A DNA stretch of 64,000 nt from contig JBAZPO010000005.1 of assembly GCA_041648175.1 (NCBI GenBank), positions 101,724 to 165,723 of the forward strand, read 5' to 3'. The stretch comes from Desulfobaccales bacterium. Lineage in GTDB: Bacteria > Desulfobacterota > Desulfobaccia > Desulfobaccales > 0-14-0-80-60-11. Positions 1 through 64,000 of this stretch are shown here, piece by piece. Position numbers and translations under genes: made by a program. The first letter of the stretch is position 1, and each line of letters begins with the position of its first letter. The notes beneath the pieces were generated by a model, which saw only the letters and a list, made by a program, of their open reading frames with translations, was not told the DNA's origin and searched no databases.

Positions 1-295
1 CTCCCATGAAGTCATTGCTCCAGATGGGCGGCCCGACGGAGCGATCCACCGTCCAGTCCCAGTAGGGGATGCTCACAGTTGGGTCGACACTTTGCAAATC
101 GAGTTCAAGCTGTAGCAGAAACTCGCGATGCCAGGGTAGAAAAATCGGATTGTTATGGATTCCCAACTGAAATAAGTCTCGATGTTGAAGTACATATTGG
201 TCATATCTGCCGTTGGCTTTTACTTGCAGAAGCGCGGCTACAAAGCGGGCCTTTTCGTCAGCGGTTAAAGTTGACGCATTTTTTCTCACGCCCAT
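1..295 (-). CDS. Tyrosinase-family (type-3 copper) protein, N-terminal part; gene runs off the left edge of the window
   Basis: Not in the ORF track (no stop inside window). Own translation of minus strand from ATG 295..293: MGVRKNASTLTADEKARFVAALLQVKANGRYDQYVLQHRDLFQLGIHNNPIFLPWHREFLLQLELDLQSVDPTVSIPYWDWTVD... FLPWHR and PYWDW are tyrosinase CuA-region signatures. AAGGAGG Shine-Dalgarno (complement of 301..307) lies 5 nt upstream. Confidence 0.75.
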   Translation of the reverse strand, partial: MGVRKNASTLTADEKARFVAALLQVKANGRYDQYVLQHRDLFQLGIHNNPIFLPWHREFLLQLELDLQSVDPTVSIPYWDWTVDRSVGPPIWSNDFMG

Positions 296-364
296 GACAC
301 CCTCCTTGGCAGGTCGTTGTCGGTTTATACGCTACGACTCTCTTCTTTCCAAGCGGAGGTATGG

Positions 365-796
365 CTAGCGGATCTTCCGCTCGCGAATCTGCTCCACCGC
401 AATACTTTCGACTCCACCACCATTTCTTCCTGCGGTGTAAACCGCGGTCACGTCGAGACTGAAGGTGCTCTCAATGACCAGAAAGCCCTCAGTTCCGTGG
501 ATGAACGGTCCGAAGTCCCGCTGTATTTGGTCGCAATCCACCCTCGCGGCTTCATCAGGTTTCAACCGATCTTCAATGAATTTGGAAATACCGAGTCCGG
601 GTTGGGTGATCTTCTTTCGCCACTTGACCGTCTGGTCGTTGGGGTTATGGATGTTGACCGCTGTCTGATAAGTCCCAGGAAGGACAGAGGTGGTAGTCTG
701 GCTGGTTCCTGGAATATTTGCCGTGCAGAGAAATTTCGCTGCGTACTGGAAGCGGTACTCCTCGCCTTCTTTCGTTTCACTTTTCTCTCGATTCAT
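365..796 (-). CDS. Hypothetical protein, 143 aa, no signal peptide, no motif I can assign
   Basis: Longest ORF at the locus. AAGGAGGAAGG SD-like sequence sits directly upstream of ATG 796. Co-directional with the tyrosinase start, 69 nt upstream of it. Motifs YAAKFLC and NIHNPN noted, but I cannot place the family. Confidence 0.6.
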   Translation of the reverse strand: MNREKSETKEGEEYRFQYAAKFLCTANIPGTSQTTTSVLPGTYQTAVNIHNPNDQTVKWRKKITQPGLGISKFIEDRLKPDEAARVDCDQIQRDFGPFIHGTEGFLVIESTFSLDVTAVYTAGRNGGGVESIAVEQIRERKIR

Positions 797-893
797 TATC
801 CTTCCTCCTTTTGAGTCAGGGGACTAGCTATCGATCCTCTTAGCTCCACCCTCCCCACCTGCAACCTGGCTGGATGCGGCGCCAACGCTCGGC

Positions 894-3326
894 TCATCCC
901 GGGCGCTGGAAAACCAGCACGCTGTTAGCCGGCACCCGCACGGTGAATACGCCACCGGCAGAAGGGATCAATCCCTGATTAGCCAAGCCACTGCCACCAT
1001 AAGCCGTAGCATCGCTGTTGAAGATTTCCCGCCACTGCCCATCGGCGATGCGAACGTTTTGAATGACGTAGCCGTCGGCAAAGGCGTTATTGTTCAGGCT
1101 GGCCACAATCAGAAGTTCTTCACTCCCTTCCCCGCGCCGGAAGGCGAGCAGGCGGTTGGCATCGTGGGTGTGAAGGAGGTCGAGGTTAGGTGACCGCAGG
1201 TGAGGCTGGGCGAGACGCAGGCGAATGAGGTCCTGGTAAAACCGGAACAGATTGGCGCCGGGCCCCCGGCGCAGGGCGTAATAATCCTCCCGGGCATTGA
1301 TGAAATCGGCATACCGGTAAGGCCGGGAGGCGCCCACCTCTTCGCCCATGAAGAACATGGGGATGCCGGGTCCCAGCAAGGTCATGCCTGCGGCAAAGTG
1401 CACCCGCGCCTCCGCGAAGCGCCGGGTTTGGTCTATCAGGGGTGCACCATTAACTGCGACCATTATAGTTCGGCCTGAAGGGACCTGTTCCTCTCCTTCT
1501 TGATAATTAGAGTTTCCGGCCTCGTCATGGGACTCGTGGTAGATGACCTTGCCATTGACGCTGTGCTCCAGGGTATCGGCAAACCGTGTGATGGCAAGAG
1601 GCCGGTCGTCGCCATACCCGGCCATCTTGAGGAGCCTGGCGCGGCTCGGGTCCCTTTGCGCGTCGCCGATCAGATGGTGGTAAAAATCGGCATACCAGGT
1701 GGCGTCGAAACCAAGGCCATTTCGATCGGTAGGCTCAGTTACCGCGCTCCAGCCGGAATGGTCTTCGGCGATTAGAAAGACATTGGGCTTGATCAGCTTA
1801 AGAGTGCGGGCCCATTCCCGCAGAAACTTCTGACCAAACATACAGGCATCGTTGACTGGACGACCATCCGCATGCACTACTGCATCGCGATGAATTGCTG
1901 TGGTGAGATCAACCCGGAAGCCGTCGAAATGGAATTCGCTGACCAGGGCGGCGGCGCTGCTGGTGAACATCTTACGCACCATTTCCTCCCAGAAGCGGGG
2001 CGCAAACCCGCTTGAGCCATTGTCGATGTAGCCGCCGTCCGGGTTGGCATAGTCGTCGGCCCGACCCTCATACCAATAGTAAATGTTATTCTCAGGGGTG
2101 TTGGAATCGTAAGCCCATTCGGCCCGTTCGGAATCAAAGGTATAGTGGTTGTAGACCACGTCCAGGATGACGGCGATACCGCGGCGGTGGCATTCCCGCA
2201 CAAAGTGCTTGAATTGATCACGGCCGCCGCCGGAATATTCGACGGCAAAATAATGGGAGGTGCTGTAACCCCACCCCGTCCAGTCCTGAAACTCCGCCAT
2301 CGGCATCAATCCGATGGCGTTGACTCCCAGATCGACCAGATAATCCAGCAGCCGCATGGCATCTTCAAGAGTGCCGTCGGGAGCGCCGCGGTCCAACCCC
2401 AGGCCGTCGACGTGGAGTTCGTAAATTACCAGATCCTCGAAGCGGGCGGGCATTGGGCGGTTGGGAGTGAACTCATTCCGCCAGAACTCATCCGCGGCCA
2501 GCCATTGGGTCTCGGGCCAGACACCCTCGTTGAACAACGCCGTTACCCGCTCAGGGTCGACCACCACCGAGCAGCTCTTGGAGCCGTCCAGGTCCTGGCG
2601 GCGGCCACTCCAGGCGGGGTCTCTTTCCGGGTTGACGCCGCCGCTGCCGATCTGGCAGCGGGAATAGAGATCCGTACGATAAGCGACGGAGCCGTCATCT
2701 TTGGTAATGCGGAACATGTAAGGCGTGTGATCGAAATCCCTGAAACGGGACAGTTCAGGCGAACCGGTTAGAGTGGTCGTCCAGATACCTGCTTCGCCGC
2801 GCTGCATGGGCAGGGTGGCGGTGACGCGCCGTCCATCGTTGTAAATATAGCCGCCCACCGGTTCACCGCGCACCAGTTCAACGTTACGCGCATTTGGAGC
2901 CCATACCGAGAATTGGATTGCGGGCGTTATATTGCGGTTCACCAACAGCTTGTTGGCTCCCAATCTCCGGCAATGAGTAAAAAAATATCTCTCAACCTGG
3001 CCTGCGCCGCGCAGGCTGAAGGTGCGGTAACGCTCGGTAACTCCGGGGTCATTAACCTCGGTTGGGATACCCCAGACGTTGGGCTGCGACGCGGTATCCA
3101 CAGACAGACCCCACCGGAACTCCTGACCGATTTGGCTATCGTCCAGGTTGACTGTGGCCCGGAAAGCCGGACAACCGTCTTCTGCGGTAAAGGCCATCAT
3201 GGGCGTCTCGGTCCACTGCTCGGACCTGAGGCCCTGCACGTTCCAGTTTCCGGTCAAACGGGCGTTGACCAGGATTGGTTGACGCAGTCCTGTCAAATAC
3301 TCGAAATTTACCGGAATTAACGCCAT
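894..3326 (-). CDS. GH13 alpha-amylase-family enzyme, glucan branching-enzyme-like, with N-terminal E-set/CBM48-like domain
   Basis: GH13 conserved regions present: AVILDVVYNHY, FDGFRVDLTTAIH, FLIAEDHSGW, YHESHDEAGN. SVWAPNARNVELV is CBM48-like. Track ORF extends to 3362, but ATG 3326 (MALIPVNFEY) has a GAGAGGA SD, so I prefer that start. Confidence 0.85.
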   Translation of the reverse strand: MALIPVNFEYLTGLRQPILVNARLTGNWNVQGLRSEQWTETPMMAFTAEDGCPAFRATVNLDDSQIGQEFRWGLSVDTASQPNVWGIPTEVNDPGVTERYRTFSLRGAGQVERYFFTHCRRLGANKLLVNRNITPAIQFSVWAPNARNVELVRGEPVGGYIYNDGRRVTATLPMQRGEAGIWTTTLTGSPELSRFRDFDHTPYMFRITKDDGSVAYRTDLYSRCQIGSGGVNPERDPAWSGRRQDLDGSKSCSVVVDPERVTALFNEGVWPETQWLAADEFWRNEFTPNRPMPARFEDLVIYELHVDGLGLDRGAPDGTLEDAMRLLDYLVDLGVNAIGLMPMAEFQDWTGWGYSTSHYFAVEYSGGGRDQFKHFVRECHRRGIAVILDVVYNHYTFDSERAEWAYDSNTPENNIYYWYEGRADDYANPDGGYIDNGSSGFAPRFWEEMVRKMFTSSAAALVSEFHFDGFRVDLTTAIHRDAVVHADGRPVNDACMFGQKFLREWARTLKLIKPNVFLIAEDHSGWSAVTEPTDRNGLGFDATWYADFYHHLIGDAQRDPSRARLLKMAGYGDDRPLAITRFADTLEHSVNGKVIYHESHDEAGNSNYQEGEEQVPSGRTIMVAVNGAPLIDQTRRFAEARVHFAAGMTLLGPGIPMFFMGEEVGASRPYRYADFINAREDYYALRRGPGANLFRFYQDLIRLRLAQPHLRSPNLDLLHTHDANRLLAFRRGEGSEELLIVASLNNNAFADGYVIQNVRIADGQWREIFNSDATAYGGSGLANQGLIPSAGGVFTVRVPANSVLVFQRPG

Positions 3327-3374
3327 GGGGATATCCTCTCCGAAATCTCTAATGTGGGACACCGCCCACCTGGA

Positions 3375-3450
3375 AATGTAGCGCCGCCGCCCTCGGCGGC
3401 ATCAGGTAGCCGCCCACCAAACCTTGAACTTTGAACCTTGAACTTTTCAA
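3375..3450 (-). repeat. Partial copy of repeat family A (GTTCAAGGTTCAAAGTTCAAGGTT head plus GC-rich hairpin)
   Basis: Minus strand reads aaagttcaaggttcaaagttcaaggtttggtgggcgg...gccgccgagggcggcggc. The head matches the copies at 35577 and 56211. It overlaps the last codons of the VOC gene. Confidence 0.6.
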
Positions 3451-3869
3451 ACCGGCGGGGGGTTTTCCTGATCGACAAACCCCTGGGTCACCTGGACAAC
3501 GTTGCCCTCAGGATCGGCAAGCCAGACACTCTTCCAACCGGGAATAAAACCACCGAAATCCAGAGGGCCAAAGGCGATGCGCGCATCCGGGCCCATGGCC
3601 GCGAGCTGGGCAGAGATGCTGTCCACCAGGAACGAAATGCCGCGCACTCCGGGATATAATGGGCCATCAGCGCCGATGTCAGGCGAGGCGGGCCGTTCAC
3701 CCTGGGCCGGAAAGAGCTCAAAATAGATATTGGGGCCTTTGAGAAACACAATCTGCCGGTTGTCCGGCAACTGGACGACCCGGGCCCGCTTGAAGCCGAA
3801 GTGCCTGGTATAGAACCTTTCCAGGGCGATAGGGTCACGGCAGTTTAGCGAAATATGATGGAAAGTCAT
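3447..3869 (-). CDS. VOC / glyoxalase-bleomycin-resistance-dioxygenase superfamily protein
   Basis: MTFHHISLNCRDPIALERFYTRHFGF is the typical VOC N-terminal beta-alpha-beta-beta-beta module. GGAGGAGG SD upstream. Confidence 0.8.
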   Translation of the reverse strand: MTFHHISLNCRDPIALERFYTRHFGFKRARVVQLPDNRQIVFLKGPNIYFELFPAQGERPASPDIGADGPLYPGVRGISFLVDSISAQLAAMGPDARIAFGPLDFGGFIPGWKSVWLADPEGNVVQVTQGFVDQENPPPV

Positions 3870-3931
3870 AGAGTTATCCTCCTCCCCAGATCACGTCCAC
3901 AGCGCGACTTTAGCTCACGGCGGAAATCGTT

Positions 3932-5470
3932 CTAGAGCCCATAGCTGGCTTTGAGCAGGTCGGCGCATTTTTCGGCGATCATCAAAATGCCGGCGTTACA
4001 ATTTCCGGACGGGACCACGGGCATCACGCTGGCATCCGCCACCCGCAGCCTATCCAGATTGTGCACCCTCAAGTGGGGGTCGACGACCGCCATATCATCC
4101 ACCCCCATTTTGCAGGAGCCGGCTTGATGATGGTAAGAGTCGGCCCGCTGTCGCACAAATGCGTTCAATTGCTCATCGGTGGCCACCCCCGGCCCCGGCA
4201 GGAGCTCGGCGGCAGACCAGGCGGAGAAGGCCTTGGTGGCAAAGATTGACCGGGCCACCTTCACCGCGTCCACCAATCGCTGCAGGTCAGCCTCGGTGGC
4301 CAGGTAATTCGGATTCACCAGAGGCTTGGCCAGAGGATCGCTGCCGGCTAGCCGAACCCAGCCCCGCGAGGTGGGACGGACCACCCCGGGCAGAATGCTG
4401 ACGGCGTTGGGGTTGGTTTGCCCGATGATGACGTCGAAGGGTACGTGGACAAAGGCGATTTGGACGTCAGGGCCGCTTATGGCCGGGTCCGACTTATAGA
4501 ACAGTGCGGCCTCCGACAGGTTCAGATTGCCAGGGGGTACCGGTTTCGAGGTCCCCTGGATCACTCCGGTCAGAACATGGTTATGGAAGTTCTCGCCAAC
4601 CCCGGGCAAAGCCACCAGAAAGGGGATACCAAACTCGGCCAGCGAGACCGGATTGCCGATCCCAGAGAGGAGCAGGAGTTTGGGAGATTCGATGGCGCCC
4701 GCACAGACGATGGTTTCATGTTCGGCCCGGGCGGTCTGCTTGATGCCATTCTGAACGTATTCGACGCCGGCGCAGCGGCGTCCCTCGAATATCAAGCGGG
4801 TAGCCTGGGAGTTTGCCGACAGGGTGACATTGGGCCTTGGCAGCGCGGGCCACAGGTAGGCCTCCCGGGCGCTGCAGCGCTTACCGTCCCGGATATTGAC
4901 GTGATGCCAGCCTGCCCCCTCCATGTGGGGGCCGTTGAAGTCATCGGTATAGGGGTGACCCAATTCTTTGCAGGCTTCGATGAAAGCCGCCGATGTGGGG
5001 CTGGGATTGTGCAACCCGGCATTGAGCAGCGGTATTGGACCGCCTTTGCCTACCCAGGGGCCGGTGTCGTCCTCCTGATCTTCCAGTTTTTGGAAGTAAG
5101 GCAGCACACTGCGATAATCCCAACCGGCACAACCCTGGGCCGCCCAGTCATCATAGTCCGAAGGATGGCCGCGGATGTGCATCAAGACATACAGATTGCT
5201 GGAGCCTCCCGTCAGCTTACCGCGGGGTTCGTTGGTTTCCCGTCCCGAAAGCCCCGGTTGGGCGACGCTCTTATAGCCCCAATCCACCTCCGAACCGAGC
5301 AAGGTAGGCCACATGGCCGGGATTTCAATACGGTTTTCGAGCTCGGGGGAAATCTCGGACGGGCCTGCTTCCAGCAGCAGCACCTTTACCTTGGGGTTCT
5401 CACTGAGCCGGTTGGCCAACACGCAACCGGCAGAACCAAGCCCCACCACAATGAAGTCGTATGTGCTCAT
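3932..5470 (-). CDS. GMC-family FAD oxidoreductase (choline-dehydrogenase-like)
   Basis: N-terminal YDFIVVGLGSAGCVLANRLSE FAD fold. GGSSNLYVLMHIRG GMC signature 1. C-terminal HQAGSCKMG and VADASVMP active-site region. Confidence 0.9.
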   Translation of the reverse strand: MSTYDFIVVGLGSAGCVLANRLSENPKVKVLLLEAGPSEISPELENRIEIPAMWPTLLGSEVDWGYKSVAQPGLSGRETNEPRGKLTGGSSNLYVLMHIRGHPSDYDDWAAQGCAGWDYRSVLPYFQKLEDQEDDTGPWVGKGGPIPLLNAGLHNPSPTSAAFIEACKELGHPYTDDFNGPHMEGAGWHHVNIRDGKRCSAREAYLWPALPRPNVTLSANSQATRLIFEGRRCAGVEYVQNGIKQTARAEHETIVCAGAIESPKLLLLSGIGNPVSLAEFGIPFLVALPGVGENFHNHVLTGVIQGTSKPVPPGNLNLSEAALFYKSDPAISGPDVQIAFVHVPFDVIIGQTNPNAVSILPGVVRPTSRGWVRLAGSDPLAKPLVNPNYLATEADLQRLVDAVKVARSIFATKAFSAWSAAELLPGPGVATDEQLNAFVRQRADSYHHQAGSCKMGVDDMAVVDPHLRVHNLDRLRVADASVMPVVPSGNCNAGILMIAEKCADLLKASYGL

Positions 5471-5480
5471 GGTTCACCCC

Positions 5481-5900
5481 TCACGCAGGCGGAGCCTTGG
5501 GGTTGGTGGGATCAGCGAAGGAAGCGAAAGCAGTCTCATCGTGGATGGTCCGCATATACTTGATCTTGCCGCCCTCCACGCGAAAATAATTCGCCCCCAC
5601 CACTTCGCGATCCGGGTTATTCTTGTAGGCTATGGGCGTGCCGGCCCGGTTGGCCGCCTGGCACTGCCAGATGACTGCCGCCTCATTGCCTTCAACCACG
5701 ATGTGTTTGGGAATCATCTGAAACTTGCTGTAGCCGTAACTGATGGCGCCGATGGCCCCTTTGAGCACGTCGATCCCTTCGAAGTGGCCGGCCAACTGCT
5801 CATCGCCGGAGACGTCGTCCGTGAACAGGGTCAGCCAGTCATTCCAAGCGCTGCGATTGACGCAGTCATAGTATTTCTCGATCACTTCTTTGGTGGTCAT
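5481..5900 (-). CDS. NTF2-like / SnoaL-like small protein
   Basis: 139 aa. Opens with TTKEVIEKYYDCVNRSAWNDWLTLFTDDV and ends in a beta-rich C-terminus, as in SnoaL/ketosteroid-isomerase-like folds. Assigned by pattern only. Confidence 0.65.
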   Translation of the reverse strand: MTTKEVIEKYYDCVNRSAWNDWLTLFTDDVSGDEQLAGHFEGIDVLKGAIGAISYGYSKFQMIPKHIVVEGNEAAVIWQCQAANRAGTPIAYKNNPDREVVGANYFRVEGGKIKYMRTIHDETAFASFADPTNPKAPPA

Positions 5901-5982
5901 CGTTATCTCCTTGGGGGTTCAACCTCCTAACCATGACCGCACACTGTCCCGGTGGCCATAGCCAATCCCGTCAGCCATGCGA

Positions 5983-6276
5983 CTACGCCGCGGGCCCTCG
6001 AGGCCTGCGCCGGGGCACGTTATAGGCAGCGGAGAAAGCATCCGCGGCATCTTCGAAGATGGGTACCAAGTCGTTAATCAGGAAGTCGGGGTCGGGCAGC
6101 GGGTGGCCGGCAAGCCCCCAGTATCCCTGCTTCACCTCTTCGATCACCACATAGATGTAAGGCCGGGCGGCTTCCAGGGTCGCGGTGCAAAAGGCATCAG
6201 TCAGCGCTTTAACCAGCGCCCTCTTCTGTTCCTCAGGAAAGAAGTTCTCGATAATTTTGACATTGATGATTGGCAT
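5983..6276 (-). CDS. Tautomerase-superfamily protein (4-oxalocrotonate-tautomerase-like, Pro-1)
   Basis: Starts MPIINVKI, which gives the catalytic N-terminal proline after Met removal. Beta-alpha-beta length matches, with a C-terminal extension. Confidence 0.7.
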   Translation of the reverse strand: MPIINVKIIENFFPEEQKRALVKALTDAFCTATLEAARPYIYVVIEEVKQGYWGLAGHPLPDPDFLINDLVPIFEDAADAFSAAYNVPRRRPRGPAA

Positions 6277-6301
6277 GGCTTCGACCTCTCGTTTTGGTGA
6301 T

Positions 6302-6329
6302 GATCAGCTTTCAGCGATCAGCTTTCAGC
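6302..6329. repeat. Two perfect tandem copies of the 14-mer GATCAGCTTTCAGC
   Basis: Read directly. An inverted relative, gctgaaagctgaaagctgat, lies at 6969..6988. Both sit in intergenic spacers inside the 11-gene cluster. Confidence 0.8.
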
Positions 6330-6454
6330 TTATAAATAAACTAAGCAGCCAAAGACGGTGCGCGGTGCGCACCCTGCACTACTTTCAGTTTTAAGCAGCA
6401 AGTCAGCCGAAGCACCAGGTGAGCCATTATGAATTACTGCTCACTGCTTACTTA

Positions 6455-6859
6455 TCAAGACCAAAAGGCATCGTATTGGGCCGTGCCGTCGCCGAAAATG
6501 GCGCCTCGGCCTTCGATGACTTTGCCGTCCCGCCAGCGCAGATAATGAATTACATTGATGTCCAATTTCCGGTTAACGTCTCCGGCCCGGTTCCCCACGT
6601 TGTGAGTTACGTCGGCGGAGGCATTCTCGCTGGTCATGATCGATTCCCGCTCCATAAAGAAGCTGTTGCCGGACAACCGCCCGACCTCCCCCATGAAGCC
6701 CAAAAAACCATCCAGGCCGCGCTTTAAGCCCGAGAGGGGATTGTGGCCGGGCACGAGCCAGATCATATCGTCTGCCCAGTACTGGCGAATTCTCTCCCTA
6801 TCGCCAGACGCCAGGGCCTCATAAGCCTGTATAACCAGTTCCGGGGTGACCTGTGCCAT
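6455..6859 (-). CDS. NTF2-like / SnoaL-like protein, paralog of 7007..7492
   Basis: Shares the motif W-x-V/L-PG-x-H/N-PLSG-x-K-x-G with the next gene (IWLVPGHNPLSGLKRG versus VWNLPGRHPLSGTKHG). Confidence 0.7.
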   Translation of the reverse strand: MAQVTPELVIQAYEALASGDRERIRQYWADDMIWLVPGHNPLSGLKRGLDGFLGFMGEVGRLSGNSFFMERESIMTSENASADVTHNVGNRAGDVNRKLDINVIHYLRWRDGKVIEGRGAIFGDGTAQYDAFWS

Positions 6860-6968
6860 ATGTCCTCCTTATTTAAGTAGCCATCAGCGGTCAGCTAAAG
6901 CACGGGTGTAGTAAGCGATTTAGAAATCTTGCAATGCTTACTCTTTTCATTGCTTTCATACTGTTTTT

Positions 6969-6988
6969 GCTGAAAGCTGAAAGCTGAT
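6969..6988. repeat. Inverted relative of the GATCAGCTTTCAGC repeat
   Basis: gctgaaagctgaaagctgat is the reverse complement of atcagctttcagctttcagc. Confidence 0.7.
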
Positions 6989-7006
6989 TGGGTGATAGCT
7001 GACCTC

Positions 7007-7492
7007 CTAATCCGCCAGGCGGTCTGGGATCGGTTTATAGCGGTAAACAGCGCAAAAGAAGTTGTCAACCGCGTACTGGTCGCTGATGTAAACTTGCACT
7101 CGGGCGATCCGTCCGTTTTGGATCTGATAATGGGTGCAATTATAGGCGTTAAGAGCGACCTGAGTTTCGTTGCCGGAAGCATCCCGCACCGTCGTTGTGC
7201 CATGCCCGCGATGGACTTCCACCACCGTACTTGCCCCGAAGGTATCCACACCGGTGTTCGGGTCGGCTGCTGGGTCTAATGTGACCTGGATACCTGCCTT
7301 CACCAACTGAGAGAAAAAGGCTAAAACTTCGTCAGCACCGTGCTTGGTGCCCGACAGGGGGTGGCGGCCAGGCAGGTTCCAGACCAGATCCGGCGCAAAA
7401 ATTTCCCGGCGGATGGTCTCCATATCGTTTCTGTTGAAGCACTCGTACATTCTTTGGACCAGGGCCATATTAGGGTTGACCGTGTCTGCCAT
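7007..7492 (-). CDS. NTF2-like / SnoaL-like protein
   Basis: Track ORF starts at 7516. ATG 7492 (MADTVNPNMALVQRMYECF) has a GGAAGGAGGGAAG SD and is preferred. Paralogous to 6455..6859. Confidence 0.7.
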   Translation of the reverse strand: MADTVNPNMALVQRMYECFNRNDMETIRREIFAPDLVWNLPGRHPLSGTKHGADEVLAFFSQLVKAGIQVTLDPAADPNTGVDTFGASTVVEVHRGHGTTTVRDASGNETQVALNAYNCTHYQIQNGRIARVQVYISDQYAVDNFFCAVYRYKPIPDRLAD

Positions 7493-7562
7493 ACTTCCCT
7501 CCTTCCGGTTTCTCAAGGCGCATAACCATGCGCAGATGGTTGGTGATTGATCTCATCGACCG

Positions 7563-8030
7563 CTACAGGGGTATCGACCCCGGCATCGGCCGGAGTTCTT
7601 GGACGACATAGCGCCGGATCACCGGCTGGCCAGATGATGGCGAACGGATCATGTCCCATAGCTGGTAAGCATCAAAGCCGAGCCATTCGCTGCGAGGCGC
7701 CGCCGGACGCCAGCGGCGGGCCTGCCAATTGACCACCACATCGACCACGGCCTTACCTGCCTCCCAGGTGGTGCTGACCCTGGTGACAATGTGCACCTCG
7801 TCAAAGAAGATCCGGATAACCCCTTCATACCAGTTCCGGAAAGCTGCAACTCCGCTGATACTGCCTTCAGGAAACTGCATTTCCAGGCCCTGTTCCGCCA
7901 CCATGGACTGCAACTCCTCCCAAGGGGCATGAATATCAAGTTTGCGGTACCATGCTGCGACAAAGGCCTCGATTTCCGCCTGGGATAAAGGCTCGCCCGA
8001 GATTGCAGTTGATGTTCGCCTCTTAGCCAT
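7563..8030 (-). CDS. NTF2-like small protein (more divergent)
   Basis: 155 aa. AEIEAFVAAWYRKLD...FRNWYEGVIRIFFDEVH follows the helix-then-cone-beta pattern of NTF2-like proteins. Lower certainty than the neighbours. Confidence 0.55.
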   Translation of the reverse strand: MAKRRTSTAISGEPLSQAEIEAFVAAWYRKLDIHAPWEELQSMVAEQGLEMQFPEGSISGVAAFRNWYEGVIRIFFDEVHIVTRVSTTWEAGKAVVDVVVNWQARRWRPAAPRSEWLGFDAYQLWDMIRSPSSGQPVIRRYVVQELRPMPGSIPL

Positions 8031-8055
8031 GTTTCCCTCTTAATGCCGGCTACGG

Positions 8056-9762
8056 CTAGCTTTGCGTTACCGGCAGCGGCACGCTGCCATCGACCACAAG
8101 GTTGATCAGGAAGGGTCCATCATGGTCCAACATGGCTTGAATCGCCGGGGCGATTTCAGCCGGTTGCGCGACACGGACCCCCGGCACTCCCATGGCTTTG
8201 GCCAGACCGACGAAACCCAGGTCCGGGTCGCGTAAATCAAAACAATCCGGAAAGGACACCGGCAAATCCTGCGGTTTGAGCCCCTTCGCCTGCCAGTAAT
8301 CTTGCAGATTAATCTTGAGTAAGCGGTAGCTGTGATTGTTGCAAATGACGAATTTGGCATTGATACGGTGATGGGCGGCAGTCCAAAGGGCCTGGATGGT
8401 GTACATCGAGCCCCCGTCACCGGTTAAGCCGATGACGGTGCGTTCGGGGTGCGCCAGTTTGATACCCAGAGCCCCAGGAATGCCGACCCCCAGAGAACCG
8501 CCGCGGGTCTGAAAGAATTGGCCGGGCAGATCGAGCGTCAACCAGCGGGTGAGCTCAGGTGAGTGGGTCAGCACCTCATCAAAGATAATGGCATCCTTGG
8601 GCAGCCGACGGCCCAGTTCCTCGGCGAAGGCCGACATGTGCAGCGGGACGGCATCCCGCACCTTGGCGTCTCTGGCTCTGGCATCTGCTGCAGCCCGGAG
8701 GTTGGCATCGCTTAGGGCTCGCCCCCGGACAGCCGCGGCGTTCCGCTGCACCGGTGTGGTGAGATCGGTTACCGCGTCAGCGAGTAACCTCAGGGTCAAC
8801 TTGGGGTCACTGACCAAACCGATGGTGACGGGATGGTTCTTGGCAATCTCATAGGCGTCGAGGTCGATGTGGATCAGCTTGGCGCCTGGCTTGAACGGGC
8901 TGGCCAGAGATGGAAAAACCTCTGGAAACACATAAGTGCCGCAGATGATAACCACGTCGGCATCAGCGACGTGGCGCGCGCTGGCGTAGCCGAACATATG
9001 ACCGGTGAGGCCGCAGTAGAGGGGATGGGATTGGGGGAGGTTGACCTCCGAGGAGTTCACCCCCCAAACCCCTGCGCCCAAGACTTCGGCCAATTGCGCC
9101 AGTTCAGCCTGCGCACCCGAGCGGGAAACACCGTCGCCCATCAGTATTAAAGGGTTCTCAGCCCGGCAAAGCATCTCGGCCGCGGCCGCAATGACCGCGG
9201 GCTCGGGCACCACCCGGGTCGTCGGGACTACGGTGGGTATAACCGGCTCGTCATTCGGTGCATCAAGAATGTCTTGGGGGACGGCCAAAAATACCGGCCC
9301 CGTCGGCGGGGTGGCAGCCATTTTGATGGCTCGGCGCAATAGGCGGAGCAAACTGCCAGCATGGACAACCCGGGCCGCATACTTGGTCACCGGCCGCGCC
9401 ATATCCACCAGGTTCGCCGACATCTGGGCATTCATGGCGTCATAAGCGATCCCGGCTTCCCCAGCTATCACCACCAGGGGCGCGTGCCCCCGGAAGGCCT
9501 GGTAGATCATGCCAATGGCATTACCCAGGCCAACGCCGTCATGGAGTTGGACTATTGCGGGTTGCTGGGTGGCCCGGCAATATCCGTCGGCCATGGCTAC
9601 CGCGATGGTTTCCTGCAACGCCAGAATGTACCGGACGTCGGGGAAGCGGGTCAGGGCGTCGATCAGACCTTCTTCGCTGCTTCCGGGGTTGCCGAACATA
9701 TATCGAATACCGTCAGCCCGCAGCTGCTCCAGAAGCTTTTCGTGACCGGTTTTCCGAGTCAT
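8056..9762 (-). CDS. Thiamine-diphosphate-dependent enzyme (benzoylformate-decarboxylase / acetolactate-synthase-like)
   Basis: N-terminal LLEQLRADGIRYMFGNPGSSE Pyr domain. C-terminal GLTGDGGSMYTIQALWTAAHHRINAKFVICNN ThDP-binding motif (GDG...NN). Confidence 0.9.
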   Translation of the reverse strand: MTRKTGHEKLLEQLRADGIRYMFGNPGSSEEGLIDALTRFPDVRYILALQETIAVAMADGYCRATQQPAIVQLHDGVGLGNAIGMIYQAFRGHAPLVVIAGEAGIAYDAMNAQMSANLVDMARPVTKYAARVVHAGSLLRLLRRAIKMAATPPTGPVFLAVPQDILDAPNDEPVIPTVVPTTRVVPEPAVIAAAAEMLCRAENPLILMGDGVSRSGAQAELAQLAEVLGAGVWGVNSSEVNLPQSHPLYCGLTGHMFGYASARHVADADVVIICGTYVFPEVFPSLASPFKPGAKLIHIDLDAYEIAKNHPVTIGLVSDPKLTLRLLADAVTDLTTPVQRNAAAVRGRALSDANLRAAADARARDAKVRDAVPLHMSAFAEELGRRLPKDAIIFDEVLTHSPELTRWLTLDLPGQFFQTRGGSLGVGIPGALGIKLAHPERTVIGLTGDGGSMYTIQALWTAAHHRINAKFVICNNHSYRLLKINLQDYWQAKGLKPQDLPVSFPDCFDLRDPDLGFVGLAKAMGVPGVRVAQPAEIAPAIQAMLDHDGPFLINLVVDGSVPLPVTQS

Positions 9763-9829
9763 CGTAGCAACCCTCCCCCTGGTCGGCCGGGATGGTGGTG
9801 GTTGGGACCATTGCTATCCAGCAATTGGG

Positions 9830-10675
9830 TCACCACCCGTAGCGCCTCAGACCCCGTTCCAAGGCTGCCACCACCATCTCGCCGGTGAGATAAGAGTCAG
9901 GCGTGGAGCGACCGGTAATGAACGGATAGTCAACGATCACCGAGGTTTCCCGGCCAACGTTGCCATGGTAACCACCGTTCGGACCGGTGGCATCCCGCAA
10001 AATATATTCCAGAGGATATGGGGGCGGTCCCATATTGAAGTCCAAGAACTTATCCCGGGCCACCATAAAGCCGGTGCCATCCAGGTAGTCATACTCTTTA
10101 CAATGTCCGGTAACGTGCTTGCCCCAGATGATGCTCTTGCGGTCATCGAGATTGCGGGCAAAGGCGAGACAGGTGACGCCGTAGCACTCCGCCGCCACCG
10201 GCTTGTCGAATCTCAGGAAACCGAAGATCAGATCATGCACCCGGTGGTTGTTGGCCAGGTCCACGAGAGGTCCGCTCCCGCCCACGATCAGCAGGGCGTC
10301 GTATTGCTGCACTTGCTCCTGGGCCTTGGCCACATCCCGGTAGTAAGCCTCCCACTTGCGCAGGACATCGGACGCGCTCCAGTAAGGCTGCATGGGGAAC
10401 CAGGTAGAGAGGTTAACCGGGTTATCCAGGCGGGGGTTGCCCGGGTCATCAATAGCTTGCACCTTCTTCGCCATTTCCGGACTTGTGACTGACCGGCCCA
10501 AGGGCGGATCGACGTAACTGGCGTCTTTGCTGACGCTGATGGCCACGGGCCGCTTCCCGGTGGGCGTGGCAAAAACCGTCGCATAGCCGGCTGCGTCGAA
10601 GGTTTCCATGGGCCCAATTAGTTCTTCGCCCCAAAATCCCCATTCCGAGAGCACGATCAGGATCTTTCCACTCAT
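9830..10675 (-). CDS. DJ-1/PfpI-like (class I glutamine-amidotransferase-fold) protein, long form
   Basis: KILIVLSEWGFWGEELIGP opening, LLIVGGSGP, and nucleophile-elbow-like VAAECYGVTCL. GGGAGGG SD. Confidence 0.7.
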   Translation of the reverse strand: MSGKILIVLSEWGFWGEELIGPMETFDAAGYATVFATPTGKRPVAISVSKDASYVDPPLGRSVTSPEMAKKVQAIDDPGNPRLDNPVNLSTWFPMQPYWSASDVLRKWEAYYRDVAKAQEQVQQYDALLIVGGSGPLVDLANNHRVHDLIFGFLRFDKPVAAECYGVTCLAFARNLDDRKSIIWGKHVTGHCKEYDYLDGTGFMVARDKFLDFNMGPPPYPLEYILRDATGPNGGYHGNVGRETSVIVDYPFITGRSTPDSYLTGEMVVAALERGLRRYGW

Positions 10676-10680
10676 ATGAA

Positions 10681-11322
10681 TCAGCCCTCCCTCGCCGACA
10701 AGTTTAAAATCTGTTGAGCAATCGCCAGGATAAACGGCAGCACCTCATGCCAGGTGTGCCCCGTCACCAGGTCGCGGTCTACCACTACGCCCGCGTTTTC
10801 CGCATCAGGTGGTATATATTGAGCCCCGCAATTCAACACATCCGCCAGCATCACTTCATGGCAGATCACCTTGCGCCCTTTAAGCAACTCCGGGTTGGGA
10901 GTCAGAATCCACAGCCCGTGGCACAGCGCCCCTTTGATAGTTCTGGGGTTAGCCATGGCCCGGGCAAAAAACTGCACCGCCGGGGCGGACCGGACCATAT
11001 CGGCCGAGAACGGTTGTCCTGCGGGCCGCTCGAAATAACGCAACCGCACGCTGGTGTAGTTGGCCGCCATGATGACCGCGGCGTACTCATCCATGTTGAT
11101 TTTTTGAAAATCTTTGTCCACCTCCAATGTGACCGGGGTGTTGCCGGCGTGCTCCACGTCGCTGACAAAGGTTTGACTGGGCTGGTTCCAGAGGCGAGAC
11201 ATGAAATGGACTTCCGCTCCCAGGGCGGCAAAGCCATAGCGATAGGCCTCGATCTCCCCCGGGACGAATTCGCTCTCCACCAGCACCGCGATCTTTTTCC
11301 CTTCCAGCATCCTGCTGTTCAT
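10681..11322 (-). CDS. DJ-1/PfpI family protein
   Basis: KKIAVLVESEF, AVIMAANY, and IKGALCHGLWIL (Cys-His nucleophile elbow). Track start 11337 is a TTG. ATG 11322 has a GGAGAGAGG SD and forms an ATGA overlap with the upstream stop. Confidence 0.8.
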   Translation of the reverse strand: MNSRMLEGKKIAVLVESEFVPGEIEAYRYGFAALGAEVHFMSRLWNQPSQTFVSDVEHAGNTPVTLEVDKDFQKINMDEYAAVIMAANYTSVRLRYFERPAGQPFSADMVRSAPAVQFFARAMANPRTIKGALCHGLWILTPNPELLKGRKVICHEVMLADVLNCGAQYIPPDAENAGVVVDRDLVTGHTWHEVLPFILAIAQQILNLSAREG

Positions 11323-13313
11323 GTTGCCTCTCTCCAAATTGGCCGGAATTCCACCACGACCTGTGACCCGAGTTCATCGGCAGCCAACTCCACCCGGAAA
11401 TTGTCCGGGGAAAAACTGGTCCGCGGGATGCCGTTCACGGTAATGCCGGATATTTGCACAGTACCGGGGGCGTAAAAGTCGGGGAGCACATTGAGCGAGG
11501 TGCAGCCGCATTGCGCATCCGGACAGAAATACAGGCAGAAGTTGGAGTCGGTCGTATCCTTGCCTTTCACGAACGAGCGGATGTAGATGTGTGCCAGATA
11601 GTTCAACTCAAAGCTATGATAACCCGCTACTGAATGTCCGCCTTTTTGGGCATAGGGTCCCCTCTCTACCGGCTGGCCTTCAGCGGTCACCCGGAAGAAG
11701 ATGCCGCGGTTATCATGGTCCAGGAAGAATATATTCCAGAACGCCGCCATCTCCCGGGCCAGCGTCAGGTATCTGGCATCATTGGTGGCCCCGTGCAGGA
11801 TCAGGTACGCCAAGATACCCTGCTCCTGCTGCCAGAAATCCTTGGTGTTGCCCCAGACGAACTCAAGGGGTAATTTATCCGGCGTCCGGCGCTCGACTAC
11901 GTCGAAGCAGCCTCCCCGCACCTGGTCTAAACCATAGATTGCCATCTTATCCGCCAGCTTTTTCGCCAGACTCAGAAAATCGTTGGCAAGCTGTTCGTGC
12001 TGTTGGGCGTTGTTATTCTCGCCCTGGCGGCGGTTCTCGACTGCCAGGTAGCGGTAGTAATTGGCGACCCTGGTCAGATTCCAGGCGATCTTCAGGTTGT
12101 GCCCCACGACGGCCCGGTTCTGCTGCCAGCGCCAGTGATGATCCGGGGTCCAATCCGCATGGAACCGCTCGTTGACATAGTGCGAATCCGGGTCTGGAAA
12201 CTTCTCCAGGATCAGCCTGGCAGTGGTGTCCAGGATTTTGCGGCAGGTGCGCAGAAGCTGCTCCATTTCGTGAGGCGGCGGGTCCAGGGCCAGAACGAGG
12301 TTGACCAGATAGGCGGGAATGTGGTCCCCGATGGAGTTCCAGTTTTTCCGCAACCGATTATCGCCCAGCGCCTCCACATCCGGCCGCAACGTGGCGTAGT
12401 CGATATGAGAGAAATACCCCCCTAATCCACCGTAACCGTTTTCGGGCGAATCCAGATAATGGGTCTGGAAGACGTTCACGGTCCGCTCAATGTCCTCCAA
12501 CACTTCCCAATCCTGGGTAATCCGATAGTACTGGGCCATACCGGCCAGGGCGTAAATCTGTTCATAGAGCGGGATCGTGCCGTAGTCGTCAGCATTCTCC
12601 GAGGCCATGATGATCTTGGCTCCGATGTCTTTCTTGCGCTTGCCGAAGTTCCAGAAACAGCGTCGGCCATCATGACTCAGACTGCGGAAGGTTTCCCGCT
12701 GATACTTGATGCCTGCCTTAGCAGCCAACCGAAACCGCTCCTGGCCGGTCAAGAGATAAGCGGAAGACAATCCGTAGATCAAGCGGGATAGGGTGGCGCA
12801 CTCCTGGATATTGTTGTCGCCCACGGGCAGGCCCAGGATGTTTAGGTTGGTCCGGTACAGTGCCGCGAAATCGTCCAGTTGATAGGTGCGCCGGTCGCCG
12901 AACAGGTCGTCCAGCCACTCCTCCCCCAGGCGGGTGATCTGGTTGATCCACCAGTGGGTTTCCTCGAAGAGGTATTTTCCCGGTTCGGAATGCATCAAGG
13001 TGATGAAGCGAGCGTCAAAGCGCCTCTCATCCTCGTGCTCCATATAAATTCCCTGGATGACGACGAGGGCATCTTCATGAAGGTATTTGCGCACCATCTC
13101 GGATGGACCGGCGTCTGGATTATAGTTCGGAGGAGCAGTCACGCGGTCGCGGTTCAGTTCGTCTAAATTGGTAAGAACCCCGAACACAGTCTGAGGACTC
13201 ACATAGATCAGGTAACCGTCCCCGCTGCGACAACGGAGGGTGAAAGACGCTTCTACCGGGTTAACACTCGTCACCGTTCCCATCAGTGTCGTGCTCTGCG
13301 TTAAATATTTCAT
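11319..13313 (-). CDS. AGE-superfamily (N-acylglucosamine-2-epimerase-like, alpha/alpha-toroid) protein with an extra ~110-aa N-terminal domain
   Basis: Repeating helical-hairpin motifs (ECATLSRLIYGLSSAY, YEQIYALAGMAQYY, NWNSIGDHIPAYLVNL, HNLKIAWNLTRVANYY, QQEQGILAYLILH) as in AGE/YihS-type isomerases. First gene of the minus-strand cluster. Confidence 0.65.
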   Translation of the reverse strand: MKYLTQSTTLMGTVTSVNPVEASFTLRCRSGDGYLIYVSPQTVFGVLTNLDELNRDRVTAPPNYNPDAGPSEMVRKYLHEDALVVIQGIYMEHEDERRFDARFITLMHSEPGKYLFEETHWWINQITRLGEEWLDDLFGDRRTYQLDDFAALYRTNLNILGLPVGDNNIQECATLSRLIYGLSSAYLLTGQERFRLAAKAGIKYQRETFRSLSHDGRRCFWNFGKRKKDIGAKIIMASENADDYGTIPLYEQIYALAGMAQYYRITQDWEVLEDIERTVNVFQTHYLDSPENGYGGLGGYFSHIDYATLRPDVEALGDNRLRKNWNSIGDHIPAYLVNLVLALDPPPHEMEQLLRTCRKILDTTARLILEKFPDPDSHYVNERFHADWTPDHHWRWQQNRAVVGHNLKIAWNLTRVANYYRYLAVENRRQGENNNAQQHEQLANDFLSLAKKLADKMAIYGLDQVRGGCFDVVERRTPDKLPLEFVWGNTKDFWQQEQGILAYLILHGATNDARYLTLAREMAAFWNIFFLDHDNRGIFFRVTAEGQPVERGPYAQKGGHSVAGYHSFELNYLAHIYIRSFVKGKDTTDSNFCLYFCPDAQCGCTSLNVLPDFYAPGTVQISGITVNGIPRTSFSPDNFRVELAADELGSQVVVEFRPIWREAT

Positions 13314-14115
13314 AGTTCGCTCCGTAGTTGGAACCCTGGTTCCCTGAAGGACTTTTTATGTAACCATTGATGCTATTAAGTTTAAGTAATTTAGCAGATA
13401 ATTAAGCATGGCTGAACAAGATGTCAATGATAATTAACAAAGTTATTACTTTGAATAAATTAATTATGTAATATCTAATTTATTTAATTTAATAAAAAAA
13501 TAATTGATATAAACGCTGGTTCGAAATTGGTCTCAAGGGCGTTTTTGAAGCTATATTTAAATTAAATTGCTTATAATCATCAATCACATTCATCGTAAAT
13601 TATATAAAGAAAGATATCTTTTTATTCTGGTTATAACGATATGTACGGCTACATATCAGATCAATTAGGGTTTTCCCTATATGAGGATGATCAAAGTGAT
13701 CATTTCATATGGCCAAAATGATCATAAGGAGATCGACTGGATGGTCCACAGTTTGAAAAATCTGTCTTTTCCGTAGTGGTGGGATTGTTAAGCAGAAATC
13801 ACAGCCAGAGGACTCTGAACGCTTATTGCTCAGACTCATTGACAATATTTGGCGGAATGCTTAATTTTTAGCTGACTTTATCTCCCATAATTCTTAAGGT
13901 GAGGGAGGTGACGTAATGAAGGGAAAGAGGCTGATTTAACGGGTTGCCTTTCTGGCCTTTCTGCTTCATCTCTTTTACCGCCGCATCAACCCCTTCAGAG
14001 GGGCGCCTCGTTTTATACCCCACCCATGATTATATTGATTAGGGCAAGGATCGCCGCTAAGGTGAAAAAGACAAAGGGTTGGCGATCTTGAAGAATTTTG
14101 AGGAGTGGAGGAGAA
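13314..14115. promoter_or_regulatory. AT-rich ~0.8-kb divergent intergenic control region
   Basis: Visibly AT-rich compared with both flanks, with no ORF of 60 aa or more. Separates the divergent starts at 13313 (-) and 14116 (+). Contains three TGATCA hexamers within ~45 nt (about 13681..13730). Confidence 0.5.
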
Positions 14116-14358
14116 ATGACTGCCTCGTTTCGACAAGAAAAACTTTCCGGCGTGCTAGGAATTCTCTGTTTCTTGTTGTTGAGCTACCCTTTATTGAAAA
14201 TTTTTAATCACGACGCCTTAATTACAGGAGTCCCACTCTTATTTTTGTACATCTTCGGGGTCTGGGTTTTGGCGATAATCGGTCTCTATGGAATGAGCCG
14301 CAGGTTTGCTTCTCCGGAGCTGGCAGGCCAACAGGAGCCGGAAGGCCATGATCAGTGA
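14116..14358 (+). CDS. Small two-TM membrane protein, translationally coupled to the sensor kinase
   Basis: GGAGTGGAGGAG SD before ATG 14116 (track start 14098 is a TTG). Two hydrophobic helices (VLGILCFLLLSYPLL and LLFLYIFGVWVLAIIGLYG). Its stop overlaps the kinase start by 11 nt. Confidence 0.55.
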   Translation: MTASFRQEKLSGVLGILCFLLLSYPLLKIFNHDALITGVPLLFLYIFGVWVLAIIGLYGMSRRFASPELAGQQEPEGHDQ

Positions 14359-17300
14359 ATGGTCTTTAGCACTCGTCGCCTTTGGCTATCTCTTGCTGCT
14401 CTTTGCCATCGCCTATTATGGCGACCGGCAACGGGCCCGGGGCAAGAGCATTATTGCCAATCCCTATATCTATGCCCTTTCTCTGGCAGTTTATTGCACT
14501 GCCTGGACTTTTTTCGGCAGTGTCGGCAAAGCGGCCACCCAGGGTGTCACCTGCCTCACTATTTATCTCGGCCCCACCCTCATAGCCTTTACCTGGTGGT
14601 TCGGCCTGCGTAAGCTGCTGCGCATCTGCAAGGAAAATAACCTGACCACCATGTCGGATTTCCTGACGCTGCGGTACGGCAAGGGGGCCTTTCTGGGGGT
14701 GCTGGCCACCATAGGCATGCTCCTGGCCATAACTCCCTATATCGGCCTGCAGCTTAAGTCCATCTCCGACACTTTCAATGTCCTGGCTTATAAAGAAGTT
14801 TTTCCTCCCGTCACCACCCCGGTTTATCAAGATACCGCCTTTTATGTGGCCATTCTGCTGTCCGTGTTCGGTATTTTGTTCGGGGCCCGCCATTTGGACC
14901 CCACTGAGCGCCACGAAGGCCTGGTAGCGGTAGTGGTGTTTGAGTCCCTGATCGAACTTCTGGCTTTTACCAGTTTAGGCCTCCTGGTGACGTTCGGTCT
15001 TTTCACGGGTTGGGGAGAAATTTTCACGCGTATCCGGCAGAGCCCCGAATTTCAGCAGCTTCTCCTGGTGAACACCGGGCCTCAGAACAGCTATTCTTTG
15101 TTGCTGGTGCTCACCCTTCTGGCCATGGGCGCCATCCATTTTCTTCCCCGCATGTTTCATATGGCGGTAGTAGAGAATACCAATGAAAGGCACATTCTCA
15201 CGGCGCTCTGGCTATTTCCCCTCTACCTGTTGTTGATGAACCTGTTTGTCATGCCCATCGCCTTCGGCGGACTGCTGCTGGGTCTCCCTCCGGAAACGGC
15301 CGATACCTTTGTCCTGCGCATTCCTTTGCAAACCGGACATCCTTATTTTGCCCTTCTGGTCTTTCTGGGGGGGCTGTCGGCCTCCACCGCTATGGTGGCG
15401 GTGGCCTCCATCGCCGTCACCACCATGATCCTCAATAGCCTGGTGATGCCGCTGGCCATCCGGCTAAGATTGCAAGAGCGTATCACCCCCCATCTTTTGA
15501 CTATCAAGCGGGCCGGCATTTTTTTCCTCATTTTTTTGGGATATTTTGGCTATCACCTGGTATTCCCTACCGTCATGCTGGTGGACATCGGACTGATCGC
15601 CTTTTGCGGGGTGATGCAATTGGCGCCGGCCATGATCGGGGCCTTGTACTGGCGGGATGCCACCAGGTGGGGGGCAATGGCTGGTTTGGCATCAGGTTTT
15701 CTTGTCTGGGCCTACACCCTGGTCTTCCCCTATCTGGTTGAAGCAGGGTGGTTCCCTATCAGTATCTTATCGGAGGGACCCTTCCACCTGGCTTTTCTCA
15801 AGCCCACCGCTTTCTTAGGGCTGACCGGTCTGGATCGGCTCTCCCATGCCTTTTTCTGGTCCTTGTTTTTTAATGCCGGCACTTTTGTCACCGTCTCATT
15901 GCTCACGGTGCCCAGTTCCGTGGAATTGGAGCAGGCCCGGCGGTTTGTCGGGGTGTTTGAACAGGAACGAGAACGACCCATAGAGAAGCGCTTAACGTAT
16001 TTGCCGAGCCTGGAGCAGCTGACGGAATTTATGGGGAAGATCATCGGCCACCGGAAGGCCGCCCAGGCACGACGAGCCTTTCTCCGGGGGGTGACGACTC
16101 CTGAAGCCGAGTGGGGTGACAAGGAAAAGCTCCAGTTGGCGGATTTTATTGAGCGCACCATTGCAGGCTCCATCGGACCAGCGGCGGCCAAGGTCATAGT
16201 GGAAGGCTACCTCTCCTCAATGGGCTCCAAGATGGAGGACGTTTTTGACCTCTTCGGACGGATCTCCAGCTCTTTAGAAGAAAGCGAACAACAATTAAAG
16301 AGACGGGTAAGTGAACTCTCGGTGCTCTACGAAGCGGCCCGCCGCCTGGCTTCAACGTTATATTTTCCGGAAATCCTGGATGGAGTGCTGGGGGTGCTGG
16401 TGGAGAAATTAGACGTTGAAAGATGTGCCGTGCGGCTCTTGGACGAAGATGGCCTTCTGCATTTGAAAGCTTTCCGGGGCCTTCCGCCTGAGGTTCGGGG
16501 GCAGGTGGGAAAGCCCGATCCAGCTTCTCTATTGGGGGAATGTTTGTCGAGCTCCCAGGTAATTTCGGTGCCTGATTCCGCCGCAGTGGCTGATCGCCTC
16601 CAGGGACTGGTGGAAGAAGAAGCTTTGACTTCCTTGGTTTTGGCCCCCATCATTGCAGAAACCCTGACCCTGGGGGTATTGACCGCGGCCAGCAGTCAGA
16701 AGGGTTTTTTTACCAAGGAATACATTCAGTTCTTTCAATCGCTGGCCGGGCATTTGGGACTGGCGGTGCGGAGCGCCAACATGGAGGAGGCGCTGCGCCT
16801 GGATGAGTCTCGTCTTGAGGCGGTCTGGCAACTCAGCCAGATGACCAAGGCCACGCTGCAAGAGATTACCGATTTCGCCCTGGAGGAAGGAGTCCGGCTT
16901 ACCAAAAGCAAGATCGGTTACCTGGCCTTCATGAACGAGGACGCAACGGTCCTCACTATGCAAGCCTGGTCTAAGACCGCCATGGCGGAATGCGCCGTGG
17001 CGGATAAACCCTTTGTTTTTCCTGTGGAGACCACGGGGCTCTGGGGTGAAGCCGTGCGCCAGCGGCGGCCCATCATTACCAATGATTATGCCGCGTTTAG
17101 TCCTTATAAGAAAGGCTATCCCGCAGGTCATGTCGAAATCCGGCGTCATCTGAATATTCCGGTATTCGACGGGAACCGCATCGTGGTGGTGGCTGGCGTG
17201 GGCAACAAGGAGGAAGAATATGATGAATCGGACGTCCGTCAGCTGACTTTATTGATGAACGGCCTGTGGTGGCAGATAAAACGCCAGCAAACCGAAAAGG

Positions 17301-18370
17301 CCCTGACCGCTGCAGTGGAGCGGGGTGTTTACTTTCAAAAGCTTTTAATTCATACCTGCATGGATGGCATCGTGGCAAGTGATATGGAAGGCACCATTCG
17401 TACATTTAACGAAACGGCTGCCAAAATCCTGGGTTATGAACCCGAAGAAGTCCTCGGCAAAATGAATGTCAGTGAACTCTATGCGCCGGGTCAACTGCAG
17501 GAAATCGATACCAAAATCCACGACTCTGCTTACGGCGGGGCGGGTATCTTAGAGAATTACGAAACCTGGATGCGGCATAAGGATGGCGCCCTCACGCCCG
17601 TCTGGCTTTCCGCCCGGGTGCTGTATGAAAATGACCGGGAAATCGGCATGATCGGCCATTTTAAAGACCTGCGCGAACGTAAGCTCATGGAAGAAGAACT
17701 CTTGCGGAATGAGCGCCTGGCCGTCTTGGGCAAAATGGCGGCCCACATAAGCCACGAAATTAAAAACCCTCTGATGCTTATTGGAGGATTTGCCCGCCAG
17801 GTGGTTAAGGATCCTACCTCCGACCCACTGAAGACTCAGGAAAAGCTTCAAATTATTGTCGATGAAGTTAGTCGCCTGGAAGATCTCCTCGCCGAGGTAG
17901 GAAGCTATGCCAAATTTTCGGAACCCCAAAAGCACCTGGGTAATCTCAATGACTTAGTTCGGGAAACCTGCCAGCGGCTGGAACCAAGCCTGCGCGAGAG
18001 TAATATTGAGCTTGCGTTGAGGCTCGACCCTGCACTCCCGGAGACCCAGTTTGATCCGGGCCATTTACGCCAGGTTATCTTGAATATAGCCAAGAACGGC
18101 ATTGAGTCCATGAGCGCCGGGGGGACCTTGACGGTCAGCACCGGTAAGCAGGATGGCCGAATATTCGTGAAAATTAGTGATACAGGCATGGGAATCCCCC
18201 CCGAGAGTCTGGAGAAAATTTTTCAACCCTTCTTTTCCTCCAAACCCAAGGGCAGCGGCCTGGGTTTGGCCATTTCCCAGAAAATAATCCAGGCGCATCA
18301 AGGTGAAATCGCCATCGAGAGTGAACCGCAAAAGGGGACCCAGGTAACCATCTTTCTAAGGGAAATATAG
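14348..18370 (+). CDS. Hybrid transporter-sensor: SLC5/sodium-solute-symporter-like membrane domain, STAC, GAF, GAF, PAS, HisKA, HATPase histidine kinase
   Basis: About 13 hydrophobic segments over the first ~520 aa. STAC-like stretch (LADFIERTIAGSIGPAAAKVIVEGYL). Two GAF-like regions, then PAS (CMDGIVASDMEGTIRTFNETAAKILGY). H-box AAHISHEIKNPL. G-boxes DTGMGIP and GSGLGLAISQ. Preferred start is ATG 14348 (MISEWSLALVAF). Confidence 0.9.
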   Translation: MISEWSLALVAFGYLLLLFAIAYYGDRQRARGKSIIANPYIYALSLAVYCTAWTFFGSVGKAATQGVTCLTIYLGPTLIAFTWWFGLRKLLRICKENNLTTMSDFLTLRYGKGAFLGVLATIGMLLAITPYIGLQLKSISDTFNVLAYKEVFPPVTTPVYQDTAFYVAILLSVFGILFGARHLDPTERHEGLVAVVVFESLIELLAFTSLGLLVTFGLFTGWGEIFTRIRQSPEFQQLLLVNTGPQNSYSLLLVLTLLAMGAIHFLPRMFHMAVVENTNERHILTALWLFPLYLLLMNLFVMPIAFGGLLLGLPPETADTFVLRIPLQTGHPYFALLVFLGGLSASTAMVAVASIAVTTMILNSLVMPLAIRLRLQERITPHLLTIKRAGIFFLIFLGYFGYHLVFPTVMLVDIGLIAFCGVMQLAPAMIGALYWRDATRWGAMAGLASGFLVWAYTLVFPYLVEAGWFPISILSEGPFHLAFLKPTAFLGLTGLDRLSHAFFWSLFFNAGTFVTVSLLTVPSSVELEQARRFVGVFEQERERPIEKRLTYLPSLEQLTEFMGKIIGHRKAAQARRAFLRGVTTPEAEWGDKEKLQLADFIERTIAGSIGPAAAKVIVEGYLSSMGSKMEDVFDLFGRISSSLEESEQQLKRRVSELSVLYEAARRLASTLYFPEILDGVLGVLVEKLDVERCAVRLLDEDGLLHLKAFRGLPPEVRGQVGKPDPASLLGECLSSSQVISVPDSAAVADRLQGLVEEEALTSLVLAPIIAETLTLGVLTAASSQKGFFTKEYIQFFQSLAGHLGLAVRSANMEEALRLDESRLEAVWQLSQMTKATLQEITDFALEEGVRLTKSKIGYLAFMNEDATVLTMQAWSKTAMAECAVADKPFVFPVETTGLWGEAVRQRRPIITNDYAAFSPYKKGYPAGHVEIRRHLNIPVFDGNRIVVVAGVGNKEEEYDESDVRQLTLLMNGLWWQIKRQQTEKALTAAVERGVYFQKLLIHTCMDGIVASDMEGTIRTFNETAAKILGYEPEEVLGKMNVSELYAPGQLQEIDTKIHDSAYGGAGILENYETWMRHKDGALTPVWLSARVLYENDREIGMIGHFKDLRERKLMEEELLRNERLAVLGKMAAHISHEIKNPLMLIGGFARQVVKDPTSDPLKTQEKLQIIVDEVSRLEDLLAEVGSYAKFSEPQKHLGNLNDLVRETCQRLEPSLRESNIELALRLDPALPETQFDPGHLRQVILNIAKNGIESMSAGGTLTVSTGKQDGRIFVKISDTGMGIPPESLEKIFQPFFSSKPKGSGLGLAISQKIIQAHQGEIAIESEPQKGTQVTIFLREI

Positions 18371-18403
18371 TAATCATTAGAGGTTCTTGCAAAAAGCCGT
18401 TTT

Positions 18404-18483
18404 GTCATCCTGAGCGAAGCGAAGGATCTCGTATTTTCACCCACTTATGAGATTCTTCGGTCGCTTCGCTCCCTCAGAATGAC
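18404..18483. repeat. Imperfect inverted repeat (GTCATCCTGAGCGAAGCGAAG ... CTTCGCTCCCTCAGAATGAC)
   Basis: Arms read directly and are complementary with a few mismatches. Located 34 nt after the kinase stop, so it may also act as a terminator. Confidence 0.7.
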
Positions 18484-19522
18484 AGGCAGGGAGATATTTG
18501 CAAGGGGCTCATTATAAATGGGAAAATTGCCAAGGTATTGCTACCGTGCCAGGACCTGGAGTTCTGGTAAGGGGCTGGGGAATTTGAAATGACTTATGAG
18601 CCTCTTGCAATAATAATCTTCTTACAGTGGAAACCTTATAGGGGTATTTAAAAATCGCCGGTAGCACAGGCTTTTCAGCCTGTGCTCATATAGGCTAAAA
18701 CCTGCGACTGCATAATGTCCGGCAATTTTGCAAGAGGCTCTTATAATAATACCAGCTTGAAAAGCCTGTCATCTTTCTCATCATTGTTGGATGCCTCGCA
18801 GTCCAGAGTTTATGCTGTCTCCATGCCTTGCCGGGATAAAAGCGGATCACGGTTTTCCAACCTGAGAAAAATGGGGAGGCTCCAGGCGTTCCACCCGTGC
18901 CGTGTCCCGGCACAAGGATGCCGGCGCCCCATTAATCCCTTGATAATACTGGCTAAGTTTTGCGAAAGCCGAATATTTACCCCGGGACCAGCGCGGGACA
19001 AGCGCGTGACAACCCTGGCGCCGCCTCGACCGGAACGCGCTTGCACGCGGGTTTAGACCGGGTATATGGCGAGGGCGCCTCGGCAATATCCCGGCACATG
19101 TGCCGGGTTTGCCCGTCCAATCGGCCTGCGCCCGGCATTTTCAACGATTTTTGGGGTAGTTTTGAGGGGGTAAAAGCCGTTAAAAAACCATTTTTCTCTA
19201 TCATTTTGAGCTAAACGCAGGCTCTTAGCTCGCTTCCATGAAACAGCTTTAAACCCGATTTAGGGGGATTTAAAAATCAGCCAGCGGCATAAATCTATGG
19301 CAAACGCTATATGTCAAAGCTTGAATGATTTCATTGCCTCCGGGCACAATCAATGCAGACCTGGCGAATCTGCTGCAGAAACCAGCAAAGATGCGATATA
19401 ACTCATAGTAAGGTTATTGTAGTTCGCGTATAATTTATTCTCTAATTCTATCTTGATATATATTGCGAGGCTGTCGGAAAAGGATTGAGCTCAGCTAGTT
19501 TCCCTCCTATCCATTGATTTGA

Positions 19523-21328
<1,806 letters not shown>

Positions 21329-21515
21329 CAGTCCTCGGTGGTTATCATGAATGGTTGACAGTTAGGCCCTTCGTTCAGCCAGCCAGGATAGGAACGCTAT
21401 CTCGTTGAAGAAAACGCCCAGAAACATTTCCATTTTATGACCTCTTGATCCGAGGTTATACGTGATTAAGTTATTCGTAATATTCAATCATTTCGAACTT
21501 TATTAAGAGGACGTG

Positions 21516-23912
21516 ATGAAATCCCGGAAAATTGAGTTTCCATTCAAGGGCAGAATGAGCCTGAGGCCACTGCTGGATTTCTGGGAACGCTTATTGGCCG
21601 AAGGCAAAGGCGGGATGAATGCCTTGGGGCCGGTTATCCGCAAAAAGTTAGAGAATACCCCTGAGCTACGGGAACCCATCGAGGACCTCACCATCCTGGA
21701 AAATCACCAGGACTTCATCGATCTGTTGATGAGCGTGGTTTTCCCGCCGGCGTTTTGGGAGAGCGATTGCGCCGCGGCCTTCGTGCCTTTCCAGTTTACC
21801 GGGTTCTATGCCACACCGCTTTTCAAGACCCTGTTTAAAATGGAAGGACAAGGTTTTACGCCGCAATTGAACATCGACCCCCATCAGTGGCAGTGGGGGC
21901 GGGTCCTCAAGGCCTATATTTATATCCTGAATAAATTCTACGGCATCGACCTCACCTGGGATTATCCCCTGATTGCCAAAGCTCAATGCCCCAAAACCGG
22001 ATTGGATCGGTTTTTTAATATCGTCTTGGATCCAAAATTCCTGGAAATCAAAGTGCTCGGAGAGCCCAGGAGTTTGACGGAAGCAGACCGGAGCCGGCTC
22101 CTGGCTAACGTCAGTGACCTGAAATTGTGGATGGAACTGATACCCCCGGAAAACTTTGAATTTGAGGGCTTTGGCGTTTTCAGGGCTGCGGATGTGACCT
22201 CTCGCGAGATGTTATCGGCTCTCCAGGGGGACCTCTTCGAAAAGGAAGCAATTTTTCAGCGGGATGGTTTTGCCGGGCTCCAGGAAAAATTGCAGATCTA
22301 TCTGCAAGAGAAAGACCTAACCCTGGGCTTGGCCGCCATCCGGGGTGAACAGATTCTCATCCTGCCGCATGCCCATAACCAGGCGGAAACGACGACCTGT
22401 GTTCTGCAGAATGCGACGCACTACCAACGAAGTGAATTTAAAGGATCAATTTTTTCCCAGGCGATGGATCAGGGCGAGCCGCTGGTCGTTGAAGACCTGC
22501 ACTATTACCCTAAGAGCACGATCCTGGAAGAGCGCATGCTCGAGCATGGGTACCGGAGTATATATGTCGCTCCCCTGCTCTACCAGGACAGGCTCCTGGG
22601 AACTTTGGCGCTCAAATCAACCCGCGCCGGAGCGCTGAACGCCTTGAACACGGCCAACCTGCTCCCGGTGCTGCCGTTGTTTGCCGTGGCTTTGAATCGC
22701 AGCCTGGAGCAACTGAATCAAAAAATTCAGGCTGTCATCAAAGAGGAGTTCACCGCGATCCACCCCTCGGTGGAATGGCGCTTTCAGCAGGCAGCCCTGC
22801 ACTATATCCAGCATAAGGACGAAGGGGTTGCAGCCCTGGAACCCATTGCGTTCCATCAAGTCTATCCCCTTTTCGGCGTTTCGGATATCCGGATGTCCAG
22901 CGACCATCGCAACGGCGCAATCCAGGCCGATCTCATCGAACACTTCCGTCTGACCAGAGAAATCCTGCAGCTCGCCTATGACCACCGGCCTTTGCCGATT
23001 CTGGCGGCGTTCAGCCATCGCATCGACAAGCAGATCAAAAGGTTGAACATTGGCCTGAATGCGGGTGATGAGACCACCAAACCACTTTTCATCCAGCAGG
23101 TGATGGAACCCATTTTTGACCAATTGGCAAACTTCGGCGCCCCGGTTGCCGAGAGGATAGCCTCCTACCGGGCCGCTTTGGATCCCGAGATGAAGACCAT
23201 CTACCGGAGCAGGCGAGACTTTGAGGACAGTCTCAAGCTCATTAATGAAACTATTGCAGCGTATCTTGATCAGGAGGAAGCCAAGGCGCAGGAATATTTC
23301 CCCCACTATTTTGAAAAACTCAAGACCGACGGGGTGGAACACACCATATATATCGGTGCGAGCATGGCAGAGAGCGGGAATTTCAATCCCATGTACCTGA
23401 AAAATCTGCGCCTGTGGCAACTCATGGTTATGTGTGAGGTAGTGCGGCGTACCGAGGAGATTAAAAGCAGTCTGTCGGTACCTTTAGAAACCACGCACCT
23501 CATTCTGGTCCAGGATTCGCCGCTCTCGATCTTTTTTAGCCCGGATGAGCGGCACTTCGAAGTGGCAGGGGCTTACGATATCCGCCATGAGATCATCAAA
23601 AAACGCATTGACAAGGCGGTAATCAAAGGCGCCTCCGAGCGGCTTACGCAACCGGGGAAAATTGCCATTGTGTACTCTCAAAAACAAGAGGGCACGGAAT
23701 ACCTTGAATATATTGATTACCTCCAGGCTGCCGGCTATCTGAAGGCTGAGACGGAGGATGTGGAGTTGGAGGACTTACAAGGGGCCCAGGGATTGAAGGC
23801 CCTGCGGGTCACGGTGGACCCACGCGCCTCGCGTGCGCAACAGCAGCCTCTTCCGGAAATCGTCACCACCGCCGTAAAGGCGCTGCCCAAGCGAGCCAAC
23901 GTATCTTCCTGA
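21516..23912 (+). CDS. Large uncharacterised protein with one central GAF-like domain
   Basis: GAF-like segment EPLVVEDLHYYPKSTILEERMLEHGYRSIYVAPLLYQDRLLGTLALKS. I recognise no kinase, cyclase, HD, DNA-binding or transmembrane motif. AAGAGGA SD before ATG 21516. Confidence 0.8.
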   Translation: MKSRKIEFPFKGRMSLRPLLDFWERLLAEGKGGMNALGPVIRKKLENTPELREPIEDLTILENHQDFIDLLMSVVFPPAFWESDCAAAFVPFQFTGFYATPLFKTLFKMEGQGFTPQLNIDPHQWQWGRVLKAYIYILNKFYGIDLTWDYPLIAKAQCPKTGLDRFFNIVLDPKFLEIKVLGEPRSLTEADRSRLLANVSDLKLWMELIPPENFEFEGFGVFRAADVTSREMLSALQGDLFEKEAIFQRDGFAGLQEKLQIYLQEKDLTLGLAAIRGEQILILPHAHNQAETTTCVLQNATHYQRSEFKGSIFSQAMDQGEPLVVEDLHYYPKSTILEERMLEHGYRSIYVAPLLYQDRLLGTLALKSTRAGALNALNTANLLPVLPLFAVALNRSLEQLNQKIQAVIKEEFTAIHPSVEWRFQQAALHYIQHKDEGVAALEPIAFHQVYPLFGVSDIRMSSDHRNGAIQADLIEHFRLTREILQLAYDHRPLPILAAFSHRIDKQIKRLNIGLNAGDETTKPLFIQQVMEPIFDQLANFGAPVAERIASYRAALDPEMKTIYRSRRDFEDSLKLINETIAAYLDQEEAKAQEYFPHYFEKLKTDGVEHTIYIGASMAESGNFNPMYLKNLRLWQLMVMCEVVRRTEEIKSSLSVPLETTHLILVQDSPLSIFFSPDERHFEVAGAYDIRHEIIKKRIDKAVIKGASERLTQPGKIAIVYSQKQEGTEYLEYIDYLQAAGYLKAETEDVELEDLQGAQGLKALRVTVDPRASRAQQQPLPEIVTTAVKALPKRANVSS

Positions 23913-24033
23913 AAAGCTTGCACCAGGCCCCCAAAATTGTGCCCGCCAACAGCAGGCGGTGGGGGCAATGACCACCCCCACCCAGAGCATAGCCGCTATC
24001 CCCAGGCTCAACCGGGGCTTGCATCGACAACGA

Positions 24034-24495
24034 TCAGCGTTTCCGCCATGCCTCCCAGTTGGGGCGGCCCTGGGAATCCCGCAAGTGCAGAACATAATCC
24101 GCTTTGGTGAGTTCATAAGCGATCGCCTGCAGCTTCCCGTCTTTTGCCTTTTCGCACATCCCCTTGACCCGCACTTCGTCTCCGGGGGTGAGCGCGAACT
24201 CCTGGCGCTCCAAATACCAGACCGGGCCCAAACTCACATGCACCTGTCCCTGGGTCTTGGTGTCCATGATTATGGCCATACCGGGATACATGCCTTCTCC
24301 CAAACTCTCAGTGAGCACCTGCACCACCTTGCCGCTTTCGTCAAAGGGTTTGCAAACCGCCTTTACCGGACATAGATAGGCCGTATACGGACAAGGCCGG
24401 AAGCCCTGGCCCCGGCCCTGGGCTGAGGCTTGCAAGGGTAGCATGGTAAGCAGGGCCGCGGCCAGGCCAATAATGGTGATATAAAGTCGAAACAT
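24034..24495 (-). CDS. Small secreted protein, copy A (signal peptide, CPYTAYLCPVKAVC motif, OB-like C-terminal part)
   Basis: Signal-like LAAALLTMLPLQASA followed by QGRGQGFRPCPY. Near-identical paralog at 32261..32734. GGGAGG SD. Confidence 0.7.
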   Translation of the reverse strand: MFRLYITIIGLAAALLTMLPLQASAQGRGQGFRPCPYTAYLCPVKAVCKPFDESGKVVQVLTESLGEGMYPGMAIIMDTKTQGQVHVSLGPVWYLERQEFALTPGDEVRVKGMCEKAKDGKLQAIAYELTKADYVLHLRDSQGRPNWEAWRKR

Positions 24496-24519
24496 GATCT
24501 TTATCCTCCCGATTTGTAA

Positions 24520-25593
24520 TTAAAAAGCATAAACCATGGACAGCAACGGAGTTATATTGCCGGTGGTGTTCTTCCCTGCCAGGTCGAAGTTCACGCCCAG
24601 GGCCAGGGAGAACTTGTCCGTGGCCATGTATTCGATCCCCGGTAAGAAGGACACAAGCGCGGTGGGCTGGGCGTTGGCCTTGGACCCGATCAGCCGCCCC
24701 GCATCCCAGGTGCTGGTCAACTCCAACAGGGCCACCCATTTCTTGGTTATGGGATACTCCATCGCAAAGTTGGCGGTGATGAAATCCCGGGGATGGTTCC
24801 GCCTCTGTATGGGATTGCCTTCTTCATCCACCTCATCGGTAGTGTTATCGGTCTGGAGGGTATAATAGACGTTGCTATAAAAAATAAACGGCTTCAGATA
24901 CTTGGAGAGATTAAAGCCGGTGGTAAAGCCGTAAGTGCCCCCGCCGATGGCGTCGGTCCCCAATCGGCCAGGGTTAAGAAAGCGAAAGTGGCCGGTGGGG
25001 AACGTAGGGGTAAAGATGGCGCTCACTGTGGGTGCCGCTTGCGTCTCCTCCACCAGGCGATACTTGAAGGTCAGACTGATATCGCCCAAGCCCCCGAAAG
25101 AGGCGAAGCGTTCCCCATTCGGGCCGGGAGCATCGACATTACCGGCCCAGTTGTGAATATAAGGAATGACGGTGTAGACTTCAAGGTTATTGATGAGGCC
25201 GTAGGTAAACTTCAGGCTCATTCCCAAGGATTGAAAATCACCTCCCGCGGAGATTCTGCGCCAGGGACTGAAGTTATTGGTGGTAAAGCTTAAGCCCCCG
25301 GTGGGCTGAATGGCGAACTTCCCTTTTTCAATGGGGATGGCGGTATCAGTGATAATGGGGCCGAAGGTGGCCGGGCATTCGTCCTCTTTGGCTTCCTCCT
25401 TTTTCCCTTCATCCTTCGCTCCTTCCTGGCCCTCCGGATGGAAGCCTTCACCGCGGCCTTCAAGCTCCGAGGCGGTGTTGGCACCGGCCGCCGCTGGCCC
25501 CTCTTTTTCCCCGGCGGATATATTAGCCCAACCCGGCGCCGCCCACAGGGTCATGCCAAGGCACAGCAAGACGAAACCTGCTTTAACGTTCAT
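24520..25593 (-). CDS. Outer-membrane beta-barrel protein, copy A (MetA-pathway/phenol-degradation-like transporter family by pattern)
   Basis: Signal peptide. Acidic/lysine-rich linker EGQEGAKDEGKKEEAKEDEC. Alternating-hydrophobic strands. C-terminal LLSMVYAF with terminal Phe, typical of OMPs. Start moved to ATG 25593 (GGAAGGAGA SD). Confidence 0.8.
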   Translation of the reverse strand: MNVKAGFVLLCLGMTLWAAPGWANISAGEKEGPAAAGANTASELEGRGEGFHPEGQEGAKDEGKKEEAKEDECPATFGPIITDTAIPIEKGKFAIQPTGGLSFTTNNFSPWRRISAGGDFQSLGMSLKFTYGLINNLEVYTVIPYIHNWAGNVDAPGPNGERFASFGGLGDISLTFKYRLVEETQAAPTVSAIFTPTFPTGHFRFLNPGRLGTDAIGGGTYGFTTGFNLSKYLKPFIFYSNVYYTLQTDNTTDEVDEEGNPIQRRNHPRDFITANFAMEYPITKKWVALLELTSTWDAGRLIGSKANAQPTALVSFLPGIEYMATDKFSLALGVNFDLAGKNTTGNITPLLSMVYAF

Positions 25594-25739
25594 AACCATT
25601 CTCCTTCCCCTTCTATAAAAATTTTTTAGTTCAATCGGTTCAATCAATCAGGCAAGACCCGCCGGCAATCTTGCCCCGCTTTATGCTCCCCCTGATTCGT
25701 CGCCGGCACGAAGTCTTTGAGAAGTGGTGGTATTGAAGA

Positions 25740-26114
25740 TTACCCGGTATTGACCTGCTTTTTGGCCGTCTGGTCCGCATGAGACCGGCAAGCGCAATCC
25801 CGGCAGTTGCCGTTACATTGGCAGGCATCCTTGGAAGTTTCAGCAGTCTGGAGGATCCATTTCCCCGGCTCCGCGAGCAGGGCATGCTTTTTTGCCGCGA
25901 TTAATTTCCGTAAGCCCGCTTCCAGACTGGCCAGGGTATCTTCGTCAACTTCCCCGGCTTCCTGCAGGTCCACCACCAGTACCGAAAAGGCTCGGAAGCC
26001 GATCTGCGCTGCTCCCAAAATCTGCCTAACCACGCCGTCAGTGAGGGTTCCCCGGGGCGCCAACCGCAGACGCCCATTGGCTATCTCTACGAAGAGTTTC
26101 GAGTCAGTGGCCAT
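25740..26114 (-). CDS. Hypothetical protein, possibly STAS-like, with Cys-rich tail CQCNGNCRDCAC
   Basis: 124 aa. VLVVDLQEAGEVDEDTLASLEAGL resembles the STAS core. The C-terminus carries 5 Cys in 12 residues. The fold assignment is weak. Confidence 0.45.
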   Translation of the reverse strand: MATDSKLFVEIANGRLRLAPRGTLTDGVVRQILGAAQIGFRAFSVLVVDLQEAGEVDEDTLASLEAGLRKLIAAKKHALLAEPGKWILQTAETSKDACQCNGNCRDCACRSHADQTAKKQVNTG

Positions 26115-26189
26115 ATTTCACCTCAACGATCTCAGAGATCTGGTTGGAGATTTGTCGATAAATCGCCCAAAAGGGCCGTCAACTATGCT

Positions 26190-26280
26190 CATTGCCAAAA
26201 ATTTTTTCTTATTCACCCCTCCCTCTCCCACAAGTGGAGAGGAAAATTAGAGGAAAAAACTTTTGGCAATCGCTATATGC
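26190..26280. repeat. Repeat family B, MITE-like hairpin element, copy 1
   Basis: cATTGCCAAAA ... CCCTCTCCCACAAGTGGAGAGG ... aattagagg ... TTTTGGCAATcgctata. The outer arms and the inner GGAGAGG hairpin are both complementary. Second copy at 37901..37984. Confidence 0.75.
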
Positions 26281-26312
26281 TGCTCCTCCACTGTTCAAGG
26301 AATCTTTTGAGG

Positions 26313-27557
26313 CTATGCCTCGCAAATTTCGACCCCTTCGCATGACCCTGCCGGGTGCGCCAACTCCATCAAAGTTCTGGTAAGCGCGCCCACCCCCGTG
26401 TTGAGCATCAAGACACAAGGTTTATTCAGCTTTTTGCACCACTTCTTGGCGCAGTGATAGGCCTGGTGGCTGGTGCAGCTTATGGGGCAAATCACCACCT
26501 CCGCCTGCTTTACCAGGTTCACCAGGCGCGCCTGGCCGTTGCGGCAATCTCCATCATGGCGCAAGAAAATCCCCCCGAAATCCTGTTCCACCAGGCGGCG
26601 ATAATGGCTTTCCCGTCGCTCCGGACCACCAACCAGAAGGATGAGCTTGTTGCAGAACCGGCGGCATTTCTCCCCACTGGCCAGGGGGCAGGTCTGCTCA
26701 GGGGAGCCGCTGGCCTCGTAAGGAGCATCCAGGACCGGCGCTGGACATATGCCGGGTAGTTGCCTGACGGTCTCTTGCATGAGACGCATTTCCAGTTTTT
26801 CCCGGGTCCGTTTTTCCTGGCTCAGACGTGCGGTGAGCTCCCGGTTTGCCGCTCTCAGTTGGTGGATCTCCTGACCTGTGTTCAGGGAGACGAGTTCCTG
26901 CTCCAGGTGCGCCAATTTGCGCCCCAGGTCCGCAAGTTCGGCTTCTTTGTGGGTCAGGCGCCGTTTGTACTCTTCCCGCTCTATTTTCACCGCTTCCACC
27001 TGGCCGGTTAAGCGTTTCACCCGATCTTGCAGAAGCTCGTTCGTCTGCCGCAGCTGTCCATATTCCTTCAATTCGGCTCGGGCTTCGGCTCCCTGGAGGT
27101 GGGACATCATGTGAATATCCCCGAAAACCTCATTCAAAACGTTCTTCGGGGTGTCCTCGCGGGTGGTAATAGCATAGAAGGCCCCGGCGATTTGACCCTC
27201 TTTGAGGGCTTCCTGCCAGGCCAGGTTCAACTCCAGGCCCTCGCAGGCATCTATCCGAGTGATGGTCAGACGATATTTCCGATCCAAAAATTTCTGCACA
27301 TATTTAGCCACCGGAGGCAGCTTCCGGCAGGCCTCGATGATCCAGATGTGCAGTATATAGGCTGAGGTGCCTCCCACATACTTGAAGTGGCGAGCGATTT
27401 TCTGCGTCTCCTTGAGGGTCAGACACGTTCCCACCAGGGGGCAGAGGAAGCGGTCTATTTCGCCAAGGTTGTGACGGTTGCTTTTGAGTCCGGTCATGAC
27501 GGCAAATCCTGGGGTCGGGGAGCGCCTCAGGGCATCCCCCCGACCCATCAAATACAT
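26313..27557 (-). CDS. DUF2325-like C-terminal domain protein with central coiled coil and several Cys pairs
   Basis: C-terminus KLILLVGGPERRESHYRRL...AEVVICPISCTSHQAYHCAKKWCKKLNKPCVLM matches my memory of DUF2325. Heptad-rich middle (LQDRVKRLTGQVEAVKIEREEYKRRLTHKEAELADLGRKLAHLEQEL). Start uncertain (27557, or ATG 27497). Confidence 0.65.
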   Translation of the reverse strand: MYLMGRGDALRRSPTPGFAVMTGLKSNRHNLGEIDRFLCPLVGTCLTLKETQKIARHFKYVGGTSAYILHIWIIEACRKLPPVAKYVQKFLDRKYRLTITRIDACEGLELNLAWQEALKEGQIAGAFYAITTREDTPKNVLNEVFGDIHMMSHLQGAEARAELKEYGQLRQTNELLQDRVKRLTGQVEAVKIEREEYKRRLTHKEAELADLGRKLAHLEQELVSLNTGQEIHQLRAANRELTARLSQEKRTREKLEMRLMQETVRQLPGICPAPVLDAPYEASGSPEQTCPLASGEKCRRFCNKLILLVGGPERRESHYRRLVEQDFGGIFLRHDGDCRNGQARLVNLVKQAEVVICPISCTSHQAYHCAKKWCKKLNKPCVLMLNTGVGALTRTLMELAHPAGSCEGVEICEA

Positions 27558-27564
27558 TCAGCGT

Positions 27565-27771
27565 TTAACCAAAGATATCCATTTCCAGTTGCGGCCACTG
27601 CCTGATGGCCTCGTGCAGACGAATCTCCACATTATTCAGGTGATCCTTGAGGTCGGCCACCGTGGGGTTGTCATGCAGGCCGGGAACCTCTTGCGCCAGA
27701 TGGTCCACATAATGATGAATATTTTTGAGATCATCTTCCAAGGTCACCAGATTGATGATCATTTTCACCAT
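27565..27771 (-). CDS. Small His-rich helical protein, 68 aa, hypothetical
   Basis: Overlaps the upstream gene end by 7 nt and is 7 nt from the next start, so it is packed into the operon. Contains NIHHYVDH and LKDHLNN. Confidence 0.5.
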   Translation of the reverse strand: MVKMIINLVTLEDDLKNIHHYVDHLAQEVPGLHDNPTVADLKDHLNNVEIRLHEAIRQWPQLEMDIFG

Positions 27772-27926
27772 GACTTTTCTCCTTTGTCGGTCTTCTGCTG
27801 CCTACTCCCGCAGGTGTGGGCGTCACACCCCGGACAGAATCCTCGCTTTTTCCAGATGGAGCGATACAGTAGATAAATGGCCCCGACTATGATGGCTCCG
27901 GCCCAGAACAGATCATACCAGCTCAT
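27765..27926 (-). CDS. FeoB-associated Cys-rich small membrane protein
   Basis: MSWYDLFWAGAIIVGAIYLLYRSIWKKRGFCPGCDAHTCGS: one TM helix followed by CxxC. GGGAGG SD. ATG lies 1 nt after the feoB stop. The track ORF start at 28043 is an overlap artefact. Confidence 0.65.
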   Translation of the reverse strand: MSWYDLFWAGAIIVGAIYLLYRSIWKKRGFCPGCDAHTCGSRQQKTDKGEKSW

Positions 27927-27927
27927 A

Positions 27928-30132
27928 TCAACCTCCCAATCCCAGGAGCCTGCCGCCCTGATAGATGACCAGGGCCACTCCCCAGGCCAGGACCATCTGG
28001 TAAGCAAAGGCGACCCCGAACCATTTCCAGGTGCCGAACTCATCGCGAAAGGCTACCGCCACTATCATACAGGGCATGTACAGCAGCACAAAGGCCATGA
28101 AGGCATACGCGCTCAAAGGCGTAAAGGCTCCTTGAATAACTTTCTTTAAGGGTTTGGTTTCTTCTTTCTCTTCGGCAGAGAGCTTGGCCACGCCGAAGGA
28201 AGAAATGACATTTTCCCCCGCCTGCTTGGTGGCCGAAAGGAAGGAGACCCCGATTTCTTGCAGATCTTCCAGGAAGGTGGGAGGCTTCTCGTCTTCAGCC
28301 TTTTTCTCCTTGGGAAGGTAAATTTCCCCCATGGTCCCCACCACGATCTCCTTGGCGATGACGCCGGTGACGAGGGAGGAGGCCGCCTCCCAATTACCGA
28401 ATCCCAAGGGTTTAAACACCGGGGCGATGACGGTCCCGGCTTGGCCCAGGTAAGAGTCTTTCTTTTGTTCCACCCCCCAGGGCAGGTTCAGGAGGAACCA
28501 CACCAGGACGGACACGGCCAGGATATAGGTGCCGGCCTTGATGAGAAAGTGTTTGCCCTTCTCCCAGGTGTGGATCATCAGGCTCTTTAGGGTGGGCATG
28601 CGGTAGGGCGGCAGCTCCATGATGAAGAGAGGATTTTCTCCCTTGAACAGAGTCTTTTTGAACAGGATGCCCACCAACACCGCCATGACAATGCCCATGA
28701 CATATAGGGACCAGATGGCCGTGCCGGCCCGGCCGGGAAAGAAGGCCCCGGCGAACAGCACGTAAACCGGCAAGCGGGCGCCGCAAGACATCAAGGGGAT
28801 AAGCAGGGCGGTCAAAATCTTGTCCCGGGGATTTTCCAGGGTGCGGGTGGCGTAGACCGCGGGCACGTTGCAGCCGAACCCCAGGAGCAAGGGAATAAAG
28901 GACTTGCCGTGCAGACCCATGGAGTGCATGGCCCGGTCCATGACAAACGCGGCCCTGGCCATATAGCCGCTGCCTTCCAGGAAAGTAATAAAAAACATCA
29001 TCGCAAAGATTACGGGAATAAAGACGATGACAAAGCCGACGCCGGCCAACACGCCTTCGGTGGCCAGAGACACCGTCCAGTCCGGGGCCGCTACCAGGCC
29101 CAGCAGGGCTTCCGCCCAGCGCTTCAAAGGGCCGGTCACTAGGCCGTTCATCCAGTCGGCGTAAGGGTTCGACACATCGAAGGTGAGTTTGAACATCACC
29201 CACATGGCGGCCAGGAAGATCGGGATACCCAGGAAGCGGTGAAGCACGATCCGGTCGATCTTCTCCGTCAACTCCCGTTTCGTCGTGGTCTTCTTTTTCA
29301 GGACCTCCCTGGTAAGCCCGGAAGCCTGGGCATAGCGGGCGTCGCCCAGCAAGCTCTCAATATCATCCCCATGGGCCTCCTTCAGGTGCTTGGCGGCCCG
29401 GGAAATGAAGCTGCCTGTTCCCAGACCAGTTTCCTCCACTATTCGTGGGTCCGACTCCAGGAGTTTCAGGGCCAGCCACCGGGCGGGGTATCTTTCCACC
29501 AGGGCCGGGGAGTGCAGGCGGATTTCTTTGTCCACCTCAACGACCGCAGCTTCCAGGTCCTGGCCGTAGTTGAGGGGGCGAGGCGCATGAGCTTCGGGGT
29601 TGTCCCCCACCTCCAGCACCGCCTCCATGAGGGCCGTTAACCCTTCCTTCTTGGTGGCCACGGTGGGTATTACCTTGATCCCCAAGGTCTCTTCTATGAG
29701 AGCGGGATTGATTTCCCAGCCCTTGTTCCGGGCTTCGTCATAGATGTTCAGGGCCATGACCACCGGCAGGCCCAGCTCCAGCATTTGCACCGTCAGGTAA
29801 AGGTTGCGCTCCAGATTGGTGGCGTCCACCACGTTCAGGATGACATCGGGGCGCGCCTCTACCAGGTAATCCCGGGCGATAACTTCCTCCTCGGAATAGG
29901 GGCTCAGGCTGTAGGTGCCGGGCAGATCCACCAGCCGGACGCGGCGGCCCTGGAACTCCAGGGTGGCCTCTTTTTTCTCCACGGTCACCCCGGGCCAGTT
30001 GCCCACCTGGAGCCGGGTGCCGGCCAGACCGTTGATGAGGGTGGATTTTCCGGAATTGGGGTTGCCCGCCACCGCGACGGTGAGGACTTTGGCGGGCTCG
30101 GGGTGCGCGAGCTTGACTGCGGCCTGGCTCAT
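27928..30132 (-). CDS. feoB: Ferrous iron transporter FeoB
   Basis: N-terminal G-domain VAVAGNPNSGKSTLINGLAG, DLPGTYSL and NIYD, followed by a ~470-aa polytopic membrane domain. Confidence 0.95.
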   Translation of the reverse strand: MSQAAVKLAHPEPAKVLTVAVAGNPNSGKSTLINGLAGTRLQVGNWPGVTVEKKEATLEFQGRRVRLVDLPGTYSLSPYSEEEVIARDYLVEARPDVILNVVDATNLERNLYLTVQMLELGLPVVMALNIYDEARNKGWEINPALIEETLGIKVIPTVATKKEGLTALMEAVLEVGDNPEAHAPRPLNYGQDLEAAVVEVDKEIRLHSPALVERYPARWLALKLLESDPRIVEETGLGTGSFISRAAKHLKEAHGDDIESLLGDARYAQASGLTREVLKKKTTTKRELTEKIDRIVLHRFLGIPIFLAAMWVMFKLTFDVSNPYADWMNGLVTGPLKRWAEALLGLVAAPDWTVSLATEGVLAGVGFVIVFIPVIFAMMFFITFLEGSGYMARAAFVMDRAMHSMGLHGKSFIPLLLGFGCNVPAVYATRTLENPRDKILTALLIPLMSCGARLPVYVLFAGAFFPGRAGTAIWSLYVMGIVMAVLVGILFKKTLFKGENPLFIMELPPYRMPTLKSLMIHTWEKGKHFLIKAGTYILAVSVLVWFLLNLPWGVEQKKDSYLGQAGTVIAPVFKPLGFGNWEAASSLVTGVIAKEIVVGTMGEIYLPKEKKAEDEKPPTFLEDLQEIGVSFLSATKQAGENVISSFGVAKLSAEEKEETKPLKKVIQGAFTPLSAYAFMAFVLLYMPCMIVAVAFRDEFGTWKWFGVAFAYQMVLAWGVALVIYQGGRLLGLGG

Positions 30133-30356
30133 AGCTGCACCTCCACCCCGATGCCCGCGGCCTCGCTTTTTCGCAAGGACAGGCGGTAGTTTTTCACGAT
30201 GATTTCAATGGGGTCTCCCAGGGGTGCGACTTTTTCCACCTTCACCTCCACGCCTTTGAGCACGCCCATATCCATCAAGCGACGCTTCATGGGACCGATG
30301 GCCCCGATAGTGGTGATTGTGCCCCGTTGACCGGGTCGTAACATTGCCAGATTCAT
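30129..30356 (-). CDS. feoA: FeoA family protein
   Basis: 75 aa. LRPGQRGTITTI...RRLMDMGVLKGVEVKVEKVAPLGDPIEI. Four-nt overlaps with both neighbours. Confidence 0.85.
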   Translation of the reverse strand: MNLAMLRPGQRGTITTIGAIGPMKRRLMDMGVLKGVEVKVEKVAPLGDPIEIIVKNYRLSLRKSEAAGIGVEVQL

Positions 30357-30601
30357 TCCCCTATCCTCCTGACGCTAACTTTCATGGCCACGCCCCGCCC
30401 TAAGGCGATGCGGGAGTCGTCCACCCGCACCAACAGGGAGCCGTGGCCGGAGTTGCTCAACATCTCCACGGTCTTGCCGCAGCGCAGGCCCATGTCTTCC
30501 AGGCGGCACATACATTTGCATCTCTGACAGCCATGGGAGCCGCCCCGAATTTCCATTACCCGGGCCCTTTCGCCCGACCCCAAAAGTCCTAACGGCATCA
30601 T
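30353..30601 (-). CDS. feoA: FeoA family protein with a Cys-rich insertion (GCQRCKCMC)
   Basis: FeoA SH3-like pattern (GERARVMEIRGG...RLEDMGLRCGKTVEML...LLVRVDDSRIALGRGVA), interrupted by a CxxCxCxC insert. Confidence 0.8.
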   Translation of the reverse strand: MMPLGLLGSGERARVMEIRGGSHGCQRCKCMCRLEDMGLRCGKTVEMLSNSGHGSLLVRVDDSRIALGRGVAMKVSVRRIGE

Positions 30602-30624
30602 TAATCTACCTCCAAATTATTGAG

Positions 30625-30643
30625 ATTGAGACTTTGTCTCAAT
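30625..30643. promoter_or_regulatory. Perfect 8-3-8 palindrome ATTGAGAC-TTT-GTCTCAAT, candidate Fur box in front of feoA
   Basis: Read directly. Lies in the 69-nt fur-feoA spacer, 24 nt upstream of the feoA ATG. A related site overlaps the fur promoter. Confidence 0.5.
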
Positions 30644-30670
30644 CATATGGCAAAAAAAAGGGGGCACACC

Positions 30671-31111
30671 TCACCGTTGCCGAGCCCGGCAGTCTACACA
30701 GTAACCGTAAATTTCCAACTTGTGCCCAGTAACCTCAAAATCATGGGCCTGCCCGAGGCGCTGTTCCGCCTCCTCCACGCTGCCATTCCGGAACTCGATG
30801 ACCTTGCGGCAGCCCAGACAGCGCAGGTGGCAGTGGTGCTCATGTCCGTAAATGTGTTCATAGTGCATGTGCCCATCCTCGACAAAGACTTCCTGCACCA
30901 GGCTGGACTCCACCAGTAAGGCCATGGTGCGGTACACCGAAGCCCGGGAAATTCGCAGGCCTTTCTGACGCAGGCGCATAATAAGCTCTTCCACATCAAA
31001 GTGGTCATGATTGGCAAAGACCTCCGCCAGGATCGCCTCTCGTTCCGGCGTGGCTCGCATGCCCCTTTGGGCCAAAAATTCTTGGAAGACTTCGCTCTCG
31101 GGCTTCATCAT
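30671..31111 (-). CDS. fur: Fur-family metalloregulator
   Basis: Winged helix (RISRASVYRTMALLVESSLV). Metal sites HMHYEHIYGHEHHCHLRCLGC and CxxC (YCVDC). Start set to ATGATG at 31111, because the track start 31150 is the TTG of a TTGACA -35 hexamer. Confidence 0.85.
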   Translation of the reverse strand: MMKPESEVFQEFLAQRGMRATPEREAILAEVFANHDHFDVEELIMRLRQKGLRISRASVYRTMALLVESSLVQEVFVEDGHMHYEHIYGHEHHCHLRCLGCRKVIEFRNGSVEEAEQRLGQAHDFEVTGHKLEIYGYCVDCRARQR

Positions 31112-31116
31112 CTGCA

Positions 31117-31150
31117 ATTGAGACTCTATCTCATTAGTAATTATTGTCAA
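31117..31150 (-). promoter_or_regulatory. Candidate sigma-70 promoter of fur (TTGACA-16 nt-TAGAGT) overlapped by a Fur-box-like palindrome AATGAGATAGAGTCTCAAT
   Basis: Minus strand reads ccTTGACAataattactaatgagaTAGAGTctcaattgcagATGATG. The palindrome at 31117..31135 shares the ATTGAGA/TCTCAAT half-sites with 30625..30643. Confidence 0.45.
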
Positions 31151-31419
31151 GGATTTTTTTTCGGTTTACTCGGTTTACCCTCAAAATGCAATACTGTATT
31201 TTATCTTCGGAATCACTTGAGGAGTTATTCAGATAAGAGAGAATTTTTGCTACAGAGAAATGGCTTGGAGAAAATTGCAGGCCGCTGCCCTATCCCAAAA
31301 TTTTTACGCAGGCCTAAACACTTGCTCTATCCGATATATATATGGGCGAGACCATTTTCAGCCTCGCCCCGCATGCCAGCCCTGAGCCGTTCCGGGTCTC
31401 GATCTGTCGCACCGCTTGC

Positions 31420-32202
31420 TTATTTCGCCACCGGCCAATCGGTAAACTGCGTCCAAAGCACAGCCCCGTATTCGGCGTCTTTTTTCGTACCATCCGTATG
31501 TTTGATGGCCTGTTTTTCCGTGGTCAGGGCGGAGAAGCCCCACCAGCCCGCCTTGGGCACCGCAAAGGTAAAGACGCCATTCTTATCGGTTTTCACCACC
31601 TGGGCGACGAAATAGTCATTGGGCGCGGTCACCTTCTTTCCGGCGTTCCAGTACTCCACTTCCACATCGGCGTTGGCTACGGTCTTACCTTTGAATTTCA
31701 GCACCCCCTGGAAGACATTGCCAGCATAGAGGGCGAAGGGTCTGGTTAACGGCACGATCTCGGCCTTTAAACCCACTTCCTCGTCCCAACCGTCTTCGGC
31801 CCCGAACGCGGCCACATAGGTCTTGGTCTGGTGAATGATATATTTGTTTTCCGCTGGCTCCCAGTAAGGCGTGGGATCGAAATAGAAAGCGTAAACCCCC
31901 GGCTTTTTCAAAGCGTAAGTGGTTTTCCAGGCCTGCTTATCCAGAACCTTGGTTTCCTGGAGGGTGCTTAGGAGATCGGTTTTTTCTTTCCCGGCCAGTA
32001 CGCCGAACTTCTTGGGTTTGGCCATGTCCATGCCGGTCTGTTCAAAGGGGTGGCAGAATGCCAGGGTCAACCCCAGGTTAGCGTCGTCGCCCTGCATCAC
32101 CATGGCTTTGTCCGGCAGGATCACGCCGAAATGCGCCTGGCAAACCCCGGCCAGGCCCAGTACGAGTATCAGGCAGAAAACTAACGTGAAGAAACGTTTC
32201 AT
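31420..32202 (-). CDS. DUF4198-like periplasmic protein (NikK-like nickel/cobalt uptake component by pattern)
   Basis: Signal peptide MKRFFTLVFCLILVLGLAGVCQA followed by HFGVILP. Beta-rich, with a transthyretin-like segment VLKFKGKTVANADVEVEYWN. GGAGGGAAG SD before ATG 32202. The track extension to 32328 overlaps the upstream gene. Confidence 0.75.
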   Translation of the reverse strand: MKRFFTLVFCLILVLGLAGVCQAHFGVILPDKAMVMQGDDANLGLTLAFCHPFEQTGMDMAKPKKFGVLAGKEKTDLLSTLQETKVLDKQAWKTTYALKKPGVYAFYFDPTPYWEPAENKYIIHQTKTYVAAFGAEDGWDEEVGLKAEIVPLTRPFALYAGNVFQGVLKFKGKTVANADVEVEYWNAGKKVTAPNDYFVAQVVKTDKNGVFTFAVPKAGWWGFSALTTEKQAIKHTDGTKKDAEYGAVLWTQFTDWPVAK

Positions 32203-32260
32203 AACTTCCCTCCGTTCCAGGTTGATTAATAGGCACGGCCTGCGGGGCATTTTGGGGGGA

Positions 32261-32734
32261 CTAATTCCCCATCTTCCGCCAGGCCTCCCAGTTGGGGCGG
32301 CCCTGGGAATCCCGCAAGTGCAGAACATAATCCGCTTTGGTGAGTTCGTAAGCGATCACCTTGAGCTTCCCGTCTTTTTCCTGTTCGCACATCCCCTTGA
32401 CCCGCACTTCGTCTCCGGGGGTGAGCACAAACTCCTGGCGCTCCAAATACCAGATCGGGCCCAAACTCACCTGCACCTGGCCCCGGGTCTTGGTGTCCAT
32501 GATTATGGCCATGCCCGGGTACATACCCTCTCCTAAACTCTCAGTGAGCACCTGCACCACCTTGCCGCTTTCGTCAAAGGGTTTGCAAACAGCCTTTACC
32601 GGACAGAGATAGGCCGTGTACGGACAAGGCCGGAAGCCCTGGCCGCGGCCCTGGCTCCACGCCAGGGGAGGCAACGCCCCAACCAAGAGCGCCATGACCA
32701 ACAGAGCCGTTAAAACAGATTGCCACCGTTTCAT
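32261..32734 (-). CDS. Small secreted protein, copy B (paralog of 24034..24495)
   Basis: Mature regions almost identical: QGRGQGFRPCPYTAYLCPVKAVCKPFDESGKVVQVLTESLGEGMYPGMAIIMDTKT. AAGGAGG SD. Confidence 0.75.
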   Translation of the reverse strand: MKRWQSVLTALLVMALLVGALPPLAWSQGRGQGFRPCPYTAYLCPVKAVCKPFDESGKVVQVLTESLGEGMYPGMAIIMDTKTRGQVQVSLGPIWYLERQEFVLTPGDEVRVKGMCEQEKDGKLKVIAYELTKADYVLHLRDSQGRPNWEAWRKMGN

Positions 32735-32758
32735 ATGATGGTCCTCCTTTAGTCTTTA

Positions 32759-33859
32759 TTAGAATGCATACACCATGGACAAGAGCGGCGTGAGCGCGGC
32801 ATCGGTGTTTTTGCCCGCCAGGTCGACATTCAACCCCAGGGCCAGGGAGAATTTATCCGTGGCCATGTACTCGATGCCCGGTGCGACCGAGATCAAGGCC
32901 TCCGGGGGCAGATTGCCCTTGTGGCCGAACAGACGCCCGCCGCTCCAATAACTGGTGAGTTCCAGGAGCGCCACCCATTTTTTGGTGATGGGATATTCCG
33001 CCGCCAGGTTCAGGGTGACAAAGTCCCGGGGAAAGTTGCGCAACTGGCTGGCCACGGGGTCGCCCTCCACCAGGTTGCCGTTTTCATCCAAAACCAGCCC
33101 GGCTCTATCTTCCCTGGAATCGTAAGCAGTTTGCATAGTATACCAGATGTTGGCGTAAAATATGAATGGTTTCACAAACTTGGACATATTTAAGCCGGTG
33201 GTGAAGGCGTAGGCCCCGCCTCCCAGTTGATCGGTTCCCAAGCGCCCGGGATTGAGGTGGCTGAAGTGGCCGCTGGGGAAATCGGTGGTAAAGAGCGCGG
33301 TCACCGTGGGCCTGGTCTCGGTCTCTTCCACCAGGCGGTATTTGAAGGTCAAGTTGATATCGCCGAGGCCGCCGAAATTGCCGGAGCGCTCTCCATTGGG
33401 CCCCGGCGCATCGACACTGCCGGCCCAGTTGTGGACATAGGGAACCACCGCAAACACCTCCAGGTTGTTCCACAGGCCGTAAGTGAATTTCCAATCCATG
33501 CTATAAGTCTTGAAATTGCCCCCTGCCGACACCCGCCGCCAGCTCTGGGTCAAGCTGTTGTTGACGAAGCTGAGCCCAAAGGTGGGCTGAATGGCGAACT
33601 TCCCTTTTTCAATGGGGATGGCGGTGTCAGTGATGATGGGGCCGAAGGTGGAGGGGCATTCATCCTCTTTGGCTTCCTCCTTTTTCCCTTCATCCTTGGC
33701 TGCTTCCTGGCCCTCCGGCTGGAAGCCTTCGCCGCGGCCGCCAGTCTCTTCGGAGGCGCCGGAGTCCGGCGCGGCCCATCCCGTCAAGGGCATGGCCAGT
33801 GCCATCACCAGCAGCGCGACCAGGCAGGGCCAAATCAGGGCCTGACTTGATGCTCTCAT
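32759..33859 (-). CDS. Outer-membrane beta-barrel protein, copy B (paralog of 24520..25593)
   Basis: Same architecture and the same C-terminal LLSMVYAF. AAGGAGG SD. AT-rich promoter-like region upstream (33860..34110). Confidence 0.8.
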   Translation of the reverse strand: MRASSQALIWPCLVALLVMALAMPLTGWAAPDSGASEETGGRGEGFQPEGQEAAKDEGKKEEAKEDECPSTFGPIITDTAIPIEKGKFAIQPTFGLSFVNNSLTQSWRRVSAGGNFKTYSMDWKFTYGLWNNLEVFAVVPYVHNWAGSVDAPGPNGERSGNFGGLGDINLTFKYRLVEETETRPTVTALFTTDFPSGHFSHLNPGRLGTDQLGGGAYAFTTGLNMSKFVKPFIFYANIWYTMQTAYDSREDRAGLVLDENGNLVEGDPVASQLRNFPRDFVTLNLAAEYPITKKWVALLELTSYWSGGRLFGHKGNLPPEALISVAPGIEYMATDKFSLALGLNVDLAGKNTDAALTPLLSMVYAF

Positions 33860-34110
33860 AAATGCCTCCTTAAATGAAACTTGGTTGCACTACATATATT
33901 AAATTAGATTCACTAATACAATAAAATTACAGATTGTTATATTTTTTATGAGTAATTATATAAGCAACTCAATTTAATTTAAGGATAAATTTTTTTGCTT
34001 AACGCGGTCGCACCCCTATGGCAGCTTCAGAATTTTGGGGGCCAGCCCTGCAAAACTATGCCGCGGGCACTGCGGTCAGAGGCCTGTACCAAGGACAACG
34101 CAAACTTCTC

Positions 34111-34782
34111 CTAACCCTTGTCCTCTTGGGGTTGACAGCAGTGTTCATGGACGTGGCAACAGTGCTTGACGGTGTGCTCCAAAAACCCATCTTCATGCGA
34201 CACAATCATGTAGGCGATGTCCAAATCATTAAGAATGTGAGCGAGGCGGTGCTTGGTTGTCTCATCCAAGCCCGAAGTGGGCTCATCCAGCAGAAGGAGC
34301 TGCGGTTGCATGGCCAGGACGGTGGCCAGGGAGACCAACTTCTTTTCACCCCCGGAGAGCTTATACGTCACCCGGTCTTCGAAGCCGTACAGACCCAACC
34401 CCGCCATGGTCTCCCGCGCGATCTCGATGGCCTCGGCCGGCGACTTTCCCTGGTTCAAGGGACCGAAAGCCACGTCTTCCATAACGGTGGGACAGAAGAG
34501 CTGGTCGTCGGCATGTTGAAACAGGAGACCCACCTTTTGCCGGACCTGCACAAAATCCTTGGCTTTCGTAACCTCCTGTCCCAGGATAATTATGCTCCCC
34601 ACCTGGGGGCGCAACAGCCCCATGATCAGGTGCAAGAGGGTGGTCTTGCCGCAGCCGTTGGGACCGATGAGGCCAATATGTTCGCCCGGGAGAAGCTGAT
34701 AATTAAAGTCCTGAAAAACCGGCCGGGAGGCCCCGGGGTACTTAAAGGTGATGTTCCGCAACTCAATCAATGGTTCACTCAT
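34111..34782 (-). CDS. cbiO: ECF/CbiO-type ABC transporter ATPase
   Basis: Walker A GPNGCGKTT, signature LSGGEKKLVSLA, Walker B LLLLDEPTSGLD. ATG 34782 forms an ATGA overlap with the cbiQ stop. The track start 34869 is an upstream extension. Confidence 0.9.
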   Translation of the reverse strand: MSEPLIELRNITFKYPGASRPVFQDFNYQLLPGEHIGLIGPNGCGKTTLLHLIMGLLRPQVGSIIILGQEVTKAKDFVQVRQKVGLLFQHADDQLFCPTVMEDVAFGPLNQGKSPAEAIEIARETMAGLGLYGFEDRVTYKLSGGEKKLVSLATVLAMQPQLLLLDEPTSGLDETTKHRLAHILNDLDIAYMIVSHEDGFLEHTVKHCCHVHEHCCQPQEDKG

Positions 34783-35561
34783 GGTAGCCTCATAGCAAGA
34801 TGGGGCGCCGCCAACTCCAAAGAGAGCAACACGGCCAGCGCCAGTATTGATACCGCCACAAATATCCAATCGCGACTTTGCCAGGTAAAGGTCCGCAGGC
34901 TATAGAAGACTCCGTGAAAGCCGCGGCACAGCATGGCTTGAAAAACCCGGTCGGCCCGGTCATAGCTGCGCACCAGCAACATGGCCGCCAGATAGGCGTA
35001 GGAGCGATATGTGTGGAGATTGGTGCGGGGCTGAAATCCCCGGATCTTCATGGCTTGAACCAGCCGTTCAAATTCCTGCTCAAAGACATAGAGGTAACGG
35101 TAGGTAAACAGCAGTAAATGACATAACTTGCCGGGGATGCGCAAATTATGCATTGCCTGTCCTAACGTAACGACCGGCACGGTGGCGACCAGGGCAATCA
35201 GGCCGATGATGATGGCGTTGGACTTCAGGGTGATCAAACCGGTAAAGATCAGGCCCTGCCGGGTGGCGGCCAAAGGCCCGAGCCGCAGAACCACCTCGCC
35301 CGGATAGGTCAGGGGCAACACGACCCAGAGGAAGAAAATGAAGCTGTTTACCACCAGGAGCCGGACCAGCACTTGTTTTACCGGCAGACGCGCCAGCGCC
35401 AGCCAGATCAGGGCCAGTGCCAACCCGGCCAGGGCCACTGTATAGCTCTTGGCCACAGCCATAAGGACAGCAAAGAGGGCGGCCACCACGATTTTGCCCC
35501 GGGGGTCGAGGCGGTGGACCGGAGAGGCCCCTTCGGCAAAAGGTTCCTGGATGGCACTCAA
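34779..35561 (-). CDS. cbiQ: ECF transporter transmembrane T component (CbiQ/EcfT)
   Basis: SPVHRLDPRGKIVVAALFAV opening and a conserved arginine-containing coupling helix region (MKIRGF). TTG start. Confidence 0.85.
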   Translation of the reverse strand: MSAIQEPFAEGASPVHRLDPRGKIVVAALFAVLMAVAKSYTVALAGLALALIWLALARLPVKQVLVRLLVVNSFIFFLWVVLPLTYPGEVVLRLGPLAATRQGLIFTGLITLKSNAIIIGLIALVATVPVVTLGQAMHNLRIPGKLCHLLLFTYRYLYVFEQEFERLVQAMKIRGFQPRTNLHTYRSYAYLAAMLLVRSYDRADRVFQAMLCRGFHGVFYSLRTFTWQSRDWIFVAVSILALAVLLSLELAAPHLAMRLP

Positions 35562-35576
35562 GGATTTTTCTTCCCC

Positions 35577-35680
35577 CTGTTACGAAAAAGTTCAGAGTTC
35601 AAGGTTGAGTGGCGGGCGGGGACGCCCGCCCTACCGGATTTTTCATGGTTTTGAGAGAGCGGCAAGCTCATGAGCGACTG
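35577..35680 (+). repeat. Repeat family A, full copy 1
   Basis: ctgttacgaaaaagttcagagttcaaggttgagtggcgggcggggacgcccgccctaccggatttttcatggttttgagagagcggcaagctcatgagcgactg is colinear with 56211..56319. It fills the nikL-like/cbiQ spacer and overlaps the last codons and stop of the nikL-like gene. Confidence 0.85.
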
Positions 35681-36309
35681 CTTTGGAAGTAAGCCCACAG
35701 GCCGAAGAGGCCCAGAATATAACCGATGCCACCGATGATATCAGCGGGAGTTGTGCGGTGGATGGTCAATTCGGCGAGCATCTCCTTGATGGGTGCGAGC
35801 TGGCGTTCCAGAGATTTATTCACGGCGGCTTCCAAGGCTTGCTGATCTAGGCCGGCGGTTTTGGTCTCCGAAGCTGCCGGAGGAGTTGCCGGAATTGGCA
35901 CGGGGGCAGTGGCCTTCCCTGGCGTGGTTCCGGTCAAATAGCTGTCCGCCTTGAGCAGCCATTTACCCCGGTGGCCCATGGCCGCTTCCACCACGATATT
36001 CAGATCCAACTTCTGGGCCGCGGCTGCGGCAGGAATTTTAAAGGAAAACTTTCCCTGGTCATCGGTTTGGCCGGTTAAAAGTTCGCTGCCGGTTTTTGGA
36101 TCCAGAACCAGGACATTGCCCTGGCGCACCGGCGTATCAGGGATAAACTTGCTTTCCGTGTGGATGGCGCCGCCTTCGGCATAGGCGAAGACCAGCACCC
36201 GGTGGGCCAGAGCCGGGGACGTGAAAACGCCAAGGGCCAGGAGCACCAGGACTCCTTGAACCCCGAGAACCAGGAGATGCTGTCTCCACCAGAACCACTT
36301 TTTAGGCAT
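35668..36309 (-). CDS. Bitopic accessory component of the Ni/Co ECF importer (NikL/CbiN-like: TM, periplasmic beta domain, TM)
   Basis: N-terminal TM LLVLGVQGVLVLLALGVF. HRVLVFAYAEGGAIHTESKF and a DDQGKFSF transthyretin-like periplasmic part. C-terminal TM IIGGIGYILGLFGLWAYF resembles the CbiN C-terminus. Sits in the cbiN position between cbiM and cbiQ. Confidence 0.6.
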   Translation of the reverse strand: MPKKWFWWRQHLLVLGVQGVLVLLALGVFTSPALAHRVLVFAYAEGGAIHTESKFIPDTPVRQGNVLVLDPKTGSELLTGQTDDQGKFSFKIPAAAAAQKLDLNIVVEAAMGHRGKWLLKADSYLTGTTPGKATAPVPIPATPPAASETKTAGLDQQALEAAVNKSLERQLAPIKEMLAELTIHRTTPADIIGGIGYILGLFGLWAYFQSSRS

Positions 36310-36907
36310 AGATTTCCTCCAACATTTCGGGACGGACTTTTTTAAGGAACTGGAAGATAAACAGCGTAATGATGCCCTCGATGATCATTATGGGTATGTG
36401 CGCCAAGAGAACCAGTTCGGCCACTTTGAGAAAAGCCTGACCGGTGGTGATTAAGGCCGTGGCCACCAGCAAACCGCTTAACAACATGGCCAGGGCCCCG
36501 CAGGCAAAGGCCGCCACCGCGGCAATGACTCCTTGACCGCGCAAGAACCTGCGAAAGACAAAAAAGCAGATGACTGCGGGCGCGGCCATAGTGACTGTAT
36601 TCACCCCCAACACTGTCAGGCCTCCGAACTGGAAGAGCAGGGCCTGCAGGAACAGGGCGATGAGGATGGCGGGGAAGGCCATCCAGCCCAGCAGCAGCCC
36701 CATAAGGCCGTTGAGTACCAGGTGCGCACCCACCGGGCCTACCGGCACATGGATGAGCGAGGCCACGAAGAACGCCGCGGACAGTATGGCTACCCGGGGA
36801 ATGGCCTCATAATCGAGTTTTTTCAGGCCGATGGCGCATCCTACCACCGCCAGCCCAGCCCCTCCGGCTAATACCACCGGAGAGAGCACTCCTTCAGAAA
36901 TATGCAT
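36302..36907 (-). CDS. cbiM: ECF substrate-capture component CbiM/NikM
   Basis: Starts MHISEGVLS, the conserved metal-ligating N-terminus of CbiM/NikM. About 6 TM helices. Confidence 0.9.
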   Translation of the reverse strand: MHISEGVLSPVVLAGGAGLAVVGCAIGLKKLDYEAIPRVAILSAAFFVASLIHVPVGPVGAHLVLNGLMGLLLGWMAFPAILIALFLQALLFQFGGLTVLGVNTVTMAAPAVICFFVFRRFLRGQGVIAAVAAFACGALAMLLSGLLVATALITTGQAFLKVAELVLLAHIPIMIIEGIITLFIFQFLKKVRPEMLEEIYA

Positions 36908-36965
36908 GTCTTACCCCATAGATGGCGTGGCGGTTAGAGACCTCGCAGGCGCTCTCGCTGACCAG

Positions 36966-37026
36966 GCCAAAAAAAAGCCATGAAGGCAATCATCCCTTTG
37001 GGAGGATCGCAAGCCTTCATGGCTTT
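36966..37026 (-). terminator. Rho-independent-terminator-like hairpin inside the cbiM leader (candidate attenuator / riboswitch expression platform)
   Basis: Minus strand reads aaagccatgaaggcttgcgatcctcccaaagggatgattgccttcatggcttttttttgg. A 14-bp outer stem plus an inner stem, followed by a run of eight T, about 60 nt upstream of the cbiM ATG. No minus-strand gene lies upstream that it could terminate. Confidence 0.6.
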
Positions 37027-37304
37027 GAATTATATCTACTCGGTTATTTTTCGGTTAATTTCTGACTTAGGGCTTCTTACCCCGGAATGTCTTTCTTATA
37101 CCCGAGATATCAAACCAGTTCAAGGAAAATTTCTTCTCAGCAACTAAAAATGAGGTGCCTCCGATGGCTTTGTCCGCCATATCGTCCCGGCCGCGGGCGT
37201 AGACACCCTTTAACGGCTGCAAGCAACGGCTTTTACCCACCCTTGAATATATGATCTCCGTGTCCTAAGTTAGTTGGTATCACCTTGTGGAAAGGGGCTC
37301 CACC

Positions 37305-37769
37305 ATGTTTCTTTATCTTGTCCAGCATGCCGAGGCTAAAAAAGCAGAAGAAGACCCGGGGAGGGATCTAACGGAAAGGGGCCGGCTGGACATTGAAAAT
37401 GTGGCACACCATTTGAAAAGGCTCAATGTCCAGATCAGGCAAATATTTCATAGCGGTAAGACCAGGGCTCAAACTACCGCCAATGTCCTGGCGTGGCATT
37501 TAAAGCCCCCGGCTGGGGTCTCGGAAACCCCGGGGCTGGCGCCGTTGGATGACCCTAAGGTCTTGGCTGACCGCATCACGCTGATGGATGGGGATATTCT
37601 CTTGGTGGGACATCTTCCCCATTTGGGCAGGTTAGCCGCCCTACTCATGACCGGTGACCAAGAGAAACAAGTCATTAATTTTCAGATGGGCGGCGCGGTC
37701 CGTCTGAGACGCATGGCGGAGGATCAATGGGCAGTTGATTGGATGGTTCTTCCTGAAATCATCCTTTAG
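37305..37769 (+). CDS. sixA: Phosphohistidine phosphatase SixA-like (histidine phosphatase superfamily)
   Basis: MFLYLVQHAEAKKAEEDPGRDLTERGR and ILLVGHLPHLG match the SixA pattern. Track start 37287 is a GTG extension. Confidence 0.75.
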   Translation: MFLYLVQHAEAKKAEEDPGRDLTERGRLDIENVAHHLKRLNVQIRQIFHSGKTRAQTTANVLAWHLKPPAGVSETPGLAPLDDPKVLADRITLMDGDILLVGHLPHLGRLAALLMTGDQEKQVINFQMGGAVRLRRMAEDQWAVDWMVLPEIIL

Positions 37770-37808
37770 CGGATCTATATATAGCGTCATAAATAATTTG
37801 ACTATTTA

Positions 37809-37878
37809 TCTCTGCGCCCTCAGCGTCTCAGCGGTTAATTATTTTTCAACCGCAGAGGCGCAGAGAACGCAGAGAGCG
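37809..37878. repeat. Inverted repeat tctctgcgccctcagcgtctcagcggttaa ... ttcaaccgcagaggcgcagagaacgcagaga
   Basis: Arms read directly. Lies immediately after the sixA stop. Confidence 0.7.
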
Positions 37879-37900
37879 CTTATGTTCAGTTACTTATACT

Positions 37901-37984
37901 CATTGCCAAAAGTCCCCTCACCCTACCCTCTCCCACAAGGGGAGAGGAGAATTAGAGAACAAAACTTTTGGCAAACGCTATACG
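37901..37984. repeat. Repeat family B, copy 2
   Basis: cATTGCCAAAAgtcccctcaccctaCCCTCTCCCACAAGGGGAGAGGagaattagagaacaaaacTTTTGGCAAAcgctatacg is colinear with 26190..26280. Confidence 0.8.
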
Positions 37985-38021
37985 TCATTGCGCATATGGG
38001 CAAGGCGGAGGCGGAGAGGCG

Positions 38022-38336
38022 ATGCAAGGGCTTGAACTGATAAAAAATCTTGCTGAACTCGATCAAGAGGTCGCCGAAAAGGTTGAGGAAACCCGCCGGT
38101 CCGCCGAGGACCGGGTCAATCGCGCCGAAGCCGAGAGTCAGCGCCTCCTGGCCGAGGCCGACGCTCAGATCCGCCGGCTGGAAGAAGTGTCGCGGACGCA
38201 AATGGCCGAGGTCAGCGCCAGGCTGACCGAGGACGCCCGCCAGCATGCCGCCGCGGAGCAAGAACGCCTGCGCAGCCAGGCTGTGCCAAACCTCGATCGC
38301 GCCGTCGAATTCATCCTCTCAGAGGTTATGCCGTGA
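38022..38336 (+). CDS. A/V-type ATPase peripheral-stalk subunit (G/H-like)
   Basis: 104-aa all-helical, charge-rich protein in first position of the operon. GGCGGAGAGG SD before ATG 38022. Confidence 0.6.
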   Translation: MQGLELIKNLAELDQEVAEKVEETRRSAEDRVNRAEAESQRLLAEADAQIRRLEEVSRTQMAEVSARLTEDARQHAAAEQERLRSQAVPNLDRAVEFILSEVMP

Positions 38337-40309
38337 TTGCGCGGATGGAAAAAATCTTTATTGTGGGGCCAAAGCGGTTGGCTCCTGAGATTTTATTCAT
38401 GCTGCAGCAGGCCGGCGTCGTGCAAGTTGACTCTCTTCCCAGGGACCAGCTTGGCGCCTACCAGCTTGAACCCGGGGAAGAGAAGCGGCTCAGAAGGTGG
38501 GATGCCGTGGCGACCTCGACGGATCATACCTCAGGCCTCCTGGGTCTGGAGTTCGGCGCTGCGGTGGAACCCTTCTTGGGCGACCTGGAGGAGGCTGAAG
38601 CCATAGCTTCATCCTGCGAACAGCGCGCGGCTAGCCTGGTAGAAACGCGGGAACGGCTCAGGGACGAACTCCAATTGATCGGCCAGTACCAGGAGGTCCT
38701 GGAGCATCTGGCGGCAGCAATGCAGGGGCTGGATGGCAGTTCCCGACTCGCAGTTATCCCCTTTATAGTCGAGAGGACAGAAGACCTGGCGGCGTTGGAA
38801 CAGGAACTCTCACCGGCGCTCGATGACCGTTTTCTCCTGACTGAGAGGCCGGTGGGAAACCTGATTGTCGCGGTCATCGTTACCCTGAAGCGTGACGCCG
38901 AGGTAGCCAGAGGCATTCTCGCGCACGCCGGTTTGCATGAACTGCCGCGGCTGGGAGAATACGCCCGGATGGGCTTCAGGACCATGGCGGCGCGGCTGAC
39001 GGCAAGATCAAGATTGGCCCCTAAAGAGCTGGCCGGCGTAGAGGAAGAATTGCGCCATCTGAGGCAAGAAGCGGGCCAGGAGTTGAGGAGTATTTGGAGC
39101 CAGGCCACCGATGAAACCAACCGCCTGCATACCCTCAGGGCCATGGCCTCCGGGCGTTACGGCTTTGCGCTATTCGGTTGGACGCCTGTCAGCCAGAAGA
39201 CCGGGGTCATAGAACTCCTGAACCGGCAGTGCGACCGGATACTCTATACCTTCGAACCCGCGGAAGAACACCATGAACCTTCGCTGATTCCGGTCCTGCT
39301 GGAAAATCCCGCCTGGGTCAAGCCCTTCGAGGCCTTGATCACTTTTTTGAATACTCCGCGCTACGACAGTTGGGACCCCACCTGGATCACCGCCACCCTG
39401 TTGCCGCTCTGGGTCGGCATGATTATGGGGGATGTGGGTTACGGCCTGGTTTTTATCGGAGTGGCCTGGTATTTGTCCAGGTTTGTGAGACGCAACCAGG
39501 TGCTCAAGGTAGAATTTTTCAAGATGCGGCTAGCACCGGAGACCGTAGCGCAGGTGGTGCGCATCATGAAGCCCATGATCGTCTGGACTATCCTGTGGGG
39601 CTGTGTGTACGGGGAGTGCTTTGGCAACCTGTTCCACAGGTTGGGGGTCTTTGGGACGGCCCACCACCCGGGATTGATCCCCACCCTAATTCGCCGGACC
39701 GATACTGCCGCCACCGCGACTCTATTAATTTTGGTTTCCATCGGTTTCGGCATTATCCAGGTGCTCCACGGTTTCGTCCTCAAGGCCCAACTGAGCCGCC
39801 GACACGGTGAGAAAAAGCCTTTCTGGGAAGCGAGCGGCTACTTCGGCGGCGTTTTTGCCCTGATGCTCTTCGGTTATGCTTTTATGACCGAAGGCTATCC
39901 GCGCTGGCTGTTGATCGCGATGTTTGCAGGCGCCGCCTTATTCGTGTTCGGCATGATCCTCGCTAAAATGCCCCTTATGATCGCAGAACTGCCGACACAA
40001 GGCGGCCATATCTTGAGCTACATCCGCCTCTACGCGGTGGGAATGGCTTCGGCCATTCTTGCGGACCTGGCTACCGACATCGGGTTTGCGTTTTATCCGA
40101 TGGGAGGCATCGCCGGAGTCTTCATGGGCATTGTGATCGGCCTGGGATTGGGACTCCTGATCCATGCGCTTCTACTCATCCTTCTTACCATAAGCCATGT
40201 AGTTCAGCCTATTCGTCTCATCTGGGTCGAATTTTTCACCAAGTTTGATTTCTACACCTTGAGCGGCAGGCCGTACCGCCCATTCAAGGTGCAGGGCGGC
40301 GCGCCATAA
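38333..40309 (+). CDS. atpI: A/V-type ATPase subunit I (a-subunit)
   Basis: About 320-aa cytoplasmic N-terminal half, then about 7 TM helices. Contains the conserved arginine region SYIRLYAVGMAS. Confidence 0.85.
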   Translation: MIARMEKIFIVGPKRLAPEILFMLQQAGVVQVDSLPRDQLGAYQLEPGEEKRLRRWDAVATSTDHTSGLLGLEFGAAVEPFLGDLEEAEAIASSCEQRAASLVETRERLRDELQLIGQYQEVLEHLAAAMQGLDGSSRLAVIPFIVERTEDLAALEQELSPALDDRFLLTERPVGNLIVAVIVTLKRDAEVARGILAHAGLHELPRLGEYARMGFRTMAARLTARSRLAPKELAGVEEELRHLRQEAGQELRSIWSQATDETNRLHTLRAMASGRYGFALFGWTPVSQKTGVIELLNRQCDRILYTFEPAEEHHEPSLIPVLLENPAWVKPFEALITFLNTPRYDSWDPTWITATLLPLWVGMIMGDVGYGLVFIGVAWYLSRFVRRNQVLKVEFFKMRLAPETVAQVVRIMKPMIVWTILWGCVYGECFGNLFHRLGVFGTAHHPGLIPTLIRRTDTAATATLLILVSIGFGIIQVLHGFVLKAQLSRRHGEKKPFWEASGYFGGVFALMLFGYAFMTEGYPRWLLIAMFAGAALFVFGMILAKMPLMIAELPTQGGHILSYIRLYAVGMASAILADLATDIGFAFYPMGGIAGVFMGIVIGLGLGLLIHALLLILLTISHVVQPIRLIWVEFFTKFDFYTLSGRPYRPFKVQGGAP

Positions 40310-40378
40310 TTGCAGCATATTGGCAGGGGACCCGAACGGTAACTCTAAAAGTCTTATAAAAACTAAGGAGGAGAGTTG

Positions 40379-40690
40379 ATGAAAGCAAGGTTTCTTTTCA
40401 TTCTGGGGCTTCTCTTCGCATGTGCCGCAATGTTCGCGCCGCAGGTCATGGCCGCCGAGGGAACGAACATCACGTCGGATAAAGGATTGGCGGCAATTGG
40501 CATAGGGTTGGCCGTCGGACTGAGCGCCCTGGGAACCGGCCTGGCGCAGTCCCGGATCGGACCGGCGGGGCTCGGCGCCGCTGCGGAAAAACCTGAAATG
40601 CAGGGTCTGGCGCTTATCTTCTTACTCTTGCCTGAGACCTTGGTGATCTTTGGATTGGTCGTAGCGTTCATGCTCATAGGGCGGCTGTAA
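40379..40690 (+). CDS. atpK: A/V-type ATPase proteolipid subunit K (c)
   Basis: GLAVGLSALGTGLAQSRIG hairpin helix 1 and LIFLLLPETLVIFGLVVAFML helix 2 with the carboxylate. AAGGAGGAGAG SD. Confidence 0.85.
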   Translation: MKARFLFILGLLFACAAMFAPQVMAAEGTNITSDKGLAAIGIGLAVGLSALGTGLAQSRIGPAGLGAAAEKPEMQGLALIFLLLPETLVIFGLVVAFMLIGRL

Positions 40691-41253
40691 TGTCGAAGCT
40701 GGAGGAGATTCTCCAGCAAGAGGCTGAGGCTGAGATCGATGCGATCCTGGCACAGGCGGATTCAAGGGCCGCCAAGATTGTCAGCGAGGCGCAAAGCCGC
40801 GCCTCGGCCAAGGTAGCAGCCCACCAAAAGAAGATCGAGGCTGAGGCTCACGCTGCAACCCGGCAGGGCCAAAGTACGGCCGAACTCATTGTCTCCAAGG
40901 CCCGCATACAAGCCAAAGGGGAGATGATGGACCTGCTGCGACAGAAGGTATTGCTGGCGTTAGAAGAAACTCCCTCCAAACCGGGTTACGGCGAGGTTCT
41001 CCAGGCGCTGGCCGAGGAGGCCATGGGTGTTACTGAAGGCGCGGAGGCAGTGGTGGTGCACCCTCACGATAAGGAGAAATTGAATGATTGGGCGATGCAC
41101 CGCGGGCTCGCACTGCAAACCGACCCGGAACTTCGCCTTGGGGTGCGGATTGTGAGCCGGATCGGCAAGAATGTGGAAAACACTTTGCACGAGCGGTTAC
41201 ATCGCGCCTGGGGCACGCTTGCCCCCGAGGTGACCAAGCTGCTCTGGGAGTGA
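40690..41253 (+). CDS. atpE: A/V-type ATPase subunit E
   Basis: Long N-terminal helix (LEEILQQEAEAEIDAILAQADSRAAKIVSEAQ) plus a globular C-terminus. Correct operon position. Confidence 0.8.
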   Translation: MSKLEEILQQEAEAEIDAILAQADSRAAKIVSEAQSRASAKVAAHQKKIEAEAHAATRQGQSTAELIVSKARIQAKGEMMDLLRQKVLLALEETPSKPGYGEVLQALAEEAMGVTEGAEAVVVHPHDKEKLNDWAMHRGLALQTDPELRLGVRIVSRIGKNVENTLHERLHRAWGTLAPEVTKLLWE

Positions 41254-41262
41254 GGGAAGCGT

Positions 41263-42246
41263 TTGACTGACGATTTCACCTATTTGAACGCTCGCATCTG
41301 GGTGAGGCGCAGCCGGTTGCTGCCTGAGCGCTTCTTCCGTGAGGCGCTGAGACTGGAATTCCCTGACCTGGTAAAGCTCCTGAAAGAAAGCATATACGGT
41401 TCTGACCTTACGGGAGATACCCTCGCAGACCTGGACCGCGCTGTCATGGTTCATTTGAACCGCACGGTAGGAGACTTACCCCGTCTGGTCTCCGGGGTGG
41501 CCCGCGAGTCTGTCAGTCTGCTGTTAATGCGCTCCGACCTGGCTAATGTGAAAACCATTCTGCGTGGGAAGCAGGCGGGCTGGGCGCCCGAGGAAATCAT
41601 GGGTCATCTTGGCGCGGGCACGATTCCCCGAGCCTTCTACGGCCACCTAGTCGAGGCCGCAGACGCGGCATCCCTGGCGCAACTTTTTTCGTTGCCCGAG
41701 CACCCGCTCGCCCACGCCCTCCGTAAGGCAGTGTCGGCCTCGGGGGAACCGCTGGAGATAGAGATTACCCTTGACCGGGAGTTCTATGCCGCGCTGCTGC
41801 TCCGGGCTCAGGAGCTGGGCCAGTCGTACCTTGCCGATTTTATGAGTTTTGAGATCGATGCCTTGAACCTGGCCACCGGGCTCAAGCTGTCCACTTTGGG
41901 TTTTAAAGGACAGTCGAACCGATATTTCCTGCCGGGAGGCAAACGCGTGGGCCTGCCTCTCTTTGAGCTTCTGGCTGCCGGAGAAGTGGACGCACTGAAG
42001 GTGTTGGGAAACACTGTTTTCGGACGTGTGGCTGAGGCGAAAGACCTCGCCACTCTGGAACGGGGCCTCCGCTGTATTCTTTTGGCCAAAGCCCATGAAG
42101 GGGTTAAGGACATGCTGGGAGGAGGTATGGCCAACGATTACATCCTCCATAAGGAGTGGGAGGCTGGCCGGATTCGGCTGTTGGCCCGGCGAGCTTTTTT
42201 TGGGTTGCCAACCGCTGCCGTGGAACCGGAGGTGTTTTGCCAGTGA
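41263..42246 (+). CDS. atpC: A/V-type ATPase subunit C (d)
   Basis: 327 aa, helical. FTYLNARIWVRRSRLL opening is typical of subunit C. TTG start. Confidence 0.8.
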   Translation: MTDDFTYLNARIWVRRSRLLPERFFREALRLEFPDLVKLLKESIYGSDLTGDTLADLDRAVMVHLNRTVGDLPRLVSGVARESVSLLLMRSDLANVKTILRGKQAGWAPEEIMGHLGAGTIPRAFYGHLVEAADAASLAQLFSLPEHPLAHALRKAVSASGEPLEIEITLDREFYAALLLRAQELGQSYLADFMSFEIDALNLATGLKLSTLGFKGQSNRYFLPGGKRVGLPLFELLAAGEVDALKVLGNTVFGRVAEAKDLATLERGLRCILLAKAHEGVKDMLGGGMANDYILHKEWEAGRIRLLARRAFFGLPTAAVEPEVFCQ

Positions 42247-42569
42247 AGATTGCGGTTCTGACTGATCCTGAATCCGCGGCGGGATACCGCCTCGGCGGCC
42301 TGGAAGTGGCATTGGCCCATGACCCGGCCGAAGCCCGGGAGGTGTTGGCGCGTCTGGTTCAGACAGGAGACTATGCACTCGTAATAGTCAATATGACGTT
42401 GTTGCCGGACCCTTACCAGGCAGTTAAAAGGGAGCTGCGCGGCCGGGATCTCCCGGTCCTGCTGGCGGCCCCGGCGCATCGTGCTGCGGTCACCGTCGCC
42501 GGCGAAGACGCCGAGGCGTACCTGCGACAGTTGATCAAGGAAACCATGGGCTACGAGATTAAGCTTTAG
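42243..42569 (+). CDS. atpF: A/V-type ATPase subunit F
   Basis: VKIAVLTDPESAAGYRLGGLEV opening. GTG 42243 overlaps the subunit C stop. The track start 42156 is an out-of-context extension. Confidence 0.8.
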   Translation: MKIAVLTDPESAAGYRLGGLEVALAHDPAEAREVLARLVQTGDYALVIVNMTLLPDPYQAVKRELRGRDLPVLLAAPAHRAAVTVAGEDAEAYLRQLIKETMGYEIKL

Positions 42570-42638
42570 AGGCCGGAACCTGGGCCGCGGGAGTCAGCGA
42601 ACTTGGGACTTCCGCAACCCGCTCACATCGGAGGAAAA

Positions 42639-44375
42639 ATGATCCGGGGAACCGTCCGGAAAATCACCGGCCCCGCAGTTATTGCCAAAGGGATGCTGGG
42701 CGCCCGCATGTACGACATTGTTAAAGTGGGCGAAGAAGAACTGGTCGGTGAAATCATCCGCCTGGAAGGGGACACCGCCTTCGTCCAGGTGTACGAGGAC
42801 ACCTTCGGCCTCCTGGTGGGTCAACCGGTGGTATCATCAGGGGTGCCGCTGGCCGTGGAACTGGGCCCCGGATTGCTGAACGCCGTCTTTGACGGGATTC
42901 AGCGGCCACTTTACGCAATTCAGGAGAAAACCGGCAATTTCATCTCCCGGGGCGTGGAAGCGCTGGCGTTAGACCGGCAGAAGCAATGGGACTGGACCCC
43001 CAAGGTTAACGTGGGCGATGCGGTCACGGGCGGGTTGACCCTCGGTACGGTGCCAGAGTTCCGCTTCATCCACAAAATCATGGCGCCGCCTGAGGTCAGC
43101 GGGGTGGTCAAACAGGTAAAACCGGCCGGCTCCTACAGCGTGGAAGAACCGGTGGTGACCCTCGAAGACGGTACCGAGCTTAAAATGGTCCAGATCTGGC
43201 CGGTCCGGCGACCGCGCCCGGTCAAGGAAAAGCTTGATCCGACCACGCCGTTTCTCACCGGCACGCGGATACTGGACGTACTGTTTCCCGTGGCTATGGG
43301 CGGCAACGCCGCGATCCCCGGACCGTTTGGCTCCGGCAAAACGGTGACGCAGCAGTCTCTGGCCAAGTGGTCCAACGCCGATATCGTGGTTTACGTGGGC
43401 TGCGGGGAACGGGGCAATGAAATGACGGACGTGCTCACGGAGTTTCCCAGTCTTATCGACCCCAGGACCGGCGACCCGCTGATGCACCGCACTGTGCTGA
43501 TTGCCAACACCTCCAACATGCCGGTGGCGGCCCGGGAGGCCAGCATCTATGTGGGGGTGACTCTGGCCGAATATTTCCGCGACCAGGGTTATGCGGTGGC
43601 CTTGATGGCCGACTCCACCAGCCGTTGGGCCGAGGCGTTGCGGGAAATCTCTTCACGGCTGGAGGAGATGCCCGCCGAAGAAGGTTATCCCCCGTATCTG
43701 TCTTCTCGCCTGGCCGCGTTCTATGAACGGGCGGGCCTGGTCACCACCCTGGCGGGAGAGCGCGGCGCGGTCTCCGTGGTCGGGGCCGTCTCCCCCGCGG
43801 GGGGCGACATGTCCGAACCGGTGACGCAGTCCACCCTGCGCATCGCGGGCGCCTTCTGGCGGCTGGACGCGTCCCTGGCCTACCGGCGCCACTTTCCGGC
43901 CATTCATTGGAACGGCTCCTACTCCTTGTATATGCCGCTCCTGGCGCAGTGGTATCGGGAGAACCTGGAGCCGGGTTACCCGGAAATGCGGGATGCCCTC
44001 AGCCGGTTGCTGCAACAGGAGGCCTCCTTGCAGGAAATGGTGCAACTGGTGGGGCCGGATGCCCTGCAAGATCAGGAGCGGCTGATCATTGAAGTGGGCC
44101 GCATCATCCGCGAAGACTTTCTGCAGCAGGACGCGTTCCACGAAAACGACGCCTATTGTTCCATGGAAAAGGCCCAGGGGATCATCCGGATGATTTTGAG
44201 CTTTTACCAACAGGCCGAAAAGGCTTTAAAAACGGGGGTCCCCATCGACGATCTCATCCAGAACCCGGTGCTGGAGAAAATCGCCCGGGCGCGGTTCACG
44301 GCCGAAGATCGTTTTCAGGCCTACCGGGACGAGGCGCTGGGGGAGATTGATACAGCTTTCGGGAAAAAAGGCTAA
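42639..44375 (+). CDS. atpA: A/V-type ATPase catalytic subunit A
   Basis: Walker [10 protein letters not shown], with the non-homologous insert region characteristic of A subunits. GGAGGAAAA SD before ATG 42639. Confidence 0.95.
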
Positions 44376-44384
44376 GGAATCACC

Positions 44385-45800
44385 ATGGATCTTTTGAAGA
44401 GGGAATATAGCTCGCTGAGCTACATCTCGGGGCCGCTGCTGTTCGTGGATAATGCCCGAGATCTGGCCTATAACGCCATCGTGGAAATCAGGGATGGCCA
44501 AGGCCGGTTGCGGAGCGGCCAGGTCATCGAGGTGTCCGAGGAATATGCGGTCATTCAAGTATTTGAGGAGACCGCGGGACTGGACCTGGCCCGGACCTCA
44601 GTGAGCCTGGTGGAAAATGTGGCCCGCCTGGGGGTGTCTAAAGACATGCTGGGCCGGCGCTTCAACGGCATCGGCAAACCCATTGACCATTTGCCCCCGG
44701 TCCTGGCGGAAAAGCGCCCGGCCATCGCCGGCATGCCTATCAACCCCGTGGCCCGCAAGAAGCCCGTGGAGTTTATTCAAACCGGCATTTCCACCATCGA
44801 CATCATGAACACCTTGGTCCGCGGGCAGAAGCTGCCGATTTTTTCCTCTCCCGGCCTGCCCGCCAATGAACTTGCGGCCCAGATTGCCCGGCAAGCCACC
44901 GTACCCGGGGAGCAATCCCCCTTCGCGGTGGTTTTTGCCGCCATGGGGGTGACGCAGCGGGAAGTGAGTTATTTCATCAGCGAGTTCGAGAAGACCGGGG
45001 CCTTGTCGCGATCGGTGCTGTTTCTCAATAAGGCCGACGATCCCACGGTGGAGCGCATCCTGACGCCCCGTATGGCTCTGACGGTGGCGGAGTACCTGGC
45101 CTTTGAGCACGGTTACCATGTGCTTGTGATCCTGACGGATATGACCAATTATTGCGAGGCGCTCCGCGAGGTGGGTGCTTCCCGGGGTGAGATCCCCGGT
45201 CGCCGCGGCTACCCAGGTTACATGTATACCGACCTTTCCACTATCTATGAACGCGCCGGGGTGATTGCCGGAAGCTCGGGCTCGGTGACCCAAATCCCTA
45301 TACTCTCCATGCCCGGAGGCGATCGCACCCACCCTATTCCGGATTTGACCGGTTACATCACCGAAGGGCAGATTCAGCTCTCCAACGAGCTGAACCGCAA
45401 AGGCTTTTTTCCGCCCATCGACCCCCTCCCCTCCCTCTCCAGATTGGCTAACAGCGCCATCGGCAAGGGCAAGACCCGGGACGACCACAAGCAGGTCTCG
45501 GATCAGCTCTTTGCGGCCTACGCCAACGGCGTGGACATCCGCAAGCTGGTGGCCATCATCGGCGAGGAGAGCTTAACCGAAAACGATCGCCGTTATCTTG
45601 CGTTCGCTGACAGCTTCGAAAAGAACTTCATTCATCAGGGCCAGCAAAACCGGGAACTGGACGAATCGCTCGATCTGGCCTGGTCGCTGCTCTCCATTCT
45701 GCCGGAATCCGAGTTGAAGCGGGTTTCCGAGGATCACATCGGCAAATATTATGGCGCCCGGCTCAAGGATTTTTGGGATACACAAAAGGAAGTTCCATGA
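44385..45800 (+). CDS. atpB: A/V-type ATPase subunit B
   Basis: Strong pattern match to V/A-type B subunits ([43 protein letters not shown]). Confidence 0.95.
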
Positions 45801-46417
45801 ACGGGATCAGCCCCACCCGGATGAACCTACTCTCCCGCCGCAGTCAACTGGGACTGGCCAGCCGGGGTGTAGAGCTGCTGGAAAAGAAGCGGGACGCGCT
45901 CGTAAAGGAATTCTTCGCAAACGTGCACGAGGCCTTGGAGGCGCGGAGGCAGCTTTATCAAAGCGCCCAGGAGGCCCACCGGGCCTTGATGTTGGCGAAA
46001 TCTTTCGACGGACCCGAGGTCGTAGAGACGCTCTCATTAGGAGTGCCGGTCAGGTTCACCGCGCAGGCCGAGATTGACAATGTCTGGGGAACCCGGGTGC
46101 CGCGGCTGGCCATAGCTGCCTCTCAGGCAGCCACCATGAGCCCGCTGGCAGTGGGAGGGAGGACCATAGCAGCTCAGGCCGCCTTTCACAGACTTTGCCA
46201 GGTGCTCATCGAGGTAGCTAATCGCGAAGCGCGCCTGCGCCGCATTGCCGGAGAAATCAAAAAGACGGCCCGCCGGGTGAATGCCTTGCAGCAGGCGGTA
46301 ATTCCCGGCATTCGCGCCCAAATCCGCGCCATCCAACAGGCCCTCGATCAACAGGAGCAGGAGGACATCTTTCGGCTCAAACGCATTAAGGGCAAGATCG
46401 AGGCTCACAATCCCTAA
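45797..46417 (+). CDS. atpD: A/V-type ATPase central-stalk subunit D
   Basis: [32 protein letters not shown] opening. ATGA overlap with the subunit B stop. Confidence 0.9.
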
Positions 46418-46489
46418 AAAGATTCCGGCGAGCGGTGTTCACTAAGAAAATTTCGGAGGGAGGATTTGAAGCTGGATACATGAAATAGC

Positions 46490-46564
46490 TGGAGGCGGCA
46501 TCCAGATTCGAACTGGAGAATAACGGTTTTGCAGACCGCTGCCTTACCTCTTGGCTATGCCGCC
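46490..46564 (-). tRNA. tRNA-Cys (GCA)
   Basis: Reverse complement GGCGGCATAGCCAAGAGGTAAGGCAGCGGTCTGCAAAACCGTTATTCTCCAGTTCGAATCTGGATGCCGCCTCCA folds as a cloverleaf. Anticodon loop CTGCAAA, T-loop TTCGAAT, encoded CCA. Confidence 0.9.
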
Positions 46565-46566
46565 TC

Positions 46567-46641
46567 TGGAGCGGGAAAGGGGATTCGAACCCCCGACTTC
46601 GACCTTGGCAAGGTCGCACTCTACCGCTGAGTTATTCCCGC
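46567..46641 (-). tRNA. tRNA-Gly (GCC)
   Basis: Reverse complement GCGGGAATAACTCAGCGGTAGAGTGCGACCTTGCCAAGGTCGAAGTCGGGGGTTCGAATCCCCTTTCCCGCTCCA. Anticodon loop TTGCCAA, encoded CCA. Confidence 0.9.
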
Positions 46642-46907
46642 TCACCCCTTTTATGTCTTAAAAATCGGCCGACTTGTCAAGGGGAAAATTGTCTCCAGAA
46701 AGCAAGAACAGCATTTTGTCAGCTCTCAATTTCCTTTTAACGACTCGACGGTTTGCATAAATCTCCTCGTCTTTTTTGGCAAAAGTTCATGGTTATTTTT
46801 ACTTGTTAATCCTGATATAATGTTAAATATAAAACGATTTTATCCATAAAATCCAATGAGCAGCCATCTATCCCATATACCAGGACTTAAAGTCTAGGAG
46901 CGCCTCC

Positions 46908-48947
46908 ATGGAATTTCGCAGCGTCAATACCACCTGTTCTTACTGCGGCTGCGGCTGCGGCCTCCTCCTGCAGGTCTTGGATGATCAGGTAATTTCCACC
47001 CTGCCGGTGAAAACCCACCCGGTCAGCCAGGGCAGCCTTTGCATCAAAGGCTGGAACATTCACGAGTTTGTCGGCAGCGACCAGCGCCTGAAGCAACCGT
47101 TTATGCGCCAAGATGGCCAACTGGCACCGGTGAGTTGGGATGAAGCCCTGGACACCGCGGCCCAGGGGTTAAAGAAGGTCGTGGACCAATACGGCCCCGA
47201 CGCAGTGGCGGTGCTGGCTTCCGCCAAGGTCACCAACGAAGAGAACTATCTGATCCAAAAATTCGCCCGGGCCGCCATCGGCACCAACAACGTCGATCAC
47301 TGCGCCCGCCTCTGACACAGCTCAACCGTGGTCGGTCTGGCCGCGGCTTTCGGTTCCGGCGCCATGACCAACTCTTTGCCTGAGTTAGCCAACGCCAAAT
47401 GCATCTTCATCATCGGCTCCAATACCACCGAAAATCACCCCATCGCCGCCAAATGGGTCTTCCGGGGCCAAGAAAACGGCGCCAAGATCATCGTAGTAGA
47501 TCCCCGCTTCACCCAGATGGCCTTTCTGGCGGATATCGCAGTGCAGCATAACCTGGGCACCGATGTGGCCCTCATCAACGGCCTGATGCATATTATTATT
47601 AAAGAAGGCTGGCACGATAAGGCGTACATTGACGAGCGCACTGAAGGCTTCGAAGCATTGGCAGCCAAGGTCGAGGAATATGCTCCGGAAAAGGTAGCTC
47701 AAATCACCGGTATCGATGCCGCCATCCTACGCCGGATGGCCGAAATGTTTGCCAAGACCAAGCCCGCGGCCATCATTTACTGCATGGGCATCACCCAGCA
47801 CACCACCGGCGTGGACAACGTCAAATCCCTGGCCAACCTGGCCATGCTCACCGGCAATGTGGGCGTGGCCTCCGGCGGCGTCAACCCTCTAAGGGGCCAG
47901 AACAACGTCCAGGGGGCCTGCGACATGGGCGGCCTGCCCAACGTCTTCACAGGCTACCAGCCGGTGGCCGACGAAGCCGCCAACGCCAAGTTCTCCCAGG
48001 CCTGGGGCCGGGACCTGCCCAAAAAACCGGGGCTCACCATGCTGGAGATGTTCCAAGGCATCGATGAAGGCAAGATTAAAGCCCTTTATGTCGTGGGCGA
48101 AAATCCCCTGGTCACCGACCCGGACTTGCGCCATGTCGAATCGGCCCTCAAGAAACTGGACATCTTCATCGTCCAGGATATCTTCCTGACCCAAACGGCT
48201 AAATTGGCGGACCTGGTCCTCCCCGGCACGTCTTTCGCCGAAAAAGACGGCACCTTCAGCAACACCGAACGCCGGGTGGAGCTGGTGCGCCAGGCGATTA
48301 AGCCCGTGGGCGACTCCCGCCCTGACTGGCAGATCACTCAGGACCTGTCCACCCGTGTCGGTTATCCCATGCACTACGCCTCTCCGGAAGAGGTCTTCGA
48401 GGAGATCAAGAGCCTTACCCCCAGCTATGCCGGCATGAGCTATGCACGCCTGGCCGACAAAGGCCTGCAGTGGCCCTGCCCTACTCCGGACCATCCCGGC
48501 ACCGAGTTTCTGCATAAAGACCGGTTCAGCCGGGGCAAGGGGGCTTTTTCCGTCATAGACTACAAGCCGCCGGCGGAGGTGGCGGACTCGGACTACCCGA
48601 TGCTGCTTTCCACCGGGCGAGCCTTCATGCATTACCACTCCGGCTCCATGACCCGGGTTTCGCCCACCCTGCACCAGGAATTGCCGGAGGGCTACGTGGA
48701 GATCAGTCCGGTGGACGCCAAAGTCATGCAGATTAAAGACGGAGAGCGGGTTAAGGTCAGCTCCCGCCGGGGCGAAATCCAGATCAAGGCCAAGATCAGC
48801 CGCAAAGTGAACCGGGGTGTGGTCTTCATCCCCTTCCACTTTGCCGAGGCCGCGGCCAACGTCCTCACCAACCCGGCCTGCGACCCTGTGGCCAAGATCC
48901 CGGAATTCAAAGTCTGCGCCGTTAAAGTGGAGAAACTGGCGGCATAG
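46908..48947 (+). CDS. fdhF: Selenocysteine-containing formate dehydrogenase H-like molybdopterin oxidoreductase (in-frame UGA at 47313..47315)
   Basis: The two track ORFs (46908..47315 and 47328..48947) are in the same frame and are separated only by TGA. Context NNVDHCARL-U-HSSTVVGL parallels the FdhF active site (CARV-U-HGPSV). N-terminal CSYCGCGCG Fe-S motif. No Tat signal. Confidence 0.9.
47326..47346 (+). promoter_or_regulatory. Candidate bacterial SECIS hairpin
   Basis: CCGUGGUC-GGUCU-GGCCGCGG: an 8-bp stem (two G-U pairs) with a GGUCU apical loop, starting 11 nt after the UGA. This resembles the E. coli fdhF SECIS apical loop as I remember it. Confidence 0.6.
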
Positions 48948-48971
48948 AGCGATATAGACATTAAGAAAGAA

Positions 48972-49001
48972 CTAGGGTGTCCCGAGCCACCCTAGTTTTT
49001 T
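48972..49001 (+). terminator. Intrinsic terminator after fdhF
   Basis: ctagggtg-tcccgagc-caccctag followed by ttttttat, 25 nt after the stop. Confidence 0.7.
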
Positions 49002-49108
49002 ATCTTCGCGCCTTGGCGTGAGTTTTTGTGGAAGTCCAATGGCGGAAACGTTCCCTGTCTCAATTTTTTAGCTCTTGCCATCCCACTGGACCGCGATACA
49101 ATGCCATC

Positions 49109-50365
49109 ATGATGGAATTATTGGCCGAAATCAAAAGCCGGGCGCAGGGCCTGGGCGATGAGCTGGTGACCCTGCGGCGGGAGTTCCACCAATACCCGGA
49201 ACTCTCCCACCACGAGGAACGCACCGCCCGGGTGGTGGCAGAGTATTTGCAGAACCTGGGCTTGGAGGTAAAAACCGGTCTGGCTGGCCACGGGGTGCTG
49301 GGGGTTTTGAAAGGCGCCCGGCCGGGGCGGGCGGTAGCCTGGCGGGCCGACATGGACGCCTTGCCCATCGTCGAGAAGCTGAAGCTCCCCTGGTGCTCTC
49401 AGGTTGAGGGGGTTATGCATGCCTGCGGGCATGACTTCCACGTGAGCATCGGTCTGGCCGCGGCTCGCGTGCTCAGCGAATTCAAGGACCGGCTGGCCGG
49501 GGAGTTCCGATTTATCTTCCAACCCGCGGAAGAAGGCCCGCCCATCGGCGATTCCGGCGCCAAGGGCATGGTGCATGCGGGTGTTCTCGATAACCCAAAG
49601 GTGGCCGCGGTGTGCGCCTTGCACGTGGCGCCTAACCTGGACGTGGGGAACATCCGCTATGGCCCGGGGGTGGTGATGGCCGGGGCTGACCGCATGATCC
49701 TTACGGTCACCGGCAAGTCGGCCCACGGCGCCACACCCCACCGGGGAGTGGACCCCATCCTGGTGACGGCCCAGGTGCTCAATCAGATTCAGGGTTTCCT
49801 GGCCCAGCAGATCGACGCCCGGTCCCCCAAGATTCTAACCTTCGGCCGCATCCAGGGCGGCAACCGCTTCAATATCCTGGCGGACGAGGTCACTCTGGAC
49901 GGGAGCCTCCGCTACCTCCAGGAATCGGTGCGCCAGGACGTCCTAAAGGGCCTGCGGCGGCAGTTCGAGGGGCTGTCCCAGGCCACCGGGGCCGAAGTCA
50001 AGCTCACGGTGGAGCCCCTGTTTCCCATGCTCAAAAACGACCCGGCCCTCACCTCCCAGGCGGTGCAGGTGCTTCAGACCCTCCTGGGGCCCCAGCGCCT
50101 CAAGAGGCTGCATCCGGCCATGGGGAGCGAAGATTTCCCTTATTACGCCGCCATCTCCCCAGGGTTCTATTTTTTCTTGGGGGTTCGCACTCCAGGCACG
50201 CGGGGCCACGCCCTGCACTCCTCCCTATTCAATCCCGATGAAGCGGCCCTGCCTTATGGTCTTATGGCCGCGGCAGGGCTCTTAGTCTGCCTGAGCGAGC
50301 CGCAATTTCCCGCTCTACCACCAGCGGGTCCGGTTCCCCAAGAAGAAGGCCCGGGGGCTATGTAG
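49109..50365 (+). CDS. M20-family amidohydrolase (aminoacylase / hippurate-hydrolase-like)
   Basis: FHQYPELSHHEERTA, RADMDALP, HACGHD and FIFQPAEE are M20D metal-site motifs. Preferred start MMELLAEIK at 49109. Confidence 0.85.
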   Translation: MMELLAEIKSRAQGLGDELVTLRREFHQYPELSHHEERTARVVAEYLQNLGLEVKTGLAGHGVLGVLKGARPGRAVAWRADMDALPIVEKLKLPWCSQVEGVMHACGHDFHVSIGLAAARVLSEFKDRLAGEFRFIFQPAEEGPPIGDSGAKGMVHAGVLDNPKVAAVCALHVAPNLDVGNIRYGPGVVMAGADRMILTVTGKSAHGATPHRGVDPILVTAQVLNQIQGFLAQQIDARSPKILTFGRIQGGNRFNILADEVTLDGSLRYLQESVRQDVLKGLRRQFEGLSQATGAEVKLTVEPLFPMLKNDPALTSQAVQVLQTLLGPQRLKRLHPAMGSEDFPYYAAISPGFYFFLGVRTPGTRGHALHSSLFNPDEAALPYGLMAAAGLLVCLSEPQFPALPPAGPVPQEEGPGAM

Positions 50366-50583
50366 GATGGGGCTTCGGGGTCCATACCCAGGAGACAATG
50401 GCGGCACGGAGAGAGACAATTAAGGTTATGATGGCCACTTGTAAGGCATCAAACACGAGGGAACAAATTTCAGACGCGCTGGATTAGCAAACGGTTAGGT
50501 GTGGAAATAAGACAAAAATTTCTAATTTTCACTTTAAAACTGGTGGGCTTTGAGGATTTTGTCACCCCATGAGGATAAAGAAA

Positions 50584-50823
50584 TTATCCTGGCCAATCTT
50601 CCTCCCAGTCTTCCTTATCCATCCTCTGAGCCGTACTGTTGAACAGGTTGTGCTCTATTGTCCAGTTAGATGTGTTAAACTTTGGTGAGGCGCCTTGGAA
50701 ACCTGATTTGTAACTTCCCGGATAGCTGGATGCACAACCAAACGCCGTAAGACTAATCACCACGATTATTAGCAGAGCAAAGCCAATCCGCCGTCTCCAT
50801 AAGGGTTTCATCTGAGATCGCAT
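50584..50823 (-). CDS. Small putative lipoprotein, 79 aa
   Basis: Lipobox-like LTAFGC after a hydrophobic signal. AAGGAGG SD 7 nt upstream. Sits in an AT-rich islet. Confidence 0.55.
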   Translation of the reverse strand: MRSQMKPLWRRRIGFALLIIVVISLTAFGCASSYPGSYKSGFQGASPKFNTSNWTIEHNLFNSTAQRMDKEDWEEDWPG

Positions 50824-50845
50824 TTCTCTGCCTCCTTTTGCCTAA

Positions 50846-51133
50846 TTACCTTCCCTGTTCAAGCATTTCCTCCAACTCTTCGGGCTCTAACTTCTGATAC
50901 CTATTATTCAGATTACGCTTTATTATCATTTCAATGATTCTAACTCCTATATTCTTGTCGTCTGGCATATTATCGTCGTTCATTGCGTGAGTGCTTCTTT
51001 CTACAAGTTCAGCCTGATACTGTGGGCTAGGTATATTGGCTTTATCTTGGCACTTTAGTTCACCAACATTAAATAGCAACGCCATAAATTGAACTATGAC
51101 GATAAGATTAATTAAAATAGCCGGTTTTTTCAT
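50846..51133 (-). CDS. Small secreted or membrane-anchored hypothetical protein, 95 aa
   Basis: N-terminal hydrophobic segment KKPAILINLIVIVQFMALLF. GAGG SD. AT-rich codon usage unlike the flanking genes. Confidence 0.5.
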   Translation of the reverse strand: MKKPAILINLIVIVQFMALLFNVGELKCQDKANIPSPQYQAELVERSTHAMNDDNMPDDKNIGVRIIEMIIKRNLNNRYQKLEPEELEEMLEQGR

Positions 51134-51370
51134 GGCAATACCTCAGAATAATCTTATGTGAGTGGAATACCCCTAAAGCCCCCCTTAATTTTTCTTGTGT
51201 GTGTAAACTAAAGCCGCTTGCCTGGTGATTCAATAGGTACATTTACCCTTTTTGGAATAGGCAAAAATGCCTATCCCTTGACAACTTTTAGCGGAGCGGG
51301 CCAGAGTATCGAGAAGCGATAAAAAGCGGGGTTCTGGTGGAGGCTAAAGAGGTAGGGGTAAGGCTGGCTG

Positions 51371-51916
51371 TTAATCAGCCTGAGGCTTGGAGCGCCTGAG
51401 CCAATCCGGCGTGCGGGCCTCGGGGAGGGCGTCGCCGTCGGGGATGTAAGGTTTAAGGTCCAGGATGGGGGAGCCATCCCGGGCGTCCAGATCGGCTACC
51501 TCCACGATGTTGCCCTTCACGTTGAGGATGCGGCAGGCGGTAAAGCCGATAAGGTTGGGGCGCACCGGGGCGCGACAGGCGAAAACGCCGGACAAAGGGT
51601 TGGCCGGATCGCGGCGGGGATGGACCTGAAGGGTCCGGCGTTCCTCCGGGTTATCGTTTTCGTGGAACCAGTAAAATACCCAGAGGTGCGAGAAACTCTG
51701 GAGGCCGTCCAGGGCTGGGGCATATTCCGGAAAAATCTCCAAATAGACCTGTTTGCCCTGCTTTTTCACCACGCCAACGGGGTTCAGACAGATGGGTTTG
51801 ATGGCCTCTCTCCTGAGGTTCTGCGATTTTGGACCCGGGTTTTCAGCGTAGCCGGGGGTTGAAAATAAGAAAACCCATATTCCGATTGTGATTAACCATA
51901 GCGTCATGGACTTCAT
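51371..51916 (-). CDS. TsaA/TrmO (YaeB)-family domain protein with a signal-peptide-like N-terminal extension
   Basis: Core motifs LDGLQSFSHLWVFYWFH, GVFACRAPVRPNLIG and DGSPILDLKPYIP. N-terminus MKSMTLWLITIGIWVFLFSTPGYA looks like a Sec signal. Start choice (51916, 51907 or 51973) is uncertain. Confidence 0.7.
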   Translation of the reverse strand: MKSMTLWLITIGIWVFLFSTPGYAENPGPKSQNLRREAIKPICLNPVGVVKKQGKQVYLEIFPEYAPALDGLQSFSHLWVFYWFHENDNPEERRTLQVHPRRDPANPLSGVFACRAPVRPNLIGFTACRILNVKGNIVEVADLDARDGSPILDLKPYIPDGDALPEARTPDWLRRSKPQAD

Positions 51917-51963
51917 TTCATAATACATAACTATCTGAAATGAGGGTTGCAAAATTGGGGATT

Positions 51964-52560
51964 TATATAACATCCTGAAATCCCCCTAAATCCCAGCAAT
52001 GTCCGGTTAGAAAATTGCATGAGGTTGTGCTGCCCCCCTCACCCCAGCCCTCTCCCCCCGAAGCGGGTGGAGAGGGGGCAGGAGATGTGGCCGTTTTAGT
52101 AACCATAAGGTATTAAATCGGTTCCACTTTTTCCCCTCTCCCCAATGGGGGAGAGGGTTAGGGGGAAGTAATCTTCTCGGAGCCGGAGTGCGCAGCGATT
52201 TTTTGAGCTGTTGGACTACGCCCAACGAACTTCCTCAATTTGCAAAAACCAAACCGGACACTGCTGCCTAAATCCCCCTTTTTCAAAGGGGGACTTAAAC
52301 TGCCAAGTCCAGTGTTCCGGACCTGAATTTATTTGCAGTTAATTCTGAAACAGGCCACTGGTGTTGTGTACCGGAAATACCCCACAAAATACTGGTCGTT
52401 ATAACTCCCCCCCTCGTGGGAGGGGGCTGGAGGGAGGGGGATAACTTAGCGTGACTCCCAACAAATCCACCCCCACCCCAGCCCTCCCCCATCAAGGGGG
52501 AGGGAGTAAAAGGAAGTAAGACGTTTGTAAGATAAACCTGGACGCCACACTCTTTGTGGC
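51964..52560. repeat. ~0.6-kb non-coding patch built from several different short hairpin repeats
   Basis: Contains at least four CCCTCTCCC...GGGAGAGGG-type hairpins (about 52036, 52128, 52400, 52466) and a family C copy (cctaaatccccctttttcaaagggggacttaaactgcc at 52268..52335). No credible ORF. Confidence 0.75.
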
Positions 52561-52584
52561 GAAGCCAAAATCCACCTCAAGAAT

Positions 52585-53691
52585 CTATGCCGCCCCCTGC
52601 CCCACCGCAAGAAGCTTTTCCAGCACCTCCGCCACCAGATCCAGAGGCACGTCTGCTGCGATCACTGCTTCGCCCAGGCGGCGCAGCAGCACGAAAGGCA
52701 CGCCGGTTTCCTGGCGCTTTTTGTCCAGGCGCAATGCACTCATCACAGCATCCGGGTCGAGTTTCGGGAGGGTGCGGCAGAGGCCGAAGTCTCGAATAAG
52801 CTTCCGGCCCCATTCCGCTTCAGCATGATCCAGGCCGGCAAGATGTTCCGACAGAGTCAGGGAGCCTAGCATACCCCAGGCTACCGCCCGGCCATGGGGG
52901 AGGCGGAAGCGGGAAGCTTGCTCCAGGCCGTGGCCCAGGGTGTGCCCGAAGTTGAGGATGCGCCGCAGGTCTCCTTCCCGTTCGTCTTGCGACACCACCT
53001 CGGCCTTGATGGCCGCGGCCCGATAAATGGTTTCCGTCAATGGCGCTGGAGCGTGAAAGAGCTTTGTTCTGGCCACAGCCAGACTCTGCAATAGGTCCAG
53101 ATCCCAGATAAAACCGGCCTTGAGGACTTCGGCCAGGCCGTTCAGCTGCTCGGCCTGGGGCAGGGTATGCAGGAATTCCGGGTCCAGGGCCACCAACCGG
53201 GGCTGGTGGAAGGTCCCCAAGAGGTTTTTGCCTTCAGGCAGGTTGATGGCGGTTTTGCCGCCGATGGCTGCGTCCACCATGGCCAACAAGGTGGTGGGCA
53301 CCTGGATGAAGGGCAAGCCCCGCATGAAGATGGAGGCCAGAAAGCCAGAAAGGTCTCCCACCACGCCACCACCCAGGGCGATGACCGCGGAGCCCCGGTG
53401 GGCGCCACGGGCGAGGAGTTCCCGGGCCAGGCGCTGGACCACGGGCCAGGTCTTGGCCCGTTCGCCCGGAGGAGTGGTCAGCAGCACCGGGGCAAACCCG
53501 GCCGCGGCAAGAGAGCCCAGGACGCTGGCGCTGTGCAGACCGGCCACCCGCCGGTCGGAAATCACAAAGAGTTGGGTGGGGAATTGACTGGGACTCAGTA
53601 GAGTTCCCAGACGATGGCGCAGGCCCGGCTCGATTACCAGCCGGTAACTCATGTCCCGGCCGGGGAGCGGAAGGCGAATCTCCCGCATCAC
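52585..53691 (-). CDS. aroB: 3-dehydroquinate synthase
   Basis: GGGVVGDLSGF, VPTTLLAMVDAAIGGKT, NFGHTLGH and LPHGRAVAWG are AroB signatures. Four-nt overlap with the upstream aroF. Confidence 0.9.
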   Translation of the reverse strand: MMREIRLPLPGRDMSYRLVIEPGLRHRLGTLLSPSQFPTQLFVISDRRVAGLHSASVLGSLAAAGFAPVLLTTPPGERAKTWPVVQRLARELLARGAHRGSAVIALGGGVVGDLSGFLASIFMRGLPFIQVPTTLLAMVDAAIGGKTAINLPEGKNLLGTFHQPRLVALDPEFLHTLPQAEQLNGLAEVLKAGFIWDLDLLQSLAVARTKLFHAPAPLTETIYRAAAIKAEVVSQDEREGDLRRILNFGHTLGHGLEQASRFRLPHGRAVAWGMLGSLTLSEHLAGLDHAEAEWGRKLIRDFGLCRTLPKLDPDAVMSALRLDKKRQETGVPFVLLRRLGEAVIAADVPLDLVAEVLEKLLAVGQGAA

Positions 53692-54692
53692 CAGCCTCCG
53701 GGTTTGAGACCCTTGATTTCTTCCATCAACGCCTGGAATTGGTTGGGATAGAGGGATTGCGCCCCGTCGGACATGGCCTTTTCCGGCTCATGATGCACTT
53801 CAATCATCAGCCCGTCACAGCCTGCGGCCACTGCGGCCCGGGCCAGCGGTCCCACCAGGTCCCGGCGCCCGGCCGCGTGGCTGGGGTCCACGATAATGGG
53901 CAGATGACTCTCGCGCCGTGCCGCGGGAATGATGGAGAGGTCCAGGAGATTCCGGGCATGCTCGCCGACGGCCCGGACGCCCCGTTCGCAGAGAATCACC
54001 TGGGAATTTCCTTCTGACATGATGTATTCCGCGGCCATAAACCACTCGTCTAGAGTGGCGTACATGCCCCGCTTGAGGACAACCGGCTTCCGGGTGCGGC
54101 CGGCGCAGCGCAACAGGCTAAAATTCTGCATATTCCGGGCGCCGATTTGGATGATGTCGACATATTCGGCCACCAGGCGCAGGGAATCATGGTCAATGGC
54201 TTCGGTAACGGTCAACAGCCCGGTCTCTTCCTTAACTTTCTTCAAGATCTTCAAGCCGGCCTTCCCTAAGCCCTGGTAGCTATAGGGAGAGGTGCGCGGC
54301 TTGTAGGCGCCACCCCGGAAGATGCGGGCCCCCGCGGCCTTGACGTGCTCAGCGATGGTCAGGGCCTGGGTCTCGCTCTCTATGGCGCAGGGACCAGCGA
54401 TGATCACAAAATGCCGCCGCCCCAGTTCCAAGCCCGGGAAATGAATAATGGTGTCCTCCCGCTTCATTTCCCGACTCACCAGCTTGTAGGGGCGAGAGAC
54501 CGGGATGGCCTGAATCACCCCGGGCATATCCACAAACAGGGCCGAATCTACCGGCCCGGGATTCCGTAAGATAGCGATGGCTACCCGTTCCCCACCGGGC
54601 ATGGGCTGGGCTTCATATCCCATTGAGTCAATCTTGGCCACCACCGCCTTGATCTGGGGTTCGGTGGCGTCCTTGTCCATTACGATGAGCAT
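53688..54692 (-). CDS. aroF: 3-deoxy-7-phosphoheptulonate (DAHP) synthase, type I-beta with N-terminal regulatory domain
   Basis: N-terminal ferredoxin-like [25 protein letters not shown]. Catalytic [29 protein letters not shown] and DPSHAAG motifs. Confidence 0.9.
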
Positions 54693-54906
54693 GGTTACTC
54701 TCCCCTAAACGCCGCTGCTAAAGATGAGGGTGCCCGGGGTCAACCGGCCATCAGGGTAATTTCATGAGCATTACCCTCAGCTTATTTACCAGGGATCGGG
54801 GCCAAAAGCAACCGGAAGAGGGGCGACCCTCCAGTCACGGAGATAACGCTGGTACGGTTAAACAAAAGTTGCACTCATCGAAGTAAAAATAGCCCCAGTT
54901 TTGTAA

Positions 54907-54928
54907 GGTCGCACCTGCAGGTGCGACC
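54907..54928. repeat. Perfect 22-bp palindrome GGTCGCACCTGCAGGTGCGACC
   Basis: Read directly. Lies in the intergenic region upstream of aroF. Confidence 0.8.
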
Positions 54929-55475
54929 CGCCCCTACAAAAACTAAAATTACCTGGATGACAGTACATGGTAAAAACATGTCCTATTCGGGCATTATTGA
55001 GTGCTTTTTTGCCGTTTTATTGTGTTTTAAGGCCGTTTTAGGGCAAATAGCACCCTTGTGAAAGCCCTTTTTTGCCCCTTCTTGTGCCATGTACCGGATA
55101 ATTCCGAAACGATTAGCCGCAACATATTGTTGTCATTACGCTTTATGTCGTTTACATTCGCCTGGGGGTCGCCAGGAACCGCTTACTTCCAACTCGCAAC
55201 CGCCAGAATACCGCTGCCAGAGGGTTTTGTGCCGCCATGGGCGCGCTTGGTTTCGTGAAGTTGCAGAGAAATGCGGCCATAATGGCACAGAGGTTCCACA
55301 CCCGGAAACTTAATCTGACCAGTGGGAGCAGGGAGCAGTTTTTTCACGTCAGGATTTTCTTTCCTTGTCAGAGGTTTTTTCTCATTATACCGAGTAGCTC
55401 TCAAAAAAGTGATATCGACGTCTCGCATATCATATATAAGATAAGGTGGCGAAGCAGAGCTCGCGGGAAACTTGC

Positions 55476-55499
55476 GTTCCCAAGCTGGAGCTTGGGAAC
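55476..55499. repeat. Repeat family D core hairpin GTTCCCAAGCTGGAGCTTGGGAAC
   Basis: Read directly. Related copies at 62875..62965 and 63907..63985. Confidence 0.8.
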
Positions 55500-55542
55500 G
55501 AGAGAAAAAGGGCAAATTAGCGCAGGGACGGACACATGCAGC

Positions 55543-56109
55543 TTAAACCGGACGCCAGCAGAGCAGGGCCATTCCCAAGGCCATAGCCGCGCCATAGGGA
55601 ATGGAGCCGCTTTTGAGGGACAGCGGCCGCGGGGGTTTAGCGTCAAAAGTGCGGCAGAGCAGCCAGTTGAGCAAAAAATGCCAGCCTTCCCGGAGCCCGG
55701 CCAGGAGGCGTCGCTGCCACAGCCAGACCACCAGGATGATCAAACCGCCGCTGATTCCCATATAGATAAAGAGAAGAAAAGCGCGTTGCAGTCCCAGCCA
55801 AGCCCCCAGGGCCGCACTAGCCTTGACATCACCGGCTCCCATGCCCCCCATGAGATAAGGCCCCAGGAGCAGAATAAAACCCAAGCCCAATCCAGCTAAC
55901 CCATCCAGGAAACCCGGAAGACCATGGAAGCCCAGTTGAAAGCCCAAACCCGCCAGAGCGCCGCCAAAAGTCAGATAATTGGGGATTCGTCTGGATTTGA
56001 GGTCCCAGACAGCCATTCCCAGGCTCAGCAGCAGCGGGAAGACCAGGTCAAAATGGGCCTGAAGCCAGGAGCCAAAACTATACAGCCAATGGGACAACCT
56101 TGCCTCCAA
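55543..56109 (-). CDS. A24-family prepilin peptidase (CpaA-like, no methyltransferase domain)
   Basis: DLKSRRIPNYLT and GMGAGDVKASAALGAWLG carry the two catalytic Asp motifs. About 6 TM helices. TTG start. Confidence 0.75.
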   Translation of the reverse strand: MEARLSHWLYSFGSWLQAHFDLVFPLLLSLGMAVWDLKSRRIPNYLTFGGALAGLGFQLGFHGLPGFLDGLAGLGLGFILLLGPYLMGGMGAGDVKASAALGAWLGLQRAFLLFIYMGISGGLIILVVWLWQRRLLAGLREGWHFLLNWLLCRTFDAKPPRPLSLKSGSIPYGAAMALGMALLCWRPV

Positions 56110-56210
56110 AGCTCTTATTTTCCGTCTTGCTTTATTTTTCGGAATTTTATCAGAATAAGGTTAATTTATTCATTCAGAATGAGAGCCCGGTTGATAAATT
56201 TTTGCTGGCT

Positions 56211-56319
56211 CTGTTACGAAAAGTTCAAGGTTCAAAGTTCAAGGTTGAATGGCGGGCGGGACGCCCGCCCTACCGGGTTTTTCATGATTTTGAGAGAGTT
56301 GCAGGCTCATGAGCGACTG
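56211..56319 (+). repeat. Repeat family A, full copy 2
   Basis: ctgttacgaaaagttcaaggttcaaagttcaaggttgaatggcgggcgggacgcccgccctaccgggtttttcatgattttgagagagttgcaggctcatgagcgactg. Confidence 0.85.
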
Positions 56320-56371
56320 TTCCAGGAAGTACATTGGCTTAAGCTACGCATAGAACAAAAGGACCAACAAT

Positions 56372-57058
56372 ATGGCAAAGATTATTCTCATTCAGCCCCA
56401 GCCAGCGCTCCGACTGGACAGCCGGAAGAACCTGCTCCGCGCCCTTTCGCTGCTCGAGGGCTGCCAGGGAGAAGCAGCCGATTTGATCTGCTTTCCCGAG
56501 TACTTTCCTTTTTTCGGGGAGGAAGAACTGGCCAGCGCCGCGGCTCGGCTTCAGGCGTATATCATCGCCGGCTTGGTGGAAGAAGCGGGAGGGCACCGTT
56601 ACAATACCGCCACTCTGTTCGATCGCGGCGGTCGTATGCTGGGACGCCAACGCAAGCATAACCTTGGGAACCTGGAGCGCCGGGGTTTTCAGGTCAGTCC
56701 GGGGGAGAACTGGCCAACCTGGGACACGGACTTCGGCCGCCTGGGCATACCGGTGTGTATCGATTATTGGGGCCAGCCCGAAGCGGCCCGGCATCTGGCG
56801 GCCCAGGAGGTCGATCTCGTCGTTAATCCTGCCCTCTTTCCCATCCTTCGAATCCACTGGCATACGGGGGCTTTGACTCGGGCCTTTGACTATTATGTGC
56901 CAGTGGTGGGAGTGAATACCGCGGCCGCGGTGGTGGAAATTGCCGGGCGCCACTACCCCCTGCAGGGAGGGAGTTCGTTTGCCATCCAGCCCCCGGCGCC
57001 GACGGATAGGGCCGAACTGTCCCGGCAGGTGCGGGGTTGGGATGGCCTGGAGGAATAG
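56372..57058 (+). CDS. Carbon-nitrogen hydrolase (nitrilase superfamily) protein
   Basis: Catalytic triad contexts CFPEYF (Glu), RQRKHNL (Lys) and IPVCIDYW (Cys). Confidence 0.8.
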   Translation: MAKIILIQPQPALRLDSRKNLLRALSLLEGCQGEAADLICFPEYFPFFGEEELASAAARLQAYIIAGLVEEAGGHRYNTATLFDRGGRMLGRQRKHNLGNLERRGFQVSPGENWPTWDTDFGRLGIPVCIDYWGQPEAARHLAAQEVDLVVNPALFPILRIHWHTGALTRAFDYYVPVVGVNTAAAVVEIAGRHYPLQGGSSFAIQPPAPTDRAELSRQVRGWDGLEE

Positions 57059-57268
57059 CTCGTGCTCAGGGGTGGAGAAACCGCGGTGCTCAACGTAAAT
57101 CTGGATCTGGATGGCCCTCGCCGCTGGCGCCCGGGCATCCGGCAACGCTTTGGAATTCGCCGGAGCTAGTGATGTGTTTCACAATTAAAGTGACCCTGGA
57201 GATGCGGATTTTTTACCTTCCTTTCCTAAAGGGGGGCAGAGGGAAATTTTATAACCTCCTGAAATTCC

Positions 57269-57335
57269 CCTAAATCCCCCTTTTTTAAAGGGGGACTTAA
57301 GCTGCCGAGTATGGCGATCCGGACCTAATTTAATG
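57269..57335 (+). repeat. Repeat family C, copy 2
   Basis: cctaaatccccctttttt-aaagggggacttaagctgccgagt...tccggacctaattta is colinear with 52268..52335. Confidence 0.75.
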
Positions 57336-57612
57336 TCCAGATTATTATGATTCGGACCACTAAGAGACGCATGATCAGGACTTGTGTCGAGATAAAAATA
57401 CCTTAATGAACTTCTTTAGAGAAACCGATAATACTTTGGGGCAACCAGGCAAGCAGGTTTTCGAACCTGGAGACAGAAATTTTTAACCTGAAAGATCGTA
57501 AAAATCGGTTTACGACAGTACTTTTCTTGACATTGAAGAAAAAATCCTTAATTATCTAATGCAGGTCAAACGGGGCGGGTTTGGCTAAATGCTCTAAATC
57601 TTAAGGAGAGAT

Positions 57613-58122
57613 ATGATGCGAAAATATGTCATTTTTACCGTGGTAGCGGCCCTCTGTCTATTCATGGCATTGCCGGTCCTGGCCCAGCCTAAGGGCGGAG
57701 CGTTGATGTCAGAGGATGCTTTTACCCCCATAGCCGCGGGCTATGATTTCATCCGGGCAGGCAAATATGAAGCCGCCAAAAATGAATTTGCCAAGGCGGT
57801 GAAAGCGGATAAGTTTAATCCCTTTGCCCTGAACAACATGGCGGTTTTGGAGGAGCGGGAAGGCAAACTGAACGACGCTCTGGCTAACCTGAAGGATGCC
57901 ACCACTCATGCTAATGAGTACTTAGACAAAGTGACCCAAACCTGCTTTGCCGGCGGCGGCTGCCTGGCGGTGAAACCCCTGCGCGAGAAAGGCGAAAAGA
58001 GTTCCATTGCTCCTGTAATCCAGGAGAATATTGCAAAACTCGAGGCCAAGATCAAAGCAACCGGTACTGCCCCGCCTCCAGTTAGCCCCCCGCCGATGGT
58101 GCCACCGCAGAAGACCAAGTAA
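57613..58122 (+). CDS. Secreted TPR-like protein with Pro-rich C-terminus
   Basis: Signal peptide VVAALCLFMALPVLA. TPR-like helices (GKYEAAKNEFAKAVKADKFNPFALNNMAVLEEREGKLNDAL). AAGGAGAG SD. Confidence 0.7.
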   Translation: MMRKYVIFTVVAALCLFMALPVLAQPKGGALMSEDAFTPIAAGYDFIRAGKYEAAKNEFAKAVKADKFNPFALNNMAVLEEREGKLNDALANLKDATTHANEYLDKVTQTCFAGGGCLAVKPLREKGEKSSIAPVIQENIAKLEAKIKATGTAPPPVSPPPMVPPQKTK

Positions 58123-58128
58123 CAACCT

Positions 58129-58165
58129 TAGGGGCCTTCGGGCCCCTACCGCCCCGTTTTTCTTT
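58129..58165 (+). terminator. Terminator-like hairpin after the TPR gene
   Basis: taggggcc-ttcg-ggccccta, then a T-rich tract (gtttttcttttt) after an 8-nt gap. Confidence 0.55.
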
Positions 58166-58236
58166 TTGATGACCTCATCCATCGGATGATGAGCAGCGAA
58201 ATTGATCGAGATTTACCCCTGCCAAACTCATATCGG

Positions 58237-58275
58237 GGGCCAGGGGTCGCAAGACCCTCCCTGGCCCTTTTTTTA
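58237..58275 (+). terminator. Second, stronger intrinsic terminator
   Basis: GGGCCAGGG...CCCTGGCCC (9-bp GC stem with an inner GTC/GAC extension) followed by seven T. Confidence 0.7.
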
Positions 58276-58413
58276 TTTCCCGCCCCCGGTTAACTTCTCG
58301 GCACCTACTCATAATTCTGGTGCAAGGGCGCACGCTTTCCAACACCCCAAAAATCTCTTGAGTGGTGCTAATCCCTGCCGATCCTATTTTATGAAAAGAG
58401 AGACCCTGTCTGA

Positions 58414-58788
58414 CTAAGGGTGGGACAACAGATCCTTAAGGTCTCGAAGGCTTTCTCGGGCTTCACGGAGGGAGTGCACCAGGCGCACGTGCCCGGGAAC
58501 CCCCTTAGGCAGGAAGATTCGATGATTAACCAGTGAAGGATTTGGACTGGATTGCAATTGGGCGGTGAGATCGGCCAGTTCCCGGACCAGGAAGAGGAAG
58601 GCGGCTCCCAGCGGTTCGCCGCCGCCTTCGCCCACTTCATCCCACGTGAGGGGCAGGTGTATAGGGGTAGATGGCGTTAAAGACGCGGTTGCACGTCCCC
58701 CACCCTCCACCCGGTTGGCCAGGGCCTGGGTTAGAGGCAACTTTGCAAGCTTGGTCTTTTTGCCGGCAAACTGTTTCTTTTTCGCCAT
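58414..58788 (-). CDS. Hypothetical 124-aa protein with lysine-rich N-terminus, candidate ParA partner
   Basis: MAKKKQFAGKKTKLAKL opening. The start overlaps the 3' end of the ParA-like gene by 58 nt. No SD seen. Confidence 0.45.
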   Translation of the reverse strand: MAKKKQFAGKKTKLAKLPLTQALANRVEGGGRATASLTPSTPIHLPLTWDEVGEGGGEPLGAAFLFLVRELADLTAQLQSSPNPSLVNHRIFLPKGVPGHVRLVHSLREARESLRDLKDLLSHP

Positions 58789-59549
58789 ATTTCCAGAAAC
58801 TCAAGACAGAGTTGAAAATAATCCATGGAGCCCGAACTCTTAGATTCGTAGTCGAAAATCGCTTTCTGAGCTATCTGGGCTTGGTTCAAGGCTTCGTTCT
58901 TCATAATGATCGCGGTGAAGGTTTTTTCGCGGTAAGGTTTTAACTGTTCCAGAATGTATTCATTGGTGACGCTGTTCCGCTTGTCATACATAGTGAGCAA
59001 AATGCGAAACAGATCTTCTTGAAAAAGATCATCTGTAGTCAGGTTCTTTACGGTTTCCACCGTGGTGAGTAAGTCTGCCAGACCATCCAGCGAGTAGCGG
59101 GAGATTTGACAAGGAATAACAATAAAATCACAGGCATAGAGGGAATTGGTAGTCAGGACCCCCAGCGACGGCGGGCAGTCGATCAGAACAAAATCATAAT
59201 CCACACCCTTGAGGGCGTTGGCCAGAATGGCTTCACGAAAAACCCGGGAATAAACCTGCTCCGCGGCCCGGGCCAGATGGATGTGAGCCGGAGCAACGTC
59301 CAAACCCAGGATATACGTGGGTATCACCACCTCGGTGATGGCCATTTTGGGGACGATGAGAATATCCGCCATGGACCTGGCGATGGCGTCCGGTTCTATT
59401 CCGATGCCGATGCTGGTGTGGCCCTGGGGGTCCAGGTCAACGATCAGGGTGCGGTACCCCTGATAGGCCAGCGCAGCCCCCAGATTCAGGGTGGTCGTGG
59501 TTTTCCCGGTACCGCCTTTCTGGTTTATAACCGCTACGATGTGGGACAT
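58731..59549 (-). CDS. ParA/Soj/MinD-family P-loop ATPase
   Basis: Deviant Walker A VINQKGGTGKTTTTLNL, LIVDLDPQG, and FVLIDCPPSLG. Preferred start MSHIVAV at 59549 (the track start is a TTG 47 codons upstream). Confidence 0.85.
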   Translation of the reverse strand: MSHIVAVINQKGGTGKTTTTLNLGAALAYQGYRTLIVDLDPQGHTSIGIGIEPDAIARSMADILIVPKMAITEVVIPTYILGLDVAPAHIHLARAAEQVYSRVFREAILANALKGVDYDFVLIDCPPSLGVLTTNSLYACDFIVIPCQISRYSLDGLADLLTTVETVKNLTTDDLFQEDLFRILLTMYDKRNSVTNEYILEQLKPYREKTFTAIIMKNEALNQAQIAQKAIFDYESKSSGSMDYFQLCLEFLEIWRKRNSLPAKRPSLQSCL

Positions 59550-59741
59550 GAGGTGAGCTTGGGCCGGCTGCTGCCGGCGCTTTTTGGGCTTAGGATAAAG
59601 GATAGCCGAAATTCCGTCAAGGAATATCTGGCCGGGTGGTGCCGGAATGTTTACAGAGGACTGACTGACTCTCTGGCACAAAGTCTGCAAAGCTATTAAA
59701 GAGGTTTATAAATTAGTTTAATTATCTTACAAGGCTGGTTA

Positions 59742-60146
59742 ATGACCTTCCTTTTGGAAAGACGACGATTCAACCGGATTTTCGTATCCCTGCCGGTAGA
59801 ATTTTATGCCCGCCTCTCTGATGCCGAGGCTCCCTGTCAGGGTCAGGGATGCCTCCGAGACATCAGCCTGAGCGGCATTTACTTCCATATAGTTTCGGAC
59901 ATGTCCTTTCAGCAGGGCCAGATCCTCTCCCTCAGCATATTCGCCCCGCTACAATACCTGGAGGGCAGCGACATCTCCCATCTTCAGGCCACCGGAGAGG
60001 TAATTCGTTTCGACCCCCCGGAACCCGACCGGCCTCAGGGCGGGGTAGCCTTAAACTTTCTGGAAGGCCCCACCTTCCTCTCCAAGGAAGACCAGGAAAT
60101 GTTTCAAGGTTTGAACAGATCTAATCATATTCCTCCCCAAAATTAG
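59742..60146 (+). CDS. PilZ-domain protein (c-di-GMP binding motifs present)
   Basis: RRRFNR (RxxxR) and DISLSG (D/NxSxxG) at the canonical spacing. Confidence 0.75.
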   Translation: MTFLLERRRFNRIFVSLPVEFYARLSDAEAPCQGQGCLRDISLSGIYFHIVSDMSFQQGQILSLSIFAPLQYLEGSDISHLQATGEVIRFDPPEPDRPQGGVALNFLEGPTFLSKEDQEMFQGLNRSNHIPPQN

Positions 60147-60227
60147 CATTCCTCTAAAATTAATATAGTTTATATATATTAAGGATTGTCTAATTTCCCA
60201 TTTATTCTCGGTTAAATCTTTTGACTC

Positions 60228-61337
60228 ATGTCTCCACGGCATAAGGCAGCCATCGCCCTCAGCGGCGGGGTGGACAGCGCTGTGGCCGCCATGCTTCTGC
60301 GCGGTCAGGGCTGGGACCTTAAGTGCGTTCACCTGCGCCTGACTTCCTGGGGTGCATCGGCAGACTGGGTGCAAGCCCTGGCCCAACGCCTGGAAATTCC
60401 CCTGCAATTGATTGACCTGCAACGGGAATTCTCCGAGGAGGTCCTGGATTATTTTGTGTCGGAATATGGCCGGGGTCGCACTCCCAACCCCTGCGTCCGG
60501 TGTAATGCGGCCATTAAGTTCGGACGGTTATGGGAGTACCTTAAGGAGGATGGCTTCACACACCTGGCCACAGGCCATTACGCCCGGCTGCAACCGATTG
60601 AAGCGGCCGCGCCTGCCCTGCTTCGGGGGGTTGACCCGCGCAAGGACCAGTCCTATTTTCTCAGCCGTCTGCCCCGTGACCTCTTGCCAAATTTCCTCTT
60701 TCCTCTGGGCGATCTTACCAAAGACGAGGTGCGACGGATCTATCACGCGGCGAACTTGCCCATCCAGGAACACCAACGGGAGAGCATGGAACTCTGCTTC
60801 ATACCGGAGGGCGACTACCAGGACTTCCTCCAAGCGCGACGGGGATTCATAGGTCCTCCCGGTGATTTTATCGATGCCCGGGGCCGAGTCCTGGGTCAGC
60901 ATCGGGGCCTGGAATGTTATACCGTGGGGCAACGCCGGGGCTTAGGCATCCCGGCCCGGGAACCCTACTATGTGACTGAAATTCAGCCGGCCTGCAACCG
61001 GGTGGTGTTGGGGCCTCGGGCCGAGCTTTTCTCCTCGGGCCTCCTGGCCTCCCGGATGAACTGGCTCATTGATCCTCCGGACGCCGAGTTTGAGGCCGTG
61101 GCCGTGATCCGTTACCGTCATCCCGGGGTGCGCGCCCGGATTATCCCCAGGCGCTCGGGTGAGGTGCAGGTGGAGTTCGAGACCCCGCAATCGGCTGTGG
61201 CTCCGGGCCAGGCCGTGGTCTTCTACGACCGCGACCGGGTTCTGGGCGGCGGTTGGATCGAAACGGATAACTTGAGGGGAGGACCGGGGGACGTTTTTCG
61301 TGAAGGTCCCCCGCCCTCCCCTCAAACCCCCTCCTAA
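60228..61337 (+). CDS. mnmA: tRNA 2-thiouridine(34) synthase MnmA
   Basis: PP-loop ALSGGVDSAVAA, catalytic Cys context TPNPCVRCN, ATGHYAR. The C-terminal ~20 aa (GPPPSPQTPS) run into repeat sequence. Confidence 0.9.
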   Translation: MSPRHKAAIALSGGVDSAVAAMLLRGQGWDLKCVHLRLTSWGASADWVQALAQRLEIPLQLIDLQREFSEEVLDYFVSEYGRGRTPNPCVRCNAAIKFGRLWEYLKEDGFTHLATGHYARLQPIEAAAPALLRGVDPRKDQSYFLSRLPRDLLPNFLFPLGDLTKDEVRRIYHAANLPIQEHQRESMELCFIPEGDYQDFLQARRGFIGPPGDFIDARGRVLGQHRGLECYTVGQRRGLGIPAREPYYVTEIQPACNRVVLGPRAELFSSGLLASRMNWLIDPPDAEFEAVAVIRYRHPGVRARIIPRRSGEVQVEFETPQSAVAPGQAVVFYDRDRVLGGGWIETDNLRGGPGDVFREGPPPSPQTPS

Positions 61338-61417
61338 CCCCCTGTATGGGATTGGTTGAGGGGGAAAGGGCTCTCGCCCTTGGCTCTCTCGCCCACCGTT
61401 GTGATATCATAATTTTA

Positions 61418-62845
61418 ATGCCCACTTTTCGCGTCATTACTTTCGGCTGTAAGGTGAACCAGTGCGACAGCGCCGGGATGACCCAGGAGCTTACGGCTCG
61501 GGGTTGGAGCGCCGCGCCCTCGGACGCAGTCCCGGACCTGATGGTGGTGAATACCTGCACCGTCACCAAACGTGCCGACCAGCAGGCCCGCCAGACCGTG
61601 CGCCGCCTGGCCCGGGAGCACCCCGGCCTGTCCATTTGGGTCACCGGTTGTTATGCTCAACGCGCCCCTCATGAACTGGCGGCCTTGCCAGAGGTTCAGG
61701 CCATTTTTGGGAACCAGGAAAAGGCCCGCCTGGCTCATATGTTAAAAAATTTTCAGGATAATCCCCTATATGATCCCTCTTTTCCCTCTCCCTTGCTGGG
61801 GGAGAGTTGGGGTGGGGGTGAAAATCCTCCTCCCCCCAGCCCCCTCCCACCAGGGGAGGGGGAGGAAGGAATTTCCGCAAAGAAGTCCGGAGTGTGGCAA
61901 CAGGTGCGAGATTTTTCCGAGGCTACGCCCTTTTCTCCATGGCAAATTCAACCTATTCCCGGCCAGACCCGGGCCCGGCTCAAGATTCAGGAGGGCTGCA
62001 GTCACCGGTGCAGCTATTGCATTGTCCCGAAGGTTCGGGGTCCGCGCCGCAGCCTGGAGCCGGAGGCGGTGCTGGCGGCGATGCAAGAACTGGCCGGCCT
62101 GGGTTACCGGGAGGTGGTCCTCACCGGGGTTGACCTGGGCCAGTATGGACTGGATCACTCGCCGCCCTCCAGCTTGGCTGCCTTGGTGCAACGCATTACG
62201 AAAATAACAAAAATGCCCTTCCGGGTGCGCCTAAGCTCGCTAGAACCCCAGATGGTGACGCCGGAACTCCTGGATACGCTTGCCGCCTGGCCTAACTTCT
62301 GCCCCCATTTCCATCTGCCCCTGCAGAGCGGGGCCGCGCCCGTGTTGACGGCCATGGGGCGGCCTTACGGGCCGGAAGAGTTCCGTGACCTGGTTCATGA
62401 GATCACCCGACGGTTTCCCGGCGTGGGCTTGGGGCTGGACGTCCTGGTGGGGTTTCCGGGCGAGACCGACTCGGACTTTGAAGCCACGCGGGTTCTGGTT
62501 GACGAATTACCGGTGACCTACCTCCACGTCTTCCCATATTCGCCCCGCCCCGGCACCCTGGCGGCAGCCTTGCGGCCCCTGCCGGGGGGAGTAATTCAGG
62601 AGCGGGCCCGGGTCATGCGGGAGTTGGGACGACAGAAGAAGCAACAGTTCATGGAGGCTCAATTGGGGCAGGTGCGGGAAGTGCTGGTGGAAGGGCCGAC
62701 GCCCCAGCCGGGGTATCTCCAGGGCCTCAGCGACCACTATTTGCGGGTAGTCTTTCCCGGCCCGGCAGACTGGCGGAATCGACTCATCAAGGTGCGGCTT
62801 CTGGCGCGGCAAGGGGAAGTTCTAAGGGGGGAAGTAGTAGGTTAG
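61418..62845 (+). CDS. mtaB: Radical-SAM methylthiotransferase, MtaB-like (MiaB/RimO family)
   Basis: N-terminal MTTase Cys triad context (FGCKVNQCDS, VNTCTVT, TGCYAQR), radical-SAM CSHRCSYCIVP, and a C-terminal TRAM-like end. Preferred start MPTFRV at 61418. Confidence 0.9.
   Translation: MPTFRVITFGCKVNQCDSAGMTQELTARGWSAAPSDAVPDLMVVNTCTVTKRADQQARQTVRRLAREHPGLSIWVTGCYAQRAPHELAALPEVQAIFGNQEKARLAHMLKNFQDNPLYDPSFPSPLLGESWGGGENPPPPSPLPPGEGEEGISAKKSGVWQQVRDFSEATPFSPWQIQPIPGQTRARLKIQEGCSHRCSYCIVPKVRGPRRSLEPEAVLAAMQELAGLGYREVVLTGVDLGQYGLDHSPPSSLAALVQRITKITKMPFRVRLSSLEPQMVTPELLDTLAAWPNFCPHFHLPLQSGAAPVLTAMGRPYGPEEFRDLVHEITRRFPGVGLGLDVLVGFPGETDSDFEATRVLVDELPVTYLHVFPYSPRPGTLAAALRPLPGGVIQERARVMRELGRQKKQQFMEAQLGQVREVLVEGPTPQPGYLQGLSDHYLRVVFPGPADWRNRLIKVRLLARQGEVLRGEVVG
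61775..61870 (+). repeat. Hairpin-repeat sequence embedded in-frame inside mtaB
   Basis: CCCTCTCCCttgctGGGGGAGAG and CCCCTCCCaccaGGGGAGGGGG hairpins of the same type as the intergenic ones. Translated as FPSPLLGESWGGGENPPPPSPLPPGEGEEG, between the MTTase and radical-SAM domains. Confidence 0.7.
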
Positions 62846-62874
62846 TTTGTCTAAGCGCAGATTGGGTAAGGATG

Positions 62875-62965
62875 GGGTCCCAAGGACAACTTGGGAACGA
62901 GGAGAATAAAGCTAAAGGCGGGATGCGCTGCGCTTTCCCGGCCTACGGGCTACGGGCTACGGGCT
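62875..62965 (+). repeat. Repeat family D, extended copy, ending in three tandem CTACGGG heptamers
   Basis: ggtcccaaggacaacttgggaacgaggagaataaagctaaaggcgggatgcgctgcgctttcccggcctacgggctacgggctacggg is colinear with 63907..63985. Confidence 0.75.
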
Positions 62966-63002
62966 AACCTGCTCCCGCACGAAGAGAACGAGCGGGTAAC
63001 AC

Positions 63003-63404
63003 TTAGCCGGTGCCATCAGGATTATTTTCAGGGTGAACATCAGATTCCAGGGGCTGGGTCAGGTAATTTGCCGCATAGAAAAAGCCAAAAGAAATGATGA
63101 TGCTAGTGCAGGCTAGAATTACCGCGAGAGATTTTCCCTGCCAGAGCCCGAAAAACCAACGCCTGAAGTCATCCATCATGACATTTAACTTGCCGCCATA
63201 AAGTTCCAGGTTATGCCGATACATTTTTGAATCATCGGGCATAATCGGGTAAATAGCGCCATCCGCAGCTTCGTAACCTAAAGCCCCGTAGTGGGTATCA
63301 GCCGCGCTGTGATAAATCAAGGCAGCGCCACCCAAGCCGACCAGCAAGATGATGGCACCGAGGAGATTAAGGCAGGTCCGTCGTGGGAGAATATTCCAGT
63401 TCAT
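63003..63404 (-). CDS. Hypothetical two-TM membrane protein, 133 aa
   Basis: TM segments LNLLGAIILLVGLGGAALIY and LAVILACTSIIISFGFFYAANY. No SD seen. Confidence 0.5.
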   Translation of the reverse strand: MNWNILPRRTCLNLLGAIILLVGLGGAALIYHSAADTHYGALGYEAADGAIYPIMPDDSKMYRHNLELYGGKLNVMMDDFRRWFFGLWQGKSLAVILACTSIIISFGFFYAANYLTQPLESDVHPENNPDGTG

Positions 63405-63454
63405 ATCAGACTTGGGTTGGCAGCATAGTCATAAAAGGCCGATTGCCCAAGGGT

Positions 63455-63715
63455 TTAAAAAACGCAATGCCACCGGTGATGGATAACGGCTCCGGCCATT
63501 TCATCCAGATCGGCTTGGGCCAGGCCAGTCTTTTTAGACCAGCCGGGGTAGAAACGTTCCATGACCTCAACGGTGAAATAAGCTCTGACCTGATCGGGTC
63601 CGGCAAAATATTCACCGCGGTCAAAGCCGGTGATATCGGAAATATGGGTCAAAGTTCGGGCGACACAGCACAAGGGCATATCCCCGGCGAAATTTTTACT
63701 AGAAGCAGTAAGCAA
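63455..63715 (-). CDS. Hypothetical small protein (weak call)
   Basis: Only an ORF in the same direction as the neighbour. No motif recognised. Confidence 0.3.
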   Translation of the reverse strand: MLTASSKNFAGDMPLCCVARTLTHISDITGFDRGEYFAGPDQVRAYFTVEVMERFYPGWSKKTGLAQADLDEMAGAVIHHRWHCVF

Positions 63716-63906
63716 ATTTTTCGCCGCCTTAAGAGGGTATTGGTGCGAAGTTTATCAGATGGGATTACGTGCAGCAATCAAGTGGAAAGGCATAAGTTAC
63801 CTTATCCCCCCTCACCCTAACCCCCCCCGTCGGGGGGAGGGGGGATAAAGGGCAAGAACTTTCGGTGAGCGTTCTCGTGTGCCCAAGGGCAGCTTGGGCA
63901 ATAATG

Positions 63907-63985
63907 GCGTTCCCAAGTTCAACTTGGGAACGAGGGGTAAGAAACGGGATGCGCTTCACTTTCTCGCCTTACGGGCTCCGTCCTT
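63907..63985 (+). repeat. Repeat family D, extended copy
   Basis: gcgttcccaagttcaacttgggaacgaggggtaagaaacgggatgcgcttcactttctcgccttacgggct. Confidence 0.75.
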
Positions 63986-64000
63986 TCCGTTGCTCATCAT

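Follow-up and report, generated by a model that had tools for sequence, protein, structure and literature searches.

The window that we analysed is the whole 64,000-nt stretch of Desulfobaccales DNA. It carries a small ORF followed directly by a sensor histidine kinase gene. An 80-aa two-helix ORF overlapping a kinase ORF of ~1340 aa by 11 nt had been described in the first-pass annotation, and both ORFs were found at these positions:

14107..14113, plus strand: Shine-Dalgarno GGAGGAG of the small ORF, read in the sequence, 2 nt before ATG 14116
14116..14358, plus strand: small ORF, 80 aa, ATG 14116 to TGA 14358, putative CbrX-family two-helix membrane protein
14348..14358, plus strand: 11-nt overlap of the small-ORF stop and the kinase start, ATGATCAGTGA, read in the sequence
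14348..18370, plus strand: sensor histidine kinase gene, 1340 aa, ATG 14348 to the stop at 18370

The pair is no chance ORF. The kinase has more than 100 full-length orthologs (identity 66-94%), and the small ORF is conserved at the protein level across other loci. The kinase domain order, proposed earlier as SLC5-STAC-GAF-GAF-PAS-HK with a complete kinase core, was borne out by Pfam domains, intact motifs and alignment with chain A of PDB 10ED (10ED_A):

14348..15937, plus strand: SLC5/LeuT-fold transporter-like domain, ~residues 1-530, 13 TM helices (alignment to 10ED_A; Foldseek)
16010..16222, plus strand: STAC domain, ~residues 555-625, four helices (10ED_A alignment; model helices)
16370..16768, plus strand: GAF domain 1, residues 675-807 (Pfam GAF/GAF_3)
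16850..17269, plus strand: GAF domain 2, residues 835-974 (Pfam GAF_2)
17342..17677, plus strand: PAS domain, residues 999-1110 (Pfam PAS_9/PAS_3/PAS)
17729..17914, plus strand: HisKA/DHp domain, residues 1128-1189, phospho-acceptor His1136 (codon 17753-17755; Pfam HisKA)
18053..18361, plus strand: HATPase_c catalytic domain, residues 1236-1338 (Pfam)

Residues 6-623 aligned with the cryo-EM chain of the P. putida CbrA SLC5-STAC (10ED_A) at E=5e-71, and over the N-terminal 620 residues the two proteins share 32% identity. We confirmed that PDB entry 10ED is CbrA SLC5-STAC with CbrX. The alignment spans the STAC region to chain residue 593, which corresponds to query residue 623. In the model, the STAC helices lie at residues 555-566, 568-581, 591-609 and 611-624, where the pLDDT is ~60-77. 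The AlphaFold model of the N-terminal half has a moderate pLDDT of 68, and its best 35 PDB matches by Foldseek were all SLC5/SSS transporters. The N-terminal family is thus the SLC5/STAC kinase family of CbrA type, as first assigned. Pfam, with the SSF model included, gave no match on this half even at E≤10. Genuine Pseudomonas CbrA proteins likewise have no Pfam SSF match, so the missing match is no evidence against SLC5; PF00474 is precomputed on some orthologs. Three marks of the family are present: a 13-TM SLC5-type domain, STAC after the last TM helix, and HisKA plus HATPase_c with their motifs. Judged by its sequence, the kinase is a real and widely conserved protein with a transporter-like membrane domain, related to the Pseudomonas nutrient sensor CbrA.

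Between the membrane half and the kinase core lie three sensor modules. GAF1 matched PDB 2qyb (Geobacter GAF, E=1.6e-10) and 3ci6 (PtsP GAF, E=2e-5), and this domain also occurs in the 1022-aa paralogs and in the GAF-HK and GAF-PP2C forms. Among 83 complete relatives, GAF2 occurred only in the three 1340-aa orthologs. The "extra double GAF" that had been put forward as a variant feature therefore stands for its second half: within the relatives compared, the second GAF and the PAS are specific to the Desulfobaccales 1340-aa clade, whereas the first GAF belongs to a wider subfamily.

That subfamily consists of SLC5-STAC-GAF-HK and SLC5-STAC-GAF-SpoIIE(PP2C) proteins of Thermodesulfobacteriota and Desulfuromonadota (loci L012, L014, L013 and L015-L019). 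Their N-terminal domain is 46-50% identical to that of the window protein, and they too have an upstream small ORF and a homologous GAF1 after STAC. They differ in having one GAF and no PAS, and in the PP2C forms the output domain is a phosphatase in place of a kinase. Downstream of L012 and L014 come genes for a single-domain REC and for a REC-HK. The combination SSS+GAF+PP2C has been noted for Actinobacteria (PMC7918813).

The model of GAF1-GAF2 (pLDDT 82) has a tandem-GAF fold with a long connecting helix, as in the GAF-A/GAF-B pairs of PDE2A/5/6 and cyanobacterial CyaB2, which it matched by Foldseek with E down to 4e-16 and TM 0.6-0.66. However, identity to these tandem GAFs is 13-16% and their output domain is another one. 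Read by eye in the translation, "GNKEEEYDE" in GAF2 resembles the NKFDE-type cNMP-binding motif only loosely.

We compared the window protein with known systems. Like CbrX-CbrA of P. putida (PDB 10ED; PMC13022988, PMC6591292), the pair has a small two-helix ORF immediately upstream of and overlapping the kinase gene. Like CbrA, the kinase has a 13-TM SLC5 domain ahead of STAC, PAS, DHp and CA, lacks a fused receiver, and has a core of the kind that partners NtrC-family regulators. In contrast, CbrA has 984-991 aa and no GAF, cbrB lies directly downstream of it, and its Na2 site has Lys196 where the window protein has Glu203. We considered a CbrA orthologue and rejected it in view of the missing downstream cbrB, Glu203, the 1340-aa length with two GAFs and the 32% identity; the protein is a relative. 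CrbS/MxtR and RpuS, which serve acetate and pyruvate use (PMC5715377, PMC9100948), are transporter-fused sensors of this family as well and share the SLC5-STAC-PAS-HK backbone. As hybrid kinases they carry a C-terminal receiver, and they pair with LuxR-type regulators encoded next to them; the window protein has neither a receiver nor an adjacent regulator, and it has two GAFs. Kinases of the AtoS/ZraS/NtrB type have a similar PAS-HisKA-HATPase core, but their sensor domains are periplasmic or of other kinds, and an NtrC-type regulator is encoded next to them.

Alignment with CbrA placed the pocket residues Y49, T51, W53, T54, Y73 and F419 at CbrA Y51, S53, W55, A56, Y75 and F406; the Y, W, Y and F are thus conserved in CbrA, and all six are invariant across the 1340-aa clade. 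These residues are common to the whole family whatever the function, so the CbrA ligand histidine should not be assumed here. Two other aligned positions differ from CbrA:

14552..14554, plus strand: Cys69 codon, position of CbrA gate residue F71 (alignment)
14954..14956, plus strand: Glu203 codon, position of CbrA Na2-site Lys196 (alignment)

The gate position is Phe in 95/95 full-length orthologs and in 78 of 81 further relatives and CbrA, the other three having Tyr; Cys was found in the window protein only. The K196 position is Lys in all ~900-aa relatives (62/62), PP2C forms (9/9) and GAF-HK forms (2/2), and in CbrA. In the 1340-aa clade it is Glu in 77 of the 95 orthologs, the window protein among them, and this Glu co-varies with S52A, Q255L and Q269M. 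Lys is kept in 18/95 orthologs and in most paralogs. The earlier annotation had not mentioned this change from Lys to Glu at the ion-coupling site.

The change suggests a coupling unlike the proton mechanism of CbrA, or a coupling that is lost. Together with the loss of the polar S52 and Q269, Glu203 may signify a loss of transport. Taken further, the SLC5 domain could be a non-transporting anchor or receptor, with the real signals cytoplasmic and received through GAF1, GAF2 and PAS, and with the small protein only stabilising the membrane dimer. The replacement of the coupling Lys, the hydrophobic residues now found at nearby polar positions and the gate Cys of the window protein all fit this, as do the three added cytoplasmic sensor domains. 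CbrA without its transmembrane domains also still signals when over-produced (PMC6591292), so the membrane domain may modulate rather than sense. However, the pocket is invariant in the clade, which argues for continued ligand binding, and the Lys retained in some orthologs and most paralogs speaks against a general loss. Glu could equally serve as a protonatable or cation-binding coupling residue. We regard a pure anchor or receptor as unlikely, while giving it real weight. A membrane domain that senses a solute is the reading that we carry forward.

The small protein is identical to an 80-aa protein in a Desulfobaccales MAG whose sole annotation is "hypothetical", and neither Pfam nor NCBIfam has a family matching it. 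It aligned without gaps with 48 upstream ORFs of other loci, and the alignment gave the motif LG..L..NYP.L..F...G.P.L..Y.F..W...I. A profile of this family had one match, on the same strand and directly upstream of the kinase gene, in 86/88 loci, so the pair recurs in other genomes. The profile had no match among the other ~14,400 ORFs. The family has 1,037 cluster representatives among 1.84 billion proteins.

Its relation to CbrX is weak by sequence. Single-sequence phmmer searches found nothing, and hhalign of the small-protein family with CbrX gave a probability of 59% (P=9.3e-5). Against the PDB, the profile hit 10ed_X at E=5.5, ranked 7 of 177,635 and collinear over the full length. The placement is that of CbrX, namely a two-helix ORF of ~55-100 aa on the same strand that ends at or just before the kinase start. 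CbrX is shorter, with 58 aa; its gene shares 17 nt with cbrA, the two being translationally coupled (PMC6591292), and in PDB 10ED it is bound at TM3/TM8 of the CbrA SLC5 domain (PMC13022988). We conclude that the 80-aa protein is probably a distant relative of CbrX. The "obligatory-looking small subunit" had been taken as the mark of a variant. This did not hold: CbrA has cbrX, and a homologous small ORF was matched at 86/86 non-CbrA SLC5-STAC loci with many phyla sampled, so the small subunit is a hallmark of the family and no variant trait.

The small ORF could also be a mere translated leader that brings ribosomes to the kinase start codon and yields a functionless peptide. In P. putida, CbrA translation is still supported when CbrX is frameshifted without a change of length (PMC6591292), and the window pair has its 11-nt overlap with only a weak Shine-Dalgarno read at the kinase start. 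Such a leader would hardly need an amino-acid sequence that is conserved across phyla without gaps and with a fixed motif, or one that a protein profile recovers at nearly every locus. Over 79 loci, the two genes overlap in 13 and abut in 17, while in 49 they are 4-60 nt apart, so it is adjacency and not overlap that is conserved, and CbrX sits physically on CbrA in the cryo-EM structure (PMC13022988). We therefore consider a functionless leader very unlikely, and retain the small protein as a putative subunit.

The kinase core has all its motifs intact: the H-box HEIKNP at H1136, the N-box at 1246, G1 at 1278, F at 1292 and G2 at 1302. Over PAS-HisKA-HATPase, the best NCBIfam matches were AtoS (E=3.5e-82) and ZraS (E=7.5e-53), both below equivalog cut-offs. 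Orthologs and paralogs aside, the closest HK domains were those of loci L088, L071, L081 and L087, followed by CbrA. An NtrC-type regulator (Pfam) lies directly downstream in L071, L087 and CbrA; in L081 there is a REC ORF that equals these regulators in size, and L088 has no adjacent regulator. From this kinase-domain similarity, the partner of the window kinase is probably of NtrC type.

No such partner is linked to the gene. A REC profile, which recovered Pfam-confirmed REC genes in related loci, had no match when run on all the 656 six-frame window ORFs that are 50 aa or longer, and Pfam on ~32 large window ORFs gave no Response_reg, Hpt or sigma-54 activator, in agreement with the first reading of the 64 kb. 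The adjacent regulator that most ~900-aa relatives and CbrA have is thus absent here. In the ortholog loci L002, L003/L004 and L005 and in the paralog loci L006-L009, the 8-10 kb read on each side contained no REC. A cognate regulator in conserved linkage just beyond the window, which had been named as a possible objection, thus did not appear within 10 kb in the three other ortholog contexts. The window and these three contexts have entirely different neighbours with no gene in common; therefore no conserved linked partner can exist. An adjacent regulator is an operon habit and not a property of the protein. That the kinase is no true orphan, with a regulator at a conserved position beyond the sampled flanks (8-10 kb per side in related loci; 14 kb upstream and 45 kb downstream in the window) or with signalling that bypasses response regulators, is highly improbable given the lack of any common neighbour and DHp and CA motifs canonical for phosphotransfer to a receiver.

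We think it fairly probable that the pair is a CbrXA-type transceptor, which joins a membrane solute signal to cytoplasmic GAF/PAS inputs and works through an unlinked NtrC-type regulator. The 80-aa hairpin would be a CbrX-family subunit, inserted in the membrane and packed against the kinase's SLC5 domain in the way CbrX lies on TM3/TM8 of CbrA, and it may aid dimerisation of two kinase chains. The conserved LeuT-type pocket of the 13-helix SLC5 domain would bind a small solute, which the domain may also transport. The conformation of the domain would be relayed to the docked STAC bundle, then along a helical spine to the tandem GAF and the PAS, which would bring in metabolite or redox signals from the cytoplasm. 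At the end of this path the complete HisKA/HATPase core would autophosphorylate on His1136, and the phosphoryl group would go to a response regulator whose gene lies in another part of the genome; the most probable type is an NtrC-family sigma-54 activator.

A more far-reaching proposal, which we offer tentatively and hold to be somewhat less likely than its opposite, concerns the family as a whole. The CbrX-like hairpin may be a universal, as yet unnamed third component of SLC5-STAC signalling proteins in all bacterial phyla that have them, and may be needed for assembly of the signalling dimer. In the 1340-aa clade, the rebuilt ion site (Lys to Glu, with neighbouring polar residues lost) and the GAF-PAS stack would then have turned a proton-coupled transceptor either into a sensor with another kind of coupling or into a pure receptor that integrates several signals and feeds them to an unlinked sigma-54 regulator. 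What is peculiar to this lineage is the extra sensor modules, the lack of a neighbouring regulator and the altered ion-site residue; the tiny partner is the norm of the family.

Reading of the ORFs and a Pfam scan of the kinase gave the following features.

14107–14113 (+): GGAGGAG ahead of the small ORF, by sequence reading
14116–14358 (+): small ORF of 80 codons, ATG to TGA, by sequence reading
14348–18370 (+): kinase ORF of 1340 codons, ATG to stop
Kinase residues 675–807: GAF, Pfam
Kinase residues 835–974: GAF_2, Pfam
Kinase residues 999–1110: PAS, Pfam
Kinase residues 1128–1189: HisKA, Pfam
Kinase residues 1236–1338: HATPase_c, Pfam

The two ORFs have 11 nt in common, read as ATGATCAGTGA. 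The H, N, G1, F and G2 boxes of the kinase were all found, with His1136 as the acceptor. ORF reading and Pfam thus agree throughout with the first-pass annotation as to the ORF pair, the overlap, the domains and the kinase motifs. Orthologs of this kinase include that of Desulfobacca acetoxidans.

An 800-nt AT-rich stretch without a called gene (13314–14115) separates the small ORF from a divergent gene of 664 aa. The GC content is ∼49% in the 12–14 kb bin versus 55–60% in most other bins of the window. Neither an Rfam match nor a sigma-54 promoter-like site was present in this gap, and scans of 13000–20000 for a sigma-54 promoter pattern, sigma-70 promoters, terminators and Rfam families showed nothing convincing. 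The region 3447–11337 (-), upstream of the kinase locus, contains a series of small genes of the SnoaL-like, tautomerase and DJ-1/PfpI types, along with genes for a GMC oxidoreductase and a TPP enzyme. The other ortholog contexts have none of them.

Pfam gave no match on residues 1–651 of the kinase, even at E≤10. When compared with PDB sequences, however, residues 6–623 aligned full length with chain A of 10ED (E=5e-71), the CbrX-CbrA SLC5-STAC complex of P. putida solved by cryo-EM at 1.9 Å (PMC13022988). The N-terminal region is 32% identical to CbrA, and four helices at residues 555–624 are the counterpart of the STAC bundle. For the AlphaFold model of residues 1–650 (pLDDT 68), the 35 best PDB matches were all SLC5/SSS transporters, namely SGLT1/2, NIS, CHT1, SMCT1, SiaT, vSGLT and DUR3 at TM 0.5–0.7, and non-SLC5 LeuT-fold families ranked below them. 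Therefore, the window kinase belongs to the SLC5/STAC sensor-kinase family, as was first proposed from sequence, despite the null Pfam scan. The missing match does not speak against SLC5, because the precomputed SSF match is also missing from genuine Pseudomonas CbrA proteins and because both the 10ED alignment and the model point to SLC5. A different N-terminal family was rejected on the same grounds.

The histidine pocket of CbrA consists of Y51, S53, W55, A56, F71, Y75 and F406. At the same positions the window clade has Y49, T51, W53, T54, F, Y73 and F419; the position aligned to CbrA F248 was left out because two alignments disagreed. Every sub-family, regardless of its output, shows the same invariance at these residues. 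They therefore mark the family and not the ligand, and were dropped as a ligand clue. The window protein alone has Cys69 (14552–14554) at the CbrA gate position F71, which is Phe in all 95 orthologs and Phe, rarely Tyr, in the whole family. Cys69 could be a true strain variant or an assembly error.

Lys196 of CbrA is a Na2-site residue with a proposed role in proton coupling. We found Lys at this position in 62/62 of the ∼900-aa relatives, in every PP2C or GAF-HK form (HK, histidine kinase core), in CbrA, and in the three Desulfobaccales paralog loci examined; overall, 11 of 14 paralog proteins have it. The position is Glu in 77/95 orthologs of the 1340-aa clade, the window protein among them (Glu203), accompanied by S52A, Q255L and Q269M. 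This pattern is consistent with a single lineage event. A charge-swap partner was sought by co-variation, which gave clade-wide substitutions only and no compensating basic residue. Judged from the residues, the change from Lys to Glu may mean a changed coupling ion or lost transport. Lost transport would fit an alternative in which the SLC5 domain is a non-transporting membrane module and sensing is purely cytoplasmic, for which GAF and PAS domains are at hand. Set beside the invariant pocket, this alternative is unlikely, though it deserves to be taken seriously.

In Pseudomonas, the cbrX ORF has 58 codons, shares 17 nt with cbrA and is coupled to it in translation (PMC6591292); in the structure of 2026, its two-helix product sits on TM3/TM8 of the SLC5 domain of CbrA (PMC13022988). 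The small protein of the window found no family in Pfam, NCBIfam or PDB sequences, and DUF485, DUF4212 and DUF997, tried as small subunits of SSS transporters, gave no meaningful match. An identical sequence in a Desulfobaccales MAG is annotated just as "hypothetical protein". Three unrelated ortholog contexts each have a 65–78-aa ORF upstream of the kinase, 41–55% identical to the window protein, and the ∼1025-aa paralog family is also preceded by a small ORF.

To widen the comparison, species-representative genomes were scanned with the N-terminal domain. This gave at least 80 loci, spread over many phyla and including members of Thermodesulfobacteriota, Desulfuromonadota, Burkholderiales, Alphaproteobacteria, Chloroflexota, Actinomycetota, Nitrospirota, Acidobacteriota and Bacteroidota. 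The matches listed were mostly 41–50% relatives, and Desulfobaccales orthologs were added by a separate search for the encoding contigs. A simple rule based on position and hydropathy identified, in 79 of 85 loci, a two-helix ORF whose end lies -60 to +30 nt from the kinase start. Forty-nine of these ORFs align without internal gaps and display the motif L-G-x-x-L-x-N-Y-P-x-L-x-x-F ... G-I-P-x-L-x-x-Y-L-F-x-x-W-x-x-x-I. A profile built from this gapless alignment was then used to search 14,512 six-frame ORFs of ≥40 aa from 88 loci (1.15 Mb). It matched once in each of 86 loci, in every case immediately ahead of the kinase gene and on its strand, and nowhere else among these ORFs. The two loci missed are CbrA loci.

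Homology of the small protein to CbrX is, on sequence comparison, weak but points the right way. Chain 10ed_X ranked 7th of 177,635 PDB sequences against the profile, collinear over its full length (E=5.5), and hhalign of profile and CbrX gave P=9.3e-5 and a probability of 59%. The family is not represented by a model in Pfam or NCBIfam. A narrow profile collected 1,037 cluster representatives among 1.84 billion proteins, nearly all of 60–110 aa. In the searched literature CbrX is discussed for Pseudomonadaceae only, and the breadth of the family appears not to have been described before.

It could be argued from the coupled cbrX that the small ORF acts through translational coupling alone. 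The junction overlaps in 13 loci, abuts in 17 and has a gap of 4–60 nt in 49. Therefore the protein and its position are conserved, not the overlap, and coupling alone is a very improbable explanation. The first-pass annotation was right that the small subunit is conserved; its use as a marker of unusual architecture fails, as such a protein is the family norm. By these sequence counts the small membrane protein, which had struck the first-pass annotation most, is the least unusual component of the window system.

The extra double GAF that had been singled out is clade-specific only in part. GAF1 resembles the Geobacter GAF structure 2qyb (E=1.6e-10) and the PtsP GAF 3ci6 (E=2e-5); it is present in other SLC5-STAC forms and was therefore inherited from the wider subfamily. 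GAF2 and PAS of the window type were found in 1340-aa orthologs only, among the relatives compared. In the GAF1-GAF2 model (pLDDT 82), two GAF domains are joined by a long helix. The predicted fold most resembles the tandem GAF regulatory modules of PDE2A/5/6 and CyaB2. In GAF2, "GNKEEEYDE" bears only a loose resemblance to the NKFDE-type cyclic-nucleotide signature.

Relatives were compared for architecture and for linked genes with a receiver domain (REC).

Architectures, lengths and linked regulators of SLC5-STAC proteins
SLC5-STAC-(PAS)-HK (majority): 900–980 aa; adjacent REC gene in nearly all
SLC5-STAC-GAF-HK (L012, L014): 1092–1133 aa; REC gene, then REC-HK gene
SLC5-STAC-GAF-SpoIIE/PP2C (nine loci): ∼1072 aa; no regulator nearby
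Desulfobaccales short form, GAF-HK: ∼1022 aa; no regulator within 8 kb
Desulfobaccales long form, GAF-GAF-PAS-HK: ∼1340 aa; no regulator within 10 kb

Beside the majority form there is usually a single-domain REC and, in addition, a LuxR-type regulator. NtrC-type regulators accompany CbrA and the Nitrospirota loci L071 and L087, and the REC ORF of L081 matches theirs in size. At L012 (4539–9596) and L014 (5980–10702), the SLC5-STAC-GAF-HK gene is followed by a single-domain receiver gene and then by a REC-HisKA-HATPase gene, which suggests a multi-step relay downstream of the transporter-fused kinase.

The second Desulfobaccales family (L006–L010, ∼1022–1027 aa) is SLC5-STAC-GAF-HK without GAF2 or PAS. 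Its N-terminal half is ∼70% identical to the window protein, and the same small upstream ORF overlaps it by 1 nt. Its neighbours are conserved: the upstream genes encode a MoxR-like AAA+ protein and a VWA protein, and LysE is encoded downstream. No regulator lies within 8 kb.

The nine ∼1072-aa proteins of Desulfuromonadales/Geobacteraceae type (L013, L015–L019, L025, L036, L050) also carry the small upstream ORF. Eight of nine have a GAF1 match, and neither a kinase-core match nor a nearby regulator was found at these loci. L016, the sole member scanned with Pfam, is SLC5-STAC-GAF-SpoIIE (PP2C phosphatase). Such forms probably explain the "RsbU" names given by JGI to window orthologs, and the GAF structure 2qyb may come from one of them.

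A custom REC profile, validated on related loci, found no receiver domain among all six-frame ORFs of the 64-kb window, nor did Pfam among its large ORFs. The absence of a receiver reported earlier was thereby borne out, and no receiver lay within 10 kb of the kinase gene in three other ortholog contexts. The ortholog contexts have no common neighbours, and therefore no conserved linked partner. A hidden linked regulator, or signalling independent of a response regulator, is the explanation we find hardest to credit.

The best-supported reading of the gene pair is a CbrXA-type transceptor. The hairpin subunit would bind the SLC5 domain of the kinase. Solute binding or transport would change the SLC5 conformation, and this change would be relayed by STAC, a domain docked beneath the transporter in CbrA. 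The tandem GAF and PAS would contribute cytoplasmic inputs along a helical spine, and the kinase would phosphorylate an unlinked regulator. An NtrC-family member is the probable target, because the kinase core, beyond orthologs and paralogs, is most similar to those of four Nitrospirota relatives and CbrA, and its best curated matches are AtoS and ZraS. L071, L087 and CbrA have an NtrC-type regulator directly downstream (Pfam); L088, the closest of the four, has no adjacent regulator in the stretch read.

Other features of the window are as follows.

19541–21328: malic enzyme, with an N-terminal extension of ∼60 aa versus the NCBIfam model
21513–23912 (+), downstream of the malic enzyme gene: 799-aa protein with a partial GAF match only (residues 306–394) and no NCBIfam family
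38333–46417 (+): V/A-type ATPase operon, subunits I, E, C, A, B, D
46908–48947 (+): molybdopterin oxidoreductase in two same-frame ORFs parted by one TGA (47313–47315) within "HCARL*HSSTV"; it looks like a putative selenocysteine-containing formate-dehydrogenase-type alpha subunit

CbrA is to our knowledge the sole transporter-kinase system with a structure so far. Its bound peptide, CbrX, was reportedly dispensable in the one growth assay done. All SLC5-STAC signalling genes sampled, from many phyla and with either kinase or phosphatase outputs, are preceded by a CbrX-like homologue, which argues from sequence that the peptide belongs to the core of the machinery. The breadth of this family is the most useful by-product of the analysis, and its conserved motif (NYP...F, G-x-P, W50) offers targets for mutagenesis.

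The window system is a variation on the SLC5/STAC kinase theme: it carries a GAF-GAF-PAS stack, lacks a linked regulator and has Glu in place of the coupling-site Lys. This natural swap is a possible test of the linkage between transport and signalling. The Desulfobaccales form is an example of stacking extra cytoplasmic sensor modules on one membrane input. In Desulfobacca and other sulfate reducers that oxidise acetate, it marks a nutrient-sensing pathway that is conserved but unstudied.

Follow-up and report, generated by a model that had tools for sequence, protein, structure and literature searches.

Two pairs of genes with the same order and orientation lie ~8.2 kb apart in a 64-kb stretch of DNA from a Desulfobaccales bacterium (hereafter called the window), and some parts of the two pairs are nearly identical while others differ strongly. 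How did this pattern arise? The first-pass annotation read it as a recent duplication or ongoing gene conversion; our analysis supports conversion for two short tracts, as indicated by low dS and by a tree conflict with 100% bootstrap, and speaks against a recent duplication; it does not show that the exchange is ongoing.

The layout itself was confirmed, since all the ORFs were found at their annotated positions; every feature described here is on the minus strand. Each pair consists of a COG4313/Phenol_MetA_deg barrel gene followed by a gene for a MamS_MamX-like small secreted protein. In pair A, OMP_A (24520..25593) encodes a 357-aa outer-membrane barrel of the COG4313/Phenol_MetA_deg type, with a match to PF13557 and 12 strands in an AF2 model, and the product of small_A (24034..24495) is a secreted 153-aa protein, MamS_MamX-like (OB-fold-like), in which four Cys are invariant. 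In pair B, the paralogous barrel gene OMP_B (32759..33859; 366 aa) lies directly after nikO/cbiO and is followed by the paralogous small_B (32261..32734; 157 aa), a MamS_MamX-like gene for which PF26390 was recorded on the called gene in L108. A repeat search of the window returned four families of direct repeats whose copies are 8233-8281 nt apart, and no further copy of the pair was found within the 64 kb.

The two pairs flank the genes DUF4198-fur-feoA-feoA-feoB-DUF2325. The DUF4198 gene (31420..32202; PF10670 at 210.8 bits; called in L108), which encodes a NikK-like periplasmic metal-binding protein, begins 37 nt after small_B. It forms one gene string with the M, L, Q and O subunits of a Nik/Cbi ECF importer for Ni/Co situated immediately upstream of pair B (34111..36907), all with NCBIfam/Pfam matches above cut-offs and with the order confirmed in L108: nikM/cbiM (36302-36907; NCBIfam CbiM, 285 bits, and Pfam CbiM), nikL (35668-36309; NikL family NF058648, 176.5 bits), cbiQ (34779-35561; CbiQ TIGR02454, 143 bits) and cbiO (34111-34869; NCBIfam match). 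A Feo ferrous-iron importer is also encoded at the locus, together with a regulator of the FUR family, as judged by Pfam and by gene calls in L108: fur (30671-31150; FUR), two feoA genes (30353-30601 and 30129-30356; FeoA in both) and feoB (27928-30132; G-domain, i.e., FeoB_N, plus Gate and FeoB_C). Next come a FeoB-associated Cys-rich gene (27765-27926; weak Pfam FeoB_associated match), a 68-aa ORF (27565-27771), DUF2325 (26313-27557; PF10087 at 76 bits) and a 124-aa ORF (25740-26114). The last three, placed between feo and OMP_A, recur in the same order in L018, L022 and L098, and OMP_A is the last-but-one gene of the fur-feo-DUF2325 string. L108, a second assembly record of this DNA (ENA), is 100% identical over window positions 22261-42734, with the arrangement unchanged. 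A search for Fur and NikR boxes of the delta-proteobacterial type gave no match in the vicinity of either pair.

Both halves of the arrangement in the window are common among related loci: an X-P-K operon comes first, and an F-P operon follows. In this genome, the operon nikMLQO-pair-DUF4198 stands head to tail with fur-feoAAB-DUF2325-pair, so that both modules have the same orientation at a distance of 8.2 kb.

Nucleotide identity between A and B is strongly mosaic along the unit, ranging from 30% to 98% in 60-nt windows. The small gene reaches 86-98% over its mature part (93.96% by BLAST over 381 nt, with 23 mismatches and no gaps); its signal peptide plus the spacer show 30-48%, the barrel, which carries one 13-codon indel, 31-81%, and the N-terminal block of the OMP 83-96%. 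In the signal peptide of the OMP, as in the outer flanks on both sides, identity is 31-50%. The earlier remarks that signal peptides and some mid-barrel segments differ, and that certain long strings are identical, both hold in this alignment: each quoted string occurs at two positions only, 24054/32287 and 25303/33584, respectively. The five longest perfect matches measure 65, 56, 45, 43 and 35 nt, and the OMP_A and OMP_B proteins are 69% identical. Homology stops at the small-gene stop codon on one side and within the OMP signal-peptide region on the other, so that the unit measures about 1.43 kb, in agreement with the ~1.4 kb first estimated.

Two tracts stand out. Tract 1 is the part of the small gene that codes for the mature protein (24041..24421 in copy A, the recipient; 32274..32654 in copy B, the donor type), and its A-B dS is 0.20 (0.10-0.33); each of its ends falls within a block of nucleotides that hardly varies in the family as a whole. 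Tract 2 lies in the N-terminal extension of the OMP (25300..25458 in recipient copy A; 33581..33739 in copy B) and runs from GRGEGF across an E/K-rich linker and ECPATFGPIITDTAIPIEKG up to QPT. Over these 159 nt, A is 94% identical to B vs 76% to its ortholog in L001, whereas over the 450 nt beyond the tract the pattern is reversed (94% to L001 vs 68% to B). Likewise, the dS of tract 2 is 0.20 (0.06-0.39) between A and B and 1.45 between A and L001, vs 0.15 between A and L001 in the barrel. The bounds of the tracts are sharp, as indicated by bootstrap intervals of pS that do not overlap with that of the barrel.

Outside the tracts, A and B follow separate lines of descent. In the barrel, spacer and signal regions, each 90-nt window holds 10-33 informative sites, and essentially all of them group A with L001 and B with L003; inside the two tracts, essentially no informative site favours this orthology grouping (AA' against BB'). 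Neighbour-joining (NJ) trees, built from short sequences, recover (A, L001, L050) and (B, L003, L004) at 100% bootstrap each in the OMP 3' end, the spacer and the signal region, while the tree of the mature region separates {A, L001, B, L003} from L050, L004 and L012, again at 100%. Thus, the splits of tract and flank conflict, A and L001 nest within the B/L003/L004 type in tract 1, and the identities of extension and barrel swap partners. This is illustrated by L050, whose flanks are A-type (92% and 88% identical to A) with a tract 1 merely 78% identical; its dS to A is 0.22 in the flank vs 1.08 in tract 1. Because L050 in tract 1 and L001 in tract 2 stay divergent, the tree conflict indicates that B-type sequence overwrote copy A.

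We therefore favour, with a probability of about 0.75, a history in which A and B are anciently diverged paralogs and two short tracts of A later received B-type sequence. The transfer would have been by non-reciprocal homologous recombination (gene conversion), with barrels, signal peptides and spacer left untouched. The conversion of tract 1 would date from before the split between the window lineage and L001 and after the split from L050, and that of tract 2, which is absent from L001, from about the same time or somewhat later; alternatively, the replaced extension could be that of L001. The exchange is old, about the age of the split from L001, judging from a tract dS of ~0.20 vs 0.15 for the A-L001 ortholog. 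With this age, and with no long identical tract between A and B (65 nt at most), the data do not support the idea that conversion is ongoing.

Small-gene identity is not high wherever two pairs share a genome. In a comparison of small-gene with barrel identity over 741 locus pairs, A-B is an outlier (z = 3.2). Moreover, in four metagenome-assembled genomes (MAGs) with unlinked pairs, the small genes show no homogenisation and are just 66-70% identical, and the mirror image occurs in another MAG, where L020 and L037 share 87-97% in the barrel and 46-75% in the small gene.

Which sequence served as the donor? The linked B copy on the same chromosome probably did, and the proximity of the copies may have favoured the exchange. 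The B-like tracts could instead have come from DNA of a related strain or species, by transformation or horizontal transfer followed by homologous recombination. The divergence of A from its own B in tract 1 equals that from the B gene of L003 (dS 0.20 each), and the NJ tree slightly favours (A, L001, L003) with 79% bootstrap, L001 and L003 being from different metagenomes. Small-gene and barrel identities are also discordant between MAGs, as for L030 and L031 (small gene 95-100%, barrel 63-83%), which is consistent with an import. For tract 2, however, the own B copy is the nearest known sequence (94%, vs 89% for L003 and no more than 84% for every other sequence). Moreover, B-type DNA arriving from outside should recombine at the B locus, whose flanks it would match too, and a direct-repeat partner at 8 kb is the simplest donor. 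We consider an import unlikely.

A recent duplication of the whole 1.4-kb unit, with rapid divergence of the signal peptides and of the surface-exposed barrel parts, would explain the shared gene order and orientation and the two highly similar stretches, but we hold it to be very improbable. Synonymous sites are saturated in the barrel (A-B dS 1.78, 95% bootstrap interval 1.18 to infinity), and the dS of the signal peptides is 1.0-2.6, with 2.6 in the one adjoining tract 1. Each barrel type also has orthologs elsewhere: OMP_A is 90% identical at the protein level to its ortholog in L001, and B-type barrels are present in L003 and L004. In the family trees, A/L001 and B/L003/L004 belong to separate deep clades by their barrels, and a single tight clade unites their small proteins (A, B, L001, L003 and L004). 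For the barrels, then, related genomes carry the pairs at unlinked loci with independent histories, and A and B are old paralogs in their barrels, in the signal peptides of both genes and in the intergenic spacer. The tandem pair was seen in 0 of ~70 related loci from other genomes, both single-pair operon types being common. Nor is the divergence concentrated in predicted loops: in the topology of the AF2 model, strands are 72% and external loops 63% identical between A and B (Fisher p = 0.19). The suggestion of the first-pass annotation that divergence of exposed parts reflects specialisation thus keeps little beyond the sole indel in a predicted loop (13 residues), as the loops are not significantly less identical.

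As a candidate, recent segmental duplication was rejected on two grounds. Identity is not uniform along the unit (dS 0.20 in the two tracts vs 1.8 to >2 elsewhere), and the copies are not each other's closest relatives throughout, since barrel, spacer and signal regions of A go with L001/L050 and those of B with L003/L004.

Very strong constraint reaching synonymous sites, through codon bias or RNA structure and with no recombination at all, might be invoked given how strongly conserved the small-protein family is (49 invariant columns, with a mean column identity of 78%) and given the invariant motifs at the tract ends. Yet tract 1 of L050 has diverged (dS 1.08) despite A-type flanks (dS 0.22), the extension shows a dS of 1.45 between the orthologs A and L001, and the small genes of the four other two-pair MAGs are only 66-70% identical, which leaves this explanation hardly any credence. 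Finally, a chimera of two paralogs created during metagenome assembly, conceivable as the window comes from a MAG contig, is hardly credible, given that the tracts are 94% and not 100% identical, that an A-type flank with a B-like small gene occurs independently in two JGI assemblies (L001 and L002) and that L108 is identical over 20.5 kb.

With 381 nt at 94% identity and a longest perfect run of 65 nt, repeat-mediated deletion or amplification of the bracketed block is possible in principle. Two pairs in one locus, as well as the predicted chimera (cbiO-OMP_B...small_A-GAF junction), were each found in 0 of the ~70 related loci from other genomes. Since the exchange is old and the longest identical run is 65 nt, both ongoing conversion and such rearrangement are unproven.

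Gene conversion between paralogs is a textbook process, and what the locus displays is this process acting on an uncharacterised module, not a recent duplication. Concerted evolution of paralogous OMP genes by gene conversion is documented in Helicobacter pylori for babA/babB/babC, homA/homB and sabA/sabB (PMC3960876, PMC4552749). There, as here, non-reciprocal exchange homogenises some parts while others stay divergent, producing mosaics with sharp identity boundaries. In our case, however, it is not the OMP gene ends that are best homogenised but the partner gene, encoding the small periplasmic protein, and the periplasmic N-extension of the barrel, and the exchange is old (dS 0.2) rather than a frequent switching. 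We draw no link to antigenic or adhesin variation, because the organism here is a free-living anaerobe.

What, then, are the two proteins? Both barrels match PF13557 at or above its gathering score of 22 (OMP_A 43.8 bits, OMP_B 22.2 bits). The AF2 model of OMP_A has a pLDDT of 68, with barrel blocks mostly in the 80s and 12 strands by visual reading; at this model level, Foldseek gave FapF (5O65/5O67) and the COG4313 channel 4RL8 as best PDB matches, with a TM of about 0.75 (E = 1e-11 to 1e-13 for 4RL8 and 5O65). FapF is structurally related to the COG4313/Phenol_MetA_deg channels such as Pput2725 (4RL8), TcpY and SphA; with these channels, OMP_A shares the PF13557 match, the predicted 12-strand barrel and a conserved N-terminal segment, ECPxTFGPIITDTAIPIEKG, before the barrel. 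Characterised COG4313 channels are linked to the uptake of hydrophobic molecules (PMC4493636). In contrast to the hydrophobic uptake or amyloid export in which characterised members are implicated, the genomic context of the present subfamily points to metals: it always precedes a MamS_MamX-like gene and adjoins Feo, Nik or Cbi importers. It also differs by a disordered acidic N-extension of ~50 residues, often with a GRGEGF motif.

For the small protein, a precomputed PF26390 MamS_MamX match is recorded for P0001, which is the identical protein, and for each of the 120 homologs listed, whereas a local Pfam copy, apparently lacking this model, gave no such match; the NCBIfam MamS match is weak (E = 9e-4, 19 bits vs a cut-off of 200), as is a Pfam OB-fold match (E = 0.016-0.05). 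Its AF2 model, whose pLDDT of 54 is too low for a fold search, shows mainly strands and, apart from the signal peptide, a single short helix. The magnetosome proteins MamS and MamX have a predicted OB fold (PMC3905215), and the small protein resembles them in its domain assignment (precomputed Pfam), its mostly beta make-up with one short helix and its iron-related genomic context. It differs in that it lacks magnetochrome domains, a magnetosome island and any membrane anchor other than a cleavable signal peptide, and in a conserved Cx6Cx5C...C pattern, the four Cys being invariant in the family alignment.

Across about 75 related loci, the pair is accompanied by Feo, NikMLQO-DUF4198 or CbiMQO, with CbiK/CbiM-PDGLE/Q/O as further contexts. 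The COG4313-type barrel and the MamS_MamX-like protein make up a conserved two-gene module, which in Desulfobaccales-like bacteria travels with inner-membrane importers of divalent metals. For nickel/cobalt ECF importers of the NikMLQO and NikK/NikL kind, additional periplasmic components are known (Rodionov et al. 2004, PMC545781). Pair B sits inside an operon of this sort, with nikO on one side and the DUF4198 (NikK-like) gene on the other; Zcp, a member of the DUF4198 family, has been characterised as a periplasmic Zn-binding protein (PMC12663993). Neither paper describes the barrel and MamS_MamX-like genes as parts of these systems.

Judging by gene neighbourhood and family names, the two-gene module probably serves metal uptake, and it would ferry Fe2+ and Ni2+/Co2+ ions, or pass them on, between outer membrane and importers. 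More speculatively, and in our opinion doubtfully, barrel and small protein could form an undescribed TonB-independent relay for divalent transition metals between outer membrane and periplasm, plugging into whichever importer is co-encoded (Feo, NikMLQO-DUF4198 or CbiMQO). A GRG[QE]GF[RQH]P motif occurs both in the mature small protein and in the periplasmic N-extension of the barrel. If such a relay exists, the co-homogenised parts would mark the physical interface of the two partners, and conversion of one would therefore have selected for conversion of the other.

Two gene pairs, each with a barrel-type OMP gene followed by a gene for a small secreted protein, lie on the minus strand: OMP_A (24520-25593) with small_A (24034-24495), and OMP_B (32759-33859) with small_B (32261-32734). 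The first-pass annotation had described them as paired repeat units with shared nucleotide runs, and this description held: direct-repeat families place the A and B units 8233-8281 nt apart, and both strings quoted there occur exactly twice (24054/32287 and 25303/33584). Alignment of the pairs with MAFFT and comparison in 60-nt sliding windows revealed a strongly mosaic profile, with A-B identities from 30 to 98%. The mature part of the small gene is 86-98% identical and the block encoding the OMP N-terminus 83-96%; the values are 30-48% for the small-gene signal peptide and 24-nt spacer, 31-81% for the barrel (with one 13-codon indel), and 31-50% for the OMP signal peptide and all sequence beyond the unit. 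By BLAST, 24041-24421 matches 32274-32654 over 381 nt at 93.96% identity (23 mismatches, 0 gaps), and the longest perfect A-B matches are 65, 56, 45, 43 and 35 nt.

To date the paralogs, dS was calculated by the Nei-Gojobori method, with 95% intervals from codon bootstrap. Between A and B, dS is 2.6 in the small-gene signal peptide, 1.0 in the OMP signal region and 1.78 (1.18 to infinity) in the barrel, and only 0.20 in both the mature part of the small gene (0.10-0.33) and the OMP N-terminal extension (0.06-0.39). Metagenome contigs carry an A-type pair (L001/L002), whose OMP is 90% identical to OMP_A at the protein level, and a B-type pair (L003), located between cbiO and DUF4198. In a four-sequence alignment, the orthology split AA'|BB' is supported by 10-33 informative sites per 90-nt window in the signal, barrel and spacer regions, against 0-1 for rival patterns, and this signal is gone in the two similar tracts. 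In the NJ family trees, the barrels of A/L001 and of B/L003/L004 (L004 being a further locus with B-type flanks) fall in different deep clades, and the small proteins of all five form one tight clade. The barrel dS and the grouping of orthologs by type outside the tracts contradict the recent ~1.4-kb duplication initially proposed.

Gene conversion, the other process initially proposed, is supported by two tracts that combine low dS with a tree conflict at 100% NJ bootstrap. For tract 1, the mature-coding part of the small gene, comparison was made with L050, a locus with A-type flanks. Its OMP 3' end, spacer and signal peptide are A-type (92% and 88% identical), but over the mature region it is no closer to A (78%) than to any other family member; dS between A and L050 rises from 0.22 in the signal peptide to 1.08 in the mature part. 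Among the mature regions of A, L001, B and L003, identity is 91-94%. The flank of tract 1 groups (A, L001, L050) and (B, L003, L004), each at 100% bootstrap, and the mature region separates {A, L001, B, L003} from {L050, L004, L012}, again at 100%. Since A and L001 branch inside the B type, the direction was from B type into A. The A-L001 dS, uniform at 0.15 over the signal, mature and barrel regions, places the event before the A-L001 split, and it is later than the split from L050. Tract 1 ends in two nucleotide blocks, encoding QGRGQGFR and GRPNWEAW, which are nearly invariant in 8/8 compared sequences. The donor may not have been the linked B gene: A is equidistant from B and L003 in tract 1 (dS 0.20 each) and NJ favours (A, L001, L003) at 79%, so that import from a related strain is a possible, though less likely, alternative for this tract.

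For tract 2, the 159-nt OMP extension (GRGEGF...QPT), the nearest known relative of A is the B copy of its own genome. Identity in this tract is 94% for A-B and 76% for A-L001 (dS 1.45), versus 68% and 94%, respectively, in the following 450 nt. Two histories are compatible with the dS intervals: a conversion of tract 2 within the window lineage, close to or following the split from L001, and a joint conversion of both tracts, one of which then disappeared from L001. It is unlikely that an assembly chimera made the mosaic, as the tracts are 94% and not 100% identical, the mosaic was found independently in L001/L002, and a second assembly record of the same genome (L108) is identical over 20.5 kb. 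Nucleotide-level constraint keeping the tracts alike is excluded by the divergence of L050 in tract 1 (dS 1.08) despite its A-type flank, by the dS of 1.45 between A and L001 in the OMP extension, and by four other MAGs with two unlinked pairs, whose small genes are only 66-70% identical.

Gene conversion is thus retained, but not as an ongoing process: the tract dS of ~0.20 is near the A-L001 ortholog value of 0.15 and no identical run exceeds 65 nt, indicating that the last detectable exchange is old. In theory, RecA-dependent recombination between the direct copies, which share 381 nt at 94% identity, could delete or amplify the ~7.8-kb block that separates them. No such product was found among the ~70 related loci mapped from other genomes.

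Barrel identity correlates weakly with small-gene identity over 741 locus pairs (r = 0.27), and the A-B comparison is among the top outliers (z = 3.2). In the MAG CAWKEQ01, two loci (L020 8930-10426 and L037 4404-5963) have barrels 87-97%, small genes 46-75% and signal/extension regions 36-51% identical at the nucleotide level; this mirror-image mosaic indicates barrel-specific conversion in another genome. Two loci from different MAGs (L030 8928-10462 and L031 8951-10435) have small genes 95-100% and barrels 63-83% identical, a discordance that makes segment exchange visible between genomes too. Exchange of segments between paralogs is therefore recurrent in the family, affecting the small gene here and the barrel in the other MAG, and single-gene trees will consequently mislead functional assignment. 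As an evolutionary event, partial gene conversion between paralogs is ordinary, and what is unusual is how clean the controls on its dating and direction are. It is well known among the paralogous OMP loci bab, hom and sab of H. pylori, which the two pairs resemble, except that here homogenisation affected the partner gene and the periplasmic N-extension, not the barrel.

The small proteins consist of a signal peptide and a strongly conserved mature part. Across 25 aligned homologs, mean column identity is 78% and 49 columns are invariant, including GRGQGFR at the mature N-terminus and four Cys. The domain PF26390 (MamS_MamX) is precomputed on all listed homologs and on the called genes of related contigs; the local Pfam copy did not return it for the small proteins, and the NCBIfam MamS model matches only weakly (E = 9e-4). 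An OB fold has been predicted for MamS and MamX (PMC3905215). The AF2 model from the 25-sequence alignment was too poor for a fold search (pLDDT 54), and a PDB profile search gave only noise (best E = 0.035). Small_A is 100% identical to a protein from a Desulfobaccales MAG, and the exact-protein look-up for small_B gave only an identical copy of this genome; for small_A and this recorded identical protein, the exact-protein look-up returned no record. A distant homolog (35% identity) occurs in Photobacterium sp. MCCC 1A19761 (L047 6164-16041), with genes for a cytochrome c, an HMA-domain P-type ATPase and a cupredoxin-like protein upstream and a 640-aa MFS transporter gene downstream, reminiscent of the MamX-MamZ pairing in magnetotactic bacteria.

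The motif GRG[QE]GF[RQH]P is invariant at the small-protein mature N-terminus (24400-24420 / 32633-32653) and, family-wide, roughly 50% of partner OMPs carry it in their disordered N-extension as well, here at 25441-25458 / 33722-33739. That these two parts share a motif, and are exactly those homogenised, suggests that they may form an interaction interface. The OMPs match PF13557 (Phenol_MetA_deg) at 43.8 bits for OMP_A and 22.2 bits for OMP_B (Pfam cut-off 22). The AF2 model of OMP_A (pLDDT 68, barrel blocks mostly in the 80s) has 12 strands by our reading and a disordered segment at residues 19-74; in the PDB it most resembles FapF (5O65/5O67) and the COG4313 channel Pput2725 (4RL8), with a target-normalised TM of ~0.75. 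Mapped onto this predicted topology, OMP_A and OMP_B agree at 72% of strand positions, 63% of those in external loops and 82% of those in periplasmic turns, and the sole large indel (13 residues) falls in loop 4. Strands and loops do not differ significantly (Fisher p = 0.19), so that the specialisation suggested in the first-pass annotation from divergence of the exposed parts has at best weak support. Moreover, the Feo, Nik and Cbi contexts are scattered across the barrel tree, and a clean iron-versus-nickel specialisation of barrel types is thus not supported.

Between the pairs lie DUF4198, fur, two feoA genes, feoB, a FeoB-associated Cys-rich gene, a 68-aa ORF, DUF2325 and a 124-aa ORF; cbiM/nikM, a NikL-family gene, cbiQ and cbiO are directly upstream of pair B. 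The DUF4198 protein Zcp has been characterised as a periplasmic metal-binding protein (PMC12663993), and NikK and NikL were proposed as additional periplasmic components of NikMQO (PMC545781). A V-type ATPase operon (subunits I, c, E, AC39, F, A; ~38000-42734, L108 1-4713) lies on the opposite strand a few kb beyond nikM, and two tRNA genes are found at 46493-46641. Context was mapped by tblastn for 46 GTDB loci and for 28 of 57 metagenome loci (those of at least 4 kb). The OMP gene precedes the small gene in nearly all mapped loci reaching far enough upstream, and four contexts recur: fur-feoA-feoA-feoB-(DUF2325)-pair, with or without DUF4198; nikM-L-Q-O-pair-DUF4198 or nikM-L-Q-O-DUF4198-pair; pair-CbiM(PDGLE)-CbiQ-CbiO with CbiK upstream; and CbiK...pair. 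At L014 (7085-13241) and L041 (7078-10408), CbiK, of the cobalt chelatase family, precedes the pair, which is followed by a CbiM-PDGLE fusion, CbiQ and an ABC ATPase.

The order in the window is that of the common nik-pair-DUF4198 operon followed by the common fur-feo-pair operon. Given that both single-pair operon types are common and that two pairs occur together in none of the ~70 related loci from other genomes, we infer that two operons were juxtaposed here and that no local duplication took place. The metagenome scan likewise gave no two-pair locus and no sequence above 85% protein identity. More speculatively, the F-P-K arrangements of L004, L012 and L018 might derive from a window-like array by unequal crossing-over, several multi-step scenarios fitting equally well. 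The window's A pair and its L001 ortholog are homologous from ~45 nt before the OMP start to the stop codon of the small gene, and no further (flanks compared: 25594-25740 and 23913-24033 versus L001 1-327 and 1885-2011). In L001, the pair directly follows the FeoB-associated gene; these close relatives therefore differ by a 2.1-kb indel holding the 68-aa ORF, DUF2325 and the 124-aa ORF.

Scanning with the delta-proteobacterial Fur-box consensus TGAAAATNATTTTCA (at most 3 mismatches) and the NikR box GTGTTAC-N13/14-GTAACAC revealed neither box upstream of the pairs. The only good Fur-box match in the region (TGATGATCATTTTCA, 2 mismatches, 27753-27767) lies where the FeoB-associated gene meets the 68-aa ORF, away from the upstream regions of fur, feoA and both pairs. 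Sigma-70 promoter and terminator scans stayed at chance level, and Rfam returned no riboswitch, only the two tRNAs. A 65-nt intergenic direct repeat (26213-26277 and 37918-37982, 89% identical) has a palindromic core, CCCTCTCCCAC-AAGN-GGAGAGGA; the window has just two copies where chance predicts 0, and the repeat is possibly a small element of the REP or MITE type.

Overall, similarity between the two copies should not be taken for a recent duplication, nor for a sign that the fur-feo block is unstable. No paper describing a module of a barrel gene and a MamS_MamX-like small gene was found in the literature search. This conserved, uncharacterised two-gene module occurs at >70 loci of uncultured Desulfobaccales/Syntrophobacterales-like bacteria, always beside iron, nickel or cobalt importers, and its gene neighbourhood points to a probable role in metal acquisition. 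Because of this constant company, the module is a concrete candidate for outer-membrane metal passage in those anaerobes.
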